Assembly: GCA_009835395.1 (NCBI GenBank)
Contig: VXXM01000071.1
Location: forward strand, 29,396 to 93,395
DNA from: Acidimicrobiia bacterium
GTDB lineage: Bacteria; Actinomycetota; Acidimicrobiia; Acidimicrobiales; CATQHL01
Direction of reading: 5' to 3'
Length of the DNA: 64,000 nucleotides
Shown: positions 1-64,000 of the stretch, piece by piece
How the letters are laid out: every line of letters starts with the position of its first letter
Numbering within the stretch: the first letter of the stretch is position 1
Notes under the pieces: model-generated
Databases searched by the model: none
Seen by the model: the letters and a program-made list of their open reading frames with translations, nothing else
What the model was told of the DNA's origin: nothing
Translations under genes and position numbers: made by a program

Positions 1-492
1 CCGGGCCCGCACGCCGGAGCGCACGTCGACGCCTGCCTTCGCCAGTGCCGCCGCGAACAGGGTGCCGAAGGAGGCCACGTCGACGACGTCCATCATGCGG
101 TCGGTGGTGTGCTGACGCGGGCGGGGCACGAAGCGACCGAAGCGGAATCCCAGCTCGATCAGGAAGCGGTAGGCGTCCGCCGACTCAGCGGCGTAGCGGG
201 CGGCGAGAGCGGTGTCGAAGAGCACGCCGTAGCGCTCCTCCTGGAGTGCCGCCTCCGCGACCATGTCGGCCAGGTAGGCCTCGGGGGAGTCGGAGATGCC
301 GGCGGTGTGCTGGGCCTCGAAGTCGGCGAAGGCCATGTAGCCGGTCGAGCGCGCCGCGTTGCCGCCCACGGTGTCCAGCGCCTCCAGCAGGACCACCGAG
401 GCGCCGTTGCGGGCCGCCTCGAGTGCCGCTGAGCAGCCGCCGGGGCCGCCGCCCACGACGACCACGTCGGTTCGGTCGTTCGCGGCTGTCAC
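1..492 (-). CDS. FAD-binding oxidoreductase (fumarate reductase/KstD-like flavoprotein family); N-terminal part only, 3' end runs off the window
   Basis: Not in the ORF track. Manual reverse translation from GTG at 490-492 gives VTAANDRTDVVVVGGGPGGCSAALEAARNGASVVLLEALDTVGGNAARSTGY... This shows a GxGxxG dinucleotide fold plus the GGN..STG motif typical of FAD_binding_2 flavoproteins. The frame stays open to position 1. Confidence 0.6.
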   Translation of the reverse strand, partial: MTAANDRTDVVVVGGGPGGCSAALEAARNGASVVLLEALDTVGGNAARSTGYMAFADFEAQHTAGISDSPEAYLADMVAEAALQEERYGVLFDTALAARYAAESADAYRFLIELGFRFGRFVPRPRQHTTDRMMDVVDVASFGTLFAAALAKAGVDVRSGVRAR

Positions 493-529
493 CTCGGCCG
501 GTTCGAGCCGGTTCCGGCCCGAGGGGGAC

Positions 530-1075
530 TCACGTCGACGGTTCGGTGTCCGCGGCCCCCGGCGGCGTGAAGGTGGGGAAGTCGCCTCCTGCTATCCAGG
601 TGTCGTAGGCCGGCTTGCGGGACAGGTCCACGAGTTCGACCCAGAGGCCGCTGTGCAGGCGGTGATAGCTGAACCCCGCGGGTCGGCCGTCGGGCGTGGC
701 CGCGGTGGCGCCGCACGGGTAGCCGGCGGCCTCCAGGCGGGCGGCGTCGCGGGTCACGTCCTCGGACCAGAATCCCAGATGGTGGACGCCGCCGTGGGCG
801 GTCGCCGGGTTCCAGAGAGTGCCGGGGGAGGACTCCAGGATCTCGTAGTGCGGCGGGCCCTCCACGGAGTAGGTGAGCCGGAAGTTCACGGTGACGACGC
901 CGCCGGGCTGGCGCAGGTCGAACTCCCGCCGCATGGGTTTGGCCCAGGTCAGGCCGCAGACCGCCCCGAGTTCCTCGCACGTGGCGTCGAAGTCCTCCGC
1001 CACGATGCCCCAGTGGTAGAAGCCGTCTGTCGGCAGGAGACCTGCCGGGAGGCCTTGGTGTTGGTCTGCGCCCAT
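530..1075 (-). CDS. VOC (glyoxalase/bleomycin-resistance/dioxygenase) family protein
   Basis: 181-aa ORF. It has a paired beta-alpha-beta-beta-beta-like pattern with GIVAEDFD... and GGVHHLGFWSEDV metal-ligand-like motifs. It lies directly upstream of the flavoprotein gene on the same strand. Confidence 0.55.
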   Translation of the reverse strand: MGADQHQGLPAGLLPTDGFYHWGIVAEDFDATCEELGAVCGLTWAKPMRREFDLRQPGGVVTVNFRLTYSVEGPPHYEILESSPGTLWNPATAHGGVHHLGFWSEDVTRDAARLEAAGYPCGATAATPDGRPAGFSYHRLHSGLWVELVDLSRKPAYDTWIAGGDFPTFTPPGAADTEPST

Positions 1076-1114
1076 GGGGATCGGGCTCGATGCTAGGGCG
1101 CCAGGAGCCGGCCG

Positions 1115-1828
1115 TCAGGTGCCGAGGTAGGAGCGGACCAGGTCGTGGGACTGGCGCAGCTCGGCCGACGGTCCGGAGATGTCGTTGTTCCCGGTCTGGA
1201 AGACGTAGGTGCGATCGGAGATGTCCAGCACCTGGGCGTTCTGCTCGATGAGCAGGAAGGTATTGCCCTCGTCGCGCAGCTCGGTCACGAGCGTGAACAG
1301 TTCGTCGACGAGGAACGGCGCCAGACCGAACGACAACTCGTCGATCATCAGCAGCTTGGGGCGGGTGAGCATGGCCCGGGCCAGCGCCAGCATCTGCTGC
1401 TGGCCGCCCGACAGCGACGAGGCCCCGTCGCGGATCTTCTCGGCGAGGTCGGGGAAGATCCCGAGCAGCCGCTCGCGGTCGGCGTTCACCGCGGAGGCAC
1501 CGTCGCGGCGCAGCACGGTCCCCAGATCCAGGTTTTCGCGCACGGTGAGGTTCTGGAAGACGCCGCGGCCCTCGGGGAGGTGCCCGAGGCCGGCCCCGGC
1601 ACGGCGCTCGACGGACATGCCCGCGAGGTCGTCGCCGTCGAGCCGGACGGTGCCCGACCAGGTGTCCAGCACGCCCGAGACCGCTCGCAGGAAGGTCGTC
1701 TTGCCGGCGCCGTTGGCACCCAGCACCGACACGATCTCGCCCTCGGCCACGTTCAGCGAGATGCCGTGCAGCACCTCCAGACTGCCGTAGCCGCTTACCA
1801 GGTCGTTGACTTCCAGGAGAGTCATCAC
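1115..1828 (-). CDS. livF: branched-chain amino acid-type ABC transporter ATP-binding protein (LivF-like)
   Basis: Walker A GANGAGKTT, ABC signature LSGGQQQ, Walker B LLMIDE. 4-nt overlap with the upstream ATPase gene. Confidence 0.85.
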   Translation of the reverse strand: MMTLLEVNDLVSGYGSLEVLHGISLNVAEGEIVSVLGANGAGKTTFLRAVSGVLDTWSGTVRLDGDDLAGMSVERRAGAGLGHLPEGRGVFQNLTVRENLDLGTVLRRDGASAVNADRERLLGIFPDLAEKIRDGASSLSGGQQQMLALARAMLTRPKLLMIDELSFGLAPFLVDELFTLVTELRDEGNTFLLIEQNAQVLDISDRTYVFQTGNNDISGPSAELRQSHDLVRSYLGT

Positions 1829-2667
1829 TCCGCTCCTGCCGGTGTCTCGCTGTCGGTCATCTCGACGCCCAGGCTCTCGGCCTCGAGGCGGGCGGCGAAC
1901 CCGTGCCCCAGGTACGCCTCGATCACGGCTGGATCGTGCGTGACATCGTCAGGGCCGCCCTCGGAGATGATGCGACCGAAGTCCAGCACGGCGATGTGCG
2001 GGCAGAGGCTGGTCACGAGCTGCAGGTCGTGCTCGATGATGATCATGCAGAGGTCGGACTCGGCGGCGATGCCCCGCAGGCCGCGGAGCAGCACCGTGAC
2101 GTCGTCGGCGCCGAGCCCGGCCGCCGGCTCGTCCAGCAGCACCACTCGCGGCTCTGCCACGAGCGCCCGGGCCACCTCGACGATCTTCTGGCTGCCCAGC
2201 GGCAGGGAGTCGGCGTCCTCGTGGGCCATCTCGGCGAGGCCGAAGCGTTCCAGCATGTCCATGCAGCGCCCGCGGGCCTGGCGTTCCTCGGCGCGCGACC
2301 AGGGCAGGCGCAGCAGCTCGGCGAGGTGGCCCCAGCGGTAGCTCTGCTGGAGCCCCAGGAGGGCGTTCTCCATGACGGTGGCGTCGAGGATCAGGCGGGG
2401 GGCCTGGAAGGTCCGGCCGATCCCGGCGCCGACGCGCGCGCTCTGGCTGCGGCCCGCCAGGTCCTCACCTGCCAGGAAGACGTCGCCCTGCGAGGGCGTC
2501 ACGTAGCCGGAGATCACGTTGAAGATCGTCGTCTTGCCGGCGCCGTTGGGGCCGATGAGCCCGTTGAAGCCCGTGCCGAAGGTGAGGTCCACGCCTTCCA
2601 GGACGCGGTTCCCCCCGAAGGCGACGTGCAGGTCGCGCAACTCGAGGGGCGCGGCGGCGGCGTTCAT
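1825..2667 (-). CDS. livG: branched-chain amino acid-type ABC transporter ATP-binding protein (LivG-like)
   Basis: Start taken at ATG 2665-2667 (MNAAAAPLELRDLHVAFGG...), overlapping the permease stop as ATGA. Walker A GPNGAGKTT and Walker B VVLLDEP are present. The 558-aa ORF-track entry is an out-of-gene 5' extension. Confidence 0.85.
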   Translation of the reverse strand: MNAAAAPLELRDLHVAFGGNRVLEGVDLTFGTGFNGLIGPNGAGKTTIFNVISGYVTPSQGDVFLAGEDLAGRSQSARVGAGIGRTFQAPRLILDATVMENALLGLQQSYRWGHLAELLRLPWSRAEERQARGRCMDMLERFGLAEMAHEDADSLPLGSQKIVEVARALVAEPRVVLLDEPAAGLGADDVTVLLRGLRGIAAESDLCMIIIEHDLQLVTSLCPHIAVLDFGRIISEGGPDDVTHDPAVIEAYLGHGFAARLEAESLGVEMTDSETPAGAE

Positions 2668-3722
2668 AGCGTGAAGAGCCGCGCCAGTGGCATGTTGCGG
2701 AGGTGCTGCCCGAAGCGGCTGTCCCGGACGCGGCTCGGCAGCGATGCGAAGCCGTACGGCAGGGCCAGGATGGCAATCATGAGGGCGATGCCGATGATGA
2801 TGAGGCGCAGGATCTGGAAGCTGGCGAGTTGCTCGCGGATGAGGATGTAGAACATGGCGCCCAGCAGGGGTCCCCAGATGCGCCCGACGCCGCCCAGCAC
2901 CAGGATCACCAGCATGAACACCAGCATGTTGTCCTTGAACGAGGCCGGGCTGAGGAAGCGGATGTCCTGGGCGTACAGGCCGCCTGCGATGGCGGCGACG
3001 AATCCCGAGATGCCGAACGCCACCAGCTTGTAGCGCGTCGAGGCGATCCCGATGGGGCCGGTGGCGATGTCGATGTCCTTGACCGCCTTGAGGGTGCGCC
3101 CCATGCGGCCCCGGGTGAGGACAAGCATCACGAGGTAGGTGATCAGCAGGATGATCAGCGCCGTGAAGTAGAGCGTGAGGGGTCCGTTGCTCTCGCCGAT
3201 CGAGAAGACCTTCTTGACGCTGCGCCCGCCGCTGGCGCCGGTGTCCAGCCAGTCCCACATCTCGGGGCCCAACTCGATCAGCTTCACGAGGAGTTCCCCG
3301 AAGGCAAGGGTGGCGATCGCCAGGAAGAACCCCTTCAGGCGAGCCGCCGGGAAGGCGATGACGACACCCACGACGGCACAGATCACTCCCAGGATCACCA
3401 TCGCGGCCAGGTAGGGCACGCCGTCCTCGTACAGGAGGGTGGTGCCGTAGGCGCCGAGCGCGAAGAAGCCGGCGTGCGCCAGACCGAGTTGCCCGGCCCA
3501 ACCCACGAGCAGGTTGAACCCCATGGCCGAGATGGTGTGGATGAGGATCCCGGTCAGCACGCCGTGCCAGTAGGGGCCGTTGAGACCTCCGTAGGGGAGG
3601 TGCGGCAGCAGCGCGGCGACGCCGAACAGCAGCGCCACCGCCACCAGTTCGCTGTAGCCAAAGACCCCCCTGGCGCGGGGCTTGTACAGCGGGCGAGGTG
3701 GGGCGGTACCGGTCTCACTCAT
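2664..3722 (-). CDS. livM: branched-chain amino acid-type ABC transporter permease (LivM-like)
   Basis: 352-aa polytopic hydrophobic protein sitting between the LivH-like and LivG-like genes. Confidence 0.8.
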   Translation of the reverse strand: MSETGTAPPRPLYKPRARGVFGYSELVAVALLFGVAALLPHLPYGGLNGPYWHGVLTGILIHTISAMGFNLLVGWAGQLGLAHAGFFALGAYGTTLLYEDGVPYLAAMVILGVICAVVGVVIAFPAARLKGFFLAIATLAFGELLVKLIELGPEMWDWLDTGASGGRSVKKVFSIGESNGPLTLYFTALIILLITYLVMLVLTRGRMGRTLKAVKDIDIATGPIGIASTRYKLVAFGISGFVAAIAGGLYAQDIRFLSPASFKDNMLVFMLVILVLGGVGRIWGPLLGAMFYILIREQLASFQILRLIIIGIALMIAILALPYGFASLPSRVRDSRFGQHLRNMPLARLFTL

Positions 3723-3725
3723 GGC

Positions 3726-4841
3726 TCAGACCTCGCGTGCCGACTTCTCGCGGGTTAGACCGCCCGGCACCACCAGCAGCACGACGACGACAACCATCAG
3801 CGCCACGGCGGCCTGCACGCTGGTAGAGATCTGCCCGCCGACGAGGCTCTCCCCGACGCCGATCACCATGCCCCCGGCGAAGGTGCCCAGCAGCGAGGTG
3901 AACCCACCCAGCACCGCGGCGATGAAGCCCTTCAGGATGATGACGTTGGCGGTGGAGACGTCGAGTACCGCCGAGGTGGTGCGCAGGATGAGCGCGATGG
4001 CGCCGATGGCGACGCCCATCGCCCAGGCCAACAGCGAGATGCGTCCGCTGTTGATACCCAGCAGCCGGGCGGTGGTGCCGTCCTCGGCGATGGCCCGCAT
4101 GCGCACGCCCCACTTCGACTTGAAGAAGATGCCGACGGCGATGGCGATGGCCAGGCCGGTGCCGATGGCGACGACCTCGTCCGCGCCGATGATGAGACGC
4201 ACCGAGCCGTCGGGGTTCGTGAGCTTCAGCGGCGTCTTGTCGTCCCACGGGGCGTCGAAGGCACGAGCCTGGACTCCCCAGAGCATTTGGTTGCCGGACA
4301 GCAGGGCCCAGGTCATGCCGATGGTCAGCAGCAGCAGCGGGAAGTGGTCCACCTTGGCCAGCGGCTTGACCCAGGCGCGGGCCGCAAGCAGCGTCAGCAC
4401 CCCGGCGAGGATCCCGAGCGGGACGGCGGCTCCCCACGACCAGCCGCCGTCGGGGGTGGGGAACCAGTCGAGGAAGGTCGGCAGCCCCTCGCGGTGCATG
4501 AAGTCGATGGACAGGTAGGTCATGACGGCGGCCGCGGCGTAGGCCAGCGGCCGGTTCGAGAGCCCCACGAGGGGGCGGATCAGCAGGAACTGCGTCGCCG
4601 CGCCGAACACGCCGGCGAATAGCAGGGCGATGATTATGGCCAGCCAGAAGGGCCAGCCGACACCCCCGTCGCCGGGATCGGCCGACAGGAACCAGCCCAG
4701 GTAAGCGCACATGATGCCCATCTGCGCGATGGCGAAGTTGGGCACGTCCGTGGACTTCATGATGACCACGATGGCGAGGCCGATCAGACTGAAGACGCTG
4801 CCGTCCTCGAGTCCCGCGATGATCTGCTGCAGTACCTGCAC
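3726..4841 (-). CDS. livH: branched-chain amino acid-type ABC transporter permease (LivH-like, extended)
   Basis: 371-aa hydrophobic protein with an N-terminus (MQVLQQIIAGLEDGSVFSLIGLAIVVI) typical of LivH-family permeases. Confidence 0.8.
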   Translation of the reverse strand: MQVLQQIIAGLEDGSVFSLIGLAIVVIMKSTDVPNFAIAQMGIMCAYLGWFLSADPGDGGVGWPFWLAIIIALLFAGVFGAATQFLLIRPLVGLSNRPLAYAAAAVMTYLSIDFMHREGLPTFLDWFPTPDGGWSWGAAVPLGILAGVLTLLAARAWVKPLAKVDHFPLLLLTIGMTWALLSGNQMLWGVQARAFDAPWDDKTPLKLTNPDGSVRLIIGADEVVAIGTGLAIAIAVGIFFKSKWGVRMRAIAEDGTTARLLGINSGRISLLAWAMGVAIGAIALILRTTSAVLDVSTANVIILKGFIAAVLGGFTSLLGTFAGGMVIGVGESLVGGQISTSVQAAVALMVVVVVLLVVPGGLTREKSAREV

Positions 4842-4974
4842 TGGTGATTCCTGAGCTATCCGCGAGCCGGTCCGCTCGGGGGATTTGGGCTAGCCGGGAA
4901 AGTGTAGGCGGCGAACCGCCGTGCGAGGAGCGGGGGGATGCTCCTGGTTGCGCACGGCGGCTCGCCGCTGAGTC

Positions 4975-5000
4975 GAGCCGGAATGGGGGGATTCCGGCTC
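4975..5000 (-). terminator. perfect 10-bp stem / 6-nt loop hairpin 5 nt after the binding-protein stop (intercistronic stabiliser or attenuator)
   Basis: GAGCCGGAAT-GGGGGG-ATTCCGGCTC read directly. There is no U-tract, and the permease genes follow 130 nt further on the same strand. Confidence 0.35.
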
Positions 5001-5004
5001 AGAT

Positions 5005-6732
5005 CTATGACTTCGGCGCCTGGAACTCTCTGATCTGAGTCCAGCTCTGTGTCTCGTAGTCGTACTCCGACAGACCAGCACCGGAGGCGCAGGCGTGTCC
5101 GCCGTCAGCCCGCGGGCCGCAGGAGATCGGCGGCATGGCTCCCGTCTCGATGGGGTTGGCCCAGAGGCTCTCGGCCACGGCGTGGAAGTTGTCCCAGCTC
5201 AGATCACCCTCGAGGCGGTCGATCACCTCGAAGAAGGTGATGGAGTGCAGGTAGGTCTGCTCGCTGAAGTTGGGTGCCCGGCACTCGTCGCTGATCGAGT
5301 CGCAGTAGGCGTTGCGCAGCGCGCGCCACTGGCTCATCAACGGGGAGTCCGTATCGGGCAGGGCCACCTGCAGGGCGCCGAGGAATCCGTCGGCGGCCTC
5401 CTCGGCGGGGCCGACGGCGTTCTGGCCACCGGACCCTGCTGCGCCCTGATCGGAGCAGAGCAGCGCGTCGCTGTTGTTCTCGGCCAAGATCTGCAGGATC
5501 AGCGCGTTCTGGATGTTGTCCACGCCGGCGACGATGCCCTCGGCACCGCTGGCGATGACGTTCAGCACGGCCGGGCCGACGATCTCGGAGGCGGACTCGA
5601 CCGTCTCCTGGGCCACGATCTCCATGCCGTTGATGGGGGCCTGGATCTCCACGCCGGCGACGACCTCTTCACCGAGGGGGTTGGTGGCGCCGATGGTGGC
5701 GACCTTGGTGAAGCCCAGGTCGTCGAAGTGGTCGACGCAGATGCGGGCCTGCTCGGTCCGGCTGCTCGCCAGCCAGTAGACCTCCTGGCGCTCGATCTCG
5801 AACGGGGGCGAGATGGGCGCCCACATGATCACGCCGCTCTCAGCGAGGAAGTCGAACGTGCCCGGCAGGGCCCGGCTGTCGGCGGGGGAGAGGATGCCCC
5901 ACACGCCGTCGCGGTCGATCATGCGGCGGGTCTGGTTGATGAGTTCCTCCACCTCGTACTGGGAGTTGTAGTCGATGAGCTCGATCATGCAGCCGTCTAT
6001 GCCGCCGTTCGCGTTGATCTCCTCGACGGCGATCTTGATGCCGCCGAGCAGCTCAATGCCGGCCACGACGGCGGCACCGCCGACGGGCTGGACCGTACCG
6101 ATCTTCAGCACGCCGTTCTCGCTGTCCACACCCTGGGGCAGGTCGCCGGTGGTGTTGCCTCCGCAGATGGGGCCCGCGGCGGCGGCTGCGGCCTCGGCGG
6201 CTGCGGCCTCAGCTGCCCGAGCCTCTGTCTCGGCGGCTGCGGCCTCAGCCTGCGCGGCCTCGGCCTCCGCCTTGGCGGCGGCGGCCTCTTCCTGGGCGGT
6301 CGCGGCTTCGGCCTGCGCGGCGGCGGCCTCTTCCTGCGCGGCCGAGGCGGCCTGCCCGGCGGCCGCGGCAGCGTCCTGGGCCTCGGCAAGAGCCACCTCG
6401 GCCTCGGCGACGGCGGCTTCGTTGCCCGAAGCCGTGGCCTGCGCCAGGTCGGCGGCGGCCAGGGCCTCAGCGGCGTCGGCCGCGGCGGCGGCCGCGGCGG
6501 CGGCTGCGGCCTCGGCGGAGGCGGACGCGGCTTGCGCCTCGGCCATCGCGGCGCCGATGTCGGCGGCGGCGGCCGCGGCGGCCTGTGCCTCGCTCATCGC
6601 CGAGGAAGCGGCGGCTGATGCCGCCTGCGCCTCTGCGAGCGCCTCATCGGCTGCCTCGGTATCGGCGGCGCACGCCGCGGCGACGAGGCCGAAGACAGCC
6701 AGAAGTACGAGTGTGAGCCGAAGCTTTCGCAT
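5005..6732 (-). CDS. ABC transporter substrate-binding lipoprotein (LivK/Leu-Ile-Val-binding fold) with a long Ala/Glu-rich N-terminal tether
   Basis: Signal peptide plus lipobox (LVAAAC, Cys21). About 165 residues of A/E/Q low complexity follow, then a type-I periplasmic binding fold (VLKIGTVQPVGG...GGIKIAVEEINANGGIDG). It heads the liv-type operon. Confidence 0.8.
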   Translation of the reverse strand: MRKLRLTLVLLAVFGLVAAACAADTEAADEALAEAQAASAAASSAMSEAQAAAAAAADIGAAMAEAQAASASAEAAAAAAAAAAADAAEALAAADLAQATASGNEAAVAEAEVALAEAQDAAAAAGQAASAAQEEAAAAQAEAATAQEEAAAAKAEAEAAQAEAAAAETEARAAEAAAAEAAAAAAGPICGGNTTGDLPQGVDSENGVLKIGTVQPVGGAAVVAGIELLGGIKIAVEEINANGGIDGCMIELIDYNSQYEVEELINQTRRMIDRDGVWGILSPADSRALPGTFDFLAESGVIMWAPISPPFEIERQEVYWLASSRTEQARICVDHFDDLGFTKVATIGATNPLGEEVVAGVEIQAPINGMEIVAQETVESASEIVGPAVLNVIASGAEGIVAGVDNIQNALILQILAENNSDALLCSDQGAAGSGGQNAVGPAEEAADGFLGALQVALPDTDSPLMSQWRALRNAYCDSISDECRAPNFSEQTYLHSITFFEVIDRLEGDLSWDNFHAVAESLWANPIETGAMPPISCGPRADGGHACASGAGLSEYDYETQSWTQIREFQAPKS

Positions 6733-6823
6733 CGGTGTCCTCCCAGTGATCGATCAAGTGCGACACCCGTCACATCAGTTCGTCGACGGGCCGGCTCACG
6801 CTAGCGCTATCCTGCGCCGTTTT

Positions 6824-6839
6824 CCAACCGACCGGTTGG
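6824..6839. promoter_or_regulatory. perfect 7-2-7 palindrome CCAACCG-AC-CGGTTGG; candidate repressor operator
   Basis: Read directly in the 149-nt gap upstream of the binding-protein gene and downstream of the FadH-like gene. Confidence 0.4.
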
Positions 6840-6881
6840 GGGATTATACGACCGGCCGTTTGGGGGAATCGTACCGACGGA

Positions 6882-8903
6882 CTACAGGGCCCGGGCGACG
6901 CGGAAGGCGTCCCAGATGGCGTCGATGGCCTGGCGTGGGGCGAGGCAATCGCCGACGGCGTGCAACTCCACCCCGGGCGCCTCGCCGGCCTCGCTGAGGG
7001 CCAGCAACTCGCCGAAGAGGGCATCGTCGGCGACGCCGTAGGAAGCCCCGACGACGGAGTCGGCCGCAAGCAGGCGGGGCACGCTTGTGAGCGTCTCGGT
7101 GACCTCGGCCACACCGGGCCTGACGGCGCTCAAGGTGTGGTACTCGAGGAACGCCACGCCTGCGGTGCGCAACCGTCGCAGCATCGGCGGGCGGCTGAAG
7201 GCGTCCATCGAGGCGCCGACCCCCACCGGCGACACCAGCGTCACCTCATGGCCCGCGGCGGCCAGGTTCTCCGCCGTGGTGCAGACCTTCCAGCCGGCCT
7301 CGCCGGCGTCGACCAGCACGACGCGGGGACCGGTGACGCCGGCAGCGATGGCTTCCCGCACCGGGTGCACCAGTTCCCCGCCAGGCACGTCGAAGCTTCC
7401 CGGGAACGAGCCGGTCGCCACGATCACGCAGGAAGGATCGTCCGCCAGCGCCGTCGCCGCGTCGGCCCGTACCCCGGTGCGCACCTCCACGCCCAGCTTG
7501 CGGATCTGACCCTCGAGGTGCCGGACCGAGTTGGCGAACTCGTCTCGGTAGGGCATCGCGGCCGCGGCCACCAGAACTTGCCCGCCCAGTCTCTCGGCGG
7601 CCTCCAGCAGGATCACCCGGTGGCCCCGCAATGCCGCCGTCTCGGCGGCCTTCAGGCCCCCGGGACCGCCGCCGATCACCACCACCCGCCGGGATTCCCG
7701 CGCCACCTCGAGCCGGCGGAAGCCCCAGCGGGCCTCCTCGCCGACCGCAGGGTTCACGAGGCAGGCGATGGGGGAGCCCCGGTGCGGGCCGCCCCGGCAC
7801 CCCACGTTGCAGGAGATGCACTCGCGGATGTCCTCCCGGCGCCCCGACGCCGCCTTCGACGCCCATTCGGGGTCGGCGATGAGGGGGCGCACGAGGCAGA
7901 CGGCGTCGGCCACCTCCGCCGCCAGGAGCTCCTCACACTGCTCGGGGGTGACGAGGCGCGCCACGGCGAAGGTCGGCACACCGGCCGTCGCCTCGCGAAT
8001 CTCGGCGGCGTAGTGGGCGAACGGCGCCCGGGGGAAGCTCATGTCGGGGATCATCCGGTCGATGGAGGCGTAGTTGGACTGGCTCACGCTCACGTAGTCC
8101 ACGCGGGTGCGGGCCATGAGGTGCGCCACCACCTCGCTGCACTCGCCCGGGGTGAGCCCGCCCGGCACGAATTCCTCGGCGCTGACACGGATGCCGACAG
8201 GCACGCCGTCGCCGACCTGGGCTCGCACCGCCTCGAGCACCTCCAGCGGCAGCCGGCAGCGGTTCTCCAGCGAGCCTCCGTAGCCGTCGGTGCGACGGTT
8301 GCTGAACCGCGACAGGAACTCGCACAGCAGGTAGCCGTGGGCCAGGTACACCTCCAGCCCGTCGAAGCCGGCGGCGATGAGGCGCCGGGCCGCGCTGCGG
8401 TAGCAGTCGATCAACTCGGCGACGTCGCGGCGCGTCATGGCGTGGGGCACGACCCGGCTGGCCGGGTCGGCCAACGCGGACGGCGCCCAGAGTTCCCGGT
8501 GCGCCGCGAAGGTGTCGCCCTGGCGGCCCAGGTGCGAGAGCTGGCCGAAGATGGCGGCACCCTCCGCCTTCACCATCTCGGCCACCCTGGCGTAGGCCGG
8601 GATGCCGTCGTCGCTGTAGACCTCGTTCACGCCGGCCGCCGCCAGGCCCGTGGGGTGCACCATGGAGGACCCCTGGATGACGAGGCCGACCCCGCCGGCG
8701 GCCCGCTCGGCCAGGTAGTGGCCCTGGCGTTCGGTCAGGTGGTGCGAGTGCCAGTCCACGAAGCGCGAGCCGTGGCCGGCGAAGATCACGCGGTTGCGGA
8801 TCTCCAGCGGGCCGATTCGCAGCGGCCTGAACAGCAGTGGGTACGGCGGCGCCGCGGGTCCGCCAGGAGCGGCTGTCGAGCGCGGCGACGCCTCAGAACT
8901 CAT
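6882..8903 (-). CDS. 2,4-dienoyl-CoA reductase-like flavoenzyme (OYE TIM-barrel + 4Fe-4S + FAD/NAD(P) domain)
   Basis: 673 aa. N-terminal OYE-like region (FRPLRIGPLEIRNRVIFAGHG), cluster motif CISCNVGCRGGPHRGSPIAC (C-x2-C-x3-C-x11-C), and VVVIGGGPGGLKAAETAALRGHRVILLE. Same length class as FadH. Confidence 0.8.
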   Translation of the reverse strand: MSSEASPRSTAAPGGPAAPPYPLLFRPLRIGPLEIRNRVIFAGHGSRFVDWHSHHLTERQGHYLAERAAGGVGLVIQGSSMVHPTGLAAAGVNEVYSDDGIPAYARVAEMVKAEGAAIFGQLSHLGRQGDTFAAHRELWAPSALADPASRVVPHAMTRRDVAELIDCYRSAARRLIAAGFDGLEVYLAHGYLLCEFLSRFSNRRTDGYGGSLENRCRLPLEVLEAVRAQVGDGVPVGIRVSAEEFVPGGLTPGECSEVVAHLMARTRVDYVSVSQSNYASIDRMIPDMSFPRAPFAHYAAEIREATAGVPTFAVARLVTPEQCEELLAAEVADAVCLVRPLIADPEWASKAASGRREDIRECISCNVGCRGGPHRGSPIACLVNPAVGEEARWGFRRLEVARESRRVVVIGGGPGGLKAAETAALRGHRVILLEAAERLGGQVLVAAAAMPYRDEFANSVRHLEGQIRKLGVEVRTGVRADAATALADDPSCVIVATGSFPGSFDVPGGELVHPVREAIAAGVTGPRVVLVDAGEAGWKVCTTAENLAAAGHEVTLVSPVGVGASMDAFSRPPMLRRLRTAGVAFLEYHTLSAVRPGVAEVTETLTSVPRLLAADSVVGASYGVADDALFGELLALSEAGEAPGVELHAVGDCLAPRQAIDAIWDAFRVARAL

Positions 8904-8974
8904 CGGGCACGGGCAGGCCCGGCTTGCGAAGGCCGCGCCCGCTCTGGTTCGTCACGGCCGGGCCGGGCGATCCT

Positions 8975-9868
8975 TCAGGAGTCATCCGGGCGGGCCAGCA
9001 GCAGCAGGGCGGCCTCGGGGCAGGGCATGCCGATCTCCACGCCGCGGGCGGCGGCCAGAGCGTTGGCCGCAGAGATGATCCCGTCCTGGTAGTGCGACAG
9101 CCCGCTGCCCATGCGGGCGCGTCGGGCGTCCACGGTGGCGCCGGCGAGGCCGTCGGCCTCCACGATGAACAACCCCGCCATGCCCGAGTCGTCCATGCCG
9201 CGTCCCCCGTCGGAGCAGATGAACCCCCAGGGGCTCGCCCGGCGCAGGTACGGCACCGCACTGCGCCCGGTGTGCCCGGCGGTCACCAGCACGTTGCGGC
9301 CTCGGTCCACCTCGGTGGCGAAGGCTATGGAGTCGGTGGCGATCACGCAGCGCCCGTCGGATGCGGCGTGCATGACGGTGCGGTTGGTGATCTCGTCGGC
9401 GGCCGCCGGCGTGGGATCGTTCTCGAGCATCATCCGGGCGGCGTTGGCGACGGCCATGCCGGCCCGCACGCCGCAGTCGGCGGCAGGCTGGTTGAAGAAG
9501 CTGATGACGCCGTTGCGGTACAGGTGCACCCCGTCGCCGAGGCGGGCGCTCATCACGTCGGCGACCGCCGCCGGGATGTCCAGCGCCTCCAGGAACCACA
9601 GGCCGGCGATGGCCGAACCCTCGGGGCCGATGCCGCAGTCCATGCCGATGGCGCCCCGCGGGGCGGCCTCGGCGATGAACCGGGCCGGCAGCACCCCGCA
9701 GTAGGAGGAGTTCACGCAGACGTCCCGGCCGCGATTCGACGGGTCGACGTGATAGGCGGAGTCCATGGCGCAGATCCGCCCCCGCCCCGTCGGCGACGTG
9801 AACACCACGGTTTGCTGTTCGGGGGTCTGCTGCCCGGGAACCGCCTCGCCGGCCGGCTGGGAGCTCAT
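8975..9868 (-). CDS. conserved hypothetical protein with internal tandem domain duplication (paralog A)
   Basis: 297 aa. ATGA overlap with the upstream acyl-CoA ligase stop. The two halves align to each other, and the whole protein aligns to the 16399-17271 product. I recognise no known motif. Confidence 0.7.
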   Translation of the reverse strand: MSSQPAGEAVPGQQTPEQQTVVFTSPTGRGRICAMDSAYHVDPSNRGRDVCVNSSYCGVLPARFIAEAAPRGAIGMDCGIGPEGSAIAGLWFLEALDIPAAVADVMSARLGDGVHLYRNGVISFFNQPAADCGVRAGMAVANAARMMLENDPTPAAADEITNRTVMHAASDGRCVIATDSIAFATEVDRGRNVLVTAGHTGRSAVPYLRRASPWGFICSDGGRGMDDSGMAGLFIVEADGLAGATVDARRARMGSGLSHYQDGIISAANALAAARGVEIGMPCPEAALLLLARPDDS

Positions 9869-11547
9869 GGCTGCAGGTGCCGGCGCCGCGGTGCGGGGCC
9901 GCGGTCGTCGGTGCCGACGGCGACACCGGTGGCGCGCAACTCCACCTTGCGCACCTTCTCCGAGGGCGTCTTGGGGAGTTCGGCGACGAAGCGCAGGTAG
10001 CGGGGGACGGCGAAGTACGGCAACCGCCGGTCGGCGAAGGCCCAGAGGTCCGCGGCGGCGATCTCGGTACCCGGCTCGGGGACGATCACGGCCAGGACCT
10101 CGTCCTCGCCCGCCTCCTGGTCGGCGGGCACGGCGACCACCGCCACCTCGGCCACGGCCGGATGGCCCAGGAGGGCCTGTTCCACCTCGTAGGAGCTGAT
10201 GTTCTCGCCGCGGCGGCGGATGGCGTCCTTGAGTCGGTCCACGAAGTAGAACCAGCCCTCGGCGTCGCGGCGCAGCCCGTCACCTGTGTGCCACCAGAGG
10301 TTGCGCCATGCCTGCTGGGTCGCCTCGGGCATGTTGTAGTACCCCACCGACTGGGTCCAGGGATGGCGGGCGCGCACCACGAGTTCGCCCAGCTCGTCGA
10401 CGGGGACCTCCTCGTCGGTCTCGGGGTCCACGAGCCGCACGTCGAACCAGTCGCGGTTCGCCAGCCCGGCGGCGCCCGGCGGGCGACCCTCGCGGTAGGG
10501 GCTGAGGATCGGCATGCAGGTCTCGGTCAATCCGAACACCTCCACGAACGCCTCCACGCCGAACCGCTGCTTGAACCCTTCGAGGATGCCCGAGGCGGTG
10601 GGCGCGGCGAAGATGCAGCGCAGGTGGTTGTCGGCGTCGTCGGGCCGCGGCGGCTGCTGCCACACGAAGTCCATCATCACGCCGACGAAGTTCGTGACCG
10701 TGGCACCGCTGGCACGGACTTGGCCGCTCCAGGCGCTGGCGCTGAACCGTTCCTGCAGGACGTAGCGGGCGCCGGCGATCAGCGCGGGGTATGCCGCCAG
10801 GAAGTGGCTGTTGCCGTGGAACAGCGGGCCGGCCGACATGTAGACGTCGGCGTCGCTGAGGCGGGTGAGCGACACGCACTGGTCGGCGAAGAGGTACATG
10901 TGGGCGTGGGGCATCATGACGCCCTTCGACAGGCCCGTCGTGCCGGAGGTGAAGAAGACCGATCCCAGATCGGAGTGGCGCACCGCCGGGAGGTCCGCGC
11001 CGCCGGCCGGAGACTCCTCGAGCAACTCCTCCCAGCCGGAGACGGCGAATCCCGCCTTCTGCAGGGTCGCCGACGCGGCGGCCCGCTCGTCGGCTGTGCC
11101 GCCGGCGAGGAAGAAGCGCTCCACCGTGCGCACCGCCTCGGCGCTCTCGGCGAAGCGCTCGGCATATGCGGGATCGATGAGCGCCAGGCGCGGCGCCACG
11201 GTCCGGGCCTGATGCTCCAGGAAGCTTCCCCGGAAGGCCGTGTTGATGGGGACCTCCGCCAGCCGTGCCAGCGACGACCCGAGCCAGGCCAGGATGTAGG
11301 CGGAGCAGTTCGGCAACATGATGAGCAACCGGTCGCCGGGGATCGCGCCGGCGGCGAGCAGGTTGCGGGCCATCCGCTCGGCGAGATCGAGCGTCTCGGC
11401 GTAGCTGTAGGACTCGCCTGTCCAGGGAACGTCGAGGTAGACGCGATCGCCGTGCGTCTCGGCGCGGTGGCGCAGCACGTGGGGGGAATTCCAGTGGCCC
11501 CGGTCGGCGAAGCTCGGGCGGTACTGGTCGTAGCTTCGCGGGGTCAT
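9865..11547 (-). CDS. AMP-dependent acyl-CoA synthetase/ligase
   Basis: 560 aa with AMP-binding motif FFTSGTTGLSKGV and the C-terminal ...GDEV...LPKTPSEKVRK pattern. Confidence 0.85.
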   Translation of the reverse strand: MTPRSYDQYRPSFADRGHWNSPHVLRHRAETHGDRVYLDVPWTGESYSYAETLDLAERMARNLLAAGAIPGDRLLIMLPNCSAYILAWLGSSLARLAEVPINTAFRGSFLEHQARTVAPRLALIDPAYAERFAESAEAVRTVERFFLAGGTADERAAASATLQKAGFAVSGWEELLEESPAGGADLPAVRHSDLGSVFFTSGTTGLSKGVMMPHAHMYLFADQCVSLTRLSDADVYMSAGPLFHGNSHFLAAYPALIAGARYVLQERFSASAWSGQVRASGATVTNFVGVMMDFVWQQPPRPDDADNHLRCIFAAPTASGILEGFKQRFGVEAFVEVFGLTETCMPILSPYREGRPPGAAGLANRDWFDVRLVDPETDEEVPVDELGELVVRARHPWTQSVGYYNMPEATQQAWRNLWWHTGDGLRRDAEGWFYFVDRLKDAIRRRGENISSYEVEQALLGHPAVAEVAVVAVPADQEAGEDEVLAVIVPEPGTEIAAADLWAFADRRLPYFAVPRYLRFVAELPKTPSEKVRKVELRATGVAVGTDDRGPAPRRRHLQP

Positions 11548-11569
11548 GCCGAGCGTGTTGCGGGGCCTG

Positions 11570-12340
11570 CTACCGGGCGTCGCGCGGGGGAAACTGCGGC
11601 TTGCGCTTCTCCAGGAAGGCGTTGGCCCCCTCGAGCATGTCGGGCGAGCCGATGGCCTGCATCAGCATTCCCAGGCCGGACTGCATGTTGTCGCGCAGTT
11701 GGTGCCACCAGACGTTCGTGCTGATCTTGGCGATCTCCATGTAGCGCGCTGACATCGCGCAGATCTCGTCGCACCAGCGCTCCACCTCGGCGTACAGTTC
11801 GTCGTGGGGCACGACCGCATTGATCCAGCCCAGGTCCAGGGCCTCGGCGGCGCTGTAGGGGCGGCAGAGGTAGACCACCTCCTTGGCCTTCTTCTCTCCC
11901 ACGGTCATCGCCAGCAGGTTGGTGCCGCCCAGCACCGGGGCACTGCCGACCTTCACACCGGTCTGGCCGAAGCGTGCGTTCTCCGAGGCGATGGCCAGGT
12001 CGCACACCACGACCAGCTCGTTGCCGCCACCGAAGGCGGGACCGTTCACCGCGGCGATGACCGGCATCGGCGCCGAACGGATGGCGTCGAAGAGTTCGAG
12101 GCTGCCGGTGAACATGGCGCGCAACTCCCAGAAGTCGGGATCGGCCAGGTTCGCCAGGTAGCCGCCGGCGCAGAACGCCCGGCCCTCGCCGGTGATGACG
12201 GCGACCCGGGCGTCGCTGTGTTCGCGCAGGGCCGCGATGATCTCGTCGACGGTCGTCCGGTCGTACGCGTTGAGCCGCTCGGGTCGGTTCAGCCGCAACC
12301 AGAGAACCTTCTCCTGGCGCTCGGTGATCACGTCGGCCAT
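11570..12340 (-). CDS. enoyl-CoA hydratase/isomerase (crotonase) family protein
   Basis: Start taken at ATG 12338-12340 (MADVITERQEKVLWLRLNRPERLNAY), preceded by GGGAGGAG. Crotonase pattern ...FCAGGYL... and AAVNGPAFGGGNEL. Confidence 0.8.
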   Translation of the reverse strand: MADVITERQEKVLWLRLNRPERLNAYDRTTVDEIIAALREHSDARVAVITGEGRAFCAGGYLANLADPDFWELRAMFTGSLELFDAIRSAPMPVIAAVNGPAFGGGNELVVVCDLAIASENARFGQTGVKVGSAPVLGGTNLLAMTVGEKKAKEVVYLCRPYSAAEALDLGWINAVVPHDELYAEVERWCDEICAMSARYMEIAKISTNVWWHQLRDNMQSGLGMLMQAIGSPDMLEGANAFLEKRKPQFPPRDAR

Positions 12341-12523
12341 GGTTCGGTTGCTCCTCCCGCGGCGCACCACAGAGCGGCGCGTGACGCCTATCTACCAACC
12401 GTTTATTCTAGGTGCCGGAGCCGGAGCGGAGAGGTCCGCCCGCTACGCTGCGGCCGCCGTCGACAGTCTTCCTGAAGTCTCAGCGGCGGGAGCGACGAGG
12501 TCAAGCAAGGAGAGGGCTGGGCG

Positions 12524-13717
12524 ATGGCGATCTTCGAACTTCCCCAGTTGTATCGCGACGTGAAGGCCGAGGCGCAGGCGGTGGCCGCCGAGGTTGCGCC
12601 GTTCGCCGCCGAGGCGGACGAGAGCTCGGAGGTCCACGGGCCGACCCTGGCGATCCTGCGCTCGAGCCGGCTGTGCGAGCTGATGGTGCCGTCCGCCTAC
12701 GGGGGACGTTTCGAGCGGGTGGATCCGCTCGCCGTGTGCGTGGCGCGGGAGGTCTGCATGAAGGCCTCTGCACACTTGGACGCCCTGCTGGCCCTGCAGG
12801 GCATCGGGAGCTACGCGATCGCCGTCGGCGGCAGCGAGACGCAGCGGCGGACGTGGCTCCCGCGGGTGGCCTCGGGCGAGTCGTTGGCGGCGCTGGCGCT
12901 GACCGAACCCGAGGCGGGTTCGGATCTCAAGGCGATCACGACGACGCTGCGGCCCGCCACTCCCGGCGGCGACGAGTTCCTGCTGTCGGGCAACAAGTCG
13001 TTCATCTCGAATGCCCCCTCGGCTGATCTCTTCACGGTGCTGGCGCGCGAACCGGCGCCGGAAGGCGACGGCGAGGACAGCTACTCGATGGTGCTGGTGC
13101 CCGCCGACGCACCGGGCGTCCAAGTCTCGCCGACACCGGAGATCATGGCGCCGCATGTCCTCGGAGAGGTGGAGTTCCGCGACGTGGTGCTGCCCGCCGA
13201 CAATCGGCTGGGGCCTGCCGGCAAGGGGTTCGCCCACGTGTTCGCCACGCTGTCGGTGTTCCGGTCCTCGGTGGCGGGTGCGGCCGTGGGGCTCATGGAG
13301 GGGGCGCTGGAGGTCGCCGCCCGTCATGCTGCCGAGCGCCACCAGTTCGGGCGGCCGCTGGTGCGCCTGGGTTCAGTGGCGAACCTGCTCGCCGACTCAT
13401 GGGTGGACCTGGAGTCGTCCCGGCTGCTGGCCTACCGGGCCGCCGACACCGCCCGGCTCGACCCTGCCACCACCCTCGACTACTCCTCGCTGGCCAAGCT
13501 GGCGGCGACCGAGGCGGCCGGGCGTGTGGTGGACCGCTGCGTGCAGGTCATGGGACGCTGGGGGCTCATCAAGGGTTCCCGCATCGAGCAGTACTACCGC
13601 CAGGCCCGGCCCATGCGCCTCTACGAGGGGGCGAGCGAGGTGCTGCGCCTGGGGATCGCCAACCGCTTGTGCCGCGACATCCTCGAGCAGGACATGCCCG
13701 GCGATGCACAGGATTGA
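12524..13717 (+). CDS. acyl-CoA dehydrogenase
   Basis: 397 aa. Has the ALTEPEAGSD and C-terminal YEGASEVLRLGIA motifs characteristic of the ACAD family. AGGAGAGGG precedes the ATG. Confidence 0.85.
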   Translation: MAIFELPQLYRDVKAEAQAVAAEVAPFAAEADESSEVHGPTLAILRSSRLCELMVPSAYGGRFERVDPLAVCVAREVCMKASAHLDALLALQGIGSYAIAVGGSETQRRTWLPRVASGESLAALALTEPEAGSDLKAITTTLRPATPGGDEFLLSGNKSFISNAPSADLFTVLAREPAPEGDGEDSYSMVLVPADAPGVQVSPTPEIMAPHVLGEVEFRDVVLPADNRLGPAGKGFAHVFATLSVFRSSVAGAAVGLMEGALEVAARHAAERHQFGRPLVRLGSVANLLADSWVDLESSRLLAYRAADTARLDPATTLDYSSLAKLAATEAAGRVVDRCVQVMGRWGLIKGSRIEQYYRQARPMRLYEGASEVLRLGIANRLCRDILEQDMPGDAQD

Positions 13718-13746
13718 ACGCCCGGAGCCGATCGCGAGGCGCTGAC

Positions 13747-14499
13747 ATGGATCTCCAGTTGACCGACACCGTGGCCATCGTCACCGGGGCCAGCCGCGGA
13801 CTGGGCAGGGCCGCGGCCGAGGCTCTCGCCGGCGAGGGCGCGCGGGTCGTGGCAGCTGCCCGCTCGGCGGATGCCCTGGAGGATCTGGCGGCGGGCTCCG
13901 CCGGGCGGATCTGCCCGGTGCGCTGCGACATGCGCGACGCCGCCGAGGTCGCCGGCCTCGCCGAGGTGGCGATCGAGCGCTTCGGGCGGCTGGACTGCGT
14001 GGTCAACAACGCCGGGATCGCGCCCGCCGGCACGTTTCTGGATCAGGACCTGGAGGTGCTGGCGGAGGTGGTGGCGGTGAACGTGACGGCGCCGGCGGTC
14101 CTGTCGCAGGCCGCGGCCCGCCACTTCGTGGACTCCGGCCAGGGCGGCTCGATCATCAACGTCGGTTCCACCTCGAGCCTCAAGGGCAAGCCGCTGCTGG
14201 CCGCTTACAGCGCTTCGAAGGGTGCCCTGGCGCGCCTCACCGAGGCGCTGGCGGCAGAGTGGGCCCGCTACGGCATCAGGGTGAACATGATCGCCCCCGG
14301 CGCCTTCGCCACCGAGGCCCAGGCGCAGGTGCTGGCCGACGAGAAGATGCTCGCCGCTCGCCTCCGCAAGATCCCCCTGCGCCGGATGGGCGAGCCCGCC
14401 GAACTGGGCCCGCTGGTCTGCTACTTGGCCTCCCCCCTGGCGGCGTTCGTCACCGGTTCCTGTTTCGTGATCGACGGCGGCGAGGTGTCCAAGCTCTGA
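13747..14499 (+). CDS. short-chain dehydrogenase/reductase (SDR)
   Basis: Start at ATG 13747 (MDLQLTDTVAIVTGASRGLGRA). TGxxxGxG cofactor motif, NNAG, and YSASK catalytic motif. Confidence 0.85.
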   Translation: MDLQLTDTVAIVTGASRGLGRAAAEALAGEGARVVAAARSADALEDLAAGSAGRICPVRCDMRDAAEVAGLAEVAIERFGRLDCVVNNAGIAPAGTFLDQDLEVLAEVVAVNVTAPAVLSQAAARHFVDSGQGGSIINVGSTSSLKGKPLLAAYSASKGALARLTEALAAEWARYGIRVNMIAPGAFATEAQAQVLADEKMLAARLRKIPLRRMGEPAELGPLVCYLASPLAAFVTGSCFVIDGGEVSKL

Positions 14500-14575
14500 G
14501 CACCCACCGCAGCGCCGGGCGGCCCCGTGTGGCTGCCAACCGCTTCTCTCCATCCCAGTGACTCCAGGAGGTCCC

Positions 14576-15316
14576 ATGACAGTCCAGCCAACCCTCGTCG
14601 GGGGAGCCGACCGGTCGGTTCTGGGCAGCGCCCCCCTGGCGAGCGGCCAGATCGACGCCGTCTCGCCGAAGTTCGCCGAGGGCCTCGCCCGGGTGCGCGA
14701 GGTCACCGATACCGACGGCGCCTGTCCCGCCTGGGCGAAAGCGCTGTACATGGCGGCCGCGGCGGCCGTCAAGGGTCACCGCCAGATGCTGATGGCGCAG
14801 ATGGAACGATCGCGGGACCTGGGGCTCGAACTCGACGTGGCTCGCGGTGCCGCCCTCACCGTGCTGATCTCCCGCGGCGAGGCCGTCTACACCCTGTTCA
14901 ACTCGGCCATCGACGAGACCTTCGGCCGGACGCTCGGCGCCGGAAGCGGTGATGCCGAGGAGTTCTGCCTGGATCGCCGAGCGTGCCTCGACTACTTCGA
15001 GGACTACTTCGGGTTCGTTCCCGACTACGTGAAGCTCATGGCCGATGAGGCGCCCCGGGCGCTGGAGGGCTACGTGCTGATGCGCGAGTGGTCCCTGGCC
15101 GAGAACGTGCTGGACGCCGGCCACGCCGAACTGCTGCTGTGCACCATCAATGCCGCCGAATTCTCCGCCCGCTTCGTGAACGTGCACGCCAACGGCGCCC
15201 GCCGGGCCGGCTGCAGTGAGGCGCAGATCACCGAGGCGGTGGTGTGCGCCATCCCGGTGGCGGGCGTGGCGGCCTGGCTGCCGGGTGCCGACGGCATCAT
15301 GGAGGGCCGTTCGTGA
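14576..15316 (+). CDS. carboxymuconolactone decarboxylase (AhpD-like) family protein, two-domain
   Basis: ATG at 14576 sits 5 nt after AGGAGG; the ORF-track GTG at 14558 is less likely. Helical CMD-like repeats are present. The stop overlaps the next gene as GTGA. Confidence 0.5.
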   Translation: MTVQPTLVGGADRSVLGSAPLASGQIDAVSPKFAEGLARVREVTDTDGACPAWAKALYMAAAAAVKGHRQMLMAQMERSRDLGLELDVARGAALTVLISRGEAVYTLFNSAIDETFGRTLGAGSGDAEEFCLDRRACLDYFEDYFGFVPDYVKLMADEAPRALEGYVLMREWSLAENVLDAGHAELLLCTINAAEFSARFVNVHANGARRAGCSEAQITEAVVCAIPVAGVAAWLPGADGIMEGRS

Positions 15317-16353
15317 CACGTGCCGATGGTCTCGCCGACGGTCCGGCCGATGGCCTCATCGACGTGCACGGCCACATCGTGCTGGAGGGCTCGATGGGGC
15401 AGGCGGGAGCATGCGGCCCCGAGATCGGCCACCACCCCGACGGCAGCCCGTGGTTCCGCGTCGGCAACTACCAACTCGACGGCGTGGCCTACCGGGGATC
15501 GCTGTTCATCGAGGTGGACATGCGCCTCGCCGCCATGGACACCGCCGGGATCAGGCTGCAGGCACTCTCGCCGAACCCGCTGACCTACCTGCACTTCATC
15601 GACGCCCCCGCCGCGGTGGACTTCTGTCGGGCGCACAACGACAGCCTGGCCGAGGTCGTGGCCGGCCATCCCGGCCGGTTCGTGGGCCTCGGCGCCCTGC
15701 CGATGCAGGACATCGGGGCGGCCTGTGCCGAGTTGCGTCGCATCGTCGGCGACCTGGGGCTGCTCGGCGGTTACGTCGGCACCGACTTCGGCACGCCGCT
15801 GGACGCGCCCGCCATGGACGCCCTCTACGAGACCTGCCTGGAGCTGGACGTACCGCTGTTCCTGCACCCCACCCAGTCGGGCATCGACGGCCCGCTGCTG
15901 GACGAGCGTTTGCGGCGCTGGGATCTGGACCTCGTGCTGGAGTACTCCTTCGAGGAGGCCCTGGCAGCCGCGACGCTGATCTTCGGCGGCGTGCTGCGCC
16001 GTCACCCCGCCCTGGACATCTGCCTGAGCCACGGCGGGGGATCCCTGGCCCTGACGCTGTCAAAGCTGCGCAAGCTGGCCGAGCGGCGCCCCGCCTCGCC
16101 GGACTGGCTGAAGCCCGAAGGCGTCTTCGACAGCCAACTCGAACGGCTCTGGTTCGACTGCCACGTGACCGGCGAGCGCGAGTTCGCCTTCGTCACCGAC
16201 GTCCTGGGAACCGACCGGCTGGTCTACGGCACCAACTTCGGGGGCTGGGACCGCGGCGCCGGTCCGCACGTGGGCGAGTTGGCAGGCACGCTCAACGAGA
16301 ACGCCGCCCGGCTGCTGCGCCTGGGCGACCGGGCCCCTCAACTGCTGGCCTGA
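15313..16353 (+). CDS. amidohydrolase-2 family protein (ACMSD/LigW-type decarboxylase or hydratase fold)
   Basis: GTG at 15313 overlaps the upstream stop. It carries the DVHGH metal motif near the N-terminus, and later FLHPT and LSHGGG segments typical of PF04909-like proteins. Confidence 0.7.
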   Translation: MTRADGLADGPADGLIDVHGHIVLEGSMGQAGACGPEIGHHPDGSPWFRVGNYQLDGVAYRGSLFIEVDMRLAAMDTAGIRLQALSPNPLTYLHFIDAPAAVDFCRAHNDSLAEVVAGHPGRFVGLGALPMQDIGAACAELRRIVGDLGLLGGYVGTDFGTPLDAPAMDALYETCLELDVPLFLHPTQSGIDGPLLDERLRRWDLDLVLEYSFEEALAAATLIFGGVLRRHPALDICLSHGGGSLALTLSKLRKLAERRPASPDWLKPEGVFDSQLERLWFDCHVTGEREFAFVTDVLGTDRLVYGTNFGGWDRGAGPHVGELAGTLNENAARLLRLGDRAPQLLA

Positions 16354-16398
16354 GGCGCGGGGTCGGCGAGGAGATCCGGCCGGAACGAGGAGGAGACG

Positions 16399-17271
16399 AT
16401 GGCTACCGAAGCGCCGCTGCTGGCGAACGAGGCGGATCATCCCCAGGAGGTCGTGGCCACACACGGTGACCGGCGGGTCGTGGTCATGGACTCGGCCCGC
16501 TACGTGGACGCCCGCAACCACCGCAGCGACGTCGTGGTGCCTGCCTCGTACCTCGGGGTGCTGCCCGCGCGGCTCATGGTGCCTCACAGGCCTCGGGCGG
16601 TCATCGCCCACGACGGCGCCGTCGGCATGGACGGGGCGGGCATCGCGGGGCTGTGGTACCTGGAGGCGCTCGGCATCCCCGCTGCCACGGCGTCAGCCGA
16701 ATCGTCGGAGTTGGGCAACGGCATGGACCAGTACGCCTGCGGGGTGATCAGCCGGCTCAACATCTACGCCGAGCGCTGCGGGGTGACCGAGGGGATGCCG
16801 GTGGCGGAGGCCGCCAGGCTGCTGGCCTGCAACGACCCGGTCGGCGAGATCGACGAGGGCACGAAGATCCGCCGCGAGGTCATGGCCACCTCGCCGACGG
16901 GTCGGGAGTTGGTGGTGACCGATTCCATCGTGTTCGCCCAGCCGGGGGACTCCCGCAACGTGCTGGTGACCGCCGGCCACACCGGCCGCAGCGGGGCGGG
17001 GTTCTTGCTGGAGGTCTCCCCGCACGGCTTCATCTGCGCCGACGGCGGCCGCGCCAAGAACGACTCCGGCATCGCCGGCCTGGCCATCGTGGAGCGCCAC
17101 GGCCTGGCGGGCGGCTCCTTCGATGCGTGGACGGCCCCCATCGGCGACGCCTTCAAGGCGTACGAGATCGGCAAGGTCGGCGCCTGCAACCGCCTGGCGG
17201 CGGCTCGTGGCGTCGCGGTGGGCATGCCGGTTCGCAACGCCGCCATGGCGCTCCTGCTGCACGAGGACTGA
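16399..17271 (+). CDS. conserved hypothetical protein with internal tandem domain duplication (paralog B)
   Basis: 290 aa, colinear with the 8975-9868 product. Shared blocks include SY.GVLPAR, G.DG.GIAGLW.LEALGIPAA, NVLVTAGHTGRS, GFIC.DGGR..DSG.AGL and N.LAAARGV.GMP. Confidence 0.7.
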   Translation: MATEAPLLANEADHPQEVVATHGDRRVVVMDSARYVDARNHRSDVVVPASYLGVLPARLMVPHRPRAVIAHDGAVGMDGAGIAGLWYLEALGIPAATASAESSELGNGMDQYACGVISRLNIYAERCGVTEGMPVAEAARLLACNDPVGEIDEGTKIRREVMATSPTGRELVVTDSIVFAQPGDSRNVLVTAGHTGRSGAGFLLEVSPHGFICADGGRAKNDSGIAGLAIVERHGLAGGSFDAWTAPIGDAFKAYEIGKVGACNRLAAARGVAVGMPVRNAAMALLLHED

Positions 17272-17278
17272 GCCGCCG

Positions 17279-17704
17279 ATGCAGCCGCCGGACCGCGCCG
17301 ACCGAGCGCTGACCGGTGAGTTCTGGGCTGGCGTGGACCGGGGCGAACTGCTGCGGCCGGTCTGCGGACGCTGCGGGCGGAGCTTCTTCACCCCCCAGGT
17401 GGTCTGCCCTCTCTGCGGCAGCGGGCGTTGGACCTACGAGCCGAGCGCGGGACGCGGCACGGTCTACAGCTTCACCGTGGTGCATCGCCCGCCCGAGCCG
17501 GCCTTCGAGGCGCCGTACACCCTGGCCGTCGTTGACATGGCCGAGGGCTGGCACCTGCTGACGTGGATCGTGGACTGTCCGGCGGACGAGGTCCGGATCG
17601 GGATGGAGGTGCAGGTCCGGTTCACAGCCGGACCCGACGGCGCGCTCCTGCCGGCATTCGCCCCGCGGGCCGCCGCCCATGGGCCTGCCGGAGCGGCGGC
17701 ATGA
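17279..17704 (+). CDS. DUF35-type Zn-ribbon/OB-fold protein (thiolase-associated)
   Basis: ATG at 17279. Zinc ribbon CGRCGRSFFTPQVVCPLCGS is followed by the OB-fold segment GTVYSFTVVH...LAVVDMAEG. The stop overlaps the next start as ATGA. Confidence 0.75.
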   Translation: MQPPDRADRALTGEFWAGVDRGELLRPVCGRCGRSFFTPQVVCPLCGSGRWTYEPSAGRGTVYSFTVVHRPPEPAFEAPYTLAVVDMAEGWHLLTWIVDCPADEVRIGMEVQVRFTAGPDGALLPAFAPRAAAHGPAGAAA

Positions 17705-19254
17705 ACGTCGGCCTGGCCTTCCGGCGCAACGCCGTGCGCTACCCGCACGGGACCGCGCTGTTCGACGTGGGGCCGCAGCGACGCGACGTGACCTGGGCGG
17801 AGCTGGAGGAGCGGACCAACCGCATCGCCAACACGCTCGCGGGCGCGCTCGGCATCGAGCTCGGGGACCGCGTGGCGCTGCTCGTGGCGAACCGTCCCGA
17901 GGTCGTCGAGGTGCTCGGCGGGATCACCAAAGCCGGAGCCGTCCACGTGGGGCTCAACTTCCGCCTCGGTCCCGTCGAGCTGGACCAGATCGTGGACAAT
18001 GCCCGGCCGCGCCTGCTGCTCTGCGACAGCGAGTACCTCAGCCAGACCGCCGAGGTCGCCGAGAAGTACGGCCTCGAGGTGCTGGACATCGACGGCGAGC
18101 CGTACCGGTCCCTCGTGGCCGCGGGGTCGCCGCGGTCGCCCGCCACGTTGCACGAGGTGCGACCGGGCGACGACTTCTGCATCGTCTACACGAGCGGAAC
18201 GACCGGGCGGCCCAAGGGCGTGCTCTTCGACCATGCCCGCGTCCTGCAGCACGCCACCGTGACGGCGCTGGAATACGAGATCTCCCGCCACAGCCGCTAC
18301 CTGTTGCAGATACCGCACAACTCCAGCGTCAACATCACAATCGTGCCGACGCTGCTCATCGGGGCCGCGCTGGGGTTCCGGGACAGCCGCAGCTTCGAAC
18401 CCCGAGGATTCGCCGAGACGGTCGACCGCCAGGGTGTCACCCACTCGTTCCTGGTACCGACGCAGCTGATGCGCCTGCTGGGGAGCCTGCCGCCGGCAGA
18501 CGACGGCCTGCTGGGCGGGCTGGTGACATTGGGCTACGGCGCATCGCCCATCTCGCCGGAGCGCCTGGGCGAGCTGATCGGCCGTTTCGGCAACGTCTTC
18601 AACCAGCTCTACGGCATGGCCGAGATCGCCTCCATCGGCACGATGCTGCGCAAGGACGACCACCTCCGAGGGCTGACCGAACGTCCGGAGTTGCTGGGTT
18701 CCTGCGGCCAGCCGTCCTACGCCGTGGACGTGCGAGTGGTCGACCCCGACGGCAACGACGTCGCCACGGGGGAGCGGGGCGAGGTCGTCTTCGGCGGGCC
18801 CTATGTCATGAAGGGCTACTACCGGGACCCCGAACGCACCGCCGAGTCGCTGCGGGACGGCTGGATGCACTCCGGCGATGTGGCCACCGTCGACGACGAG
18901 GGGTTCATCTACATCGTCGACCGGCTCAAGAACCTCATCATCCGGGGCGGGCTGAACATCGCCCCCACCGAGATCGAGAACGTGCTGTACCGCCACCCGG
19001 CTGTGCTGGAGTGCTCGGTGGTGGGGGTGCCCGACACCGACTGGGGCGAGGCCATCGTGGCGGTGGCGGTGCTCAAGGAAGGGATGGCGGTCGGCCCCGA
19101 CGAACTGCGGGAGCACTGCCGGCACTCGGAGTTGACCTCGATCAAGGTGCCCGAGCGAGTGGAGCTGATCGACGCCCTGCCGAAGAACGCCGTCGGCAAG
19201 ATCGCCAAGGACGAGATCCGCAAGCGCTACTGGGGCGAGGGGCGCCAGGTGTGA
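17701..19254 (+). CDS. AMP-dependent acyl-CoA synthetase/ligase
   Basis: ATG at 17701 (MNVGLAFRRNAVRYPHGTALFD). Motif IVYTSGTTGRPKGV and C-terminal LPKNAVGKIAK. Confidence 0.85.
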   Translation: MNVGLAFRRNAVRYPHGTALFDVGPQRRDVTWAELEERTNRIANTLAGALGIELGDRVALLVANRPEVVEVLGGITKAGAVHVGLNFRLGPVELDQIVDNARPRLLLCDSEYLSQTAEVAEKYGLEVLDIDGEPYRSLVAAGSPRSPATLHEVRPGDDFCIVYTSGTTGRPKGVLFDHARVLQHATVTALEYEISRHSRYLLQIPHNSSVNITIVPTLLIGAALGFRDSRSFEPRGFAETVDRQGVTHSFLVPTQLMRLLGSLPPADDGLLGGLVTLGYGASPISPERLGELIGRFGNVFNQLYGMAEIASIGTMLRKDDHLRGLTERPELLGSCGQPSYAVDVRVVDPDGNDVATGERGEVVFGGPYVMKGYYRDPERTAESLRDGWMHSGDVATVDDEGFIYIVDRLKNLIIRGGLNIAPTEIENVLYRHPAVLECSVVGVPDTDWGEAIVAVAVLKEGMAVGPDELREHCRHSELTSIKVPERVELIDALPKNAVGKIAKDEIRKRYWGEGRQV

Positions 19255-20552
19255 GCGGCCCCGCGGCCCGGCGCCATCCGCTGGCGGGCATCGCCGTGGC
19301 GGGGGTCGCGGCCACGCGCCAGGCCCGCAGCCTCGACGGCAACTCGATACAGATCTGCCTCGAGGCGGCCCGGGCGGCGCTCGACGACGCCGGCATGACG
19401 ATCGACGAGGTGGACGGCATCTCGGCACGCTGGCCTGGTCCCGGCGGCACCGTCTTCGGGCCCGGCTCGGTGGACTGGACCGCCGTGTTCGGCAAGGGGT
19501 TCGACTGGGTGGGCGACACCTACCCGCAGGGCGCCCCCGGCCTGCTCGACGCCGCCGCCGCCATCCTGGCGGGGCAGTGCTCCACGGTGCTGGTGTTCGG
19601 CGGCCGGGCAGGCGAGTCTGCGGCGGGTTCCCCCGGCGCCGCCACGAGGGCCACTGTTCCGTCGGGCGACGACGCCTCGAGCGCCGCTGTTTCGTCGGGC
19701 GACGACGCCATGAGCGCCGCTGTTTCGTCGGGCGACGACGCCACGAGCGCCGTCGCGAGCTACACGCGGCCCGAGAACGAGTTCGTGGCCTGCTGGGGCT
19801 CGCTCACGGCGGCGCAGTTCGCCCTGGTGGCGCAGGTGTACCTGCACCGGTTTGCCCCCGATCCGGAGCGGATGGCTCTGGTGCCCGCCACGATCCGCAA
19901 CGCGGGGTCCGCCAATCCGGAGGCGGTGATGTACGGGCGAGGCCCCTACGAACCCGCCGACATCCTGGCCTCGCCACCGGTCGCCGAGCCGTTCCGGTTG
20001 CTGGATCTGTGCCTGGCCACCGAGGGTGCCGCCGCCATGGTCGTCACGGGCGTCGAGCGCGCCCGGGACTGCCCGTCGGCGCCTGCGGTGATCCTCGGCG
20101 GGGGCTCGGAGTGGTACCGCCAGCAGTACGTGGATCCGCCCCGCTACGACGACGTGGCCCGGATCGGCGCCGGCGCCTACCGCCGCAGCTTCGGCATGGC
20201 CGGCCTGCGGCCCGGCGACGTGGACGTCTTCGAGCTCTACGACATCTGTACCTTCGAGGTGGTCCGGCAGTTCGAGACTCTGGGCCTCTGCGCCGAGGGC
20301 GAGGGCGTCGACTACCTGGCCGAGGCCGGCATCGGGCTCGACGGCCGGCATCCCACCAACACCGACGGGGGGCTGCTGGCGTACTCGCACGTCGGCTGGG
20401 GCGGGCCGACGCTGAAGATCGTCGAGGCCGTGCGCCAGATCCGCGGCGCCGCCGGGCCCGGGCAGGTCCCCGGCGCCGAGGTGGCCCTGGTGACCGGCGC
20501 CGGCGCGGGGGCCCAGTACCACAACGCGGTGCTGTTGGGAGCCGACCGCTAG
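19251..20552 (+). CDS. thiolase-fold (SCP-x/Ltp-like) protein, apparently lacking the canonical Cys nucleophile
   Basis: GTG at 19251 overlaps the ligase stop as GTGA. It has thiolase-like N- and C-terminal halves (…ILAGQCSTVLVFGG…, …NTDGGLLAYSHVGWGGPT…). It is the usual partner of DUF35 proteins. Confidence 0.7.
   Translation: MSGPAARRHPLAGIAVAGVAATRQARSLDGNSIQICLEAARAALDDAGMTIDEVDGISARWPGPGGTVFGPGSVDWTAVFGKGFDWVGDTYPQGAPGLLDAAAAILAGQCSTVLVFGGRAGESAAGSPGAATRATVPSGDDASSAAVSSGDDAMSAAVSSGDDATSAVASYTRPENEFVACWGSLTAAQFALVAQVYLHRFAPDPERMALVPATIRNAGSANPEAVMYGRGPYEPADILASPPVAEPFRLLDLCLATEGAAAMVVTGVERARDCPSAPAVILGGGSEWYRQQYVDPPRYDDVARIGAGAYRRSFGMAGLRPGDVDVFELYDICTFEVVRQFETLGLCAEGEGVDYLAEAGIGLDGRHPTNTDGGLLAYSHVGWGGPTLKIVEAVRQIRGAAGPGQVPGAEVALVTGAGAGAQYHNAVLLGADR
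19653..19751 (+). repeat. in-frame 33-bp tandem repeat, 3 copies, inside the thiolase-fold gene
   Basis: Copies at 19653-19685, 19686-19718 and 19719-19751, differing at only a few bases. They encode (V/A)SSGDDA(S/M/T)SAA units. Confidence 0.9.
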
Positions 20553-20564
20553 CGCGGCGGCCGG

Positions 20565-21722
20565 CTAGGCGCGCTGGTTGAAGCGGCGGTTCAGGTATTC
20601 CGAGACGATCCGCACCTTCTGGATGGTGGGCGTGCCGCCGGCGATGGCCCAGCCGTGGGAGTCGCGCAGGCGCCGCTCGATGCCGTACTCCTCGCTGTAG
20701 CCGTAGCCGCCGTGCAACTGCACGGCCACGTCGGCCACCTTCTTGGCCATCTCGTTGGCGAAGCACTTGGCCATGGACGCCTCGAGGGTGCGGGGAGCGC
20801 CGCGGCCCGCCCGCGCCGCCGCACGGTAGATCAACAGCCGGGCCGCTTCGACCTGCAGGATGATCTCCGCGAGCGCGGTCTGCACCGTCTGGAACTCCAC
20901 GATCTCCTTGCCGAACTGCCGGCGCTCGGTGACGTACGCGGCACAGAGATCCAGGCATGCCTGTCCGATGGCCAGGCTCATCGTGGCGTTGCCGAGCCGT
21001 TCGATCGAGAACGCCGTGAAGAGGCGCCCGAAGCCGCCGGCGTCGATGATGAGGTTCCCCGCCGGCACGGCCACGTCGTCGAAGAACATGTCCGCCGAGG
21101 GGATGCCTCGGAAGCCCATGAGGCGCTCCTGGGGGCCGTACGTGAGCCCATCGGAGTCTCGGTCCACGACCAGCGCCCCGATGGCGCGGGCGCCGCGCTC
21201 GTCGTTCAGGCGCACGTACACCAGGTACTGCTCGGCGTGTCCCGCCCCCGAGCACCAGCGCTTCGTGCCGTTGATGACGTAGTGGTCGCCCTGCCGCACC
21301 GCGGCGGTGGTCATGTCGGTGGCGGCCGAGCCGGCGTCGGGCTCGGAGATCGTGATCGCCATCGTCACCTCGCCGGCGGCGACGGGCGGGAGCAGGCGCT
21401 GCTTCTGTTCGGGTGTGCCGAAGAGGTCCACGACCCGCGCCGGGCCGGTGTTGGCCTCGAAGACACCGAACGCCGCCGTCGGGGCGGCCTTGGCAAGTTC
21501 CTCGATGACGATGAGGGAGTCCAGCAGGTCGGCACCGCCGCCCCCGTACTCCGTTGGCAGGCCCATGCCCATGTAGCCCAACTCGGCCAAGCGACGCCGC
21601 TCGGCGTCGGGGAAGGGCGTGCGCTCGGCGTCCCAGGCCGCGGCCTGCGGCTCGTACAGGTCGGCGGCGAGCGCGGCGACGGTCTCCCGCAGCGCCTCCT
21701 GCTCGGGCGTCAGGTCGATCAC
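20565..21722 (-). CDS. acyl-CoA dehydrogenase
   Basis: GTG at 21720-21722 (VIDLTPEQEALRETV...) overlaps the upstream stop as GTGA. Motifs ITISEPDAGSA and GGYGYSEEYGIERRLRD are present. Confidence 0.85.
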   Translation of the reverse strand: MIDLTPEQEALRETVAALAADLYEPQAAAWDAERTPFPDAERRRLAELGYMGMGLPTEYGGGGADLLDSLIVIEELAKAAPTAAFGVFEANTGPARVVDLFGTPEQKQRLLPPVAAGEVTMAITISEPDAGSAATDMTTAAVRQGDHYVINGTKRWCSGAGHAEQYLVYVRLNDERGARAIGALVVDRDSDGLTYGPQERLMGFRGIPSADMFFDDVAVPAGNLIIDAGGFGRLFTAFSIERLGNATMSLAIGQACLDLCAAYVTERRQFGKEIVEFQTVQTALAEIILQVEAARLLIYRAAARAGRGAPRTLEASMAKCFANEMAKKVADVAVQLHGGYGYSEEYGIERRLRDSHGWAIAGGTPTIQKVRIVSEYLNRRFNQRA

Positions 21723-22453
21723 GCCGGGACGGTCCGGTAGAGGTCCCACATGTCGTAGAACAGTCGCCCTGTCTCCAGCGTGCAGTGGTATACCGCGTCG
21801 CGCTGGGCGGGCGTGCGGGCGTACTCCGAGACGATCTCGATGCCCTCGTCGCCGTGCTCGGCGTCGGCGAGGATGTGCATGGTCCAGAAGATCAGGTCCT
21901 CGTCGCTCATGCCGTAGTTCTGCTTCTGGGCCGCCACGATGCGGGTGAAGGTGTCGGGGACGAAGGACTCCAGGCCGATGCCGATGGCGGCCAGCGGCAC
22001 GCACCAGTCCCGGCACAGTCCCATGAACTCGAAGTACTCCGTGAGCCGGCGCCCGGCGGGCAGCTGCTCGGCGCGGCGCATGGCGTCGGTGTCGCCGCCG
22101 AGCGCCGCGCCCCATTCCAGGAGAAGCTCGGGGTGGGCCTTGGTGCCGGTCTCGATGCCCATGCACTCCTCGGCCAGGTTCTTGACCAGGGTGGTGCGCA
22201 CGTCCTCGTGGGGGCAGTTGACGTAGATGGCCCCGATCCACGGAAGCATGCGCGAGATGTGCAGGTAGAACTGCTCGCAGAAAAGCACAAGCTGCGGGAC
22301 CGTGACGCTGCCGTCCTCCATGGCGGACACGACCGGGTGGTCGCCCATGCCGGTGCCGGGCTTGGAGAGTTCGGCCCGGAGCAGCCCCACGAAGTCCTCC
22401 GGTGTCATCGCGGCGAGTTCTGCTGTGCTCGGTGCGGTTGCTGTGATTGTCAT
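21719..22453 (-). CDS. heme-oxygenase-like di-iron (HDO; TenA/PqqC/CADD-fold) protein
   Basis: ATG at 22451-22453, about 10 nt after GGAGG. All-helical, 244 aa, with candidate ligand set NLAEE...AH, GLES and MHILADAEHGDEG. Confidence 0.6.
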   Translation of the reverse strand: MTITATAPSTAELAAMTPEDFVGLLRAELSKPGTGMGDHPVVSAMEDGSVTVPQLVLFCEQFYLHISRMLPWIGAIYVNCPHEDVRTTLVKNLAEECMGIETGTKAHPELLLEWGAALGGDTDAMRRAEQLPAGRRLTEYFEFMGLCRDWCVPLAAIGIGLESFVPDTFTRIVAAQKQNYGMSDEDLIFWTMHILADAEHGDEGIEIVSEYARTPAQRDAVYHCTLETGRLFYDMWDLYRTVPA

Positions 22454-22527
22454 GTGAGGTGCCTCCGGAGGTCGGATGGAGTGGACGGTTGTTCGGTTCG
22501 GTTCGTGGGTCGGGAGGAGCCTGCCGC

Positions 22528-23754
22528 TCAGGGTGCCTTGGTGAAGATCACCGGGTAGCGCCCGAAGTAGGGCCGCGTGGTGGACGCGTCCATCTCGGGC
22601 GGGTCCTCGGGATCGGGGACGCAGCCGTGATCGAACATGGTCTGTACCGCCACCGGCGTGACGCCGAACAGATGCCCATCGAGACCGGTCTCCGCGTCGA
22701 GGACGATGCCCGCGGCCAGGTCCTGGCCGATGCAGGCGTGCATGCCCATGCCGAAGCTGAGACCCCACGGGTGCGCTCCCTCGGGGACCTCCCGCAGCGG
22801 GTTGAAGTCCTCAGCGTCGTCGCCGAAGACCGCCGGATCGCGGTTCACTGTGGGCAGGTCGATGACAACCTTGTCACCGGCGCGGACGGCGGTGCCGTCG
22901 GCGAGTTCCACATCGGCCTCCGCCCATCGCACCGCCACGGGGCTGGAGGGCTGCAGCCGGATCGTCTCGTGGGTGGCGCGCTGGCAGAAGAGCCGATCCT
23001 GGCGCGGCTGCTCGGCGGACTCGGGGTGCTCCTCGAGCCAACTGAAGATGTTGTGCATCGCCCGGGTGAAGGCAGTGGCACTGGTGTGTGCCCCGGCCAG
23101 CATGTAGAAGGCCACCTCCCGGCAGATGATCTCCGGGGTGAGGTCCAGGTTGTCCTGGTTGCGTACCAGGACGCTCAGCACGTCAGGGGGCAGCTCGGAC
23201 TCCTCCGCCGCGCCGGCCGCGATCCGGTCCAGGACGCCCTGGCGGCGTTCGATGCCCGGCACCAAGAACTCCTCGTGGAAGGCCTGCACGGCGGCACGGA
23301 TCTCCGCCGACTTGGCCTCCTTGTCGCCCGTGTAGTGCGCGATCGTGGCGCCCTCGATGAACAGCATGAGGTAGTCGTAGAGCCGGAAGGTCTCCTCGGG
23401 GGTTCCCTCGGGGCGGTCCACGCCGGCGGTGAGCGCGGCGAGGTTCATCATCAGCTGATGGCTGAAGCGCACCAGCTCGGTGCGTCCCGCCGCCAGGTGC
23501 GGTGCCAGCGTCTCGTCGAAGATGACCGGGAACAGGTCCTGCTCGTAGTGCCAGAAGGTGTCGCGCCGGAACAGGCGGTTCTCGAGGCGGCGACGGTTGC
23601 GGTGCTCGGCTCCGTGCAGGTTGATCAACACGTCGGCCATGACGACGTCGCCCTCGTCGTAGGAACCCTGGCGCAGGTCGCGGTTGCGGTAGCACTGCTG
23701 CGCCGCGGCGTAGGTCTCGATGGTGACGGTCCGGGGGGTGGTGGTCGAGGTCAT
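22528..23754 (-). CDS. cytochrome P450 (paralog 1)
   Basis: 408 aa. Heme-thiolate loop FGMGMHACIGQDLA, I-helix-like AGAHTSA, and an ETIRL K-helix. Confidence 0.9.
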   Translation of the reverse strand: MTSTTTPRTVTIETYAAAQQCYRNRDLRQGSYDEGDVVMADVLINLHGAEHRNRRRLENRLFRRDTFWHYEQDLFPVIFDETLAPHLAAGRTELVRFSHQLMMNLAALTAGVDRPEGTPEETFRLYDYLMLFIEGATIAHYTGDKEAKSAEIRAAVQAFHEEFLVPGIERRQGVLDRIAAGAAEESELPPDVLSVLVRNQDNLDLTPEIICREVAFYMLAGAHTSATAFTRAMHNIFSWLEEHPESAEQPRQDRLFCQRATHETIRLQPSSPVAVRWAEADVELADGTAVRAGDKVVIDLPTVNRDPAVFGDDAEDFNPLREVPEGAHPWGLSFGMGMHACIGQDLAAGIVLDAETGLDGHLFGVTPVAVQTMFDHGCVPDPEDPPEMDASTTRPYFGRYPVIFTKAP

Positions 23755-23781
23755 GATCGGCGCCTCATGGTAGGGAGTGCA

Positions 23782-24141
23782 TCAGAAGTCGGCGTCGTCG
23801 AGGGCGACGGTCTGGTGGACGATGAATCCGCCGGCGGTGGTGAACGTGTCGCACCCGGACGTGCCGTCGCCGGGACCCCCGGCGATGCGCCAGCGCACCG
23901 AGACGCTCCCGTCGCTGTGGTGGCGTCGCTCGCCGAAGACCACCTCGCCGCCTCCGAGGCGCTCGGGGACCGACGTGAAGTACTCGGCGATCACCGCCGC
24001 GCCGTCGTACGACGCGTCGTGGCGAACGAGCATCGCGCCGGGGGCATAGTCGGACGCCATGGCGACCGGGTCGCCGGTGAGGACCGCGGTGAGGTGGTCC
24101 TCGACGACCTGGCGGGTGCTGCGCCCGGCGAGCTCAGTCAT
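23782..24141 (-). CDS. SnoaL/NTF2-like fold protein
   Basis: 119 aa, with size and pattern typical of SnoaL-like polyketide cyclase/isomerase-fold proteins (VVEDHLTAVLTGDPVAMASDYAPGAML...). 8-nt overlap with the upstream SDR. Confidence 0.5.
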   Translation of the reverse strand: MTELAGRSTRQVVEDHLTAVLTGDPVAMASDYAPGAMLVRHDASYDGAAVIAEYFTSVPERLGGGEVVFGERRHHSDGSVSVRWRIAGGPGDGTSGCDTFTTAGGFIVHQTVALDDADF

Positions 24142-24898
24142 GCGTGACCCCCAGCCCCAGCCCTCCGTCCACCACCAGCACCTCGCCGGTGGTCCACTCG
24201 GCCCGTGCCAGGTACTCGAAGGCCTCGGCGATCTCGGCGGCGGTGCCGATGCGGCCGAGTGCGTGTGCCCCGGACATGGCCGCCAGCCGGGCCGCGGCCT
24301 GCTCGTCGTCGAAGAGGCCGGCCCGCTGGTTGATCTCGGTCAGCACCGCGCCGGGACGCACGCAGCCCACCCTGATGCCCTGGGGGCCCAGTTCGGCGGC
24401 AAGCACGCCGGTGAGTGTCTCGATGGCGCCCTTGGTGGCAGCGTACGGCGCCACGCCCGGGAAGCTGCGCTTGGTGTGCACCGAACCCACGAAGAGCACG
24501 CACCCCCTGCTGGCGCGCAGATGCGGCACCGCCAGGCCGCACAACATCATTCCCGCCACCACGTTGCTGTGGAAGAGTTCCAGCAGCCGGTCCTCCTCCA
24601 GTTGCTCCACGGGTCCCCGGTACATGTTCCCGGCGTTGTTGATGAGCACATCCAGGCGCTCGCCGCCGTGGCTGACGGCGGCGCGGATCATGCGCTCCCG
24701 GTCGGCGGTCACCGTGACGTCACCCGCCACCGCGCAGCAGCGCTCGCCGAGCCGGCCCGCCACCGCCTCCACCTTCTCGGCCCGCCGGCCGGTGATGGTC
24801 ACCGACGCCCCGGCCGCGACGAAGTGCTCGGCCGCTCCCTCGCCGATGCCCGACCCGCCCCCGGTGATCAGCACCGACATGCCCTCTGTGGGTCTCAT
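24134..24898 (-). CDS. short-chain dehydrogenase/reductase (SDR)
   Basis: ATG at 24896-24898 overlaps the upstream stop as ATGA. Motifs ITGGGSGIG, NNAG and YAATK. Confidence 0.85.
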   Translation of the reverse strand: MRPTEGMSVLITGGGSGIGEGAAEHFVAAGASVTITGRRAEKVEAVAGRLGERCCAVAGDVTVTADRERMIRAAVSHGGERLDVLINNAGNMYRGPVEQLEEDRLLELFHSNVVAGMMLCGLAVPHLRASRGCVLFVGSVHTKRSFPGVAPYAATKGAIETLTGVLAAELGPQGIRVGCVRPGAVLTEINQRAGLFDDEQAAARLAAMSGAHALGRIGTAAEIAEAFEYLARAEWTTGEVLVVDGGLGLGVTHD

Positions 24899-25698
24899 GA
24901 CGCCGCCGACCGTCCCGGAGTGCGGGCTGCGTCGCCGACGCCGTCCACGCTGGCCGGCCGTGGCAGTTGCGAGAGGATCGACATCGTGATGCCGCCGTCG
25001 ACGAGCAGCGTCTGGCCGCACACGTAGTCGGCGTCGGGGGAGGCGAGCCAGAGGACCGCCTTGGCGATGTCGGAGGTGCTGCCGAGTCGCCCGGCGGGCA
25101 CGGCCAGCTCGCGCTCGGCGCGCAGCACGGGGTCGACGTTGATGGGCGCCGACATCCCGCCGTCGATGAGGCCCGGGGCCACGCAGTTGACCCTGATCCC
25201 GAACCGCGACCACTCCAGCGCCATCTGCTGGGTCAGCATGATGATGCCCGCCTTCGTGGAGGCGTAAGCGCCGGCGTTGGGTCCGGGGACGGTGCCGTTC
25301 ATCGACGCCATGTTCACGATCCGGCCGCCCCCGGCGGCGGCCATGCGTCGCGCCGCCGCCCGGCCGCACAGGAACGTGCCGACGAGGTTGACAGCCACGA
25401 CGGCCCGGAAATCTTCGGCGCCGTGTTCCAGCAGCGGGCCGAAGCGGACGATGCCGGCGTTGTTGACGAGCACGTCGGGGGTGCCGAAGCTGTCGAGCGC
25501 GGCCTCGATCTCGTCCTCCTCGCTGACCGAGGCCGCCAACGCCGCCGCGCCGTTGATCTCGCCGGCGACGCGCCGCGCGCCGGTGCCGTCGGTGTCCAGG
25601 ACGCCGACGCGGTAGCCCGCAGCCCCCGCCAGGCGGGCGATCTCGGCGCCGATGCCGGCGGCTCCGCCGGTCACGAGTAGCGAACGGTCGGCTGTCAT
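24895..25698 (-). CDS. short-chain dehydrogenase/reductase (SDR)
   Basis: ATG at 25696-25698 overlaps the P450 stop as ATGA. Motifs VTGGAAGIG, NNAG and YASTK. Confidence 0.85.
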   Translation of the reverse strand: MTADRSLLVTGGAAGIGAEIARLAGAAGYRVGVLDTDGTGARRVAGEINGAAALAASVSEEDEIEAALDSFGTPDVLVNNAGIVRFGPLLEHGAEDFRAVVAVNLVGTFLCGRAAARRMAAAGGGRIVNMASMNGTVPGPNAGAYASTKAGIIMLTQQMALEWSRFGIRVNCVAPGLIDGGMSAPINVDPVLRAERELAVPAGRLGSTSDIAKAVLWLASPDADYVCGQTLLVDGGITMSILSQLPRPASVDGVGDAARTPGRSAAS

Positions 25699-26945
25699 GG
25701 CTGCTCCTGGCGCTCGGCGGCTACGAAGACGATGGGGTAGGAGGAGAAGTGGGGGCGCTTGGTGTGGGGATCCTGCACCGGCGGATTCTCCGGATCGGGT
25801 CGGCCGCCGGCTGCGAGCGTGGCCGTGAGCATCACCGCCACGGTCCCGTAGAGATGATCGTCGTCGCGGATGCCGTCTCCGAGGATCTCCATGCCGCCGT
25901 CCAGTTCGGCACCGATGCAGGCGTGGGCGCCGGCGCCGAAGCTGAGGCCCCATGCGTTGGCGCCCTCGGGCACCGGGCGGTGCGGGTTGAAGACGCCGGC
26001 ATCGGGCCCCCACACCTCGGGGTCGCGGTTCACCGTGGCGAGGTCGATGACGACCCGGCTGCCCTGGGGCAGCACCGTGCCGTCGCGCAGGCTCACGGTG
26101 CGCAGCGGCTCGCGCCACGCCGCCGGGCTCGCCGGGTTGAGGCGCAGCGACTCGTGCACGCAGCGCTGGGCGAAGGCGAGATCGGTGGCTGCCCGGCGGA
26201 GGTCCTCGGGGTGCGCCTCGGCGCGGCGGAAGATCTCGTCCAGGGCGTGGGTGTAGGTGTCGGCGGTGCTGTGGGCCCCGGCCTGCAGATAGAAGCAGAT
26301 CTCCCGCTCGATCACCGCAGTAGAGATCTCGAGAGCCTCCTGGTGGCGGAGCAGCAGCGTCGCCACGTCACGGGGCAGGTCCTCCTCGGCGATCTCACCG
26401 GCGGCCAGGCGGTCCAGGGACTCGCGCCGGCGGTCCAGGGAATCGGTCAGCATCTCCGCCCGGAACGCCTGGAGTTGCTCCCGCACCTCGGTCCGTACCT
26501 GCTCGGGGTCCCGGGTGGAGTGCGCCAGGGTGGCGCCGGCGCTGAAAGTGCGCACGAAGTCCTCCAGCCGCGAGGTGTGAGCCACGTTGGCCGGGTCGTG
26601 GTCCACGCCGGCGATCGTTGCGGTGAGGCTGATGGCGGCCCGGTAGCCGAGTGCCCGCAGGTCGGCTCCCCCGGTCGCCACGTAGGGCGCCATCACCGCC
26701 TCCAGCGTGTCGCCCAGGACCTGGCGCTCCCAGTGGGCGAAGGTCTCCCGGCGGAACAATCGGTTCTCCACTCGCCGCCGGCGTCTGTGGGCCTCGCCGT
26801 GCAGCACCAGCAGGCAGTCCTCCATGATCACCGCGCCCTCGTCGTACATGGCCTGGCAGAGGTCCTTGCTCCGGTACGCCTCGCGGGCCTGCTGCCAGCC
26901 CGTCAGCACGATCGCGTCGCCCCGGCCGGTCAGGGTGCTCCGCAC
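25695..26945 (-). CDS. cytochrome P450 (paralog 2)
   Basis: GTG at 26943-26945, preceded by GGAGG and 1 nt after the meaB stop. Heme loop FGAGAHACIGAELD. Colinear with the 22528-23754 product (shared RRRxENRLFRR, VIDLxTVNRDP, VPEGAxxWGLSFG). Confidence 0.85.
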   Translation of the reverse strand: MRSTLTGRGDAIVLTGWQQAREAYRSKDLCQAMYDEGAVIMEDCLLVLHGEAHRRRRRVENRLFRRETFAHWERQVLGDTLEAVMAPYVATGGADLRALGYRAAISLTATIAGVDHDPANVAHTSRLEDFVRTFSAGATLAHSTRDPEQVRTEVREQLQAFRAEMLTDSLDRRRESLDRLAAGEIAEEDLPRDVATLLLRHQEALEISTAVIEREICFYLQAGAHSTADTYTHALDEIFRRAEAHPEDLRRAATDLAFAQRCVHESLRLNPASPAAWREPLRTVSLRDGTVLPQGSRVVIDLATVNRDPEVWGPDAGVFNPHRPVPEGANAWGLSFGAGAHACIGAELDGGMEILGDGIRDDDHLYGTVAVMLTATLAAGGRPDPENPPVQDPHTKRPHFSSYPIVFVAAERQEQP

Positions 26946-26946
26946 C

Positions 26947-27999
26947 TCAGACCTCCGGCTTGTCGCCGCCGGCGTCAGCGGTCGCGTCCCGCTCGGGGAG
27001 TTCGCCGGCCAGTCGCCGTGCCGCCGCCGACGGCGCCAGTGTTCCCTGTGCCACCTCGGCGAACAGTTGCGCCGCTTCCTGCGACGGCTGTGCCACCAGC
27101 AGATCCACCCAGCGGTGCAGGTGGCGGCGCACTTCCTCGGCAACGTGCCGGGTGCGCCGCTCCGCTCCGGCGCTGGAGGTGCGCAGGTGGTGGCGGTGAT
27201 CCTGCACGTGCTTGAAGAGCTCGTCGGCACCCTCGCCGGTGGTGGCGACCGTCAGCGCCACCGGTGGTCTCCAGCCGGTGCCATGGCCCAGGTCCAGCAT
27301 GTATTCCAGGTCGCGCCGCGCATCGGCGGCCCCTGCTCGGTCGGCCTTGTTGACCACGAAGATGTCGGCCATCTCCAGCAGGCCGGCCTTGTTGGCCTGC
27401 ACGGCGTCGCCCCATCCCGGGCTCACCGCCACGATCGTGGTGTCGGCGGTGCGGGCGATGTCCACCTCGACCTGCCCGATGCCGACGGTCTCCACGATGA
27501 TCAGGTCGTGTCCGGTGGCGTCGAGCAGCCTGACCGCCGCCAGTGCCGCCAGAGCCAGCCCCCCCGACTGGCCGCGGCTCGCCATGGAGCGTACGAAAGG
27601 TCCGCCGGGCGCCGCCGCGCTGCCCATCCGCACCCTGTCGCCGAGGATGGCGCCCCCGGTCAGCGGCGACGAGGGATCCACCGCCAGGATGGCGACCCGC
27701 CGGCCGTCCTCGGCGGCTACCTGCGCCAGGCGGTCGGTGAGGGTGGACTTGCCGACGCCCGGTGCGCCGGTCATGCCCACCACGTGGGCGGCTCCGGCGA
27801 GCGGCCAGGCGGCGACGGCGACGGCGTCGGCGAGCGGCCCGCCCCGCTCGGTGTAGGTCAGCAGCCGCCCGAGCGCCCGCCGGTCGCCGCCGCGGGCACG
27901 CTCGAAAAGGGCCGTGACGTCTCCGGCGGCGACGGCCGAGTCGGCGGGTTGTGCCGCTGGGCGCTCGGGCGTGGGGCTGCCTGGCAGCTCGGTGGTCAC
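26947..27999 (-). CDS. meaB: MeaB/ArgK-type G-protein chaperone for B12 mutases
   Basis: 350 aa. Walker A GAPGVGKST and the VNKAD G4 motif. GTG overlaps the mutase small-subunit stop as GTGA. Confidence 0.85.
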   Translation of the reverse strand: MTTELPGSPTPERPAAQPADSAVAAGDVTALFERARGGDRRALGRLLTYTERGGPLADAVAVAAWPLAGAAHVVGMTGAPGVGKSTLTDRLAQVAAEDGRRVAILAVDPSSPLTGGAILGDRVRMGSAAAPGGPFVRSMASRGQSGGLALAALAAVRLLDATGHDLIIVETVGIGQVEVDIARTADTTIVAVSPGWGDAVQANKAGLLEMADIFVVNKADRAGAADARRDLEYMLDLGHGTGWRPPVALTVATTGEGADELFKHVQDHRHHLRTSSAGAERRTRHVAEEVRRHLHRWVDLLVAQPSQEAAQLFAEVAQGTLAPSAAARRLAGELPERDATADAGGDKPEV

Positions 28000-28448
28000 G
28001 CTCGGGCTGCGGCCGCCGCCCGGACCACCTCAGCCACCTCCGTCGCCGAGGCGCCGGGGCCGAGGACGGCGAACACGCCGGCCTCACTCAGGCGCTCGAG
28101 GTCCATGTCCGGCACGATCCCTCCCACCACGACCGGCACGTCCATACCGGCGGCGCGCACGGCCTCCACCATGCGGGGAGCCAGCGTGAGATGACCGCCG
28201 TTGTGGATCGAGAGGCCGATCACGTCGGCGTCCTCCTGCTCGACGGCGAGCAGGATCGACTCGGTCGTCTGGCGTAGACCCAGGTAGATCACCTCCAGGC
28301 CGGCGTCGCGCAGCATGCGGGCGACCACCTTCAGGCCCCGGTCGTGGCCGTCCAGTCCCAGCTTGGCCAGCACCACCCGGACCGGTTCCGGGCGGTCGGG
28401 GTCGCGTTCGGCCTGCGAGCCCGCCGTGCCGACGGCCGGGCCGGTCAT
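27996..28448 (-). CDS. acyl-CoA mutase small subunit (cobalamin-binding domain)
   Basis: ATG at 28446-28448 overlaps the large-subunit stop as ATGA. Carries the DxHxxG base-off/His-on motif ([11 protein letters not shown]). Confidence 0.85.
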
Positions 28449-30133
28449 ACGACCGCCGGTTCGGTATAGGTGCCGAAGACGCCCTCGAGGGCGTGGACGA
28501 TCTCGCCCTCGGTGGCCGCGACGCGCACGCAGTCGATGATGGGCTCCATGAGGTTGACCGTCGGGTCGGCGGCACCTGCGGCCAGCCTCTCCAGTGCGGC
28601 CACGACGGCCCCGCTGTCGCGCTGCTGCTTCGCCCCGGCCAGGCGCGCCAACTGCTGGTCCTCGACGTCGTCGTCGATGTAGAGGATGGGAGTGTCGCCG
28701 TCGTCGCCCTCGGTGTAGGCGTTGACGCCCACGATGATCCGCCGCCCGGCGTTGACCTCGCGCTCGAAGCGGTAGGCGCTGTCGGCGATCTCGCCCACGA
28801 AGTAGCCGTTGGCGATGCCCTCGTAGACGCCCTCCAGGATCGAGCCCTCGCCGAGCTTGTCGAGATGATCGAACACCTCGGTGGCGCGCCGCTCCATCTC
28901 GTCGGTCATCCACTCCACGTAGGCGGAGCCGCCGAGCGGGTCGGCCACGCTGGGAGCGCCGGTCTCGTGCGCGATCACCTGTTGGGTCCGCAGGGCGATC
29001 CGCGCCGCCTGCTCGGTCGGCAGGGCGAGCGCCTCGTCGTAGCTGTCGGTGTGCAGGCTCTGGGTGCCGCCGAGCACCGCCGCCAGCGCCTGGGTGGCGA
29101 CGCGGGCGATGTTCACCTCGGGTTGCTGGGCGGTGAGCGACACGCCGGCGGTCTGGGTATGGAACCGCAGTTGCAGCGATCGCTCGTTGCGGGCGCCGTA
29201 GCGATCGCGCATCCAGCGCGCCCAGATGCGCCGGGCGGCGCGGTACTTGCCGATCTCCTCGAAGAAGTCGATGTGGCTGTTGAAGAAGAACGACAGGCGC
29301 CCGGCGAAGTCGTCCACGTCCAGTCCGGCGGCCATCGCCGCCTCCACGTAGGCGAAGCCGTTGGCGAGGGTGAAGGCCAGTTCCTGGGCGGCCGTGGAGC
29401 CGGCCTCGCGGATGTGGTAGCCGCTGATGGACACGGGGTGCCAGCGCGGCATCTCGGCGGTGGTGAAGCGGATCAGGTCGGTCACCAGCCGCACCGAGGG
29501 GCGCGGCGGGAAGATGTACTCCTTCTGCGCCTGGTACTCCTTCAGGATGTCGTTCTGGATGGTGCCGCTGAGCAGGCTGCGGTCGGTGCCGCCGCGTTCG
29601 CCGGTCACGATGTACATGGCCATGAGGATGTTGGCGGGGCCGTTGATGGTCATCGACGTGCTCACACCGCCCAGGTCGATGCCGGCGAAGAGGTCCTCCA
29701 TGTCGGCGACCGTGTCGACCGCCACGCCGGCCCGGCCGACCTCGCCGACCGCCCAGGGGTGATCGGAGTCGCGCCCCATGAGCGTGGGCATGTCGAAGGC
29801 CGTCGACAGCCCCGTGCCTCCGGCGTCCAGGAGCCTCTTGAAGCGCAGGTTGGTGTCGGCCGCGGTGCCCATGCCGGCGAAGAGCCGCATCGTCCACAGC
29901 CGTGAGCGGTACATCGAGGGGTAGATGCCTCGCGTGTACGGGAACTGCCCGGGGTAGGGGGGATCCCCATGCACCGCCGCCAGCGGGACACCGGACATGG
30001 TCTCGAAGGTGCCGTCGCGCAGCGGGGCGGCCTCGAAGGCGGTTCGCCACTGCGCTTCGGCCCGGGCGCGTGGCGAGTCCTCGTCGTCGTGCGATTCGGC
30101 TCCGCCGGGGACCGGATTGTCGGGGAGGCTCAT
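28445..30133 (-). CDS. B12-dependent acyl-CoA mutase large (substrate-binding) subunit, isobutyryl-CoA-mutase-like
   Basis: 562 aa, colinear with the methylmalonyl/isobutyryl-CoA mutase TIM-barrel ([26 protein letters not shown]..., [20 protein letters not shown]). Confidence 0.85.
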
Positions 30134-30322
30134 AGTCGGCTCTGTGCCGGGCGGCCCGCCGGGTCGCCCGAGGTGCGCCCAACCGTTCCCGGCACAGTAC
30201 CCGCGGACCGGTTGGACTCACCCTTGGAGAACCTGCGAGGGGAGTGCCCTGCTGTACGGTTTGGTGCTGGCCTACAATCTAGCGCCGATCCGTCAACCCA
30301 ACAGTTGTTTGAGGAGTTGTCA
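30134..30322. promoter_or_regulatory. divergent promoter/operator region between the mutase operon and TetR
   Basis: 189-nt gap between divergent start codons. It contains inverted repeats CTGTGCCGGG (30141-30150) / CCCGGCACAG (30188-30197) and CCAACCG (30179-30185) / CGGTTGG (30209-30215), plus CAACAGTTG near 30293. Confidence 0.5.
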
Positions 30323-30925
30323 ATGGCCGAGGCTGTCACCGACACACCCAGGCCCTCGAAGCGGCGCCGCCAAGAGGTCATCGACGTCGCCGCGCGGATC
30401 TTCCACGAGAAGGGTTACGAGGCAACCTCCATTCAGGAGATCGCCGAGGAAGTGGGGATCCTCAAAGGCAGCCTCTACTACTACATCGACACCAAGGAGG
30501 ATCTTCTCTTCAGTGTCATCAAGGAGGCGTACGACGCCGCTCTCAGCGTCATCGAGCAGTTGGAGCAGCGCGACGGCGATGCGCTCGAACTGATCGAGGC
30601 TCTCCTCCACGGGCATGCCGCGGTGTTCGCCGCCAATTTCGTGCAGTCCTCGGTTTTCTTCAGAGAGTTCCGTGCGCTGTCGGAGGAACGCCAGAAGACG
30701 ATCCGTGCGGCAGGTGACGTCTACATCAGGTTCCTGGTCTCGCAGATCCGCCGCGGCCAGCGCTCCGGGGAGATCAAGTCCGAAGTCAACCCTCGGCTCT
30801 CTGCCATCGGCATCATCGGCATGATGAACTCCATGGCGTTCTGGTATCGCCCCGACGGGCGGGCCAGCGCCGCGCAGATCGGCAGGGAGTTCAGCCGGCT
30901 GGTGATCGGGGGCCTGCGGACCTGA
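30323..30925 (+). CDS. TetR/AcrR family transcriptional regulator (acyl-CoA-responsive FadR/KstR2-like HTH pattern)
   Basis: ATG at 30323 after GAGGAG. The HTH segment ATSIQEIAEEVGILKGSLYYYIDTKEDLL resembles the GxLxGSLY(H/Y)(H/Y)F subgroup. Confidence 0.8.
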   Translation: MAEAVTDTPRPSKRRRQEVIDVAARIFHEKGYEATSIQEIAEEVGILKGSLYYYIDTKEDLLFSVIKEAYDAALSVIEQLEQRDGDALELIEALLHGHAAVFAANFVQSSVFFREFRALSEERQKTIRAAGDVYIRFLVSQIRRGQRSGEIKSEVNPRLSAIGIIGMMNSMAFWYRPDGRASAAQIGREFSRLVIGGLRT

Positions 30926-30949
30926 CGGCGCCCGGCCCCGCCGGTGCGC

Positions 30950-31441
30950 TCAGGCGCCGGCGATGGGTTCGGTGCTGATCGTCACCGAGCGGATCTTGGC
31001 GTCCCCCTTGGGTCGCTCACCGCGCAGTGGCAGCGCCGCGAATGCCGCCACGGCGTCCATGCCGGCGGTGACCTGGCCGAAGATGGTGTAGGCGTGCGGC
31101 AGGTTCACGCTCGCCAGGCAGATGAAGAACTGCGACCCGTTGGTGTTCGGGCCGGCGTTGGCCATCGCCAGAGTGCCCTCCCGGTACTGGCCGCGCCCTT
31201 CGAGTTCGTCGGCGAAACGGTAGCCGGGTCCACCCCTCCCGGTGCCGGTGGGGTCGCCGGCCTGCACCACGAATCCCGGCACGACCCGGTGCACGGGGCA
31301 GCCGTCGTAGTAGCCCTGCTGGGCCAGGAACACGAAGTTGTTCACTGCCAGCGGGGATCGCTCGGCTTGGAGATCGAGTTCGATCCGGCCGCAACTCGTG
31401 TCGAGCGTCGCCGAGTAGCGCAGCGCCGGATCCAGACTCAT
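30950..31441 (-). CDS. peptidyl-prolyl cis-trans isomerase, cyclophilin type
   Basis: ATG at 31439-31441 (MSLDPALRY...). Motifs HRVVPGFVVQAGDPTGTGRGGPGY and NGSQFFI. Confidence 0.85.
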   Translation of the reverse strand: MSLDPALRYSATLDTSCGRIELDLQAERSPLAVNNFVFLAQQGYYDGCPVHRVVPGFVVQAGDPTGTGRGGPGYRFADELEGRGQYREGTLAMANAGPNTNGSQFFICLASVNLPHAYTIFGQVTAGMDAVAAFAALPLRGERPKGDAKIRSVTISTEPIAGA

Positions 31442-31552
31442 GGGTGGGGGTTCTGACCATTGCACGGGGGCGACTCTACCGGGGCAGGGGCCGCGGGCTG
31501 CGGACGGCGTTCGGGGACGGGTTCGGCGGTCGGGGGCGCCTAGTCTGGTTTC

Positions 31553-32917
31553 GTGACGGAGCCGGCTGAGCGGACGCACGAGCCGGCTCGGCGTTCCGGC
31601 GGGGGGCCGTCGGGGCCCCGGCCGGGTCCGGGATCGGACCGGGACCCCGAGACCGGTCGATCCGTCCGGGAGATCCAGCGGCGCACGCTGGGCGTGCTGA
31701 TGGCCACCGTCGCCGTAGGCGGTGCCGGCACGGGAGGGGCGTTCAGTATCGTGGCGGTGCTGGCCGACGAGATCACCGGCAGTGCCACGCTCAGCGGCAT
31801 CGCCGCCGCGGGCATGACCACCGGAGCGGCCCTCACGGCGGTCCCGCTGGCGAAGCTCATGGCTCGCAGCGGCCGGCGGATGGGGTTGCGCTCGGGCTAC
31901 CTCCTGGCTCTCGCCGGTTCGCTGCTGATGCTGCTCTCCACGGTCGTCGACATGTACGCGCTCGTCCTCGTGGGCATGGCGGCCGTCGGCACCGGGAGTG
32001 CCTGCGGCCTCGCCGCCCGGTTCGCGGTCGTCGACCTCGCGCCGCCCGCTGATCGGGCCCGGACCATCGGGCTGCTCGTCGGGGCGACGACGGTGGGTGC
32101 CATCGCCGGGCCGACCCTCGCCACCGGGCCCTTCACGGTGGTCGCCCGAGAGCTTGGTCTGGAAGAACTAGCCGGTCCTTTCATCTTCGCCGCCGTCGTG
32201 TTCTCGATGGCCGTGGTGGTCCTCGACCGGGGCCTGCGGCCCGATCCGCTCCTGGTCGCCCGCCGTCTCGGCGATGGCGCCGAGGTTCCCCGGGGCCGCG
32301 GCGGCCTCCTGAGATCGCTCGCCATCATCGCCCGGCTGCCTCCCGCACGCCTGGCCACGGTCGCCATGATGGTGGGGCAGGGGGTGATGGTGGCGACGAT
32401 GGTCATGACGCCGTTGCACATGACCGACGGCGATCAGAGTCTGCGCGTCATCGGCTTCGTCATCTCCACCCACATCGTGGGCATGTACGCCCTGGCGCCC
32501 GTCGTGGGTTGGGCGACGGGGCGCATCGGGCCGACGCCCATGATCATCCTCGGCGGCGTGATCAGTTTTCTCGGCGCCGAGATCGCGGCCCATACGCCCC
32601 CCGACGTGGCCTGGGGCATGTTCGCGGGCATGTTCGCCGTGGGACTGGGCTGGAACTGCTGCCTCGTGGCGGGGACGGCGCTGTTCACCGCGGCGGTGCC
32701 GACCGGCGATCGCGTGCCGGTGCAGGGCGCCGCGGATCTGCTGATGAGCGCCTCCGGGGGCATCGGGGGCATCGCCGGCGGTGCCGTGGTGGCATGGCAG
32801 GACTTCCAGTTCCTGAGCCACTACAGCGGTCTGTTCGGCGCGGTGCTGGCCGGTGTGGCGCTGCTGGCCTACCTCGGGAACACCCCGGGGGTCTCCCGCC
32901 GGGCGTCGCGGGTCTGA
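31553..32917 (+). CDS. MFS transporter
   Basis: 454 aa with about 12 hydrophobic segments after a charged N-terminal extension. The exact start is uncertain. Confidence 0.7.
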   Translation: MTEPAERTHEPARRSGGGPSGPRPGPGSDRDPETGRSVREIQRRTLGVLMATVAVGGAGTGGAFSIVAVLADEITGSATLSGIAAAGMTTGAALTAVPLAKLMARSGRRMGLRSGYLLALAGSLLMLLSTVVDMYALVLVGMAAVGTGSACGLAARFAVVDLAPPADRARTIGLLVGATTVGAIAGPTLATGPFTVVARELGLEELAGPFIFAAVVFSMAVVVLDRGLRPDPLLVARRLGDGAEVPRGRGGLLRSLAIIARLPPARLATVAMMVGQGVMVATMVMTPLHMTDGDQSLRVIGFVISTHIVGMYALAPVVGWATGRIGPTPMIILGGVISFLGAEIAAHTPPDVAWGMFAGMFAVGLGWNCCLVAGTALFTAAVPTGDRVPVQGAADLLMSASGGIGGIAGGAVVAWQDFQFLSHYSGLFGAVLAGVALLAYLGNTPGVSRRASRV

Positions 32918-32957
32918 CCCCGGAAGGACCAAGCGGGACGCGAGAGGCAGGAAAGGC

Positions 32958-34208
32958 GTGCGGAGATCCGTTCGGGCGTTCGTGCTGGTATCGGTCCTGG
33001 CCACGGCCGCCGCTGCTTGCGGGGAGAGCCCGGCGGAGGATGCGGCGCCGGCCGAGGGTGACGCCGCGCCGGTGGACCTCAGCGCGTTCGACGGCGCGGT
33101 CCGCATCGGGGCGGCGCTCAGCGAGACCGGCAAGTTCGCCGTCGAGGGCCGGGACTCGCGCCAGGGTTACGACACCTGGGTGCGCTGGGTGAACGAGGAG
33201 TACGGCGGCATCCGGATCGGCGAAGGCCGCTACGGCGCCGAGATCGTCTACTACGACGACGAGTCCGACGCTGACACCGCCGCCAACCTGATCCAGAGGC
33301 TCATCGACGAGGACCAGGTGGACTTCCTGCTGGGGCCGTACTCCAGCGGCCTCACCACCGGTACCAGCGCCATCGCCGAGGCAAACAACGTCATCATGGT
33401 GGAGGGCAACGGCACCTCCGACACGATGTTCGAGCGCGGCTTCCAGAACCTGTTCCTGGTCGCCACCGTCGCCAGTGACTACACGAAGTCCGCCGTCGAG
33501 GCGCTGGCGGCGCGGGGCGTCCGGACAGCCGTGATCGCCCATGAGGACACGACGTTCCCGACCAGCGTGGCCGAGGGGGCGCGCCGCCACCTCGAGGCGA
33601 ACGGCATCGAGGTGCTGGCGATCGAGAAGTACCCGAAGGACATCCAGGACGTGTCGGCCATCATGACCAAGTTCCGCAACCTGGGTCCCGACGTGTTCCT
33701 GGGCGGGGGTCACTACAACGACGCCGTGCTGTTCGTGAACGCCGCCGACGAGTTGGGATTCGAGCCCGACGCCATGCTGATCACGGTCGGCCCGTCCAAC
33801 CCCCGGCTGGTGGAGCAACTCGACGACGACGTGGAGGGCGTGCTCGGCCCCACCCAGTGGGAGGCCACCATGGCCTACGAGGGCCACTGGTTCGGCAGCG
33901 CCGCCGACTACGCCGCCTATTACCAGCGGCTCTGGGGCGAGCCGCCGGTCTACCAGGCGGCCAGCGCAACGGCCTCGGCCCTGGCGTTGCACCTGGCCAT
34001 CGAGGCGGCGGGCAGCACCGACACCGACGCAGTGCGCCAGGCGCTGCGGGCGCTGCGGGCGGACACGTTCTACGGGCCGATCGCCTTCGACGAGCGCGGC
34101 GTGAACACCGCCAAGCCCATGGGCACGATCCAGGTGCAGGACGGGGAGATCCTCGTCGTGGCCCCCGACGCGGCCGCCGTGGCCGCGCTGGTCTACCCGC
34201 GCGGCTGA
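32958..34208 (+). CDS. ABC transporter substrate-binding lipoprotein (LivK-type fold)
   Basis: GTG at 32958 (VRRSVRAFVLVSVLATAAAACG; lipobox Cys). Type-I PBP pattern VRIGAALSETGKFAVEG...LLGPYSSG. Confidence 0.8.
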   Translation: MRRSVRAFVLVSVLATAAAACGESPAEDAAPAEGDAAPVDLSAFDGAVRIGAALSETGKFAVEGRDSRQGYDTWVRWVNEEYGGIRIGEGRYGAEIVYYDDESDADTAANLIQRLIDEDQVDFLLGPYSSGLTTGTSAIAEANNVIMVEGNGTSDTMFERGFQNLFLVATVASDYTKSAVEALAARGVRTAVIAHEDTTFPTSVAEGARRHLEANGIEVLAIEKYPKDIQDVSAIMTKFRNLGPDVFLGGGHYNDAVLFVNAADELGFEPDAMLITVGPSNPRLVEQLDDDVEGVLGPTQWEATMAYEGHWFGSAADYAAYYQRLWGEPPVYQAASATASALALHLAIEAAGSTDTDAVRQALRALRADTFYGPIAFDERGVNTAKPMGTIQVQDGEILVVAPDAAAVAALVYPRG

Positions 34209-34238
34209 CGGGGTCGGGGACCCGTCGAGGACGGCACG

Positions 34239-35132
34239 GTGAGCTACTTCGCCCAGGCGCTCGTCAACGGCATCGCCCTCGGGGGCATGTACACGATCCT
34301 GGTACTGGGTTTCTCGATCATCTGGGGCGTGATGGGTGTCATCAACCTCGCCCACGGTGAGTTCGTGATGGTGGGGGCGTACCTGGCCTGGATGGCGAGT
34401 GACTTCTGGGACGTGGATCCGTTCATCTCGGCGCCGGTGGTGTTCGTCGTGATGCTGTTGTTCGGCTACCTGGTGCAGCGAGTGCTGGTGAACCGGATCA
34501 TCGACCGGTCGTCGCTGGTGTCGCTGCTGGTGATGTTCGGCGTCTCGATCATCCTGCAGAGCGTCATGAAGATCGCCTTCTCGGCGGACTTCCGCCTCGC
34601 CAACACCGATCTGGACGGCGCCTGGCGGCTGAGCGACCAGCTGACGATTCCCGTGACCAGGTTCTGGATCCTGGTCGTGGCCGTGGGCGTGACCGCGGGT
34701 CTGGGCCTGTTCCTGGGGCACAGCCGCCTCGGCAAGAGCATCCGGGCCGCGGCGCAGAACCGCGAGGCCGCCCGCATTGTGGGCGTCGACGTCAAGAAGG
34801 TGTACGCCGTCACCTTCGCCCTCTGCATCGGGCTCACCGGCGTGGCCGGGGCGCTGATCAGCCCGCTGCTGGCCGTGCAGCCCTTCCAGGGGCCGCCGCT
34901 GACGCTGAAGGCCTTCGCGATCACCGCCATGGCCGGTCTCGGCTCGGTGCGCGGCGCGCTCGGCGGGGCGATGGTGCTCGGCATGGTCGAGGCGATGCTG
35001 GCGCTGTACGTGGACCGCATCGGCACGAACCTGGCGGTGGTGGCCTCGTTCGTGCTGCTCGTGGCCGCCCTGGTGCTGCGGCCGCAGGGGATCTTCAAGG
35101 GCCTGCGTCACGTGGACGCCACGAGCACATGA
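34239..35132 (+). CDS. livH: branched-chain amino acid-type ABC permease (LivH-like)
   Basis: 297-aa hydrophobic protein. N-terminus MSYFAQALVNGIALGGMYTILVLGFSIIWG is typical of LivH. Confidence 0.85.
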   Translation: MSYFAQALVNGIALGGMYTILVLGFSIIWGVMGVINLAHGEFVMVGAYLAWMASDFWDVDPFISAPVVFVVMLLFGYLVQRVLVNRIIDRSSLVSLLVMFGVSIILQSVMKIAFSADFRLANTDLDGAWRLSDQLTIPVTRFWILVVAVGVTAGLGLFLGHSRLGKSIRAAAQNREAARIVGVDVKKVYAVTFALCIGLTGVAGALISPLLAVQPFQGPPLTLKAFAITAMAGLGSVRGALGGAMVLGMVEAMLALYVDRIGTNLAVVASFVLLVAALVLRPQGIFKGLRHVDATST

Positions 35133-35142
35133 GGCCGACGAC

Positions 35143-36207
35143 GTGAGCCGCGCGGCTCCGGGAACGGGGGCTGTCGCCGGGCGGTGGCCGGCGGGCCGGG
35201 CCGTCGGTGTCGGGGCGCTGATCGTGCTCGTCGTCCTGGCGGTGCTTCCGCTGCTGGGCGGTACGTCCAACGCCACGCTGCTGACCCTGACGCTGATGCT
35301 CACCAGCATCGGCGTGGCGATCAACTGGAACCTCACCGGCGGGTTCACGGGCTATGTGGACTTCGGCCACGCCGTGTGGTTCGGGATCGGCGCCTACGCC
35401 ACCGCAATCCTGATCTCCCTGCAGAGCAACGGACCGCAGGTCGGCTGGCCGCCCGTGCCGGCGATCCTCGTGGGGGCGCTCGTGGCAGGATTCCTGGCCG
35501 CGATCATCGGGCGGGCCACGATGCGGCTGAAGGGACCCTATTTCTCCATCGCCATGCTCGGCACGTTCGTGGCGGTGCGCGAGATCGTGCGGGTGTGGAG
35601 CCCTCTGACCGGCGGCGGCGTCGGTCTCACGCTGCCGCCGTACCTGAACCGTGCGCTCTTCTACTACGTGGAGTTGGCGCTCGTGACGGTCCTCGTGGTG
35701 GGTACCTGGTGGCTGCGCCGCACCCGGTTCGGTGCCGCGCTGGTGGCGATCCGCGAGGACGAGGTCGGTGCGGAGACCCGGGGGATCGACACGACGCGCC
35801 TCAAGACGGCGGTGTTCAGCTTCGCCGGCCTGTCCACGGGACTCTTCGGCGCGCTATGGGCCTACCAGAACACCTTCGTGGATCCCGACATCGCCTTCGT
35901 GGAGGTGCGCACCATCGACGCCGTCATGGGCACGATGCTGGGCGGCCTGGGCACCGTTGCGGGTCCTGTGCTCGGCGCGGCGGCGCTGTACTGGGTGCGC
36001 GAGCTGCTCTGGACGCACCTGCTCGACGCGCACCTGCTGGCACAGGGTGTGCTGCTGATCGTGATCGTGCTGTTCGTGCCGCGCGGCCTGGTCGGCCTCG
36101 TCGACCGGAGGGGCACGTCGCTGTTCGAGTTGTGGGGCTGGAAGGGTTGGAGCCGGGGGCTGCGCCAGGGTCCGGTGGCCGGCGGCGAGGCGGAGGCCGC
36201 GTCGTGA
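35143..36207 (+). CDS. livM: branched-chain amino acid-type ABC permease (LivM-like)
   Basis: 354-aa hydrophobic protein in the expected operon position. Confidence 0.8.
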   Translation: MSRAAPGTGAVAGRWPAGRAVGVGALIVLVVLAVLPLLGGTSNATLLTLTLMLTSIGVAINWNLTGGFTGYVDFGHAVWFGIGAYATAILISLQSNGPQVGWPPVPAILVGALVAGFLAAIIGRATMRLKGPYFSIAMLGTFVAVREIVRVWSPLTGGGVGLTLPPYLNRALFYYVELALVTVLVVGTWWLRRTRFGAALVAIREDEVGAETRGIDTTRLKTAVFSFAGLSTGLFGALWAYQNTFVDPDIAFVEVRTIDAVMGTMLGGLGTVAGPVLGAAALYWVRELLWTHLLDAHLLAQGVLLIVIVLFVPRGLVGLVDRRGTSLFELWGWKGWSRGLRQGPVAGGEAEAAS

Positions 36208-36971
36208 CGGCGTTGCTGGAGGCCCGCGGCGTGGTGAAGCGCTTCGGCGGCCTGACCGCCGTCGACGGCGTGGACATCAGCGTCGGCACCGGCGAGATGG
36301 TCGGCCTCATCGGTCCCAACGGCAGCGGCAAGACCACGCTGTTCGATTGCCTCTCCAGGGTGCAGACGATCGATGCCGGCTCCATCCGTTTCGACGGCGT
36401 GGACATCGCCGGGCGCCGCGCCCACGACGTGGCGCGTCTCGGCATGTCGCGCACGTTCCAACTCATCCGCGTGTACCGGGACCTGTCGGTGGCGGAGAAC
36501 ATGCACCTCAGCATCCAATGGGGATCCATCGGAGTGCCGCAGCTGTTCGCTCGCACCGATGCCGCCACACGTCGCCGGGCCGACGAGTTGCTTGACTTCC
36601 TGCTGCTGGGACCGCTGCGCCACGAGCGGGCAGGGAATCTCTCGGGCGGCCAGCGCCGCCTGCTGGAGATCGGAATGTCGCTGATGAGCGAGCCTCGGCT
36701 GGTACTGCTGGACGAGGCGACCTCCGGCGTGAACCCCAGCCTCGTCGCCGACATTGCCGACCGGCTGCGGGAGGTGAATACCCAGCGGCAGGTGGCGTTC
36801 CTGCTGGTGGAGCACAACGTGCAGTTCGTTGCCGACCTCTGCGAGCGCGTCGTGGTGCTGGACCAGGGGGCCGTGCTGGCCGAGGGCACCCCCGGGGAGG
36901 TCACGCAGGATCCGACCGTGATCGAGGCCTACTTCGGCGACCCCGGCGACGCAGGGGAGGACGCCCCGTGA
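36204..36971 (+). CDS. livG: ABC transporter ATP-binding protein (LivG-like)
   Basis: GTG overlapping the upstream TGA; the position was inferred from ORF-track frames. Sequence VTALLEARGVVKRFGG, Walker A GPNGSGKTT, signature LSGGQRR, Walker B LVLLDEA. Confidence 0.8.
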   Translation: MTALLEARGVVKRFGGLTAVDGVDISVGTGEMVGLIGPNGSGKTTLFDCLSRVQTIDAGSIRFDGVDIAGRRAHDVARLGMSRTFQLIRVYRDLSVAENMHLSIQWGSIGVPQLFARTDAATRRRADELLDFLLLGPLRHERAGNLSGGQRRLLEIGMSLMSEPRLVLLDEATSGVNPSLVADIADRLREVNTQRQVAFLLVEHNVQFVADLCERVVVLDQGAVLAEGTPGEVTQDPTVIEAYFGDPGDAGEDAP

Positions 36972-37738
36972 CGGGCTGCCCGGAATCCCCGGCTGTCACG
37001 GCCGCCAATCCCGGTACTCCGCTGCTGCAGGTGCAGGACGTGCGGGCCGGTTACTTCGCCGGCCAGGACATCCTCACCGGAGTCGACCTGGAGGTGCACC
37101 GGGGCGAGATCGTCTGCGTGATCGGACCCAACGGGGCCGGCAAGTCCACGGTCTTCAAGGCGGTGTACGGCCTGGTGCCGGTGCGTTCGGGCCGGGTGCT
37201 CTGCGACGGGCGCGACATCACCAACATCAGTCCGCAGGACGCCCTGCGCGTGGCCGGGATCACGATCGTGCCCCAGTTGCGCAGCGTATTTGAGCAGATG
37301 ACCGTGCACGAGAACCTCGAGATGGGCATGGTCACCGAACGCCACAAGGCCCGCGTGCGCGAGCGGATCGACTACGTGTACGACCTGTTCCCCCGCCTCG
37401 CCGAACGATCGAAGCAACCGGCCGGCACCATGTCGGGCGGCGAGCAGCGCATGCTCGAGATCGGCCGCTCGCTCATGTTCGAGCCGCGCCTGGTGCTGAT
37501 GGACGAGCCGTCGGCCGGCCTGGCGCCGAAGATCACCCGCCAGATCTTCGCCGCGATCGACCGCCTCAACCGTGAGATCGGCCTCACGGTGTTGATGATC
37601 GAGCAGAACGCCCGCCAGGGACTCGAAGCCAGCCACCGCGGCTACGTCATCGAGATGGGCCGCATCACCCACGAAGGCCGCGCCGCGGAGCTGCTGGGTG
37701 ACCACCAGGTCCGCAGAGCCTTCCTCGGCGTCCGCTGA
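36968..37738 (+). CDS. livF: ABC transporter ATP-binding protein (LivF-like)
   Basis: GTGA overlap with the upstream gene. Walker A GPNGAGKST, signature MSGGEQRM, Walker B LVLMDEP. Confidence 0.85.
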   Translation: MTGCPESPAVTAANPGTPLLQVQDVRAGYFAGQDILTGVDLEVHRGEIVCVIGPNGAGKSTVFKAVYGLVPVRSGRVLCDGRDITNISPQDALRVAGITIVPQLRSVFEQMTVHENLEMGMVTERHKARVRERIDYVYDLFPRLAERSKQPAGTMSGGEQRMLEIGRSLMFEPRLVLMDEPSAGLAPKITRQIFAAIDRLNREIGLTVLMIEQNARQGLEASHRGYVIEMGRITHEGRAAELLGDHQVRRAFLGVR

Positions 37739-37819
37739 GCATTCTGCCGGAGCAAGACTTCCTGGCCCGGGACATCACTCATCTAGGCTCGTGAACCGTC
37801 CGCAACAGGGAGGCCGAAC

Positions 37820-40021
37820 GTGACGGAACGCGGCATCCACATCCGGACGTGTCCGCTGTGCGAGGCGATGTGCGGGTTGGAGGTCCACCACGACGGCGCC
37901 GCGGTCACGTTGATCAGGGGCAACCGCGCCGACGTCTGGTCACGGGGCTACATCTGCCCCAAGGGGACGACCCTCGGGCACCTGCACCACGACCCCGACC
38001 GGGTGCGCGTCCCGCTGGTGCGCAACGGCGCGGGCACCTTCGCCGAGGCGAGTTGGGAGGCGGCGTTCGAGCGGTGCGGCGAACTGATCGAGGCGGTGCG
38101 CGCCGAGCACGAGATCGAGGCGATGACCGTCTACTTCGGGAACCCCGTCGCTCACAACTACTCGATCAGCCGCTACCTGGGCCTGCTCAGCGAGCTTGCC
38201 GGCCTGACGATCTATTCGGCGGGCACCGTGGATCAGTGGCCGAAGAACGTGGTCGCCGAACTGCTGTACGGCCATGCGTGGCGCATCCCCGTACCCGACA
38301 TCGAGCACACCGACTTCATGGTGGTGCAGGGAGCCAACCCCCACACCAGCCAGGGCAGCCTGATGTCCCATGCCGACGTGCCGGGCGCTCTCGACGCTGT
38401 CAGGCAGCGGGGCAGGGTGGTGGTCATCGACCCCCGCCGCACGGGCACGGTCGGATCCGAGGAGGAGTGGCTGCCCATCCGGCCGGGTACCGATGCCCTG
38501 TTGCAGTTGGCGGTCGTGCACGTGCTGTTCGCCGAGGACCTGGTCCGCCTCGGCCATCTGGAGGATCGGCTGGCAGGCATCGAGAAGGTGCGCAGGATCG
38601 CCGCCGACTTCCCGCCGGAGCGGGTGGCGGGGACCTGTGGCACATCGGCGGCGGCGATCCGCGGCCTCGCCCGGGACTTCGCCGCTGCCGAGCGCGCCGT
38701 GTGGTACGGCCGGATCGGCACGTGCACGCAGGAGTTCGGCACGCTGGCGTCGTGGCTGCCGGACGTGATCTGCGCCCTCACCGCCAACCTGGACGCGGTG
38801 GGAGGGCTGATGTGGCCCAAGCCGGTCGCATGGTCCCCGGTGCTCCAGAACTGGGGTGGTTCGCGGGGGTTCGGCCGCTGGTCCAGCCGGGTGCGGGGGG
38901 CACCGGAAGTGCTCGGCCAGGTCCCGATGTCGTGCCTGGCCGAGGAGATCGACACGCCGGGGCCGGGACAGGTCAAGAGCCTGCTGGTCGTGGCCGGCAA
39001 CCCCGTCCTGTCGGCCCCCGACTCGGGCCGCCTCGACGCGGCGCTCCCGTTGCTGGACTGCATGATCTCCGTCGACAACGCCGTCAACGAGACGTCGCGC
39101 CACGCCCACGTGATCCTGCCGGGACTGTCGGCTCTCGAGCAGCCCCACTGCGACGACCTGCTGTGGACGTGGGCGACCCGGTCGGTGGCCAAGTGGTCGC
39201 CGGCTCTGTTCCCGCCCGCCGATGATCGGCCCGAGGAGTGGGAGATCCTGACGCGGCTGGCGTTCATGTTCGCCGGGACGCCGGCCGAGTCCACCGACCT
39301 GGCCGCCTTCGACGACCTCTACTTCTCGGCGTGGGCGGAGATGGGCGGGGTGGATCCGGCGGTGGCCCTGGCCGCCGCGCCGTCTCCCGGACCGGAGCGG
39401 CTCATCGACCTCACGATCCGGACGGGCCCCTGGGGCGACCGCTACGGCGAGAACCCCGGCGGACTCACACTGGAGCGCGTCAAGCAGGCGCCCAACGGCA
39501 TCGACATGGGAGCGATAGTTCCCCGCATCGACGAGGTCGTGCTCCACGCGGGCGGGAAGGTGGATCTGGCGCCCGAGCACATCACGTCCGATGTCGACCG
39601 CTTGGCCGAGCGCCTGGAGCGCACCGACGAATCGCTGGTGCTCGTCAGTCGCCGCCACCTGCGCTCCAACAACTCCTGGATGCACAACGTGCCCGTGCTG
39701 GTGTCGGGCAAGGACCGCTGCACGCTGCTGATCCATCCCGACGACGCGGCTGCCGCCGGCGTGGCGGACGGGGCACCGGCGACGGTGCGCTCGTCCAACG
39801 GCGAGATCGAGGTGCCGGTGGAGGTGAGCGACGAGATGATGCCGGGGGTGGTGTCGTTGCCGCACGGCTGGGGCCACGACAGGCCCGGCACCCGCCAGTC
39901 GGTGGCGCGGCAGCGTCCGGGTGTCAACAGCAACCTCCTGGCGCCGCCGGACTTCGTGGACGTGCCCTCGGGCAACGCGGCCCTCAATGGGATCCCGGTG
40001 GAGGTCGCTCCCGCCGGATAG
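37820..40021 (+). CDS. molybdopterin (bis-MGD) oxidoreductase family protein
   Basis: 733 aa. N-terminal 4Fe-4S motif CPLCEAMCGL...ICPKG, with length and colinearity of the formate/nitrate-reductase-like superfamily. GGGAGG precedes the GTG. Confidence 0.7.
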   Translation: MTERGIHIRTCPLCEAMCGLEVHHDGAAVTLIRGNRADVWSRGYICPKGTTLGHLHHDPDRVRVPLVRNGAGTFAEASWEAAFERCGELIEAVRAEHEIEAMTVYFGNPVAHNYSISRYLGLLSELAGLTIYSAGTVDQWPKNVVAELLYGHAWRIPVPDIEHTDFMVVQGANPHTSQGSLMSHADVPGALDAVRQRGRVVVIDPRRTGTVGSEEEWLPIRPGTDALLQLAVVHVLFAEDLVRLGHLEDRLAGIEKVRRIAADFPPERVAGTCGTSAAAIRGLARDFAAAERAVWYGRIGTCTQEFGTLASWLPDVICALTANLDAVGGLMWPKPVAWSPVLQNWGGSRGFGRWSSRVRGAPEVLGQVPMSCLAEEIDTPGPGQVKSLLVVAGNPVLSAPDSGRLDAALPLLDCMISVDNAVNETSRHAHVILPGLSALEQPHCDDLLWTWATRSVAKWSPALFPPADDRPEEWEILTRLAFMFAGTPAESTDLAAFDDLYFSAWAEMGGVDPAVALAAAPSPGPERLIDLTIRTGPWGDRYGENPGGLTLERVKQAPNGIDMGAIVPRIDEVVLHAGGKVDLAPEHITSDVDRLAERLERTDESLVLVSRRHLRSNNSWMHNVPVLVSGKDRCTLLIHPDDAAAAGVADGAPATVRSSNGEIEVPVEVSDEMMPGVVSLPHGWGHDRPGTRQSVARQRPGVNSNLLAPPDFVDVPSGNAALNGIPVEVAPAG

Positions 40022-40043
40022 CGGTCGATTCAGAACTACTCAT

Positions 40044-41354
40044 CTAGCCCAGGACGTTGACGGGGGCGTCGGCGTCGAGGGGGCGGTTGCGGCTGAAGGT
40101 GCCCAGGTCGATGGGCAGGCCGAGGTGGGGACCCCGCACCACCACGGTGTCTGTGTCGTGGTCCCGGCCGGCCTCGACCTCGAGGATCAACTCGGCCATG
40201 CAGTGGGCGGCGATGGCGGCGTTCTTGAACTGGTTGCCGCTGGTGCCGATCGCCACGTAGAAGCCGTCCAGGTCGGTGCGGTCGTATACCGGTAGCCAGT
40301 CCTCGGTGACGTCGTAGACGCCGACGACGCCCCGCTGCTCGTGCGGAAGGCCGAGGTTCCTGATGCGCCGGGCTCCCCGCAGCACGTGCGTCTCGAACTC
40401 GGTGCGGGTCAGGGTCAGCGAGGCGGCATCGGGCTCCTCAACCCAGCCGAGCTCGTCGCAGGCCGCCTCGACGCTGCCGATCAGGATGTTGTTGGGGCGC
40501 TCGGGGCGCAGGTAGAAGCCGCAGTCGAGGTCGCCCATGACGCAGCCGGCGTCGTCGAAGTCCAGCCCCTCGGGCCCGGGCACCACGTAGACCTCACGGC
40601 GCATCGGGCGGGTGGAGATCGTGGCGGCGCCCTCCAGGCCCGCCATGCGGTTGATGAGGGACGAGTGCGGACCCGCCACGTTCACGACCACGGGGGCGCG
40701 CAGCTCCGTGCCGTCGTCGAGCGCCACGCCCGCCACCCGATCGCCCTCCCGCAGCACGCCGACGACGTTTCTCCCGTAGAGGAACGCCCCGCCGAGCGCC
40801 GCCGCGGCGTCGGCCAGGTTGCGGGCCGCCAGCATCGGGTCGGTCACGTAGCCCCCCTCGGGCATCCAGATTGCGCCGTCCACGTACCCGTCGGGCTCCG
40901 CCCAGAACCGCTCGTCGTCCATCCGGGCGGGCGGGCCGAACTTGCGGGCGTCGAGGTACGGGAACCGGCGTTCCAGTTCGCGCCGGTCCAGGTCCTGGTA
41001 CGGCACGCCGAGTGCCTCGAAGTGCTCGACCGCCCGCTCGTGGTTGGCACCGGGGACCTTGAACACCAGCATCCCGCACTGCACGAACTCCGGCACCGGC
41101 GCATCCGCAGGCACGCCCACGTGCTCCCGCCACCGCAACCAGTAGCCCAGACCCTCGACCGCCATGGCCACGCCGGCCCGGGTGGAGTAGTTGAAGCGAA
41201 CCACGGCACTGGAGGAACTGGTGGATCCCTGGCCGGCGCCCGGCAGCCGCTCCACGCTCACCGTCGCCAGCCCCCGCCGCGCCAGCTCGTAGGCGACCCC
41301 GGCGCCGATCACACCGGCGCCGATGATGACGGCATCAGCGTGGCGGACGTTCAC
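40044..41354 (-). CDS. FAD-dependent oxidoreductase (DAO/sarcosine-oxidase-beta-like)
   Basis: 436 aa. N-terminal motif DAVIIGAGVIGAGVAYELARRG, followed by GSTSSSSAVVR. Confidence 0.75.
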   Translation of the reverse strand: MNVRHADAVIIGAGVIGAGVAYELARRGLATVSVERLPGAGQGSTSSSSAVVRFNYSTRAGVAMAVEGLGYWLRWREHVGVPADAPVPEFVQCGMLVFKVPGANHERAVEHFEALGVPYQDLDRRELERRFPYLDARKFGPPARMDDERFWAEPDGYVDGAIWMPEGGYVTDPMLAARNLADAAAALGGAFLYGRNVVGVLREGDRVAGVALDDGTELRAPVVVNVAGPHSSLINRMAGLEGAATISTRPMRREVYVVPGPEGLDFDDAGCVMGDLDCGFYLRPERPNNILIGSVEAACDELGWVEEPDAASLTLTRTEFETHVLRGARRIRNLGLPHEQRGVVGVYDVTEDWLPVYDRTDLDGFYVAIGTSGNQFKNAAIAAHCMAELILEVEAGRDHDTDTVVVRGPHLGLPIDLGTFSRNRPLDADAPVNVLG

Positions 41355-41417
41355 CGTCCGGACGGTAGTTGCCGTTCGCCGGCGAGGGTGTCACTGGCGG
41401 TCCCTACAGTTGCGGGC

Positions 41418-44400
41418 GTGACTGCGACGGTGCGGTTGACGCCCTACGGCGCCTCGGCCCTGGAGGCGCTGTGCGAGGTGGTGGAGGCCGCGCGCTCCGA
41501 GGCGGGGCACTTCCTGGCGCCGGTGACCGTGGTGGTGGGGGAGCACCGCCTGGCCATCGTGACCCGGCGGGCGCTGGCCCGGCGGGGGCTCATCGGGGTG
41601 GACTGCGTGACGCTGCGCGAACTGGCGGAGCGGCTCGCCGGCGAGGCTCTGGCGGCGCAGGGGCGGCGGCCCGCCTCGGCGGCGGTTCTGGCGGCCGCCG
41701 TGCGGCAGGTGTTGCAGACGCCCGCCGCGGGGGTGTTCGGCGAGGTGGGCAACCACCTCGCCACCGAACGCGCCCTCCTCGATGCGCATCGCACGCTGCG
41801 CGATCTGGACGAGAGCGAGTTGGGCGCGCTGGCGAAGTCCTCGGCACGGGCCGCCGACGTCGTGGCCGTCAGCCGGCAGGTGCAGCGGCGGCTGGCGGCC
41901 GGCGGCTTCCACGACGAGCGTGATCTGCTCGAGGAGGCCACACGGCTACTCGGCGGCGGGAACCACTCCGTCGCCGGGTTGGGTCGGGTCGTGCTGTACC
42001 TGCCGCAGCGGTTGAACCCGGCGGCGCTCGACCTGCTGGTTGCGTTGACAGCGGTTGCCGGCGGGTTCACGGTCCTGGCCGGCATCTGCGGCGAAGAGGA
42101 CGCCGACGTCCCGGTGGCCGCCGCCGTATGTCGTCTCGCCGGTGCAGAGGCATGGCGGCCTCCCGCTGTCCCGGCGCTTGCACCGACCCGCATCATCGCC
42201 GTTCCCGACGCCGACGAGGAGGTGCGCACCGCCGTGCGAGGCGTGGTGGAGGCGATGCGCCGCGGGGTGCCGCTGGAGCGAATGGCGGTGCTCCACGGCC
42301 GCAATGATCCCTACGCCCGCCTGCTGGGCGACCAGTTGCAGGCGGCGGGCCTCCCCTTCAGCGGTCCGTCGGCGCGCCCGCTCACCGAGAGCGTGCTCGG
42401 TCGCTTCCTGATGGGGCTGCTCGGACTGCCCGGACGCCGCTACAGCCGCTCCGACGTGATGGCCTGGCTGGCGGCGGCGCCGATCCGCGCGGCGCTGGAG
42501 GCCGGGAGCGAGGGGCGTTGGCGGCCGGTGCCCGTGGCGGCCTGGGAGCGGATCGGCCGCCGCGCCGGGGTGATCGACGGAGCCGCGGAGTGGGACCGGA
42601 GACTCGAGGACTACTGCGCCAACCGGCGGTCGGAGATGGACCGGCTCGGCGAGGACAGCGATTGGCGGCGGGCACACATCGAGCGCGATCTCGCCACCGC
42701 CGACAGCCTGCGTCTCTTCATGGCCGACGTTCTGGCTCGTGGAGAGGAGGCGAGCGGGCTGACGTCGTGGCGGAGGCTCGCACAGTGGGCCGCCACATCG
42801 GTCCGGGACCTCGTGGGCGGCGCCGAGTGGCGGGAGAGCAACTGGCCGCCGCACGAGCGCGCCGCCGCGGAGCGCGTCGAAGCCTCCCTCGAGCGTCTCG
42901 GCGGGTTGGATCGCATCGACCCCGCGCCCGACCTGGCGCGGTTCCGCCGCGCCCTGGAGGCCGAACTCGCCACAAGCAGGGGGCGGCAGGGACGCACGGG
43001 TCACGGCTTGCTGACGGGACCTGTGGGCGCGGCACTCGGCGTCGACCTGGATTGCGTCTGGGTGCTGGGGATGGCCGAGGGGCTGTTCCCCGGCCAGCAG
43101 GTGGAGGATCCGCTGCTCAGCGAGACCGAGCGGGCCGCGGTTCCCGATGCGCTGCCGGCGCCTCCGGCCCGGTTGGCCGACGATCACCGCCGGTTCCTGG
43201 CCGCGCTGGCCGGGGCGTCGGGCGAGCGCACGCTGCTTTACCCGCGCGGCGATCTGCGCCGCACGGCCGACCGGTTGCCGTCGCGCTGGCTGCTGGCGGC
43301 GGCGCAGGGGCTGCAGGCGCCGGCAGCCGACGGTGCCGCCGCGACGGGCCTGCTGCTCGGCGCAGGCGACCTTGCGGGGCTTCCGGGCGATACCTTCAGC
43401 GAGGTCTCGTCGGCGACCGCCGGGCTGCGGGCGTGCGCCTTCCCGGCGACGTCTCAGGAGTACGACCTCCGCCTGCTGCTGGACCACCGCGCCGGCGGCG
43501 GCCTGCTGGCCGAGCACCCTCTGGCAGCGCCCGGCGCGCCATTGGAGGACTCGCTCACGATGCTGGCGGCGCGACGCAGCAGCGCCTTCACGCGCTTCGA
43601 CGGGAACCTGGCGACCTGCGACGTTGCGGACCCCGGGCGCGGCGGGCGGGCCGTCTCGGCCACGCAACTGGAGGCGTGGGCGACGTGCCCGCACGGCTAC
43701 TTCATGCGCTACATGCTGGGCGTGGAGCCTGTGGACCGGCCCGAGCGGGAGTTGCGGATCTCGGCGCTGGAGCGCGGCGACCTCATCCACTCGATCCTCG
43801 ACCGGTTCCTCGATGAGATCCTGGCGGCCGGCGCGCCGGATCCGGCAACCCGCTGGGGCGACGACGAGCGCCGGCGCCTGGAGCAGATCGCCGTCGAGGC
43901 GTTCGCCGAGCGCGAGAGCCAGGGGCGGGTCGGTCAGCGGGTCTTCTGGGAACCCGAGCGCCGCAGGATCCTCCGCGAACTGCTGGCGTTCCTGGACGTG
44001 GAGGAGCGCTGGCGCCGTGCGGAGGGCTGCGTGCCGTGGGCGAGCGAGAAGGGCTTCGGCATGCCGCCCCGGCGGCTCGGAGAGGAGGCTCTGCCTCCGG
44101 TGGAGGTGCCGCTGGGCGACGGTCGCACGATCCGCCTGCGCGGCGCGGTCGACCGCATCGACGTCGGCGTTGCGGGCACGCTCGTGGTGGTCGACTACAA
44201 GACCGGCCGCAGCGACGTCTACCAGCGGCTCGGCGAGGAGCCGTGGGCGATCTACGCGGGGTCCGGCCCCCGGAGCGGCCCGAAGCGCCAGGCGCTGCCG
44301 CGGTTGCAACTCCCGCTCTACACCGAGGCGGTGCGGCAGATGGCGGGAGCCGAGGCCGAGGTGATCGCCGGCTACTGGTTCGTGACGGCGAGGGAGGACT

Positions 44401-44741
44401 TCCGCTGGCTGCCGCTGCCGCCGGAGGCGCCGACCGAGGCCGAGACGCAGTGGACGCTGGCGCGCATCTGCGACGGGATCGCCGACGGCGTCTTCCCCGC
44501 CTACCCGCGCCCACGGAACCACCCGTCGCACTGCGACTACTGCGACGCCGATCGCCACCGGGCCGCCGAGCTGAACGTGCAGATCCTGCGCAAGGCCACC
44601 AGCCCCGAGTTGCTGGGCTGGCTGCAGGTCGGCGCAAGGGAACTGCTGCCGGTCGAGGAGAGTCGACGCCTGGCCGGCGGGCCGCCGGCCGGGGATGCAC
44701 CCACCGGCGATCAGGAGCACGATCCGGAGGGGAGCCCGTGA
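41418..44741 (+). CDS. AddB/AdnA-like helicase-nuclease subunit (PD-(D/E)XK nuclease, degenerate motor)
   Basis: In-frame GTG at 41418, with an alternative at 41388. The C-terminal RecB-type nuclease block is ...CPHGYFMRYMLG...ERGDLIHSILD...VVVDYKTG...QLPLY. It is translationally coupled (GTGA) to the UvrD-type subunit. The 1466-aa ORF-track entry over-extends across the opposite-strand gene. Confidence 0.7.
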   Translation: MTATVRLTPYGASALEALCEVVEAARSEAGHFLAPVTVVVGEHRLAIVTRRALARRGLIGVDCVTLRELAERLAGEALAAQGRRPASAAVLAAAVRQVLQTPAAGVFGEVGNHLATERALLDAHRTLRDLDESELGALAKSSARAADVVAVSRQVQRRLAAGGFHDERDLLEEATRLLGGGNHSVAGLGRVVLYLPQRLNPAALDLLVALTAVAGGFTVLAGICGEEDADVPVAAAVCRLAGAEAWRPPAVPALAPTRIIAVPDADEEVRTAVRGVVEAMRRGVPLERMAVLHGRNDPYARLLGDQLQAAGLPFSGPSARPLTESVLGRFLMGLLGLPGRRYSRSDVMAWLAAAPIRAALEAGSEGRWRPVPVAAWERIGRRAGVIDGAAEWDRRLEDYCANRRSEMDRLGEDSDWRRAHIERDLATADSLRLFMADVLARGEEASGLTSWRRLAQWAATSVRDLVGGAEWRESNWPPHERAAAERVEASLERLGGLDRIDPAPDLARFRRALEAELATSRGRQGRTGHGLLTGPVGAALGVDLDCVWVLGMAEGLFPGQQVEDPLLSETERAAVPDALPAPPARLADDHRRFLAALAGASGERTLLYPRGDLRRTADRLPSRWLLAAAQGLQAPAADGAAATGLLLGAGDLAGLPGDTFSEVSSATAGLRACAFPATSQEYDLRLLLDHRAGGGLLAEHPLAAPGAPLEDSLTMLAARRSSAFTRFDGNLATCDVADPGRGGRAVSATQLEAWATCPHGYFMRYMLGVEPVDRPERELRISALERGDLIHSILDRFLDEILAAGAPDPATRWGDDERRRLEQIAVEAFAERESQGRVGQRVFWEPERRRILRELLAFLDVEERWRRAEGCVPWASEKGFGMPPRRLGEEALPPVEVPLGDGRTIRLRGAVDRIDVGVAGTLVVVDYKTGRSDVYQRLGEEPWAIYAGSGPRSGPKRQALPRLQLPLYTEAVRQMAGAEAEVIAGYWFVTAREDFRWLPLPPEAPTEAETQWTLARICDGIADGVFPAYPRPRNHPSHCDYCDADRHRAAELNVQILRKATSPELLGWLQVGARELLPVEESRRLAGGPPAGDAPTGDQEHDPEGSP

Positions 44742-47700
44742 ACGGTCCGGTGCCCGCAGGCGGCGACGCCGGCGCCGGCCGGGGCACTGCTGAGGGCGCC
44801 GTCGCCGACGCCCGTGCCCGCCGGGCCGCCGCCGAGGACCTGGACCGCGACCTCTTCCTGGAGGCCGGCGCCGGGACCGGCAAGACGACGGCTCTCGTGA
44901 CGCGGATCATGGCCCTGGTGCGCAGCGGCGTGGCGCTGTCCAACGTCGCCGCCATCACCTTCACGGAGAAGGCCGCTGCCGAATTGCGCGAGCGCCTCCG
45001 GCGGGACCTCGTCAGGGCGAGCCGCGGGGCCGCCTCCGAGGAGGAGGCCGGGATCCTGCGCCGAGCCCTGGACGATCTGGACGGCGCCGCGGTCTGCACG
45101 CTGCACTCGTTCGCCCAGCGGATCCTGCGCGAGCACACCACCGACGCCGGTCTGCCGCCCCGGCTGGAGATGCTCGACGAGATCGGCGCCGACATGGACT
45201 TCGCCGAGGGCTGGGAGCGGTTCGTGGAGGAGGTGTTGGCCGAGCCGCAACTGGAGCGGGCGCTGGTGCTGGGAGACTCCCTGGGGATGCGGGTCGCCAA
45301 CCTGCGGGCCGTGGCCCGGCGCATGGCCGACAACTGGGATCTGGCCGCCGAGCGCATCGCCCCGCTCGCGGAACTGCCCGAGGTGCCGCCGCTGGAGTTC
45401 GCCGACCTGATCGTGCCGACGCGTGAACTGGCCGCCGAGAGCCGCTGGCACCACGACATCCCGCTGGACCGGCTCTCCGAGGCGCTGCCCACCGAGCACG
45501 ACGACCTCTACCACGCCCTCGTCGATCTCCGCCGGCTGGCCGATCGCCTCGCTGCGGCGGGCGAGCTGGAGGCCGTGGTGCTGCTCGGGGAACTTGCCGG
45601 GGGACCGAGGCCGCGCGGACGCAAGGACAACTGGCACGCCTCCTTCGACAAGGAAGCAGTGCGCGAGCGCCTGAAGGCGTTGCGGGAGGAGGCCGGAGCA
45701 CGTCTCGACGCCGCCGGGCGGACGTGCTCGGCACGGCTGCTGGCCCGGCTGGCGGGCTTCGTCCTGGGCGAGGCCGAGCGGCGCCGGCGGCAAGGGCGGT
45801 TCGTGTTCCACGACCTGCTGGTGCAGGCCCGGAACCTGTTGCGCCATCCCGACCACGGTGCCGCGGTGCGCGGGTCGCTGCGCACGCGCTACCGGCGGCT
45901 GCTCGTCGACGAGTTCCAGGACACCGATCCCATCCAAGTAGAGCTGGCACTGCTGATCGCCTGCGACGACCCTGCAGAGCCCGTCGGCGATATTGCTGCC
46001 GAGGCGGCTGAGAAGGCGTCCTGGCAGGGCCTCCCGGGCGGCGACGGCGCTCTCTTCTTCGTGGGCGACCCGAAGCAGTCGCTGTACCGGTTCCGCCGGG
46101 CCGACATCGGGCTGTACCTGCAGGTGGCGGACTGGGCCGGCCCGGCGGCCCGCGAGACCCTCGGCCGCAACTGGCGCTCGTCGCCGGCGATCGTGGACTG
46201 GGCCAACGCCGTCTTCGGCCGCCTCATCCGGCCCGCCACCGGATCCCAATCCGGCTACGTGCCCCTCCAGGCCGCCCGCCGGCCGCTCGACGGCAAGGCC
46301 GGCGCTCCGGTGCTGCTGCTCGGGACCGGCGCCCTCGGCGAGGGCGAGTCACGCGGGATCCCCGCCGAGGAACTCCGCGGCATCGAGTTCGCCGAGGTCG
46401 CCGCCCTGATCCGCCGGGCCGTCACCGAGAGTTGGCCGGTGGGTGACGGCGGTGGGACGCGACCGCTGCGGCTGAGCGACATGTGCGTGCTGATCCCGGC
46501 GCGCACCGTGCTGGGCCCGCTCGTCGGGGCGTTCGAGGCGGCGGGCCTGGCGTACCGGGTGGAGTCCTCCAGCCTCGTGTACGCCACCCGGGCCGAGACC
46601 GACCTGCTGGCGACCCTGCGCGCCATCGACGACCCCTCGGACCATCTGGCGGTGGTGACGGCGCTGCGCTCGGCGGCCTTCGGCTTCGGCGACGACGACC
46701 TCTACGACTACCGGCAGCTGTGCGGCGGCCACCGTCCCTGGGACTACCTGAACCCGAGCCCGCAACCCGACCACCCGGTCGCCGCTGCGCTGGACTGGCT
46801 GCGCGAGCTGCACACCGAGCGGCTCTGGCGCAGCCCGGGGGAGATCGTGGACCGGGTGGTGCGTGAGCGCCGGCTGCTGGAACTGGCCTTCGCCGAGGAC
46901 CGCCACCGCGACACCTGGCGCCGCCTGCGCCGCGCCGCCGACCAGGCGCGGGCGTTCTCAGACTCCACGGGCGGCACGCTGCGGGCGTACCTCGGTTGGG
47001 TCGACATGCAGCGCGGCGAGGGTGCCCGGGTGGTCGAGGCGCTCGTACCCGAGACCGACGACGACGCTGTGCGGATCATGACCGTCCACGCCGCCAAGGG
47101 CCTGGAGTTCCCGTTCGTGATCGTGGCTGGCTTCTCCGGCACGACCGGGCCGTCGCGGGGCAGACGCTCCTCCGAGTTGACCTTCCCGCACAGCGGGGGG
47201 GCGTTCTGCACGCTGGGCGGGCGCGTGCGGTCGTTCGGCAGCGACGGGGTGGCGGACTCCGAACAACTGCACGAGTTCCACGAGGACATCCGCAAGTTGT
47301 ACGTGGCCTGCACCCGAGCCGAGGACTACCTGGCGGTCTCGCTGTACCGCAGCGGCCGCAAGCCGCCGTCCTGGCAGAAGCTGGCCGTCGCCGAGGCGCT
47401 GCCGAAGATGACCCTTGCCGAACTGCTGGCGCACACGGTCGCCGAGGTCGTGGATCCGCAGTCCACAAAGGATGCGGTGGCGCCGCACCCGCTCACCGTG
47501 GCGCTCGACGTCCCCGCAGCCGGCGAAGATCCGGAGGAGGAGCCGGCTTCGTCCCCGCCAGGTTTCGCCTGGGCTCTGGAGGTCGCCGGCTGGACGGCGG
47601 GCCGCCCGCTGGAGACGTTGCAGCCAGGTGAGTCGCCGTATGGCACAGAGGCGACTGACGGTTCGGCGGGGCTCGGCGACCGGGGTTCCGGTGGCGGGCG

Positions 47701-48508
47701 ACCCGGCGAGGATGCGCCGGCTGCCGCCATCCCGTCACGCGCCGAGTGGGAACGCGAGCACGCGGCCATGTGGGAGTTCGCGGCGCGTCGCCCTGTCGTG
47801 GCTGCGAGCGCGGTCGGCGCGGCGACCGGGGGCGGAGCCGCAGTTCCCGGCGAGCCGCGCGCTGCGCCAACCGGGCGCGCCGGCGTCGCCGACCAGCAGG
47901 TTCCGGCGGTGCGAGGGGCGCCCGATCCCGGCTTCGACAAGCATGAACCGGAGGAGGACGCGCCGGTATGGCGCAGGGGCCGGTACGGCACGGCGCTGGG
48001 TCGGGCGGTCCACGCTGTGCTCCAGACGGCCGACTTCGACGAGCCCGGCGAGGACCTGGCGCCGCAGGCCCGCCGCTACGCCGCCGCCGAGGGGATCGGC
48101 CACCTGGCGGACGACGTGGTCGCCCGGGCGCGGAACGCCCTCTCGGCCCCGGTGATCCGTGAGGCGGCCCGCCAGCGGCACTGGCGCGAGTTGTACGCAG
48201 CCGCTGAGGTGGAGGGCCGTCTCCTGGAGGGGTTCGTCGACCTGCTCTACGAGACACCCGACGGCTCGCTCGTGGTCGTCGACTACAAGACCCACGACTC
48301 CGACGAGCGCCCCGATCTACGCCAGAAGCCGGGCTACCGCCTGCAGATCGCGGCCTACGCGCTCATGCTGGAAGAGGCCACCGGCCGGGCGGTCTCACGC
48401 TGCGTCTTCGTCTTCCTCGGCCCGCACAGCGTCCACGAGGTGCAGGTGGACGACCTCCCCGAGGCCGTCGAAGAAGTGCGCCAGGCGCTCGCAGATGACG
48501 GCGCCTAG
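44738..48508 (+). CDS. AddA/AdnB-like UvrD-family helicase with C-terminal PD-(D/E)XK nuclease
   Basis: GTG at 44738. Walker A AGAGTGKTT, DEFQDT (Walker B/motif II), and VHAAKGLEFP and YVACTRA helicase motifs. C-terminal nuclease block VVVDYKT...QIAAY. Confidence 0.85.
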   Translation: MNGPVPAGGDAGAGRGTAEGAVADARARRAAAEDLDRDLFLEAGAGTGKTTALVTRIMALVRSGVALSNVAAITFTEKAAAELRERLRRDLVRASRGAASEEEAGILRRALDDLDGAAVCTLHSFAQRILREHTTDAGLPPRLEMLDEIGADMDFAEGWERFVEEVLAEPQLERALVLGDSLGMRVANLRAVARRMADNWDLAAERIAPLAELPEVPPLEFADLIVPTRELAAESRWHHDIPLDRLSEALPTEHDDLYHALVDLRRLADRLAAAGELEAVVLLGELAGGPRPRGRKDNWHASFDKEAVRERLKALREEAGARLDAAGRTCSARLLARLAGFVLGEAERRRRQGRFVFHDLLVQARNLLRHPDHGAAVRGSLRTRYRRLLVDEFQDTDPIQVELALLIACDDPAEPVGDIAAEAAEKASWQGLPGGDGALFFVGDPKQSLYRFRRADIGLYLQVADWAGPAARETLGRNWRSSPAIVDWANAVFGRLIRPATGSQSGYVPLQAARRPLDGKAGAPVLLLGTGALGEGESRGIPAEELRGIEFAEVAALIRRAVTESWPVGDGGGTRPLRLSDMCVLIPARTVLGPLVGAFEAAGLAYRVESSSLVYATRAETDLLATLRAIDDPSDHLAVVTALRSAAFGFGDDDLYDYRQLCGGHRPWDYLNPSPQPDHPVAAALDWLRELHTERLWRSPGEIVDRVVRERRLLELAFAEDRHRDTWRRLRRAADQARAFSDSTGGTLRAYLGWVDMQRGEGARVVEALVPETDDDAVRIMTVHAAKGLEFPFVIVAGFSGTTGPSRGRRSSELTFPHSGGAFCTLGGRVRSFGSDGVADSEQLHEFHEDIRKLYVACTRAEDYLAVSLYRSGRKPPSWQKLAVAEALPKMTLAELLAHTVAEVVDPQSTKDAVAPHPLTVALDVPAAGEDPEEEPASSPPGFAWALEVAGWTAGRPLETLQPGESPYGTEATDGSAGLGDRGSGGGRPGEDAPAAAIPSRAEWEREHAAMWEFAARRPVVAASAVGAATGGGAAVPGEPRAAPTGRAGVADQQVPAVRGAPDPGFDKHEPEEDAPVWRRGRYGTALGRAVHAVLQTADFDEPGEDLAPQARRYAAAEGIGHLADDVVARARNALSAPVIREAARQRHWRELYAAAEVEGRLLEGFVDLLYETPDGSLVVVDYKTHDSDERPDLRQKPGYRLQIAAYALMLEEATGRAVSRCVFVFLGPHSVHEVQVDDLPEAVEEVRQALADDGA

Positions 48509-48525
48509 CCGGGGGAGTCTCGCGC

Positions 48526-50712
48526 TCAGTCGCGGGCGAGGGCGGCCTTCATGCGGCGGCGCTGCTCGATGAGGATGTACTCGGTGTAGCCGTTGGGCTG
48601 GCTGAGGCCCTCCATCACGAGCGCCACGGCGGCCTGGTAGGGGATACTGGCGGCCAGGTCGGCGCACATCGGGTGGTAGTCGGGGTCGCCGGCGTTCTGG
48701 GCGTCCACCACCGCGGCCATGCGCTCCATGGTGGCGAGCACCTGCTCGGCGCTGAGCAGGCCGTGGTGCAGCCAGTTGGCGATGTGCTGGGAGGAGATCC
48801 GCAGCGTGGCACGGTCCTCCATGAGCGCCACGTCGTTGATATCGGGCACCTTCGAGCAGCCGACCCCCTGGCCGACCCAGCGGCTGACGTAGCCGAGGAT
48901 GCCTTGCGCGTTGTTCTCCAACTCGTCGGCCAGTTCGGCGGGCGTCAGTTCCCGGCCCGGCGGGAGCGTGGCGAACTGCAGCATGTCCAGCGCCCGGGCG
49001 GGCGTGCGCTCGGCCAACTCCCGCTGGCGGGCGGCCACGTCGACCTCCAGGTAGTGCAGGGCGTGCAGGGTCGCCGCCACCGGTGACGGGACCCAGGCTG
49101 TGGAGGCTCCCGAGAGGGGATGGCCGGTCTTCTCGGCCAGCATGGCCGCCATGTCGTCGGGGCGGGTCCACATGCCCTTGCCGATCTGGCCGTGGCCGAT
49201 GAGGCCGGTGTCCAGGCCCACGTCGACGTTGACGTCCTCGTAGGTGGTCAGCCACGTTGCCGACTTGATCTCCGCCTTGGGGATCATCGGCCCCGCCTCC
49301 ATAGCGGTGTGGATGTCGTCGCCCGTGCGGTCCAGGAAGCCGGTGTTGATGAACATCACCCGCTCGGAGGCGGCGGCGATACAGGCGGCGAGGTTCAGCG
49401 ACGTGCGGCGCTCTTCGTCCATGATGCCCATCTTCAGTGTGTTGCGATCCAGGCTGAGGATGTCCTCGACGCGGCTGAACAGCTCGCTGGCCAGGGCCAC
49501 CTCGTCGGGGCCGTGCATTTTCGGCTTGACGATGTAGATGGAGCCGGAGGCGCTGTTGCGGTGCGGGCCCGCGCCCGCCAGGTCGTGCATGGCGCACCAG
49601 GCGGTGACGGCGGCGTCCAGCAGGGTCTCGATGATCGGGGCGCCGTCGAGGCGCACGATGTCGGTCTCGATGTGCGGCCCGATGTTGCGCACCAGCATGA
49701 CGCTGCGACGCCGCAGAGTCATGGCGTTGCCGGCGGCGTCCAGGTAGGGGGAATCGGCCCGCAGCTCGCGGGTCATGGTCCGCCCGCCCTTGGTGAAGGT
49801 CGCCGACAGGTCGCCCTTCATGAGGCCCAGCCAGTTGCCATAGGCCAGAACCTTGTCGGCGGCGTCCACGGTCGCCACGGAGTCCTCGAGGTCCATGATC
49901 GTGGTGAGGGCCGCCTCGAGATGGATGTCGGCCACGCCGGCGCGGTCGACGGCGCCGACGGGGTGATCGCGGTCGATGAGGATCTCGATTCCGAGACCGT
50001 TGCGGTGCAGCAGCACCGAGTCGGGGTCGCCGGGTGCGCCTGTGTAGCCGGCCAACTCCGCGCCGGCGGCCAGTCCGACATTGCTCCCGCCGGCCAGCTC
50101 GACCGCCAGGGAACTGCCGGCCACCCGGTAGGCCACGGCGTCGGCGTGCGAACCGGACGCCAGCGGGACGTGGCGATCCAGCAACTCCCGGGCGTGGGCG
50201 ATCACCCGATCGCCCCGGACCGGGTTGTACGGGCCGTCCCGAGTGGCTCCGTCGTCAGTGGGGATCACGTCGGTGCCGTAGAGGGCGTCGTAGAGACTGC
50301 CCCACCGGGCGTTCGCCGCGTTCAGCGCATAGCGGGCGTTGTCCACCGGTACCACCAGCTGGGGTCCGGCCACCTCGGCGATCTCGGGGTCGACATTCGC
50401 CGTCGCCACCTGCACGACCCCCGGTTCGGCTGCCAGGTAGCCGACCGACCGCAGGAAGGCCTCGTACTCGCCGGGGTCGTGGGGTTGCCCCCGCCGCTCG
50501 GTGTGCCACTGGTCGATCTGCGCCTGCAGGTCGTCCCGGGTCGCCAGCAGAGTCCGGGCACGCGGCTCCAGGTCGGCCAGCAGGCTCTCCAGGCCTCCCC
50601 AGAACCCGTCAGGCTCGACGCCGGTGCCGGGAGCCAGTTCGGTGCGGACGAATTCATCGAGCTCGGCCGCCACCTGCAGGCGACCGGTGGTGACGTGTCG
50701 GTTTTCTGCCAT
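48526..50712 (-). CDS. glcB: malate synthase G
   Basis: 728 aa. Full-length colinearity with the G-type malate synthase pattern (MAENRHVTTGRLQVAAELDEFV..., ...MDEERRTS..., ...ALMEDRATLRISSQH...). Confidence 0.9.
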   Translation of the reverse strand: MAENRHVTTGRLQVAAELDEFVRTELAPGTGVEPDGFWGGLESLLADLEPRARTLLATRDDLQAQIDQWHTERRGQPHDPGEYEAFLRSVGYLAAEPGVVQVATANVDPEIAEVAGPQLVVPVDNARYALNAANARWGSLYDALYGTDVIPTDDGATRDGPYNPVRGDRVIAHARELLDRHVPLASGSHADAVAYRVAGSSLAVELAGGSNVGLAAGAELAGYTGAPGDPDSVLLHRNGLGIEILIDRDHPVGAVDRAGVADIHLEAALTTIMDLEDSVATVDAADKVLAYGNWLGLMKGDLSATFTKGGRTMTRELRADSPYLDAAGNAMTLRRRSVMLVRNIGPHIETDIVRLDGAPIIETLLDAAVTAWCAMHDLAGAGPHRNSASGSIYIVKPKMHGPDEVALASELFSRVEDILSLDRNTLKMGIMDEERRTSLNLAACIAAASERVMFINTGFLDRTGDDIHTAMEAGPMIPKAEIKSATWLTTYEDVNVDVGLDTGLIGHGQIGKGMWTRPDDMAAMLAEKTGHPLSGASTAWVPSPVAATLHALHYLEVDVAARQRELAERTPARALDMLQFATLPPGRELTPAELADELENNAQGILGYVSRWVGQGVGCSKVPDINDVALMEDRATLRISSQHIANWLHHGLLSAEQVLATMERMAAVVDAQNAGDPDYHPMCADLAASIPYQAAVALVMEGLSQPNGYTEYILIEQRRRMKAALARD

Positions 50713-50994
50713 GCCCTCACGTTAGGGGGCACTTCAGCCGGTTCAGCGGGCCGGCGCCGCCGTGGGGATCCGCGAGAGCCGGCGGCGCCCGAAGCGGCGA
50801 GCGGACCGGAAGGTACTCCACACTGAAGCTAGAGTTCTAGAAAATCGAAATAGTGAATAAAATTATCCCCCATAGGGCCGATTTAGTGCTGCAATCTCGC
50901 CAAATTGAGGAAACTTGTCTCATAAAGTGCGGAACCACGAAGTCGTTGTCTCGCGAAGCCACGATCGCGAGACCGAAGGAGGAGGTGCCGGCCA
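50713..50994. promoter_or_regulatory. divergent glcB / aceA control region with a roughly 120-bp AT-rich core
   Basis: Positions 50816-50935 are conspicuously AT-rich in an otherwise GC-rich window. Contains the palindrome CTAGA-GT-TCTAG at 50829-50840. Confidence 0.6.
50949..50972 (+). promoter_or_regulatory. 8-bp perfect inverted repeat (TCTCGCGA-N8-TCGCGAGA) in the aceA leader just before the RBS
   Basis: Read directly. It ends 4 nt before GAAGGAGGAGG and 22 nt before the GTG start at 50995. Confidence 0.4.
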
Positions 50995-53364
50995 GTGAGT
51001 GTCCTGTCGCCAGAGACAATCGGTGAACCCGCCCCCGAGGCGGACATCCCTCAGCAGGTTCCGGGAGTCGCCGGCGCTGCAGACCCCGACGCTCACCGGC
51101 AGCGCTTCGACGCCGACGTGGAGGCCACCCGCCGCTGGATGGCGTCGCCCCGGTTCGCCGGCCTGCGGCGCCTGTACTCGGCGCGCCAGGTGGTCCAGCA
51201 GCGAGGGTCGATCAGCCAGGACCACACCGTCGCCCGGGTGGCCGCCGAGCGGTTCGGTGCCCTGCTGCGGCGGCTCTTCTCCGAGCGCCGAAGCATCACC
51301 ACCTTCGGGCCGTACTCGCCGGGGCAGGCCGTCGCCATGAAGCGGGCCGGCATCGACGGCATCTACCTGGGCGGCTGGGCCACGTCGGCCAAGGGTTCGC
51401 TGCACGAGGATCCCGGCCCCGACCTGGCCGGCTACCCGCTCGGCTCGGTGCCCGACGAGGCCGCCGGGATCGTGCGCGCCCTGCTGACCGCCGACCGCAA
51501 CCAGAGCTTCGCCCGGTCGCGGATGAGCGCCGCCGAGCAGGCCGAGGTCCCCGAGGTGGACTACTCGCCGTTCATCATCGCGGACGCTGACACCGGCCAC
51601 GGCGGCGACCCGCACGTGCGGAACCTCATCCGGCGTTTCGTGGAGGTCGGCGTGCCGGGCTACCACATCGAGGACCAGCGCCCGGGCCAGAAGAAGTGCG
51701 GCCACCAGGGCGGCAAGGTGCTGGTGGGCTGCGATGAGCAGATCAAGCGTCTCAACGCGGCCCGCTTCCAGCTGGACGTGATGGGCGTGGAGGGCATCAT
51801 CGTGGCGCGCACCGACGCGGAGGCCGCCACCCTGCTGGACAGCGCCTCCGACGAGCGCGACCAGCCCTTCGTGCTGGGCGTGACCCGGCGCAACCTGCCC
51901 TCCTACAAGGCGGCCTACCTGGCGGTGCTGCGGCGCCTCACCGAGGCCGGCGTGGAGGGCGCCAACGGCCACCTGCTGTACGCCCTTCCGGAGGCGAAGT
52001 ACCGCCGGGCCGACGCCTGGCTGGAGGCCAGCGGCGTGACCGGCGCCATCGACGCGGCGCTGGCGGCCAACCCGGCCGCACCCGGGCGGGTCGCCGAGGA
52101 GGTCACCGACGCCTTCGTGGAGGCCTGGCAGGCCGCCGCAGGGCTCTGCACCTACGCCGACGCCGTGGCCGAGCACATCGCCTCCCGGTCCGCCGAAGGC
52201 GTCGAGGTGGGCATCGGAGCCGGTGAGTGGCTGCACTTCGCCCGCAACAGCAGCCTGGAATGTGCCCGGGAGCGGGCCGCCGAACTCGGCATCGACGTCT
52301 ACTGGGACGCCGAAGTGGCCCGCACGCCCGAGGGCTACTACCAGGTGCAGGGCGGCATCCCCTATGCGGTCGCCAAGTCGCTGGCGGTGGCGCCGTTCGC
52401 CGACGTGCTGTGGATGGAGACCAAGACGGCCCACCTGGGCGACGCCCGGGAGTTCGCTGAGGCGATTCACGCCGTCCACCCCGACAAGATGCTGGCGTAC
52501 AACCTGTCGCCGTCGTTCAACTGGGACACCACCGGCATGAGCGATGCCGAGATGCGGGAGTTCCCGAGGAAGCTCGGCGAGTTGGGCTACGTGTTCAACT
52601 TCATCACCTACGGCGGCCACCAGATCGACGGCATGGCCGGCGAGGAGTTCGCCGCCTCGCTGAACGAGGAGGGCATGCTGGCGCTCGCCAAGCTGCAGCG
52701 CCGCCTGCGCCTGGTGGACTCGCCCTACCGCACCCCCCAGACGCTGGTCGGCGGTCCCCGGGCCGACGCCGCGCTCATGGCCTGCTCGGGCCGCACCGCC
52801 ACCACCCGGGCCATGGGCAAGGGCTCGACGCAGTTCCAGCACCTGGCGCAGACCGAGGTGCCGACGCGCACACTGGAGGAGTGGCTGGAGCAGTGGGCCG
52901 GCCATCACGGGCTGCGGGTGCGGCCGCGGGTGCGGCTGCGGCCCTGGAAGGCAACGTCGGAGATCCTGGAGCTGACGGTCGCCAGCGGCGGCGGGCATCC
53001 CGGCAACGGCAACGGCGCGGGCCGGCCGCTCGCCAACATCGTCTTCGCGGTGCTGCGCGACCGCCGGGACCGGCCGATCCTGTCGGTGCGCGACCAGAAC
53101 ACGCTGGAGCCGGCGATGCGGCGCAAGCGGCTCATGACCCTGGTGCACCTGTTCCTGATGCTGCGCTACGAGGTCACCTCGGTCCACTACCTCACGCCCA
53201 CCGACGACAACCGCAACCAGACGGCCAGCATGCACCGCCAGGGCCTGTTCGCCTCGGTGGCCGACGAGGTGGGCGAGATCATCGTGGCCGACGTGGACGC
53301 CGACGTGGTGGCCACGCTGACCGCCAAGCCCGAGGCGCTGGAGGAGCTCATCGCCCGCCCCTGA
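50995..53364 (+). CDS. aceA: isocitrate lyase, long (ICL2-type) isoform
   Basis: 789 aa. Catalytic signature KKCGHQGGK and a strong RBS. Roughly 350 residues longer than the common ~430-aa bacterial ICL. Confidence 0.9.
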
Positions 53365-53458
53365 TCCCCTCAACCAGCGCGGCGGCGGCCGTTAGAGTGC
53401 CGCGCGTGAACTGCGAGCACGACACGGCCGCCGCCCGCCGGTTGCCGGGCGGCGAACG

Positions 53459-54676
53459 ATGAGCATCGTCGACCTCGACGAGGCGCCGAGCCCGATGCTG
53501 CTGCCGGACCCGCCGGCACAGCGGGTCCGCTACACGCTCATCTCGGTGGACGACCACCTCGTGGAGCCGCCGTGGCTGTTCGAGGGGCGCCTACCGCGCC
53601 GCTACCAGGACCTGGCCCCGCGGGTCGTCGAGCAGGGTGACGGCACGCAGGCGTGGGTCTTCGACGGCGAGGTCTACGAGCAGTTGGGCCTCAACGCCCA
53701 GGTGGGGCGGGCCGACCGCGACGACGTCATATTCGAGCCGGCCCGGTTCAGTGACATGCGGCGCGGGTCCTGGGACATCCACCAGCGCATCAAGGACATG
53801 GACCTCGGCGGCGTGTGGGCGTCGGTGTGCTTCCCGTCGGTCATCACCGGCTTCTGCGGGGCGGTGTACTCGAGTTGCTCGGATGCCGACCTGGGCCTGG
53901 CGGTGACCCGGGCCTTCAACGACTGGATCCACGAGGAATGGTGGGGCTCCTACCCCGAGCGCATCATCCCGATGGGCATCACCTGGCTGCGCGACCCGCA
54001 TCTGGCTGCCGCGGAGATCCGCCGCAACGCCGAGCGGGGCTTCACGGCGGTCACGCTGCCGGAGAACCCGGCGCACATGGGCCTGCCGTCGATCCACGAC
54101 CGCTGGTGGGATCCGCTGCTGGCGGCCTGCGAGGAGACCGGGACGGTGATCTGCCTGCACACCGGCTCGTCGGGCCACTGGATGCCCCAGGACGAGGCCG
54201 GCCCGCACCTGGCCGTGCGGGCCACGCTGTTCCAGATGCACGCCTACGTGGCTGCCGCCGAGTGGGTCTGGTCGGGCATCGGGCTGCGCTTCCCCGACAT
54301 CCGCATCGCCCTGTCCGAGGGCGGCTGCGGCTGGGTGCCCACCATGTACGACCGCATGCGCCACCAGATCGAGGTCTCCGGCCACGGTCGCCAGGATTGG
54401 CCCGAGGGCGCCACCGGCCCCCACGAGCTGCTGCTGCGCAACATCTGGTACTGCACCATCAGCGACCCTTCCAGCATCGACGCGGTCGTGGCCCTCAACC
54501 GCGGCCACGTCATGATGGAGGTCGACTACCCCCACGCCGACAGCACCTGGCCCGGCTGCCAGGACGCCCTCGAGGAGATGATCGGCCACCTGCCCGACGA
54601 CGTCATCGCCGACATCTGCCACCGCAACGCCGCCGCCCTCTTCCGCCACCCTCTCCCCACCGAGACCCTGCCCTAG
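53459..54676 (+). CDS. amidohydrolase-2 family protein
   Basis: 405 aa. N-terminal LISVDDHLVEPP metal motif, later CLHTGSSG and MEVDYPHADS segments typical of PF04909-type enzymes. Confidence 0.65.
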   Translation: MSIVDLDEAPSPMLLPDPPAQRVRYTLISVDDHLVEPPWLFEGRLPRRYQDLAPRVVEQGDGTQAWVFDGEVYEQLGLNAQVGRADRDDVIFEPARFSDMRRGSWDIHQRIKDMDLGGVWASVCFPSVITGFCGAVYSSCSDADLGLAVTRAFNDWIHEEWWGSYPERIIPMGITWLRDPHLAAAEIRRNAERGFTAVTLPENPAHMGLPSIHDRWWDPLLAACEETGTVICLHTGSSGHWMPQDEAGPHLAVRATLFQMHAYVAAAEWVWSGIGLRFPDIRIALSEGGCGWVPTMYDRMRHQIEVSGHGRQDWPEGATGPHELLLRNIWYCTISDPSSIDAVVALNRGHVMMEVDYPHADSTWPGCQDALEEMIGHLPDDVIADICHRNAAALFRHPLPTETLP

Positions 54677-54702
54677 CGCCGCTGCGCCCGGCCGGGTGGC
54701 GC

Positions 54703-56979
54703 TCAGAGCCGCGTGCGGATCACGTTGAGGGCGCTGCCGGCACGGAACCAGTCGATCTGGTCGGCCGACATCGTGTGGGTGGTGTCGAACAGATCCGTCG
54801 AGCCGTCGGGGTGTGACACCTCCACCCGCACCGGCTCGCCGGGCGCCAGGTCGGCCAGGCCCCGGATGGCGATGCGGTCGTCCTCGCCGATGCGGTCGTA
54901 GTCGGCGGGGTCGGCGAACGTGAGCGCCAGCACGCCCTGCTTCTTGAGGTTGGTCTCGTGGATGCGGGCGAAGGAGCGCACGATGACGGCCACGCAGCCC
55001 CGGAACCGGGGCTCCATGGCGGCGTGCTCGCGGGAGGAGCCCTCGCCGTAGTTGGCGTCACCCACGGCGACCCACGACCAGCCGGCGGTGTGGTAGCGCT
55101 CGGCGATCTCGGGATACGGGCGGACCTGTCCGTCGGTCTGGTCCTTGCCCTCGCCGACCGCGCCGCCGAAGGCGTTGACCGCGCCGGCGAAGAGGTTGCC
55201 GCTGATGTTCTCGAGGTGCCCCCGGTAGCGCAGCCACGGCCCGGCGGCGGAGATGTGGTCGGTGGTGCACTTGCCGGCCGCCTTCACCAGCACCGGCAGG
55301 TTCTCGTAGTCCCGCCCGTCCCAGGGGGTGAACGGCTGCAGCTCCTGCAGGCGCCTGCTGGTCGGCGAGATGCGCACCTCGATGGCGGCCCGCTCCGCCT
55401 CCGGCGGCGGGGCGACGAAACCCGCCTCGCCGGGATCGAAGCCGTCGGGCGGCAACTCGGTGCCGACCGGCTCGAGCAGGCGCACCTCCTCGCCGGCGTC
55501 GTTGGTGAGGGTGTCGGTGAGCGGGTCGAAGTCCACCCGGCCGGCCAGGGCAAGGGCCACCACCACCTCCGGTGAGGTAACGAAGGCCAGTGTGGAGGCC
55601 AGGCCGTCGTTGCGCTTGGGGAAGTTGCGGTTGTAGCTGTTCACGATCACGTTGACGTCGCCCTCGGCCACGTCGCTGCGCGACCACTGGCCGATGCACG
55701 GCCCGCAGGCGTTGGCCAGCACCGTGGCCCCTGCCTCCTCGAAGACGCCCAGCAACCCGTCGCGGGTGATGGTGGCGCGGATCTGCTCGGAGCCCGGCGT
55801 GACCAGCAGCGGCGCCTGCACCTTCAGCCCTTTCGCCACCGCCCCGGAGACGATGCTGGCCGCCCGGGTGATGTCCTCGTAGGAGGAGTTGGTGCACGAG
55901 CCGACCAGCGCCGCGGAGATCTCCATGGGCCAGCCCTCGGCGGCCGCCTCGGCGCCCAACTCCGACACCGGGCGGGCACGGTCGGGCGAGTGGGGTCCGT
56001 TGATGTGCGGCGCCAGGGTGGACAAGTCGATCTCGACGACCGAGTCGTAGCAACCCTCCGGGTCGGCGATCACGCCGTCGTCGGGCCGCAGGTGCTCGGC
56101 GACGGCGTCGGCCGCCGCGGCCACCTGCTCGCGCCCGGTGGCCTTCAGGTAGCGGGCCATGGACTCGTCGTAGGCGAACAGCGAGGTGGTGGCGCCGATC
56201 TCGGCGCCCATGTTGCAGATGGTGGCCTTGCCGGTGGCGGAGATCGTCTCGGCGCCGGGACCGAAGTACTCGACGATGGCGCCGGTGCCGCCGGCCACCG
56301 TCAGCAGGTCGGCCACCTTCAGGATGACGTCCTTGGGTGCCGACCAGCCCGACAGGCGCCCGGTGAGGCGCACGCCGATGAACTTCGGCCAGCGCACATT
56401 CCAGGGGAACCCGGTCATGACGTCCACGGCGTCGGCGCCGCCCACACCCACCGCCACCATGCCCAGCCCGCCGGCGTTCGGGCTGTGGCTGTCGGTGCCG
56501 ATCATCATCCCACCGGGGAAGGCGTAGTTCTCCAGCACGACCTGGTGGATGATGCCCGAGCCCGGCTTCCAGAACCCGGCCCCGTAGCGGGCGCTCACCG
56601 ACTCGAGGAAGTCGTAGACCTCGTCGTGGTTCTCCAGCGCCGCCAGCAGGTCGCGCCGCGCGTCCACCTTCGCCTGAATGAGGTGGTCGCAGTGCACCGT
56701 GGTCGGCACGGCAACCTCGTCGAGCCCGGCGGTCATGAACTGCAGCCAGGCCATCTGGGCCGTGGCGTCCTGCATCGCCACCCGGTCGGGGCGGAAGTCG
56801 ACGTAGCTGCGCCCCCGCCCGGGCAGGGGTCCCGACGGGTCGTCGAGGTGGCCGATGAGGATCTTCTCCGCCGCCGTCAGCGGACGGTCGGTGGCGGCCC
56901 GGGCGGAAGAGACCGCCGCGGCCAGGCGACCGTATGCGGCCTCGATCAACTCGATGGGGGTGCTGGCATGGACGGCCAT
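54703..56979 (-). CDS. acn: aconitate hydratase, mitochondrial (Aco2) type
   Basis: ATG at 56977-56979 ([10 protein letters not shown]...). Near-continuous manual alignment to eukaryotic mitochondrial aconitase ([83 protein letters not shown]). Confidence 0.9.
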
Positions 56980-57051
56980 GGTGTACCTCTCGGCGCGGGG
57001 GCTCGCCTCGTTTCTACCGCCCGCGCGGCCCGGCCCCACCGGCCGGCGCCG

Positions 57052-57957
57052 TCAGCGGGGCCAGCGGCGGGCTCGTGGCTTGCTGCGGTGCGACAGCGCC
57101 CAGGCGCGACGCCAGGAGGCGGCGTCGGGGCCGGTCAGCGTGGGGGTGGTGCGGGTGTGCACCCGGTGGCGTGCCTGCCACCAGTCGGTGGTGACCTCGT
57201 CGGCCAGGGCCGCCACGGCGGCCTCGATGCGGGCCCCGAGGGTGCGGATCCGCTCGCTGGGGTCGGGGCGGACCGGATCGCCGAAGACCACGAGCGTGCG
57301 TCCCGGAGTCGGCACCAGCCGCCCCTTCGGCAGGATCTTGCGGGTGCCGGCCAGGTACACGGGCACGACCGGCACGTCGCAGCGGTGCGCCAGGTAGGCG
57401 GCGCCGCCCCGGAACGGCTGGCCCCAGCCGTCGGTGCTGCGCCCTCCTTCGGGATACAGCAGCAGGCTCCAGCCGCGGCGCACCAGGCCGGCGACCTCCT
57501 GCGCGGAGTCGCGGCCCACCCGGGCCCGCTCCACCGGCACGGCCCCCATGAACAGCGCCGAGGCGACTCCCTTGGGGCGGGTCGGGAAGAAGTAGTCCGC
57601 CGCCGCCGCCACGATCAGGGTGTGGCGCCACGGCTCGGGGATCGACGTCATCAGCAGCGGGGTGTCGAGGTGGCTGTGGTGGTTGGCGGCGAAGATGACC
57701 GGCTCGCCGTCCAGGGCCTCGAGGCGGTCCAGGCCGAGGCGGGCGGGCTGGGCGGCGGCCGCCACCACCGGTCGCCAGAGCAACTCGATCACAGAGGCGC
57801 GCACCATGCGGGCGGGCCAGCGGCGGGCCCAGTCGGTGTCGAAGTCGGCGCCGAGCACGGCGGGGAGGTGCTGCGGAGGCGCCGACAGCGGCACGGTCGG
57901 GGGGCGCCACGGGAAGTCCAGGCTCCGCAGCAGGCCACCCACGGGGTTGCGCCTCAC
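57052..57957 (-). CDS. 1-acyl-sn-glycerol-3-phosphate acyltransferase-like (PlsC family)
   Basis: HX4D motif NHHSHLD and the YPEGGRS block. Start set at GTG 57955-57957 (VRRNPVGG...). A TTG at 57993 is an alternative that would overlap the upstream gene. Confidence 0.7.
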   Translation of the reverse strand: MRRNPVGGLLRSLDFPWRPPTVPLSAPPQHLPAVLGADFDTDWARRWPARMVRASVIELLWRPVVAAAAQPARLGLDRLEALDGEPVIFAANHHSHLDTPLLMTSIPEPWRHTLIVAAAADYFFPTRPKGVASALFMGAVPVERARVGRDSAQEVAGLVRRGWSLLLYPEGGRSTDGWGQPFRGGAAYLAHRCDVPVVPVYLAGTRKILPKGRLVPTPGRTLVVFGDPVRPDPSERIRTLGARIEAAVAALADEVTTDWWQARHRVHTRTTPTLTGPDAASWRRAWALSHRSKPRARRWPR

Positions 57958-57988
57958 GACACGTCCGCCATCACGACACGTCCGCCAT
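57954..57988. repeat. perfect 17-bp tandem duplication at the LarA-like / PlsC gene junction
   Basis: CACGACACGTCCGCCAT occurs at 57955-57971 and again at 57972-57988. On the coding strand each copy reads ATGGCGGACGTGTCGTG. Confidence 0.9.
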
Positions 57989-59587
57989 GACAAAGGGGGG
58001 CAGGTGCAGGTGCGTGACCGACGGTCGGCTGCCCACCACGTCGCCGGCGATCTCGAAGGCGTCGCTGAGGCTGGAGGCCGGGGCGAACCCCATGCGCCGC
58101 ACCGCCGCCCGGTCGCCGCCCACCACGATGACCCGGCCCAGGTAGCTCAGCGCGTGCGCCCCCCAGTACCACATGTAGAAGGGGTGCACGCCGTGGTAGG
58201 CGTAGGAGGTGCGGTAGAGGTGCCGGTACCACTCGTCGGTGGCGTACTGCAGCTCGTAGCGGGCCTCGATCTCGGCGGGGTCGGTGGTGTCTGCCAACAC
58301 CTGCTCGAAGAAGTCGATGTAGCTGGGGTGGTGCACCGGGTGGAACTCCCAGGGCGTGGGGTGGGTCATGATCACCACCCCACCGGGGCGCACCAGCGGC
58401 CGCCCCCGGTAGAGGTTGAAGAAGTACCCGAGTCCCAGGCACATGACCAGGATCGGGTTCATGATGGAGTTGACGTTGTAGGGGCAGATGTAGGGCAGCC
58501 CCATGGTCAGCACGTCGGTCTGGCCCTCCACGGCCACGAGTTGCTGGCGGTAGACGTTCTCGGTGGTGACCTTGTGGACGGCCTCCACCTCGCCGGCCTG
58601 CACCGAGGTGATGGCGTACGGCGCCCGCCAGGACTGGAAGGCACGCCGGCGGGCGGCCGGCGACATGACCTGCAGCCCGCCCTGCATGGCCAGGAACGTG
58701 GCCCGATCCCGTGCGGTCCACTCCCACTCACGCTTCTGCAGCATCGACAGCGAGCCGCTGGTGCCGAAGCTGTTGTTGTTGAGGGTGGTCTCGATCTGGA
58801 ACACCCGGGGCCCGGATTCCCGCAGCACCGCACCCTGGCGCCAGTTGGAGTGGTGGAGTTCGGAGTTGCGCTGGTCCATGAACGAGCGCGACTTCAACAT
58901 CGTGGCGACGTTGTGGTGGTGGCGCAGACCCTGGTAGCCCGACAGGCCCGTGGCGGTGCTCTTCCAGCCGCCGTCCATGGCCACGAGGTTGACGTTCACG
59001 TACACGACGAGATCGCTCTCGGCGGCGCGGCGGCTGATCTGCACCTCCTCGCCGTGGCCGGTCACACCCAGGACCACCATGCCGTCGGGATCCTCGGCGT
59101 CGTGGTTGTAGAGGCGCCGCGACGGGGCGAAGGCTTCGTAGACGCGGTCTCCGACGGCGTGGCGCAACTCGGCCTCGGTCATGCGCCGGTGCAGCGCCAG
59201 GGCGGCGATGATGTGTACGTCGTCGACGCCGGCCGCGGCGGCCAAGTCCAGCACAGTCTCGATCACCTGCTGGCGCACATCGGGACGCTGCATCGGGGGC
59301 AGCGGCAGCGAGATGTCGTCGAAGGCGATGGTGAGTCTCATGCCGGGCCGCAGCAGCGCCGGCAGCGGCTCGCTGTCGATGGGGTGCTCGAGGGCGTGGC
59401 GGATGGCGCCGGCGGGATCCGGGAGGCCCTCCAGAGGGCTGGGCGGGTAGATCACCCGGGAGCGCCCCGCCGGCAGCCGCTCGAGCCGGAACCCCTCGCC
59501 GTGGTGGAACAGGATCGGCGGGGTCGACCGCTCGACCTCCAGCACGAAGCCCGGTCGCGGGGTGGGGGAGGCGGTGCGGGGACTCAT
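57971..59587 (-). CDS. LarA-like (lactate racemase N-terminal domain/DUF2088) protein, extended form
   Basis: 538 aa. Manual alignment to L. plantarum LarA over RLTIAFDD..., ALHRRMTEAEL (His108 equivalent), GGWKS (GGRKS Lys184 equivalent) and RHHHN (NH His200 equivalent). Confidence 0.55.
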   Translation of the reverse strand: MSPRTASPTPRPGFVLEVERSTPPILFHHGEGFRLERLPAGRSRVIYPPSPLEGLPDPAGAIRHALEHPIDSEPLPALLRPGMRLTIAFDDISLPLPPMQRPDVRQQVIETVLDLAAAAGVDDVHIIAALALHRRMTEAELRHAVGDRVYEAFAPSRRLYNHDAEDPDGMVVLGVTGHGEEVQISRRAAESDLVVYVNVNLVAMDGGWKSTATGLSGYQGLRHHHNVATMLKSRSFMDQRNSELHHSNWRQGAVLRESGPRVFQIETTLNNNSFGTSGSLSMLQKREWEWTARDRATFLAMQGGLQVMSPAARRRAFQSWRAPYAITSVQAGEVEAVHKVTTENVYRQQLVAVEGQTDVLTMGLPYICPYNVNSIMNPILVMCLGLGYFFNLYRGRPLVRPGGVVIMTHPTPWEFHPVHHPSYIDFFEQVLADTTDPAEIEARYELQYATDEWYRHLYRTSYAYHGVHPFYMWYWGAHALSYLGRVIVVGGDRAAVRRMGFAPASSLSDAFEIAGDVVGSRPSVTHLHLPPFVMADVS

Positions 59588-59594
59588 CGGCCGT

Positions 59595-61922
59595 TCATCG
59601 TCGCACGACCGGCTCGGCCAGCGGCAGCAGCTTGCGCGGCCCGCCGGGGGCCTGCTTGAAGTTCTCGATGAGCCAGCCCCGGCGCCGGGCGAGGGTTGCC
59701 AGCTTGGTCTCGGGGTTCACCGCAACCGGGAACCCCACGGCCTCGAGCATGGGCAGGTCGCTGGTGGAGTCGGCGTAGGCCACCGACTCGGCGAGTGAGA
59801 TTCCCTCCCGAGCCGCGTAGTCCAGCAACGCCTCGGCGCGGCTCTCCCCGGTGGGCGGCACGGTGGCGAGTTGGCCGGTGTAGGCGGATCCGCCGCGGGT
59901 GCGGGTCAGGGAGGCGCACACGATGTCGTCGAACAGCGGGGCGAACGGGGCGATCACGAAGTCCAGCGCCCCGGTGATCAGCACGGTGCGGTGGCCCAGC
60001 GCCCGGTGGTGGCGCACCCTGCGGATGGCCGCGGGGAACGACTGGCGCAGCAGCAGATCGCTGAACATCTCGAAGCTGTCGTCGGCCACCTGGTCGACGG
60101 GGGCCCCGGCGAAGCGGCGGTAGAAGTAGCGCAGGAAGTCGCTGCGGTCGTGGCGGTCGAGGTCCAGCAGCTTCGGCGCCTCGGCGAGGGTGCGGGCCAC
60201 CAGGCGGGCCCGCTCGGCGGTCGGCATCCGCTTGGTCGCCAGCCAGCCCCACGAGGCGACGACGTTGGAGGCGACCAGCGTGTTCTCCAAATCGAAGGCG
60301 GCCATGTGGCGCTGCGGCGACAGCACCTGCTGGCGACGCCGGGTGTCCCGGTCGACCCCGGCCCTCACCGCCGGTGCCGTCTTGAGCCGTCCCTGGGCGA
60401 TCACCGACGGCAGGTGGATCTCGGTGAGGTAGCGGCGCCAGTCGATCCGGCGCGGATCGAAGTTGAAGCTCTCCCGATCGTCGGGTGTCAGTGCCTCGTG
60501 CAGCGCCAGCAGCTCACGGATCCCGAAGGTCGCCTGGCACTCCACGTAGCTGCTGTAGAGGTCCACGTAGCTGAGCGCCCGCTCCACCTGGGCGCGCTTC
60601 TCGGCGAAGTCGGCCGCGACGCCCGCCTTCTCGCCGCGGATCGGCAGCGCGCTGAGCACCTTCTCGCCGGTCTCCAGGGCGCGCTTGGCGCGCTCCAGGC
60701 TGTTCTGGACGCGCTTGCGGCTGGGATACGACCAGCGCGGCGGGCTGATTGGCTGGTTGCGCTCGTCGTAGATCGGGTTCTCACAGAACCAGGCGTGCGA
60801 CCAGTCGTGGAGGTCCTCGAAACGGAACGGGTTGACCTCGCTGGAGGCCACCTGCACCACGTTCGGTTGGCCGTCGGCGGCAGGGCCGTCGGCGGCGACG
60901 GCGCACACCGCCGCGGCCACCTGGTCCACGGGGATGACGTCGAGGGTTCCCTCGGGCGTGCCGGGGAAGTCCTGCAGCAGGCCGCGGGCGTAGGAGATGA
61001 TGATCGGCTCGGCCATGCGGAAGCCGCGGATCCAGCCGGGGAACGGCTCGGCCAGGGCCGACTCGATGATCGACGGCCGCACGATGGTGAGCGGGATGGC
61101 GCCGCGGGTCTCGGTCAGCGCCGCCTCGGCGAGGGCCTTGGTGAGCCCGTAGGCGTCGGGGAACCCCAGCGAGGCCGCCCGCGCCCGCCCCACGTCGACC
61201 AGCCGGGTGCGCACCCAGCGCTGGCGGATCTGCTCGCGCTTGGCGCTGAGCGCGGCGGTCCCGGCGGCGCCGAGTTCGCCGTCCGCCTCCTTGGCGAACT
61301 CCTCGAGGCGCTCCGGGGTGCGGCTCTCGTCCTCTATGGCATCGCGATTGCGGCGTGCCGACGCCGCCTCGGCGCGCCAGTCCACCGCCACGGCGAAGTG
61401 GCTCTCGGCGAGGAGTTCCTCGGGGGCGAACCCCCGCCGGTTGCCGGCCACGTACGCGGTCGAGACCGAGACCAGGTGGGGAGTGGTGCCGATGTCGGCC
61501 AGCAACTCCACGAGGCGGATCGGCCCCAGCAGGTTGGTCTCCACAGCCAGGTCGAAGGGGTTGTCGAAGGCCACCGCCGCGGCGGCGTGGACGACGATGT
61601 CGCAGCCGGCCAGGAGCTCCCGCCCCTCGGCGTCGCAGCCCAGACCGTCGACGCTGACGTCGGCGGCGACGGCCTCGATGCGCTGGGCCGTCTCGGCGGC
61701 GAAACCGTCGCGGCCGAGGGCCTCCCGGAGGCGGTCGAAGGCGTCGTTGCGCAGCACCTCGCGGCGGATCCGCTCGGCGGCGCCGCGGCGGCCGGGTCGC
61801 ACCAGGAGGACCAGCTCGCATTCCGGGACCGAGCGCAGCAGCTTCTCCACCAGAGCGGTTCCCAGGAAACCGGTGGCGCCGGTGAGTGCGATGCGCTTGC
61901 CGGCCAGGGCCTCGGGGATCAC
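59595..61922 (-). CDS. fatty acyl-CoA reductase (NAD-binding 'male sterility' domain) fused to a HAD-IB hydrolase domain
   Basis: GTG at 61920-61922. N-terminal LTGATGFLGTALVEKLL Rossmann fold and a YGLTK-type catalytic pattern. The C-terminal HAD motifs are FDLENTL, ITGA and YADSTSDLPML. Confidence 0.75.
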   Translation of the reverse strand: MIPEALAGKRIALTGATGFLGTALVEKLLRSVPECELVLLVRPGRRGAAERIRREVLRNDAFDRLREALGRDGFAAETAQRIEAVAADVSVDGLGCDAEGRELLAGCDIVVHAAAAVAFDNPFDLAVETNLLGPIRLVELLADIGTTPHLVSVSTAYVAGNRRGFAPEELLAESHFAVAVDWRAEAASARRNRDAIEDESRTPERLEEFAKEADGELGAAGTAALSAKREQIRQRWVRTRLVDVGRARAASLGFPDAYGLTKALAEAALTETRGAIPLTIVRPSIIESALAEPFPGWIRGFRMAEPIIISYARGLLQDFPGTPEGTLDVIPVDQVAAAVCAVAADGPAADGQPNVVQVASSEVNPFRFEDLHDWSHAWFCENPIYDERNQPISPPRWSYPSRKRVQNSLERAKRALETGEKVLSALPIRGEKAGVAADFAEKRAQVERALSYVDLYSSYVECQATFGIRELLALHEALTPDDRESFNFDPRRIDWRRYLTEIHLPSVIAQGRLKTAPAVRAGVDRDTRRRQQVLSPQRHMAAFDLENTLVASNVVASWGWLATKRMPTAERARLVARTLAEAPKLLDLDRHDRSDFLRYFYRRFAGAPVDQVADDSFEMFSDLLLRQSFPAAIRRVRHHRALGHRTVLITGALDFVIAPFAPLFDDIVCASLTRTRGGSAYTGQLATVPPTGESRAEALLDYAAREGISLAESVAYADSTSDLPMLEAVGFPVAVNPETKLATLARRRGWLIENFKQAPGGPRKLLPLAEPVVRR

Positions 61923-61930
61923 CCTCTCTT

Positions 61931-62013
61931 TCTACCATGTGGTAGAGGCATCTACCACACGGTAAGGGGGCAAGAGCCATCAATCGCGCCGAGATGCCCT
62001 ACCAGATGGTAGA
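61931..62013. promoter_or_regulatory. three TCTACCA-N2-TGGTAGA-type operator palindromes in the divergent FAR / TetR intergenic region
   Basis: The site at 61931-61946 is perfect (TCTACCATGTGGTAGA). The site at 61951-61966 is degenerate (TCTACCACACGGTAAG). The site at 61998-62013 is near perfect (CCTACCAGATGGTAGA). Confidence 0.65.
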
Positions 62014-62037
62014 GAGCCCGGGGCGCAACTAGGCTGG

Positions 62038-62655
62038 TTGCCGGTGGAGACCCGGGATCGCATCCTCGAGGCGGCGCTCATGTCCTTCGGCGGGCGGGGC
62101 TACGACGCCGTGTCGCTGGACTCCATCGCCCGCGACAGCGGGATCCGCAAGCAGACCGTCCTGTACTACTTCGGCTCCAAGGACGCGCTCATGGCGGCGG
62201 TCATCGATCAGACGGTGGCCGATCTGACCGCGGCGCTGCTGGAGTCGGTGGAGGCGGCGCCCGCGGCCACCGGCGGTGCTGAAGGGCCATCGGATGTCTG
62301 GGCAGGCGTGGAGGCCGTGGTCCGGGCGGTGTTCCGCTTCGCCGTGCGGCGCCCGGAGATGCTGGGCCTGCTGCGGGAGGTCACCCGCCTGGGCCCGCCG
62401 TGGATGGACCGCGTGCGCGCCGGGTTCGAGCCCCTGGTGGAACGTGCCCGCGCCTTCCTGGAGGCGGGCATGGAGTCCGGCGCGATCCGCCGCTGCGACG
62501 CACGGCTGCTGCTTGTCTCCACCTACTCCACCGTCATGGGCGTCGCCACCGAGGTGGAGGTGCTGCGCGCCGTCGGCGTCGAGCCCACCCTTCGCGACAC
62601 CGTCATCCGCCGCCGCGAGCTCCTCCGCTTCCTCCGCTCAGCCCTCGTCGGCTGA
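62038..62655 (+). CDS. TetR/AcrR family transcriptional regulator
   Basis: 205 aa. HTH segment RILEAALMSFGGRGYDAVSLDSIARDSGIRKQTVLYYFGSKDAL. The start is TTG at 62038 or GTG at 62044. Confidence 0.85.
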   Translation: MPVETRDRILEAALMSFGGRGYDAVSLDSIARDSGIRKQTVLYYFGSKDALMAAVIDQTVADLTAALLESVEAAPAATGGAEGPSDVWAGVEAVVRAVFRFAVRRPEMLGLLREVTRLGPPWMDRVRAGFEPLVERARAFLEAGMESGAIRRCDARLLLVSTYSTVMGVATEVEVLRAVGVEPTLRDTVIRRRELLRFLRSALVG

Positions 62656-62687
62656 GGCTGGGGCCCGTCGGGGCGGCGTTGCCGAAC

Positions 62688-63776
62688 TCAGCGTTCGGTG
62701 CGGGTGTGGGCGGAGCGGCGGTGGTGGCGGTCGAGGGCCAGGTGGACCAGTTCGCGGATCAGGGCCGGGCCGTCGAGGCCGGAGACGGCCCAGAGGCGGG
62801 GGTACATGGAGATCGGGGTGAACCCCGGCATGGTGTTGATCTCGCTGACGATGAAGCGCCGCCCCGGTGACGCGGCCTCGTCGTAGAGGAAGTCCACTCT
62901 GGCGAGACCCTCCACGTGCAGCGCCCGGGCGGCTGCCACCGCGAGGTCCTGCACCTCGTCGGTCACCTCGGCGGGCAGGTCTGCCGGGGCGTGCAGCTCG
63001 GCTGTGTCGTTGAGGTATTTGTCGGCGTAGTCGTAGAACTCGCCGCCGGGCACGATCTCGCCGGGCAGGGAGGCCCGCAGCTCCTCGTTGCCCAGCACGG
63101 ACACCTCGATCTCCCGCCCGGGCACGAACTCCTCGATGATCAGCCGCTCGTCGTACTCCGCGGCCAGCGACAATGCCTCGGCGACCTCCGCGACGCCGGC
63201 GGCCTTGGAGACGCCGATCGAGGAGCCCATGTTGGCGGGCTTCACGAACACCGGGCTGCCCAACTCCGCCAGCAGATCGGCCGCGGTCTCGGGGCTCACG
63301 TCGCCGCCGTGCAGCACCATGTGGCGGGCCACGGGCAGCCCGGCGGCGGCCAGGAGGCTCTTGGAGGTCGGTTTGTCCATGCACACCGCACTCGACAGCA
63401 CGCCCGGCCCGACGTACGGGACGCCGGCCATCTCACAAAGGCCCTGGACGGTGCCGTCCTCGCCGAAGGGTCCGTGCAGGACGGGGAAGACGACCGGTGA
63501 CTCACCGGGTCGCCGCTCGAGTGCCCCGTCCACCGACACCGTCGGGAGGTCGTCGCCGAGCGCCGGGAGGGCGTCGTCGGCGGCTCCGTGCTCCAGAGCC
63601 ACAGCCGGTGGCGGCACCCAGCGGCCGTCGCGAGTGATGCCGAGGAGATCCACGTCGAGCCCCGCTGCGCGGGCGCACTCGGCCACGTAGCGGCCCGACA
63701 CCCGTGAGACCTCGTGTTCGGCCGACCGGCCGCCGTACAGTACGACCAGCCGGATTCGCTCGGTCACGTGCGCCAC
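62688..63776 (-). CDS. ddl: D-alanine--D-alanine ligase
   Basis: 362 aa. N-terminal block VVLYGGRSAEHEVSRVSG, ATP-grasp blocks VFVKPANMGSSIGVSK and EINTMPGFT. Confidence 0.9.
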   Translation of the reverse strand: MAHVTERIRLVVLYGGRSAEHEVSRVSGRYVAECARAAGLDVDLLGITRDGRWVPPPAVALEHGAADDALPALGDDLPTVSVDGALERRPGESPVVFPVLHGPFGEDGTVQGLCEMAGVPYVGPGVLSSAVCMDKPTSKSLLAAAGLPVARHMVLHGGDVSPETAADLLAELGSPVFVKPANMGSSIGVSKAAGVAEVAEALSLAAEYDERLIIEEFVPGREIEVSVLGNEELRASLPGEIVPGGEFYDYADKYLNDTAELHAPADLPAEVTDEVQDLAVAAARALHVEGLARVDFLYDEAASPGRRFIVSEINTMPGFTPISMYPRLWAVSGLDGPALIRELVHLALDRHHRRSAHTRTER

Positions 63777-63951
63777 GCTACCGGTGGTGCCCGGTTGCCC
63801 GAGGCACCTGCTCCGGTCGCCGCCCAGCGAGGTGTGAAGCCCTGCCCACCAGATCAGAAGTCCCGCCCACCAGGATCCGTGCTGAGCCGCCGGCTGCCGC
63901 GGCGCTCACGACGACCGAGGGTGCCCTTAGCGATGCTGGGGGGCCCGTGGC

Positions 63952-64000
63952 GTGAGATTCGCCCTGTCGGAGGTGGCCGGCATCGTCGGCGGCGAATTGG
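63952..64000 (+). CDS. possible 5' end of murF-like gene (only 16 codons in window)
   Basis: A GTG followed by RFALSEVAGIVGGEL resembles MurF N-termini and sits next to ddl. It is too short to be sure. Confidence 0.25.
   Translation, partial: MRFALSEVAGIVGGEL

Follow-up and report, generated by a model that had tools for sequence, protein, structure and literature searches.

Two tandem DUF1805-like proteins encoded in catabolic operons of an Acidimicrobiia bacterium

Results

Two divergent operons and a pair of paralogs

The DNA analysed here, referred to as the window, is a stretch of 64,000 nucleotides from an Acidimicrobiia bacterium. The target gene, X, is the last cistron of an operon that runs crotonase, AMP-ligase, X (Table 1). 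The crotonase is BadI/MenB-like: its best NCBIfam match is BadI and its best PDB match is MenB, both under equivalog cut-offs. X starts with ATG in the open-reading-frame list, and reading the sequence confirmed the earlier note's claim that this ATG overlaps the ligase stop codon. An overlap of the X start with the stop of the preceding gene is also seen in 48 of 72 ortholog loci. The product would be a cytoplasmic protein of about 30 kDa.

A divergent operon encodes, in order, an acyl-CoA dehydrogenase (ACAD), a short-chain dehydrogenase/reductase (SDR), a carboxymuconolactone-decarboxylase/AhpD-like (CMD) protein, an ACMSD-like decarboxylase, a paralog of X (X'), a DUF35 protein, a second AMP-ligase and a thiolase-like protein. 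X', which the earlier note had missed, is 50% identical to X (BLASTP E 1e-80). The window thus holds two members of the family, each adjoining an AMP-ligase.

Table 1. Features of the X and X' operons, with positions in the window
Feature	Position	Strand	Evidence or remark
OYE/FadH-like flavoenzyme downstream of X	6882..8903	-	Pfam Oxidored_FMN and Pyr_redox_2
Gene X, 297-aa tandem DUF1805-like protein	8975..9868 (stop codon included)	-	ORF list; >1248 homologs; 765 clusters at 50% identity
C-module of X, residues ~158-297	8978..9397	-	Residue conservation; AF2 module model pLDDT 94.8
N-module of X, residues ~17-152	9413..9820	-	BLASTP, hhalign, residue conservation
ATGA stop/start overlap, AMP-ligase 1 TGA / X ATG	9865..9868	-	Sequence read
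AMP-dependent acyl-CoA ligase 1, directly upstream of X, same operon	9865..11547	-	Pfam AMP-binding E 1e-57
BadI/MenB-like crotonase, first operon gene	11570..12370	-	Pfam ECH_1
ACAD, first gene of divergent operon	12524..13717	+	
SDR	13741..14499	+	
CMD protein	14558..15316	+	Pfam CMD
Amidohydro_2, ACMSD/gamma-resorcylate-decarboxylase-like	15313..16353	+	GTG at 15313 (inferred start) overlaps CMD stop
Paralog X', second tandem DUF1805-like protein, 290 aa	16399..17271	+	BLASTP, tblastn of window
DUF35 protein (zf-ChsH2 and OB_ChsH2_C)	17279..17704	+	Starts 7 nt past X' stop
AMP-ligase 2	17701..19254	+	ATGA overlap onto DUF35 stop
SCP-x-type thiolase-like protein	19251..20552	+	GTGA overlap onto ligase 2 stop

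X consists of two copies of one module

X is a real, widely conserved protein built from two copies of one small domain. The earlier note had proposed a tandem duplication with a pseudo-dimeric build, and this is borne out. Self-alignment of X is significant, with its halves 35% identical over 130 residues without a gap (BLASTP E 5e-22), and profiles of 16 N-modules and 16 C-modules from diverse homologs align over 124 columns with an hhalign probability of 100% (E 3.9e-41). The module is about 135 residues long rather than the ~115 first estimated. Two such modules occur per chain throughout the family: an alpha/beta unit of ~135 residues was duplicated within the chain early on, and all members share the event.

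AlphaFold models full-length X with a pLDDT of 83.5 and a single module with 94.8. The secondary-structure order, b-b-b-a-b-a-b-a-b-a-a, is identical in both halves. Foldseek searches of the PDB with the full-length and single-module models returned nothing at E<0.05 (best E 0.16). PDB sequence and profile searches with X, its relative P0254, a 78-member family profile and a module profile found only a short DinB motif or noise, and neither X nor X' had a match in NCBIfam. No solved structure or profile offers a mechanistic template for X.

A divergent relationship to DUF1805

Sequence profiles place the X family with Pfam DUF1805 (PF08827, YunC-like) as a divergent, tandem-duplicated branch, and the relationship is a distant one. 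X itself falls below the DUF1805 gathering cut-off of 29.5 bits, with residues 263-287 on profile positions 37-61 at 17.3 bits (E 0.0058), as does X' at 21.6 bits. The relationship follows by transitivity, since clear relatives of X pass the cut-off: P0254, with two matching stretches, reaches 45.7 bits and P0175 reaches 34.6. Of 78 diverse family members, 48 match DUF1805 at E<=1e-3 (best 7.7e-12), and the matching members align with X at E 1e-21 or better. Some already carry the JGI label 'YunC (DUF1805 family)'. The suggestion that X matches no family therefore holds in the sense that no characterised family is matched, but not for DUF1805, which two members reach above the gathering score.

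The likeness lies in the last ~64 residues of each X module, which fit the profile from the D.AGIAGL helix to the GV..GM....A helix. Canonical YunC-type proteins are single domains of ~100 residues; the X family differs in architecture by fusing two ~135-residue modules, each with an additional N-terminal b-b-b-a-b part that contains the DS, SHGG and DxGxG motifs. DUF1805 entries were absent from the Foldseek top 50 for the full-length and module models and from the PDB sequence and profile searches. Nor does the relationship explain X mechanistically, as DUF1805 is itself of unknown function. Literature searches on DUF1805 and YunC returned nothing relevant, and no experimental datum on any family member was found; a 2026 JBC paper on L-threonate 3-dehydrogenase, retrieved in a search on DUF1537 and RuBisCO-like proteins (RLP), does not mention the X family.

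The Y-family polymerase label is a false positive

Database entries for the family are almost always labelled 'hypothetical protein' or carry a DNA-polymerase domain tag. The tag comes from Pfam IMS (impB/mucB/samB, PF00817), which scores 28.5 bits on X against a gathering cut-off of 23.2 and matches 41 of 41 close homologs; in addition, Foldseek superposes a 30-residue stretch on Pol eta with an rmsd of 1.6 A. Taken at face value, these matches would tie X to the Y-family DNA polymerases, as a relative or a fragment of one, a reading that is almost certainly wrong. The IMS match is confined to profile positions 31-59 of 148, a strand-helix motif (GVIS..N..A..GV..GM) that also forms the core of the match to DUF1805. 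The rest of the polymerase is left unaligned, Foldseek alignments span 30-73 columns with overall TM scores of 0.10-0.27, and the context of X is purely catabolic. What X shares with Y-family polymerases is a strand-helix-turn-helix of ~30 residues (GVIS.aN..A...GV..GM) that resembles the finger motif at residues ~35-65 of DinB and Pol eta, whereas the palm domain, the catalytic carboxylates and the little-finger domain are missing. The polymerase residues that contact the dNTP correspond to variable positions in the X family. As a family assignment the polymerase is refuted, and the IMS label on most database members is a false positive.

Glycine-rich motifs had also led us to consider swivelling, PurE/LarB and CoA-transferase folds. 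The swivelling domain of PEP-utilising enzymes, PurE/LarB-like, MogA-like and B12-binding domains and family I CoA-transferase were rejected for want of profile or fold support. Pfam models for PEP-utilisers, PurE/LarB and family I CoA-transferase gave no match at E<=0.1 among 41 members or at E<=1e-3 among 78, and Foldseek with the module model returned LarB only at probability 0.11 and neither PPDK, EI nor CoA-transferase. Pfam and Foldseek likewise gave X no similarity to hot-dog, crotonase, thiolase or OB-fold proteins.

Conserved residues follow the strands of each module

The motif G.I..D.G.G..(D/E).G.AGL...EA described in the earlier note is real and family-wide. Among the 78 diverse members, its Asp is present in 78 C-modules and 68 N-modules; a conserved His occurs in 74 C-modules versus 56 N-modules, and a conserved Asn in 77 versus 78. 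The C-module of X carries the conserved D179-S180, H199, D220, S266 and N269, while the N-module site is degenerate in the X clade, where the family His is replaced by Tyr56 and Ala by Cys78. In the AlphaFold models, read together with the alignment, every conserved motif of the module directly follows a strand; from this topology, the conserved residues would be expected to cluster in one crevice. The glycine-rich loops coincide with the low-confidence segments of the full-length model (residues 81-83 and 221-230). Most of the conserved residues are glycines, so a purely structural or binding role would fit them as well.

Family distribution and gene neighbourhoods

The X family comprises at least 765 clusters at 50% identity in Bacteria and haloarchaea. 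A genome scan with an alignment of members of at least 57% identity found orthologs of the X subgroup in 346 species-level genomes, and in sponge-associated and marine Acidimicrobiia one of the catabolic gene clusters that contain the family shows strong conservation. In 80 ortholog loci, the most conserved neighbour of X is the BadI/MenB-like crotonase (ECH, 69 loci), equalled in count by SDR (69) and followed by ACAD (57), CMD (53), ligase (48) and Amidohydro_2 (43); a paralog lies within 10 kb in 42. FadH/OYE adjoins X in only eight. The FadH-like reductase, which the earlier note had taken as a functional neighbour, is thus a local one.

The proposed tie to AMP-ligases is genuine, as seen from both family members in the window and the 48 ligase-containing loci, but it is not general. 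Ligase and X overlap at stop and start in 27 of 45 ortholog loci, and AMP-ligases adjoin homologs in a betaproteobacterial MAG, at a 52%-identity locus, on Rhodococcus pRZP2 and in Dactylosporangium and Pseudonocardia. However, about 27 ortholog loci have no ligase at the X junction; the crotonase stop overlaps the X start instead (as ATGA at locus L041), and in these genomes the paralog also lacks the DUF35-ligase pair. No ligase lies near the gene in clades at 30-38% identity, where ThDP enzymes, RLP with a kinase, or a CoA-transferase are found. The ThDP enzymes beside distant members include E1 alpha/beta and ALS-like proteins, the latter below all equivalog cut-offs. In three haloarchaeal genera, members lie beside RLP, a DUF1537 kinase and an SDR; another context combines RraA-like, FAA-hydrolase and HMG-CoA-lyase genes. 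IclR or GntR regulators are often near members of distant clades. All contexts seen but one are organic-acid catabolic clusters, whose other genes encode enzymes that produce or use up oxo-acids or break C-C bonds. The exception is the Ponticoccus plasmid p-SCP4, which has replication/partition and PQQ-dehydrogenase genes around the family member.

The pairing of X with X' recurs across three phyla. The set of X', DUF35, ligase and thiolase-like genes is also found on Rhodococcus pRZP2 and at locus L007. CMD is fused to paralog-type proteins in P0126/P0127 and in P0160, which are independent fusions; P0126 is 58% identical to the CMD protein of the window and 60% to X'. The CMD domain itself (PF02627) has no match in X or X' and is present only as a fused extra domain or a separate neighbour. 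Among operons for CoA-dependent C-C cleavage, known DUF35/thiolase-like pairs (ChsH2-Ltp2, BbsAB) and BadI/MenB crotonases share only their context with X and X'.

Discussion

From its place in tightly coupled catabolic operons, X may supply a step or subunit that is missing from current schemes of organic-acid and acyl-CoA degradation. In our judgement there is about an even chance that X and X' serve organic-acid catabolism, CoA-dependent at this locus, as soluble subunits that catalyse a step or handle a substrate and that bind an anionic intermediate. The anionic group bound by each module, a carboxylate, phosphoryl or CoA, would belong to a labile intermediate of the oxo-acid type. It would sit in a crevice where the parallel beta-strands end C-terminally, with the conserved loops DS, (S/G)H(G/T)G, DxGxGxD and G-x-IS-xx-N as its walls. 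Of the two sites, that of the C-module would be the conserved one. Given the degenerate N-module site of the X clade (His to Tyr), X would be a functional 'heterodimer in one chain'. It is possible, and we suggest it only tentatively, that the tandem DUF1805-like proteins are an unrecognised enzyme family, with a fold absent from the PDB, that carries out a cofactor-independent acid-base step on labile 3-oxo-acids or their CoA or phospho derivatives. Candidate chemistries include isomerisation, tautomerisation, controlled decarboxylation or hand-over. If so, such a step would fill a gap in several pathways: the degradation of alicyclic or branched acyl-CoA in Acidimicrobiia and Rhodococcus, the ThDP-enzyme clusters of Proteobacteria and the RLP/DUF1537 acid-sugar clusters of haloarchaea. 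The 'oxo-acid' theme may be coincidence, since the neighbourhoods are heterogeneous and catabolic clusters often contain SDRs and decarboxylases in any case.

These observations could also be accommodated by a non-catalytic adaptor or scaffold, which we regard as rather unlikely. The pseudo-dimer, alone or with its paralog, would hold or stabilise partner enzymes without binding substrate: the crotonase and ligase in the case of X, the CMD protein and the DUF35-ligase-thiolase set in that of X'. Fusion to CMD in at least two lineages, tight translational coupling of X to whichever gene is upstream, the joint occurrence of X and X' and the preponderance of Gly or Ala among invariant residues all fit an adaptor, and partners that vary widely by clade are easier to explain by one than by an enzyme with fixed chemistry. 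Yet co-evolution with one class of partner would be expected of an adaptor, rather than its recurrence beside unrelated ones. Moreover, invariant or near-invariant Asp, His, Ser and Asn in the strand-end loops of both modules, retained across ~30% identity, are typical of ligand or active sites and not of interfaces between proteins.

The earlier note envisaged a dedicated partner of the AMP-ligase, acting on or near an acyl-adenylate or acyl-CoA through a pocket between the modules. The ATGA junction with ligase 1, the AMP-ligase in the X' operon, the frequency of ligase neighbours and overlaps among orthologs, and the ligases beside homologs in L005, L007, Rhodococcus, Dactylosporangium and Pseudonocardia all speak for it, but we now consider it improbable. 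The conserved residues lie inside each module and not only at the putative interface. A role specific to acyl-adenylates is not implied, because the FadH/OYE link is unconserved, the ligase is missing at the crotonase-coupled junctions and distant clades are ligase-free; the broader part of the proposal, that X acts on organic-acid or acyl-CoA intermediates, is plausible. X is very unlikely to be a small-molecule sensor or regulatory protein that signals to the catabolic operon how much of a pathway intermediate is present. Two ligand-type modules per chain and the nearby IclR/GntR regulators would suit a sensor. Against this, Pfam searches found no DNA-binding or signalling domain in any member, the gene is embedded in enzyme operons with overlapping stop and start codons, and its fusion partner, CMD, is an enzyme-family domain rather than an output domain.

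The X family is one among many conserved domains of unknown function, and its description overturns no established idea. Its interest lies in its size and spread, with hundreds of clusters and, for one subgroup alone, hundreds of species-level genomes. A confident model without a PDB neighbour makes it a reasonable target for structural genomics and enzyme discovery. Members occur in Rhodococcus, rhizobia and haloarchaea, and cultured carriers include Rhodococcus, Pseudonocardia thermophila, Dactylosporangium, Rhizobium leguminosarum, Aminobacter and Haloterrigena.

A divergent, duplicated family within the DUF1805/YunC superfamily

The two halves of the target protein align ungapped over 130 residues at 35% identity (E 5e-22). 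Profiles built from 16 diverse family members, each cut into N- and C-modules, match over 124 columns with an hhalign probability of 100% (E 3.9e-41). The earlier note had proposed two tandem copies of ~115 aa and asked for a formal repeat comparison; the duplication is borne out and the internal repeat is significant, but the modules of the target are larger, at ~135 aa (residues ~17-152 and ~158-297). Both modules occur in all full-length relatives, and by sequence comparison the duplication is therefore ancient. No alternative in-frame start precedes the conserved region of the ORF (from about residue 19), and its ATG overlaps the TGA of the AMP-ligase 1 gene as ATGA, as the note had read it.

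The target is not an orphan. A word-indexed search returned more than 1248 relatives. HMMER, run exhaustively over representatives at 50% identity, returned 765 clusters at E<=1e-3, of which 364 reach E<=1e-10. In a pattern scan of species-representative genomes, target orthologs were present in 346, mainly Acidimicrobiia, many of them sponge or marine MAGs including 'Ca. Poriferisocius'; orthologs also occur in cultured Pseudonocardia thermophila and Dactylosporangium and in proteobacterial MAGs. Family homologs are plasmid-borne in Rhodococcus, Rhizobium, Aminobacter, Ponticoccus and four haloarchaeal genera.

A Pfam scan of the target gives two weak matches, IMS and DUF1805. The DUF1805 score (17.3 bits) is under the 29.5 cut-off, but the more distant family members P0254 (45.7 bits, matching in both modules) and P0175 (34.6 bits) exceed it, and at E<=1e-3 the profile finds 48 of 78 diverse members. 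We therefore place the family, on profile evidence, in the DUF1805/YunC superfamily as a divergent branch with an internal duplication, where the earlier note could match it to no family. To our knowledge, the function of this superfamily is not known, and "uncharacterised" remains apt: neither a characterised relative nor a structural template was found for the family. NCBIfam has no model for it, and its members are named 'hypothetical protein' apart from some JGI entries, 'uncharacterized protein YunC (DUF1805 family)'. The family, a tandem and extended form of DUF1805-like protein, is already in databases and partly auto-labelled.

The IMS match would make the target a relative of Y-family polymerases, and at 28.5 bits it is over its cut-off. 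It spans only profile positions 31-59 of 148, a strand-helix motif (GVIS..N..A..GV..GM) that is also the source of the only PDB matches. We reject it as a false positive and consider the polymerase reading refuted. Most family members database-wide carry a precomputed IMS label, a systematic false annotation, because this 29-position motif alone exceeds the gathering cut-off.

Predicted structure and conserved residues

AlphaFold2 modeled a single module with high confidence (32-module alignment; pLDDT 94.8, pTM 0.90) and the topology b1-b2-b3-a1-b4-a2-b5-a3-b6-a4-a5. In the full-chain model (41 homologs; pLDDT 83.5, pTM 0.69), both halves have the same order of elements. Foldseek found nothing significant in the PDB for the full-chain or single-module model (best E 0.055 and 0.16), the matches being short beta-alpha-beta pieces and a 30-residue polymerase motif. 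Each conserved family motif follows a strand of the model: DS after b2, (S/G)H(G/T)G after b3, DxGxGxD after b4, ARIGDG after b5, and IS..N on and after b6. Ligand sites of alpha/beta folds lie at C-terminal strand ends and helix N-termini, and glycine-rich loops in such places typically bind anions. The topology thus points to a candidate anion or ligand site at the conserved loops. Among 78 diverse members, conservation is stricter in the C-module than in the N-module (His, 74 against 56; Asp, 78 against 68; Asn, 77 against 78), and the N-module His is replaced by Tyr in both the target and its paralog.

Gene neighborhood

A minus-strand operon runs from a crotonase (nearest BadI/MenB, under equivalog cut-offs) through AMP-ligase 1 and ends with the target. 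An OYE/FadH-like gene lies 71 nt downstream of the target, followed by a Liv-type ABC transporter. A divergent, tightly packed plus-strand operon of eight genes contains a paralog that the earlier note did not mention. This gene is the key both to a Rosetta-stone connection to the CMD protein and to a second AMP-ligase operon.

Features of the window around the target and its paralog
Feature	Position	Strand	Remarks
Peripla_BP_6 solute-binding protein	5005-6732	-	
Target	8975-9868	-	297 aa, ATG start (ORF list)
AMP-ligase 1	9865-11547	-	
ACAD		+	operon gene 1; nearest cyclohexane-1-carbonyl-CoA dehydrogenase, under cut-off
SDR		+	operon gene 2
CMD-family protein		+	operon gene 3
ACMSD/gamma-resorcylate-decarboxylase-like Amidohydro_2		+	operon gene 4; GTGA overlap
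Paralog	16399-17271	+	operon gene 5; 50% identical to target, E 1e-80
DUF35 (zf-ChsH2/OB_ChsH2_C)		+	operon gene 6; 7-nt gap after paralog
AMP-ligase 2		+	operon gene 7; ATGA overlap
SCP-x-type thiolase-like protein		+	operon gene 8; GTGA overlap
DUF35, AMP-ligase 2 and thiolase-like unit	17279-20552	+	ATGA and GTGA stop/start overlaps
Region past the cluster	20565-30221		

The window's proteins served as queries against 80 ortholog loci. A crotonase and an SDR each lie near the ortholog in 69 loci, ACAD in 57, CMD in 53, ligase 1 in 48, Amidohydro_2 in 43 and the paralog in 42. OYE/FadH is present in just eight, and the FadH link drawn in the earlier note fails. In ~27 loci without ligase 1, the crotonase is directly upstream of the ortholog, and in 21 of these its stop overlaps the ortholog start by 4 nt; where a ligase is upstream, a 1-20 nt overlap is seen in 27 of 45. 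What the gene is coupled to is thus the operon rather than the ligase itself. The ligase-less arrangement is seen at L024-L062 and at 'Ca. Poriferisocius' loci like them; at L041 (9189-10882), for example, the crotonase stop and the ortholog ATG form ATGA. In those genomes the paralog likewise lacks the DUF35-ligase 2 genes; the two ligases appear to be gained or lost together.

The paralog-DUF35-ligase 2 order is retained in the 12 closest loci, and the full unit of family member, DUF35, ligase and thiolase, with overlapping stops, recurs at locus L007 (52% identity) and on Rhodococcus plasmid pRZP2. At L007 (5883-9867) a caprolactamase-alpha/acetophenone-carboxylase-like Hydantoinase_A gene sits between two family members, with no Hydantoinase_B partner within 9 kb. 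Pairs of family members in one locus occur in three phyla. The fusion protein P0126 is 60% identical to the paralog in its N-terminal part and 58% identical to the window's CMD protein in its C-terminal part; P0160 is an independent CMD-domain fusion.

With the sole exception of Ponticoccus plasmid p-SCP4, where the gene lies among replication/partition and PQQ-dehydrogenase genes with no obvious catabolic cluster, distant clades (30-38% identity) place the family in organic-acid catabolic clusters. Proteobacterial loci contain an ALS-like ThDP enzyme (~575-582 aa; five of six) and E1 alpha/beta (four of six), along with RraA-like proteins, 2-hydroxyacid dehydrogenases, TRAP or TctC transporters and IclR or GntR regulators; at one, a GMC oxidoreductase is directly upstream. 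The Aminobacter locus reads CoA-transferase, HMG-CoA-lyase, RraA, VOC, family member, dienelactone hydrolase, FAA hydrolase, and the Rhizobium locus ACAD, ECH, MmsB, ECH, SDR, family member. Haloarcula, Haloterrigena and Natrinema share a conserved operon of family member, RuBisCO-like protein and DUF1537 'four-carbon acid sugar kinase', with TRAP transporter, aldolase, SDR and VOC genes before it and IclR after it; these acid-sugar-type clusters are the plasmid loci L092, L094 and L095. In these catabolic clusters the family member usually has an SDR nearby, together with enzymes of oxo-acid formation or cleavage (ThDP enzymes, decarboxylases, aldolases, thiolase-like proteins, BadI/MenB crotonases). 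These contexts hint at a labile oxo-acid, in many cases a 3-oxo-acid, whether free or in the form of a CoA or phospho ester, but only faintly, since enzymes of these kinds are frequent in catabolic clusters in any case.

Possible functions

Overall, we see an even chance that the target and paralog are soluble catalytic or substrate-handling components of their pathways; any specific chemistry is considerably less probable. In the target, the glycine-rich crevice of the conserved C-module would hold an anionic intermediate, and the N-module would be a degenerate copy in this clade. The target would work with the crotonase and ligase, and the paralog with CMD, the decarboxylase and DUF35-ligase-thiolase. 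The CMD fusions and variable partners would also be consistent with a non-catalytic adaptor, a possibility we rate clearly lower. The earlier note implied a role on or next to an acyl-CoA or acyl-adenylate. The ATGA overlap aside, a dedicated ligase partner is improbable and the acyl-adenylate link fails, given ortholog loci that lack the ligase and distant clades that are free of it. A sensor or regulator is least plausible of these, as the protein has no output domain and its gene is embedded in enzyme operons. Conserved domains of unknown function are many and this family is just one of them, but it is a solid enzyme-discovery target with tractable hosts.

The window has the look of a large catabolic island that handles lipid, terpenoid or steroid-like acids. 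The region past the cluster encodes another ACAD, two cytochrome P450s, an SDR and a B12-binding-domain protein. In the Peripla_BP_6 protein, ~190 N-terminal residues of almost pure Ala/Glu/Gln repeats (AEAQAAAAAA...) precede the binding domain, an unusually long low-complexity tether.

Follow-up and report, generated by a model that had tools for sequence, protein, structure and literature searches.

A ten-gene operon in Acidimicrobiia joins an isobutyryl-CoA-mutase-like trio to half of a widespread, putative acid-degradation gene set

Introduction

The pocket of 2-hydroxyisobutyryl-CoA mutase (HCM) reads Ile/Asp/Gln and that of methylmalonyl-CoA mutase (MCM) Tyr/Ala/Arg, while the signature residues of isobutyryl-CoA mutase (ICM) are Phe80/Gln198 in Streptomyces IcmA and Phe598/Gln742 in IcmF. 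ICM supplies butyryl and isobutyryl units for Streptomyces polyketides. In acyl-CoA dehydrogenases (ACADs), the Glu of a 'YEG' motif is the usual catalytic residue and that of 'SIERLG' the IVD/LCAD-type base position. The heme-oxygenase-like dimetal oxidase (HDO) CADD has a sacrificial Tyr27 (PMC9522330). Here, we analysed a 64-kb stretch of DNA from an Acidimicrobiia bacterium (the window), in which genes related to all of these stand in one operon. A literature search found no published description of this operon and, in line with the original prediction, it matched no characterised pathway.

Results

Ten minus-strand genes occupy positions 20565-30133, and all frames are open with 0 internal stops. 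A GC3-based gene call chose the same ten frames and a Pfam domain search confirmed all ten assignments:

28445-30133, minus strand: acyl-CoA mutase large (substrate-binding) subunit, 562 aa (Pfam MM_CoA_mutase, 674 bits)
27996-28448, minus strand: mutase small subunit, B12-binding, 150 aa (Pfam B12-binding, 104 bits)
26947-27999, minus strand: MeaB-type G-protein chaperone, 350 aa (Pfam MeaB, 276 bits)
25695-26945, minus strand: cytochrome P450 'a', divergent, 416 aa (Pfam p450, residues 251-348 only)
24895-25698, minus strand: SDR1, 267 aa (adh_short_C2, 187 bits)
24134-24898, minus strand: SDR2, 254 aa (adh_short_C2, 153 bits)
23782-24141, minus strand: SnoaL_2/NTF2-fold protein, 119 aa (Pfam SnoaL_2, 32.7 bits; cut-off 27)
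22528-23754, minus strand: cytochrome P450 'b', 408 aa (Pfam p450)
21719-22453, minus strand: HDO with CADD/PqqC-like fold, 244 aa (Pfam PF14518, Haem_oxygenas_2, 79.9 bits)
20565-21722, minus strand: short/branched-chain-like ACAD, 385 aa (three ACAD Pfam domains)

Of the nine junctions, six overlap and one has a 1-nt gap; these seven, which the original prediction had listed, are all present on the sequence:

28445-28448, minus strand: ATGA overlap, mutase large- and small-subunit genes
27996-27999, minus strand: GTGA overlap, mutase small-subunit and MeaB genes
26945-26949, minus strand: TGA-G-GTG, 1-nt gap between MeaB stop and P450a start
25695-25698, minus strand: ATGA overlap, P450a and SDR1
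24895-24898, minus strand: ATGA overlap, SDR1 and SDR2
24134-24141, minus strand: ATGACTGA, 8-nt overlap, SDR2 and SnoaL
21719-21722, minus strand: GTGA overlap, HDO and ACAD

The two spacings absent from that list are 27 nt (SnoaL-P450b) and 74 nt (P450b-HDO), the latter because the HDO gene starts at 22453 and not at the start of the longest ORF. This longer frame, up to 22768, was rejected since the ATG at 22453 has GGAGG 8 nt upstream and the gene called in relatives likewise encodes 244 aa; profile-HMM and structure-based annotation otherwise upheld the predicted domains and the HDO fold. An internal promoter could lie in the 74-nt gap ahead of the HDO gene, and SDR2 may start at 24880 instead of 24898, giving 248 aa. 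No terminator-like sites were found in 20000-31000, and the operon contains neither an enoyl-CoA hydratase nor a P450 redox partner. With all ten genes so tightly coupled into a unit, their co-expression is likely, as had been proposed.

A regulator gene and a putative control region precede the operon:

30323-30925, plus strand: divergent TetR-family regulator, 200 aa (Pfam TetR_N and TetR_C_24)
30273-30313, no strand: conserved putative regulatory block in the TetR/mutase intergenic region (alignment of six diverged loci)

The regulator has an alternative TTG start at 30305, and its NCBIfam matches all fall under the cut-offs (ScbR-type best with 71 bits, acyl-CoA-sensing Bacillus FadR second with 65 bits). 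Within the block, CAAC-N-GTTG forms a palindrome at 30299-30307, and TAGATT at 30276-30281 resembles a -10 element of the minus strand; CTCAAACAACTGTT-GGTTG and GGCG-TAGATTGTA are invariant across the six diverged loci and the remaining spacer is variable. We infer from this pattern that the block acts as operator and promoter.

The mutase large subunit scores over the cut-off of TIGR00641 (678 bits), carries YQAQKEY among its motifs and has HcmA as its top PDB match (4r3u, E 2.4e-163). Aligned beside HCM and MCM, its pocket reads Phe/Ala/Gln: Phe and Ala replace the Ile and Asp117 of HCM, and Phe and Gln the Tyr and Arg207 of MCM. Judged by these two to three signature residues, the enzyme looks like an ICM and not like a 2-hydroxyisobutyryl-CoA or methylmalonyl-CoA mutase. 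Its pocket motifs recur in 120 of the 120 closest homologues, and the mutases of the clade described below differ from stand-alone orthologues by only six fixed changes, all conservative, so that a new type of mutase is not supported by these residues. The small subunit scores over the cut-off of TIGR00640 (130 bits), with LDGHDRG as its DxHxxG motif, and MeaB reaches 306 bits against the TIGR00750 cut-off of 241, with GAPGVGKST as P-loop.

The AF2 model of the HDO (pLDDT 88) has CADD as its top Foldseek match (TM 0.78/0.88), followed by PqqC, BesC and UndA, with FlcD and HrmI also among the neighbours. In 29 homologues the candidate metal ligands E96, H107, E162, H193, D197 and H200 never vary, and Val42 takes the aligned position of the sacrificial CADD residue Tyr27; the TIGR04305 score of 82 bits is under the cut-off of 200. 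The two P450s are paralogous (45% identity). P450a has the Cys loop FGAGAHACIG, an ExxR motif and the I-helix AGAHST, which lacks the acid-alcohol pair, and its best PDB E-value is only 3.5e-11; P450b reads FGMGMHACIG and AGAHTS. SDR1 carries TGGAAGIG and YASTK, SDR2 TGGGSGIG and YAATK, and the SnoaL protein had no PDB sequence match. The operon ACAD, whose top PDB matches are generic short/medium-chain ACADs (E ~1e-72), reads 'AGG' in place of the usual 'YEG' and has the Glu in 'SIERLG'.

The functional unit reaches past 20565-30133, which the original prediction overlooked: besides the divergent TetR gene it includes a convergent companion unit at 12524-20552, with 12 nt between its stop and that of the ACAD (all genes annotated by Pfam and NCBIfam):

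12524-13717, plus strand: ACAD2
13747-14499, plus strand: SDR3
14576-15316, plus strand: CMD
15364-16353, plus strand: Amidohydro_2
16399-17271, plus strand: tandem-DUF1805-like orf290
17279-17704, plus strand: DUF35
17701-19254, plus strand: acyl-CoA ligase
19251-20552, plus strand: SCPx-type thiolase

The island has more acyl-CoA genes at 6882-12370 (assigned by Pfam), and their orthologues adjoin HDO in L093, L146, L147 and L155:

11570-12370, minus strand: BadI-like crotonase (NCBIfam badI 210 bits, under cut-off)
9865-11547, minus strand: second CoA ligase
8975-9868, minus strand: orf290 paralogue
6882-8789, minus strand: OYE/2,4-dienoyl-CoA-reductase-like flavoprotein

With its CoA ligases, crotonase, ACADs, thiolase/DUF35 pair, nearby Liv-type ABC uptake genes and a TetR with a weak FadR-type match, the neighbourhood appears catabolic and beta-oxidation-like. 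This character bears on a biosynthetic reading, in which the mutase would provide a starter or extender unit of an unusual kind for a secondary metabolite, to be tailored by the P450s and HDO. Such a role would suit the part ICM plays for Streptomyces polyketides, and most characterised HDOs (here the Foldseek neighbours BesC, FlcD and HrmI) act in biosynthesis, as do many divergent P450s of bacteria. The P450 matches to biosynthetic NCBIfam families are all far under their cut-offs. Against this reading stand the beta-oxidation-like surroundings with ABC uptake systems, the lack of PKS, NRPS, terpene synthase, RiPP and glycosyltransferase genes in the window, and the wide occurrence of the HDO module in streamlined pelagic Acidimicrobiia (GC down to 43%), and we consider it very improbable.

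The identical ten-gene order was found in at least six other contigs (L090, L091, L092, L096-L098) at 66-95% protein identity, with the TetR gene conserved wherever the contig covers its position. The predicted conservation outside this genome therefore holds within narrow bounds: the operon is confined to one small clade of uncultured marine, apparently sponge-associated Acidimicrobiia, delimited here by a mutase identity of 80% or higher. All ten genes are under purifying selection, with dN/dS of 0.06-0.39 for each gene against three diverged relatives (dS 0.3-0.96). The MeaB-P450a gap of 1 nt in the window ranges from 1 to 98 nt in relatives, except that the gene calls of L088 overlap by 38 nt. 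The oxygenases are dispensable inside the clade: L088 lacks HDO, L086 lacks both P450s and retains P450b as a 34-aa remnant, and L087/L166, with a 10-kb insertion, lacks P450a, SDR1 and P450b. These losses may mean that the oxygenases are only loosely tied to the mutase, or that genes are decaying in this clade.

Outside the clade the two parts are found separately. In each of 80 other Acidimicrobiia species the mutase/B12/MeaB trio is found by itself: no TetR adjoins it, and not one of the remaining seven operon genes lies within 10 kb. Among its recurrent neighbours are MarR-like, GlpX-like and ATP-synthase ORFs, identified by eye on cluster representatives. The window mutase looks like the orthologue of this stand-alone enzyme. 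Conversely, among 42 loci of HDO relatives (each at least 8 kb), 38 had no mutase within 10 kb, so proximity to a mutase is not needed for the module to work; an ICM-type trio was present in three, all from the clade, and the remaining one (L149) has an unrelated mutase. The usual neighbours of HDO are not the mutase but orf290 (29 loci), ACAD2 (29), CMD (27), SDR3 (26), thiolase (26) and ligase (25). The P450 pair accompanies HDO in about half of the loci, and with this pair included the counts span 18-29 of the 42; Amidohydro_2 is near in only three. Orthologues of P450b (63-67% identity) occur in 20 mutase-free HDO loci, usually beside one of P450a. SDR1 orthologues (55-60%) lie in HDO loci grouped here as mutase-free (L095, L141, L149), in L115, L148 and L149 genes for HDO and Amidohydro_2 adjoin SDR2 orthologues (64-66%), and most HDO loci contain a SnoaL match at 38-48% identity. 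L095, which has no mutase, carries orthologues of P450a, P450b, SDR1, SnoaL, HDO, thiolase, ligase, orf290, CMD and ACAD2. In L149, from an unrelated lineage, a split acyl-CoA mutase lies beside OYE-P450-SDR1-SnoaL-CMD-HDO-Amidohydro_2-SDR2; it is only 36% identical to the window mutase and has Ile/Ser/Leu at the pocket positions. This association is a single case, as the sole related contig (L167) ends before the relevant region.

Discussion

The separation of trio and module everywhere outside the clade raises the question of whether the adjacency lacks a functional link: rearrangement of a symbiont genome would have placed a housekeeping trio of ICM type beside a catabolic module unrelated to it, with read-through alone connecting the two. 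Within the clade, genes have often been lost or inserted here, and the mutase gives no sign of changed function, both of which agree with such a chance adjacency; however, the MeaB-P450a junction is precise in the window, at least seven contigs have retained the arrangement over dS of about 0.3-0.96, and the same module adjoins a second, unrelated mutase in L149. Moreover, a dedicated TetR (73-87% identity in all operon-bearing clade loci) and the operator-like block go with the fused operon and not with the stand-alone trio. We therefore regard chance adjacency as rather unlikely.

According to the original prediction, the mutase acts on the main pathway intermediate and rearranges a quaternary or heavily branched skeleton (a tert-alkyl, terpenoid-like or sterol-side-chain-like acyl-CoA) after hydroxylation by the P450s and HDO and oxidation by the SDRs, which would imply a new specificity and a new pathway. 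The mutase is indeed tightly coupled to the oxygenases, a link that persists across the clade down to the relic in L087/L166; two of its six clade-specific changes flank the specificity Phe, the ACAD base layout is of the IVD/LCAD type typical of branched substrates, and L149 could represent a second, independent recruitment. Yet L149 is one observation, the pocket is that of the stand-alone orthologues, most HDO loci do without a mutase, and L086 and L088 have kept theirs despite losing both P450s and HDO, respectively. Given the narrow co-conservation, the dispensable oxygenases and the ICM-like pocket, such rearrangement is less likely than ICM chemistry on a short branched acyl-CoA, and we consider it unlikely.

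Instead, we favour, at about even probability, a clade-specific catabolic operon that arose by gene fusion, is probably controlled by TetR and supplies a short branched acyl-CoA to an ICM-type mutase. An ordinary trio would here be joined head-to-tail to two divergent P450s, SDRs, an NTF2/SnoaL protein, a CADD-like HDO and an ACAD, with the rest of the gene set (CoA ligase, DUF35 and SCPx thiolase, tandem-DUF1805 protein, ACAD2, SDR3, CMD and amidohydrolase) lying convergently alongside. A branched or alicyclic carboxylic acid would be imported, converted to its CoA ester, oxidised by the P450s and HDO where present, with the SDRs oxidising the alcohols formed, and shortened by the thiolase/DUF35 pair. 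The short alpha-branched acyl-CoA released, of the isobutyryl-CoA type, would be converted by the mutase to a straight-chain acyl-CoA, which the operon ACAD would desaturate for ordinary beta-oxidation. We infer co-transcription, TetR control, the substrate class, the reaction order and the acyl-CoA of the mutase alike.

The operon is of modular origin, combining the trio of its lineage with half of an uncharacterised gene set, apparently for acid degradation, that is widespread in marine and freshwater Acidimicrobiia. If the genome also holds a stand-alone trio, the operon copy would be a paralogue, for which a new role would be possible.

Architecture of the ten-gene operon

The operon occupies 20565-30133 on the minus strand of the window (GC about 71%) and comprises, in order, the large subunit of an acyl-CoA mutase, its B12 small subunit and MeaB (called the trio for simplicity), P450a, SDR1, SDR2, a SnoaL protein, P450b, a heme-oxygenase-like dimetal oxidase (HDO) and an ACAD. 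Translation of the ten frames gave no internal stop, and the same frames were chosen by a GC3-based gene call. The tight coupling that the original prediction had read from the gene junctions was recovered at each junction that it had listed: ATGA at 28445-28448, 25695-25698 and 24895-24898, GTGA at 27996-27999 and 21719-21722, TGA-G-GTG at 26945-26949 and ATGACTGA at 24134-24141. The protein families it had named were borne out by Pfam for all ten genes (MM_CoA_mutase, B12-binding, MeaB, two p450, two adh_short, SnoaL_2, Haem_oxygenas_2 and three ACAD domains); none of the seven non-mutase genes received an equivalog-level NCBIfam assignment. SnoaL and P450b are spaced by 27 nt. The HDO start was placed at the ATG at 22453, which is preceded by GGAGG and gives a protein of 244 aa matching the calls in relatives; this start leaves a 74-nt gap between P450b and HDO. 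For SDR2, 24880 is a possible start. No terminator-like sites or sigma-70-type promoters were detected in 20000-31000 by a scan that is weak for an actinobacterium of such GC content, and an Rfam search of the window returned neither a B12 riboswitch nor any other element. At its distal end the operon meets a thiolase gene convergent with the ACAD gene, the two stops lying 12 nt apart (20553-20564), which leaves no space for a terminator hairpin separating both units.

The mutase resembles isobutyryl-CoA mutase

The large subunit matched the substrate-binding TIM-barrel model PF01642 with 674 bits and TIGR00641 with 678 bits (cut-off 304), and the small subunit matched PF02310 with 104 bits and TIGR00640 with 130 bits (cut-off 57) and carries the DxHxxG motif as LDGHDRG. 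Judged from these profiles, both are assigned to the AdoCbl-dependent acyl-CoA mutases of the methylmalonyl-CoA mutase (MCM) superfamily. MeaB scored 306.5 bits with TIGR00750 (equivalog cut-off 240.75) and contains the P-loop GAPGVGKST, as in MeaB/MMAA chaperones. The closest solved structure for the mutase is HcmA (4r3u, E 2.4e-163) of 2-hydroxyisobutyryl-CoA mutase (HCM), followed by MCMs and IcmF, the IcmF structures being matched at E 3e-87. In the alignment with 4r3u the query reads RLFAGM and STAFDMPT where HCM reads RQIAGF and STDFDMPT, with Phe (Phe85) at the position of HCM Ile90 and MCM Tyr89 and Ala at that of HCM Asp117. Alignment to 6oxc and 1req-type chains places Gln (in YQAQKEY) at the position of MCM Arg207. 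Tyr89 and Arg207 (P. shermanii numbering) bind the substrate carboxylate in MCM, and Phe together with Gln at these positions is what we take to be the signature of isobutyryl-CoA mutase (ICM). MCM identity was ruled out, as Phe and Gln replace Tyr and Arg and the NF006944 equivalog scored 589 bits, below its cut-off of 876. HCM identity had been prompted by the best PDB match; Ile90 and Asp117, which Kurteva-Yaneva and co-workers reportedly described in 2015 as defining HCM, with Asp117 said to bind the hydroxyl group, are Phe and Ala here, so this identity was rejected as well and binding of a 2-hydroxy group is not expected. The residues and the split subunits are those of ICM (IcmA/IcmB), and ICM activity, the conversion of isobutyryl-CoA to n-butyryl-CoA, is predicted.

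The motifs WTMR[MLQ]FAG and GLS[TC]AFDMPT were common to all of the 120 closest homologues. In most of this Acidimicrobiia mutase family Leu or Met precedes the pocket Phe, in place of the Gln found in ICM. Between the mutases of the clade that carries the operon (see below) and their stand-alone orthologues we found six fixed changes only, all of them conservative (Y64F, M84L, F88M, A176V, I386V and A535C). The mutase itself is thus probably ordinary.

The fused operon is restricted to one clade

An identical mutase protein was found on GCA_009840475.1 (VXNR01000034.1) and on ENA 'ENGE20-1' metagenome scaffolds, which we take to be a MAG set from the sponge Ircinia ramosa. At species level, the closest relatives are MAGs of the Acidimicrobiales, among them 'Candidatus Poriferisocius'. 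With the mutase as anchor, synteny was compared across 80 species-representative genomes of Acidimicrobiia (closest relatives 65-78% identical), and neighbours within 10 kb were recorded. The B12 gene lay near the mutase in 52 of the 80 species and MeaB in 36, while P450a, P450b, SnoaL, HDO, thiolase and TetR were found within 10 kb in none. Recurrent neighbours of the stand-alone trio, named by eye from their sequences, included MarR-like, GlpX-like and ATP-synthase ORFs; its setting is a core-genome context.

The fused operon occurred only in the clade with mutase identity of at least 80%, which is marked by WTMRLFAGM. Loci L090, L091 and L092 and the metagenome loci L096-L098 show the full ten-gene order, with TetR where the position on the contig allows, at protein identities of 66-95%. 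Other clade members are eroded: locus L088 has the operon without HDO, and L086 is without P450a and has P450b cut to a remnant of 34 aa. Loci L087 and L166, adjacent stretches of one 2.55-Mb contig, carry the trio, next a stretch of about 10 kb with three giant genes on the opposite strand, and beyond it SDR2, a truncated SnoaL, HDO and ACAD; here the operon appears to have been interrupted by a defence or mobile island. A Tubulin_2 domain is found in one of the giant genes, which encode 1027, 1083 and 1317 aa and lie between MeaB and SDR2, and a CBASS-like pair (patatin and SMODS) lies upstream of the trio in L087, an 80%-identity relative (pair and giant genes at L087 4185-6958 and 13150-21722 and L166 19243-20876). 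The clade loci, with intact or eroded order, indicate that the fusion goes back to the ancestor of the clade and is prone to erosion. Purifying selection acts on all ten genes (dN/dS 0.06-0.39 at dS 0.3-0.96). That trio and module are adjacent by accident is, beside these data, a reading to which we give little credence. The co-conservation of the ten genes on which the original prediction turned holds inside the clade, in the six loci of full order, and fails outside it: no species of the 80 has it, and none of 39 non-clade HDO loci carries an ICM-type trio.

A widespread oxidative module surrounds the HDO

The HDO family is compact: 118 homologues, some of them from Tara Oceans, are at least 53% identical along the aligned part. 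Synteny was also viewed from the HDO, in 42 loci of at least 8 kb with an HDO relative, a neighbour being counted at an identity of at least 45% to the window protein.

Table. Gene families neighbouring the HDO (number of HDO loci)
orf290, a tandem-DUF1805-like protein (most frequent neighbour family): 29/42
ACAD2: 29/42
CMD: 27/42
SDR3: 26/42
Thiolase: 26/42
Ligase: 25/42
P450b: 20/42
P450a: 18/42
ICM-type trio: 3/42, all of them the clade

One mutase-free locus, L095, has orthologues of P450a, P450b, SDR1, SnoaL, HDO, thiolase, ligase, orf290, CMD and ACAD2. The HDO loci range from 43% to 71% GC, and the module is frequently met in Acidimicrobiia metagenomes of marine and freshwater origin. 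The synteny counts thus describe the operon as a mosaic of a core mutase module and half of a widespread catabolic gene set, the remaining half of which adjoins the operon in the window. The ten-gene unit is probably a recent mosaic, not an ancient dedicated pathway.

A second pairing was seen on L149, an unrelated metagenome contig, where a highly divergent split mutase adjoins OYE-P450-SDR1-SnoaL-CMD-HDO-Amidohydro_2-SDR2. This mutase (161-1915 and about 2000-2332, both on the minus strand) is 36% identical to that of the window, and its motifs RQIVGFG, GLFVSPCNSH and NQSDYLSHYAAL give Ile/Ser/Leu in place of Phe/Ala/Gln, which may mark an undescribed mutase specificity. The pairing of an L149-type mutase with the module comes from one locus, the only related contig, L167, ending at the P450 gene. 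In the original prediction the mutase works on a large intermediate of the pathway itself, a scheme for which the L149 mutase and the tight gene coupling speak; the orthology of the window mutase with the stand-alone trio and the lack of a mutase in 38 of the 42 HDO loci argue against it, and we consider it improbable.

Catabolic surroundings and a predicted operator

The features around the operon are listed below in window coordinates.

Table. Features flanking and preceding the operon
1115-6129, Liv-type (branched-chain amino acid-like) ABC uptake system, flanking the catabolic island
8975-9868 (-), orf290 paralogue; farther out are also a BadI-like crotonase, a second ligase and an OYE/dienoyl-CoA-reductase-like flavoprotein
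Convergent unit ending 12 nt from the ACAD stop, in order: ACAD2, SDR3, CMD, Amidohydro_2, orf290, DUF35, acyl-CoA ligase, SCPx-type thiolase
16399-17271 (+), orf290
17279-17704 (+), DUF35 gene (zf-ChsH2 and OB_ChsH2_C, 84 bits), absent from the initial gene call
19251-20552, SCPx-type thiolase
30273-30313, conserved block upstream of the mutase
30276-30281 (-), -10-like TAGATT
30299-30307, palindrome CAAC-N-GTTG within the conserved block
30323-30925, TetR gene, divergent from the operon
31751-32917, MFS transporter gene
33072-37738, second Liv-type ABC uptake system, flanking the island on the other side

The DUF35 gene overlaps the start of the CoA ligase by ATGA and would be expected to partner the SCPx-type thiolase. 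The surroundings of the operon are a catabolic acyl-CoA island. A hint of branched or alicyclic acids comes from the crotonase, which is BadI-like, from ACAD2, which is cyclohexanecarboxyl-CoA-DH-like, and from the SCPx/DUF35 pair, all of these matches lying below curated cut-offs. PKS, NRPS and terpene synthase genes were absent from the 64-kb window; a biosynthetic cluster was set aside since no scaffold-forming enzyme is encoded there, and we regard it as highly improbable. Either Liv-type system could serve the import of the operon's substrate. Farther downstream lie an AddAB-like helicase-nuclease pair (PD-(D/E)XK and UvrD; 41430-48508, plus strand) and malate synthase G (48526-50673, minus strand), both apparently unrelated.

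The start codons of mutase and TetR are separated by a spacer of 189 nt, in which the block CTCAAACAACTGTT-GGTTG ... GGCG-TAGATTGTA is invariant in six diverged loci while the rest varies. From the palindrome and the -10-like element in this block we infer a putative TetR operator overlapping the operon promoter.

The oxygenases and accompanying proteins

Both P450s (25695-26945 and 22528-23754, minus strand) have the Cys loop (FGAGAHACIG and FGMGMHACIG) and the ExxR motif (ESLR and ETIR), with Pfam scores of 67 and 60 bits at a cut-off of 22.8. The acid-alcohol pair of the I helix serves O2 activation in typical monooxygenase P450s. A regular expression for it (A/G-G-x-D/E-T-T/S) found no match in either protein, the regions reading AGAHST and AGAHTS; as read from the primary structure, the missing pair marks the P450 family as atypical, without excluding P450 membership. 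Solved P450s were matched weakly (E 1e-11 to 1e-13). As to a redox partner, the window encodes no ferredoxin or reductase, and tblastn with the module-linked ferredoxin of L095 found nothing in it. Motif loss, weak matches and the lack of a partner gene raise the question whether these P450s act as conventional O2-activating monooxygenases. A genomics paper on sponge Actinobacteriota mentions P450s only as GPP34 fusions.

The HDO model (pLDDT 88) was matched by Foldseek to CADD with TM 0.78/0.88 and E 1.5e-8, and also superposes on PqqC, BesC and UndA. The candidate metal ligands E96, H107, E162, H193, D197 and H200 show no variation among 29 homologues and align with the E/H/E/H/D/H-bearing segments of CADD homologues. 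The modelled protein thus presents the seven-helix HO-like fold and six Glu/Asp/His ligands that define an HDO. The sacrificial residue of CADD is Tyr27, in the segment HMLEHTFYVK (PMC9522330), which aligns to Val42 of the HDO, nearly invariant in its family. This replacement, together with a TIGR04305 score of 81.9 bits (cut-off 200), ruled out a self-sacrificing pABA synthase of the CADD type.

Classical motifs are present in SDR1 (TGGAAGIG, YASTK; Pfam 187 bits) and SDR2 (TGGGSGIG, YAATK; 153 bits). The operon ACAD, with its three ACAD domains, resembles short/medium-chain enzymes; it has 'AGG' in place of the Glu-bearing 'YEG' of the MCAD type and a Glu in 'SIERLG', presumably at the IVD/LCAD-type base position. 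The two orf290 paralogues (about 290 aa, 49% identity) consist of two DUF1805-like halves, and each has a gene for an acyl-CoA ligase beside it. Their family counts 1052 homologues, every one annotated as 'hypothetical', including those of the cultured Euzebya tangerina and E. rosea. With an AF2 model of pLDDT 85 per domain, a PDB structure search gave no match at E <0.1, and a PDB sequence search gave no match.

Relation to known systems

As with the split ICM of Streptomyces cinnamonensis (IcmA/IcmB) and the fused IcmF of Cupriavidus metallidurans, the window mutase has a G-protein of the MeaB type beside its split large subunit and small B12 subunit, and it shares Phe and Gln at both positions separating ICM from MCM. 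The NCBIfam IcmF model gave 350 bits at a cut-off of 1500, a low score because IcmF is a fusion. We know of no described ICM gene in one operon with P450s, HDO, SDRs and ACAD. The original prediction had held that none of the five mutase contexts it named is described in a single operon with two P450s and an HDO, and the literature search, which found no report of an operon with an acyl-CoA mutase beside P450s and an HDO, yielded no counterexample.

Among catabolic systems the closest is the HCM pathway, by which MTBE and isobutylene are degraded, though the HCM-defining residues fail here. It is represented by HcmAB-MeaH of Aquincola tertiaricarbonis L108, the source of the best structural match, and by ibc cluster 2 of Mycolicibacterium sp. 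ELW1 (PMC13188929). In these systems too a split mutase and its chaperone stand in a catabolic cluster with CoA ligase, dehydrogenase and thiolase, and the acid fed to the mutase comes from upstream oxygenases; those oxygenases are, however, the P450 EthB, MdpJ or a soluble di-iron monooxygenase, none of them a CADD-like HDO or of the window P450 family. ICM-family enzymes also resolve a quaternary carbon, as in isovaleryl-CoA/pivalyl-CoA mutase activity (a side activity of IcmF; pivalyl-CoA mutase (PCM) of Xanthobacter autotrophicus Py2). Such chemistry would agree with the originally proposed scheme and with the presumed IVD-type layout of the operon's ACAD; in its pocket the window mutase shows the plain ICM pattern. 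Nothing usable came up when the literature was searched for PCM and for signature residues.

The cholesterol igr/cyp125 genes of Mycobacterium, the ibuprofen ipfABDEF genes and the abietane dit cluster are CoA-dependent side-chain or ring catabolic clusters. What they share with the window is a toolkit: ligase, SCPx-type thiolase with DUF35, ACADs, SDRs, P450s and a TetR/GntR/IclR regulator. They are not known to include a B12 mutase, a CADD-like HDO or a tandem-DUF1805 protein, and the window is without steroid-ring or aromatic-ring dioxygenase genes. CADD (the CT610 pABA synthase), PqqC, UndA and BesC have the seven-helix fold and six carboxylate/histidine ligands in common with the window HDO, which lies among acyl-CoA catabolic genes in contrast to the folate, PQQ or natural-product genes around known HDOs.

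Discussion

What is new here is an ICM-type mutase in a clade-restricted operon, attached to a widespread uncharacterised catabolic module; the truly unfamiliar part is the HDO/P450/DUF1805 module, not the mutase. We see an even chance that this is a TetR-controlled catabolic operon whose ICM-type mutase takes a short alpha-branched acyl-CoA from the adjoining oxidative module. The oxidative, beta-oxidation-like module would release the short alpha-branched acyl-CoA, the mutase would isomerise it, and the operon ACAD would then desaturate the straight-chain product.

A bolder reading, which we hold to be unlikely, is that two unrelated B12 acyl-CoA mutases, the ICM-type enzyme here and the divergent hydrophobic-pocket enzyme of L149, were independently recruited to one module (P450s, CADD-like HDO, SnoaL, SDRs, DUF1805 protein, ligase and thiolase), as the substrate would yield an acyl-CoA closed to beta-oxidation until its carbon skeleton is rearranged; the HDO and the atypical P450s would then perform new oxidative chemistry on CoA thioesters. 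An example of such a substrate would be an isoprenoid or alicyclic acid with a gem-dimethyl or isopropyl group, of a kind that abounds in sponges and marine dissolved organic matter.

A functional fusion would link a known B12 isomerase with an uncharacterised set of a CADD-like oxidase, atypical P450s and a tandem-DUF1805 protein. Should Euzebya also carry the module, the question would be testable in culture. The identity of the substrate would give functions to several 'hypothetical' families and could show by what route abundant uncultured actinobacteria feed on branched or alicyclic organic acids.

Follow-up and report, generated by a model that had tools for sequence, protein, structure and literature searches.

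A heme-oxygenase-like protein with a predicted di-metal site encoded among acyl-CoA genes in Acidimicrobiia

The 64,000-nucleotide stretch of Acidimicrobiia DNA analysed here (the window) carries, as the ninth gene of a ten-gene operon on one strand, a gene for a 244-residue protein that we assign, with a probability of about 0.7, to an uncharacterised subfamily of the heme-oxygenase-like di-iron (HDO) enzymes, probably with an Fe/Fe centre, that oxidises an intermediate in the CoA-dependent breakdown of a bulky acid. This subfamily differs from the characterised HDOs by its location in a cluster for organic-acid breakdown. According to a 2026 review (PMC13108848), a reaction has been validated for only about a dozen of the more than 10,000 predicted HDOs, and the role given for the superfamily is natural-product biosynthesis. 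In a search of a library of open-access papers we found no characterised HDO linked to acyl-CoA dehydrogenases (ACADs) or acyl-CoA catabolism, and nothing relevant on Acidimicrobiia with P450 and ACAD.

RESULTS

The HDO gene

An earlier note on this DNA had described a gene of this length without giving its strand. Translation confirms the gene and places it on the minus strand, running from an ATG at 22453 to a TGA at 21721–21719 (Table 1), while the plus-strand frame of the same interval gives an unrelated reading. The motifs quoted at that time are all present in the protein: NLAEE (residues 92–96), KAH (105–107), GLES (160–163) and MHILADAEHGDEG (192–204). The G+C content at codon positions 1, 2 and 3 is 0.65, 0.45 and 0.93, Pfam PF14518 (Haem_oxygenas_2) matches residues 58–228 with 81 bits against a cut-off of 28.9 (E = 1.2e-22), and a homologue search returned 118 proteins at E ≤ 0.001, with 53–95% identity, from genomes whose G+C content ranges from 42% to 72%. 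These data identify the ORF as a genuine gene rather than a chance reading frame in a genome with 71% G+C.

Table 1. Positions of the HDO gene and of neighbouring features, counted from the first nucleotide of the window; the last column gives the distant loci with an ortholog-level match near the HDO gene
Feature	Positions	Strand	Basis or remark	Distant loci
ACAD2	12524–13717	+	Pfam	23/38
SDR	about 13750–14499	+	Pfam	22/38
CMD-family protein	14558–15316	+	Pfam	20/38
Tandem-DUF1805 protein	16399–17271	+	Sub-cut-off Pfam	21/38
DUF35/ChsH2-type OB-fold protein	within 17123–17704	+	Pfam	
Acyl-CoA ligase	to 19254	+	Pfam	18/38
SCP-x-type thiolase-like protein	about 19260–20552	+	Pfam	18/38
Acyl-CoA dehydrogenase (ACAD)	20565–21722	-	Three Pfam ACAD domains; GTG start overlaps HDO stop	
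HDO gene (244 aa + stop)	21719–22453	-	Translation, PF14518, AF2 model, CADD match, invariant ligand positions	
Ribosome-binding site GGAGG	22462–22466	-	Read from sequence; 8 nt 5' of HDO ATG	
Cytochrome P450 (P450a)	22528–23754	-	PF00067; directly upstream of HDO gene	
SnoaL-like small protein	23782–24141	-	PF12680	
SDRa	24134–24898	-	Pfam adh_short; stop overlaps SnoaL start by 8 nt	
SDRb	24895–25698	-	Pfam adh_short; stop overlaps SDRa start as ATGA	
Second P450 (P450b)	25695–26945	-	PF00067; GTG 26945 preceded by GGAGG	
MeaB GTPase	26947–27999	-	Pfam and NCBIfam	
B12-binding small subunit	27996–28448	-	Pfam and NCBIfam	
Acyl-CoA mutase large subunit	28445–30133	-	Pfam and NCBIfam; closest HcmA 4r3u, 548 bits	

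Fold, metal ligands and metal choice

The AF2 model of the HDO protein is all-helical (pLDDT 93.8, pTM 0.90). A Foldseek search with this model gave 92 matches at E ≤ 0.001, headed by the FeII/MnII form of CADD (8va9, TM 0.80/0.90), and superposition by VIA-align on Chlamydia CADD (1rcw_B) aligned 213 of 214 residues with an rmsd of 1.8 Å and a Z-score of 26.3. Lower scores were obtained with PqqC (Z 25.1), UndA (21.6), HrmI (21.3), FlcD (21.1) and BesC (20.5). The predicted structure thus bears out the heme-oxygenase-like helical fold proposed in the earlier note, with CADD as the best match.

In the sequence alignment, E96, H107, E162, H193, D197 and H200 of the HDO protein fall on E81, H88, E142, H174, D178 and H181 of CADD, which we take to be its metal-ligand positions. 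The 3-His/3-carboxylate set that had been put forward as a candidate is thereby upheld at all six positions, each of which is invariant in 64/64 members of the subfamily; in a set of 18 relatives at greater distance, five of these positions are unchanged in 18/18, and at least 90% retain D197. E96 and H107 lie four residues further apart than their counterparts in CADD, which implies a local difference in the first ligand helix. We infer from the 1.8 Å superposition of the model on metal-loaded CADD that the six candidate ligands would converge on a dinuclear site. A site of the 3-His/3-carboxylate type is described for HDOs, including UndA and BesC, in parts of the 2026 review (PMC13108848).

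In NePabS, residues F148 and F177 set the choice between Fe/Fe and Mn/Fe, as presented in part of PMC11965152. These residues align with L161 and F189 of the HDO protein, both invariant. Since neither is a Tyr, an Fe/Fe site appears likelier than Mn/Fe for the two metal ions that the protein is predicted to bind.

Genomic context in the window

The operon has ATGA and GTGA overlaps, which also join the MeaB, small-subunit and large-subunit genes (26947–30133). The reported location of the HDO gene between P450 and ACAD genes holds: P450a ends 74 nt upstream, and the end of the HDO gene and the GTG with which the ACAD gene starts overlap as GTGA, an arrangement also noted earlier and seen directly in the sequence. 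Orthologs of the overlapping ACAD occur at 80–97% identity in the loci designated L001–L014. For P450a, the PDB holds no close solved relative; the best match (E = 2.4e-13) covers the C-terminal part only and gives no hint of the substrate.

Beyond the features in Table 1, the window contains Liv-type ABC transporters, CoA ligases, a crotonase, an OYE-type reductase and glyoxylate-shunt genes. Profile searches of the 64 kb found no PKS or NRPS, and a biosynthetic-cluster reading was rejected on this ground. ACAD2 scores 205 bits with the NCBIfam model for cyclohexane-1-carbonyl-CoA dehydrogenase and the crotonase 210 bits with that for BadI, both far below the respective cut-offs of 650 and 467; at such scores these resemblances may at most hint at an alicyclic acid as the substrate. 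A promoter and terminator scan of positions 19000–31000 gave no sites of either kind (0.5 and 2.1 expected), a result that is uninformative at this G+C content.

Distribution and context of the subfamily

The subfamily is tight (53–95% identity) and nearly confined to Acidimicrobiia MAGs, its hosts being marine and sponge-associated Acidimicrobiia. Among 52 loci, which come from related lineages and are not independent samples, an ACAD-family gene lies within 300 bp of the HDO gene in 35; a P450 (33/52), an SDR (36/52) or a thiolase-like gene (22/52) lies within 3 kb, and CoA ligases within 10 kb in 33. DUF35 genes are also found near the HDO gene, together with the thiolase. At the 38 distant loci, an ortholog-level neighbour corresponding to the ACAD that overlaps the HDO gene in the window occurs only once, and one corresponding to the mutase twice. 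A robust link to acyl-CoA metabolism nevertheless exists, because some ACAD-family gene stands within 300 bp in 35/52 loci. No ACAD match was found in the sequence available for 14 of the 52 loci, some of which are represented by short sequences. At locus L016 the neighbour is an NMT1/THI5-type ABC transporter, and at L044 the HDO gene is accompanied by a Liv-type transporter, an IclR regulator and a tandem-DUF1805 protein, with no match to a ligase or an ACAD.

In a sample of the phylum, the nearest other CADD-like clade consists of 224-residue proteins that score at most 163 bits, against 308 for the HDO gene, and that are encoded behind an SdhA/NadB-like flavoprotein gene. Other broader CADD-like relatives adjoin SDR, ferredoxin or aldehyde dehydrogenase genes. 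Since these relatives have other neighbours in the sample, the acyl-CoA context is specific to this HDO subfamily.

DISCUSSION

Relationship to characterised proteins of the same fold

The closest solved relatives of the HDO protein are 4-aminobenzoate synthases, both by sequence (9pj4, E = 6.8e-15; 1rcw and 8va9, about 4e-9) and by structure, and its best NCBIfam model is that of the CADD subfamily, TIGR04305. The protein shares with CtCADD (CT610) and NePabS the fold (213 of 214 residues aligned for CADD) and the same six ligand positions, and could on these grounds be a self-sacrificing p-aminobenzoate synthase, one that uses up Tyr and Lys residues of its own to supply pABA for folate. We consider this very improbable. 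Identity to CtCADD and NePabS is only 22–23%, four residues are inserted between the first Glu and the first His, and the TIGR04305 score is 81.9 bits against a cut-off of 200. The column of the sacrificial Tyr (Tyr27 in CtCADD, Tyr25 in NePabS) holds V42 in the HDO protein and V, L or I in 64/64 members, and that of the amino-donor Lys (Lys152/Lys159) holds I172 and, across the subfamily, I, M, L or V in 64/64; the roles of these two residues are described in parts of PMC9522330 and PMC11965152. With both columns aliphatic throughout and the Tyr–Lys pair present in 0/64 members, a CADD-type p-aminobenzoate synthase was rejected. Most of the proposed radical-relay tyrosines are missing as well, and CADD Tyr 43, 47, 141, 168 and 170 align with F, F, L, L and F. 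The genomic setting also differs, in that CtCADD and NePabS serve folate supply whereas the HDO gene lies in a catabolic operon.

Automatic annotation suggests two further identities, neither of which is supported. Many relatives are named pyrroloquinoline-quinone synthase by JGI, and PqqC (1otw) has the same fold and is a close structural match (Z 25.1, rmsd 2.3 Å, 229 residues aligned). PqqC is not known to contain a metal, whereas the HDO subfamily keeps the full metal-ligand set without variation. The HDO protein reaches only 20.7 bits with the PqqC equivalog model TIGR02111 (cut-off 240), no pqq genes turned up in the 64-kb window, and the genome to which the window belongs (94% complete) yields for PqqE a best score of 95.5 bits, below the cut-off of 381, and for PqqB no match at all, which makes a PqqC extremely improbable. 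A TenA-type thiaminase II or pyrimidine-salvage hydrolase is suggested by the NCBI name 'TenA family transcriptional regulator' for some relatives, by TenA structures that match the model at Z 19–21 and by the NMT1/THI5-type transporter beside the HDO gene at L016. Pfam PF03070 is above its cut-off in relatives (40.2 bits at L028, for example), although this family spans PqqC and CADD-like proteins too and a match is not specific to thiaminase; on the HDO protein itself it stays weak, at 20.5 bits against 22, and covers residues 35–145 only. The 16 PDB chains matched by sequence at E ≤ 10 include no characterised TenA (thiaminase II), it is the di-metal ligands that do not vary within the family, and most of the 52 loci are acyl-CoA clusters rather than thiamine clusters. 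A TenA-type enzyme is hence also highly unlikely, and neither TenA nor PqqC, the two families that the earlier note had named as possible confident assignments, provides one.

Among HDOs with known reactions, UndA and BesC share the fold with the HDO protein (Z 21.6 and 20.5, respectively) and cleave C–C bonds or decarboxylate, which by analogy would be a plausible type of reaction for removing a block to beta-oxidation. Structural alignment gives an identity of only 13–18%, however, and with the BesC equivalog NF042919 the protein obtains 20.8 bits, where the cut-off is 500. UndA and BesC work in biosynthesis, with free fatty acids or free amino acids as substrates, whereas the HDO gene is part of a catabolic cluster.

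Substrate and proposed chemistry

The context of the gene suggests a CoA thioester as a candidate substrate of the HDO protein. PaaA and BoxB are ferritin-like di-iron oxygenases whose substrates in catabolic pathways are CoA thioesters. Should the CoA-thioester reading hold, they would offer an analogy for di-iron O2 activation on an acyl-CoA during breakdown, and an analogy only, given that their ferritin-like four-helix bundle is not homologous to the heme-oxygenase-like fold. Alternatively, an active HDO may act on a free substrate, as UndA and BesC do, for example a product of the P450s and SDRs, a free acid or an alcohol, in which case its adjacency to the ACAD would reflect a shared pathway and nothing further. 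This alternative has a modest but appreciable probability. It agrees with the order of the operon, in which the HDO gene follows those for two P450s, two SDRs and the SnoaL-like protein, and with L044, where the HDO gene occurs with a tandem-DUF1805 protein and a transporter and no ligase or ACAD was matched; parts of the 2026 review (PMC13108848) also indicate that validated HDOs mostly act on free fatty-acid or amino-acid substrates. Against it stand the translational coupling of HDO and ACAD in the window, the ACAD-family gene that adjoins the HDO gene in 35/52 loci and the ligases within 10 kb in 33/52.

For an HDO enzyme that oxidises an intermediate of CoA-dependent catabolism, the chemistry might proceed as in characterised HDOs, with the reduced cluster reacting with O2 to give a peroxo-level intermediate. 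This species would then oxidise a bound small molecule by hydroxylation, desaturation or C–C cleavage/decarboxylation, the small molecule being an intermediate in the CoA-dependent catabolism of a carboxylic acid that is bulky and probably alicyclic or branched. In this way the HDO could plausibly clear a position that ordinary beta-oxidation cannot pass, and the remaining steps of the pathway may fall to the products of nearby genes, namely the P450s, SDRs, ACADs, CoA ligases, the thiolase/DUF35 pair and the B12 mutase. A fuller proposal, which we regard as speculative and rather doubtful at present, is that this is the first catabolic HDO, a di-iron, O2-dependent enzyme that hydroxylates, desaturates or oxidatively cleaves at the carbon blocking beta-oxidation in an acyl-CoA thioester or its immediate free-acid precursor, possibly with the tandem-DUF1805 protein as an accessory factor, and that thereby opens alicyclic or branched carboxylic acids derived from terpenoids or sterols to degradation by marine and sponge-associated Acidimicrobiia.

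At present the subfamily represents a lead for enzyme discovery and not a new kind of system. Its strong conservation (53–95% identity over genomes of 42–72% G+C), complete ligand set, confident model and reproducible catabolic context of ACAD, P450, SDR, ligase and thiolase–DUF35 genes make it a clean target for de-orphanisation. Identification of its reaction would bring HDO chemistry into the carbon turnover of abundant uncultured actinobacteria, both marine and sponge-associated, and an O2-dependent route round a beta-oxidation block might be revealed.

The tandem-DUF1805 protein

The candidate accessory protein has only sub-cut-off matches to DUF1805 and IMS in Pfam and no sequence relative in the PDB (best E 1.3), its matches in the ESM Atlas are clusters named 'hypothetical protein' only, and of two papers found on DUF1805 neither is a functional study, judging by title and abstract. 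A Foldseek search with its AF2 model (pLDDT 85) returned nothing at E ≤ 0.001. TA1206 (1qw2), itself of unknown function, is matched by the C-terminal half of the model only, with a Z-score of 8.2 and an rmsd of 3.4 Å over 93 aligned residues.

The HDO gene and its operon

The gene at 21719–22453 encodes a well-defined but uncharacterised new member of a known superfamily, the heme-oxygenase-like di-metal oxidases (HDOs), and its gene context is unusual for that superfamily. The earlier note had the positions right and left the strand unstated: translation runs on the minus strand from an ATG at 22453, with GGAGG 8 nt upstream, to a TGA at 21721–21719, giving 244 residues, and the plus-strand frame gives an unrelated reading. 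The motifs named previously (NLAEE...KAH, GLES and MHILADAEHGDEG) are all found in this protein, and the location between a P450 and an acyl-CoA dehydrogenase (ACAD) gene is confirmed.

Despite the long chance ORFs that are abundant in the window because of its G+C content of 68–75%, the HDO ORF is a genuine gene. Its G+C at the three codon positions is 0.65/0.45/0.93, it matches Pfam PF14518 (Haem_oxygenas_2) with an E-value of 1.2e-22 and 81 bits (cut-off 28.9), and a homologue search returned 118 proteins with 53–95% identity at E ≤ 0.001. The G+C of related loci spans 42% to 72% with ∼68% protein identity retained, which indicates purifying selection on the protein.

HDO is the ninth of ten genes, counted in the direction of transcription, in a minus-strand operon. 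Six junctions overlap: four by ATGA/GTGA, one by 8 nt between the SDRa stop and the start of the SnoaL-like gene, and the last by the previously described GTGA joining the HDO stop to the GTG start of the ACAD gene. MeaB and P450b are separated by no gap, and the other two gaps are 27 nt and the 74 nt between P450a and HDO. P450a and P450b are paralogues whose best solved relative is distant (E 2.4e-13, confined to the C-terminal part), and the operon contains neither a ferredoxin nor a reductase gene. The split B12-dependent acyl-CoA mutase is nearest to the 2-hydroxyisobutyryl-CoA mutase HcmA, its large subunit scoring 548 bits with 4r3u and 447 bits with methylmalonyl-CoA mutase, and its orthologues adjoin the HDO gene again at two other loci (L026 and L031).

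Coordinates of the HDO operon and of surrounding features in the window
Feature	Position	Strand	Remark
Acyl-CoA mutase large subunit	within 26947–30133	minus	operon gene 1
B12-binding subunit	within 26947–30133	minus	operon gene 2
MeaB	within 26947–30133	minus	operon gene 3
P450b	25695–26945	minus	operon gene 4
SDRb		minus	operon gene 5
SDRa		minus	operon gene 6
SnoaL-like protein		minus	operon gene 7
P450a	22528–23754	minus	operon gene 8
HDO	21719–22453	minus	operon gene 9
ACAD	20565–21722	minus	operon gene 10
ACAD2 (second ACAD)	12524–13717	plus	
SDR	within 12524–20552	plus	
CMD-family protein	within 12524–20552	plus	
Amidohydro_2 protein	within 12524–20552	plus	
Tandem-DUF1805 protein	16399–17271	plus	
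DUF35/ChsH2-type OB-fold protein	within 12524–20552	plus	
CoA ligase	within 12524–20552	plus	
SCP-x-type thiolase-like protein	within 12524–20552	plus	
33-nt tandem repeat	19640–19752	plus	in thiolase-like gene
Crotonase	within 11570–13717		with ACAD2
Tandem-DUF1805 paralogue	8975–9868	minus	
Malate synthase G, isocitrate lyase, aconitase	48526–57039		∼20 kb from cluster

The genes around HDO form a catabolic setting. Farther out, the window encodes a further ligase, a crotonase, a reductase of the OYE/FadH type, two ABC transporters of the Liv type and glyoxylate-shunt enzymes; it contains no PKS or NRPS. The grouping of malate synthase G, isocitrate lyase and aconitase fits growth on acetyl-CoA-yielding substrates. 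The ligase/DUF35/thiolase operon includes one of the two tandem-DUF1805 paralogues (50% identity, ∼290 aa, two DUF1805-like halves each), and a second CoA ligase is the neighbour of the other paralogue; the C-terminal half matches TA1206 (1qw2) with a Z-score of 8.2.

Fold and candidate metal site

The heme-oxygenase-like fold expected in the earlier note is borne out by an AlphaFold2 model computed from an alignment of 64 relatives, which is all-helical and of high confidence (pLDDT 93.8, pTM 0.90) and superposes in VIA-align on CADD chain 1rcw_B with a Z-score of 26.3 and an rmsd of 1.8 Å (213/214 aligned), followed by 8va9 (Z 25.9), PqqC (Z 25.1) and UndA (Z 21.6). The top Foldseek matches are the FeII/MnII and MnII/MnII structures of CtCADD and CT610 (TM 0.80/0.90); PqqC, BesC, UndA, HrmI, HamA and FlcD come next.

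Sequence alignment places E96, H107, E162, H193, D197 and H200 of HDO opposite the CADD metal ligands, which we take to be E81, H88, E142, H174, D178 and H181. The proposed 3-His/3-carboxylate set thus falls on the CADD ligand positions and is invariant in 64/64 subfamily members; among 18 more distant relatives (27–50% identity), E96, H107, E162, H193 and H200 are invariant in 18/18 and D197 is retained in at least 90%. Superposition suggests that the six candidates converge on a predicted dinuclear site, the E96–H107 segment being four residues longer than in CADD and modelled as a loop (99–106). The earlier structural interpretation is therefore supported. In NePabS, an HDO-type 4-aminobenzoate (pABA) synthase, changing F148 and F177 to Tyr switches the metal pair from Fe/Fe to Mn/Fe (PMC11965152). 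Because these positions align to L161 and F189 of HDO, both invariant in the subfamily, we lean towards an Fe/Fe cofactor.

Relation to CADD, PqqC and TenA

The nearest solved chains by sequence are pABA synthases (9pj4, E 6.8e-15; 1rcw and 8va9, E ∼4e-9). According to PMC9522330 and PMC11965152, CADD makes pABA from its own Tyr27 and Lys152, and NePabS from its own Tyr25 and Lys159. HDO is not a synthase of this CADD type, as both sacrificial columns are aliphatic: the Tyr column holds V42 (V/L/I in 64/64 members) and the Lys column I172 (I/M/L/V in 64/64). In the same alignment CADD Tyr 43, 47, 141, 168 and 170 are replaced by F, F, L, L and F, and HDO reaches 81.9 of the 200 bits required by the NCBIfam model of the CADD subfamily. 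Relatives of HDO carry the automatic names ‘pyrroloquinoline-quinone synthase’ and ‘TenA family transcriptional regulator’. PqqC is not supported by the equivalog model (20.7 bits, cut-off 240), and the window's own genome (94% complete) lacks both a PqqE that passes the cut-off and any match to PqqB. TenA is not supported either, PF03070 giving 20.5 bits (cut-off 22) with partial coverage of the protein and no characterised TenA chain appearing among sequence matches at E ≤ 10. A confident assignment to either family, which the earlier note held would count against its reading, is thus absent, and the automatic names of the relatives are unsupported given these negative tests of HDO.

The subfamily and its gene context

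Judged by sequence comparison, the HDO subfamily is discrete. Among 1.84 billion cluster representatives, HDO has 4 matches at E ≤ 1e-30, 152 at E ≤ 1e-10 and 595 at E ≤ 0.001, the best with 52% identity, then 39% and 33%. Scanning one genome per species with a sequence pattern gave 54 loci, 52 of them with a full-length member, nearly all in marine, sponge or freshwater MAGs labelled Acidimicrobiia/Acidimicrobiales. A few MAGs are labelled Betaproteobacteria, Burkholderiales, Acetobacteraceae, Bifidobacterium or Flavobacteriales; the HDO genes at their loci (L040, L042, L044, L045, L047, L049, L050 and L053) are 60–75% identical to those of Acidimicrobiia, and their occurrence there may reflect mis-binning or horizontal transfer. 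Among 401 genomes sampled evenly from the class to which the window belongs, 3 have a member at E ≤ 1e-30, the window's genome included. A broader CADD-like profile, with a top score of 308 bits for the window HDO and 163 for the runner-up, matches at E ≤ 1e-15 in 84/401 genomes of the phylum, a count that takes in eight unpublished genomes, all matching (G401, G417, G445, G483, G538, G610, G711 and G718); these eight enter no other result given here. The nearest other CADD-like clade is located behind an SdhA/NadB-like flavoprotein, and the remaining relatives have SDR, ferredoxin or aldehyde dehydrogenase genes as neighbours; the acyl-CoA gene context is thus specific to the HDO subfamily.

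Across the 52 loci, whose counts overstate independent support because they come from related lineages, an ACAD-family gene lies within 300 bp of HDO in 35 (gap ≤6 bp in 11, as in the window, and 56–253 bp in 24) and within 3 kb in 38; 14/52 have no ACAD match in the available locus DNA. Also within 3 kb are P450 (33/52), SDR (36/52) and thiolase-like (22/52) genes, and within 10 kb CoA ligase (33/52), tandem-DUF1805 (29/52, adjacent in 8) and mutase (12/52) genes. At 38 distant loci, with HDO <80% identical to that of the window, orthologue-level partners (≥45% identity) were found for ACAD2 (23), the ACAD2-side SDR (22), the tandem-DUF1805 protein (21), the CMD protein (20), the CoA ligase (18) and the thiolase-like protein (18), and for the mutase in 2 and the ACAD overlapping the window HDO in 1. 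The ACAD association drawn from the window therefore holds at family level, whereas the particular overlapping ACAD is lineage-specific. In a low-G+C marine clade the ACAD2 orthologue is transcribed divergently from HDO. Counter-examples include one locus (L044) where HDO is accompanied by an IclR regulator, a transporter of the Liv type and a DUF1805 protein, and another (L016) where HDO is next to an NMT1/THI5-type transporter.

Possible chemistry and substrate

The fold, the conserved ligand positions and the operon context of HDO are established. In the mechanism proposed, a diferrous cluster would bind O2 and form a peroxo-level intermediate, which may abstract hydrogen from a pathway intermediate or insert oxygen into it. 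If HDO works like UndA and BesC, oxidative decarboxylation or C–C scission could take place at a carbon that beta-oxidation cannot pass, with hydroxylation or desaturation just as likely. We put the probability that the substrate is a CoA thioester at roughly one in three. Searches of an open-access library listed no catabolic or acyl-CoA-linked HDO.

The best NCBIfam models for ACAD2 and the crotonase are cyclohexane-1-carbonyl-CoA dehydrogenase (205 bits, far below the cut-off of 650) and BadI, 2-ketocyclohexanecarboxyl-CoA hydrolase (210 bits, far below 467), matches that hint at a ring-opening, alicyclic-acid type pathway. For the OYE protein the resemblance is to enoate reductases of the FadH/BaiCD type, at a score below cut-off. 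The mutase large subunit, with AQKEY among its aligned motifs, carries F, A and Q at the presumed specificity-determining positions, which would make it isobutyryl/pivalyl-CoA-like and not of the 2-hydroxyisobutyryl-CoA type, and the marine clusters encode a SnoaL protein resembling limonene-epoxide hydrolase along with three P450s. Together, the NCBIfam hints, the mutase type, the three P450s and the SnoaL-like protein point weakly to a terpenoid-like acid that is either alicyclic or branched. HDO makes a good lead for enzyme discovery and does not amount to a new kind of system.

Occurrence and strain variation

Sponge-metagenome runs from six studies contain near-identical DNA; the window DNA may itself derive from one of these studies. 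A 997-nt contig in a single sponge metatranscriptome library covers 21646–22643 with 89 differences, taking in the P450a 3′ end, the entire HDO gene and the ACAD start; it is a weak hint of expression, as such contigs may contain DNA and cannot demonstrate a single transcript. Within the thiolase-like gene, a 33-nt stretch repeats in tandem and in frame (3.4 copies, 91% matches) and encodes SGDDA-SAAV-type units, and related-strain contigs (X20 record 11 and X5 record 19) lose alignment across ∼19627–19760, which suggests copy-number variation of the repeat.
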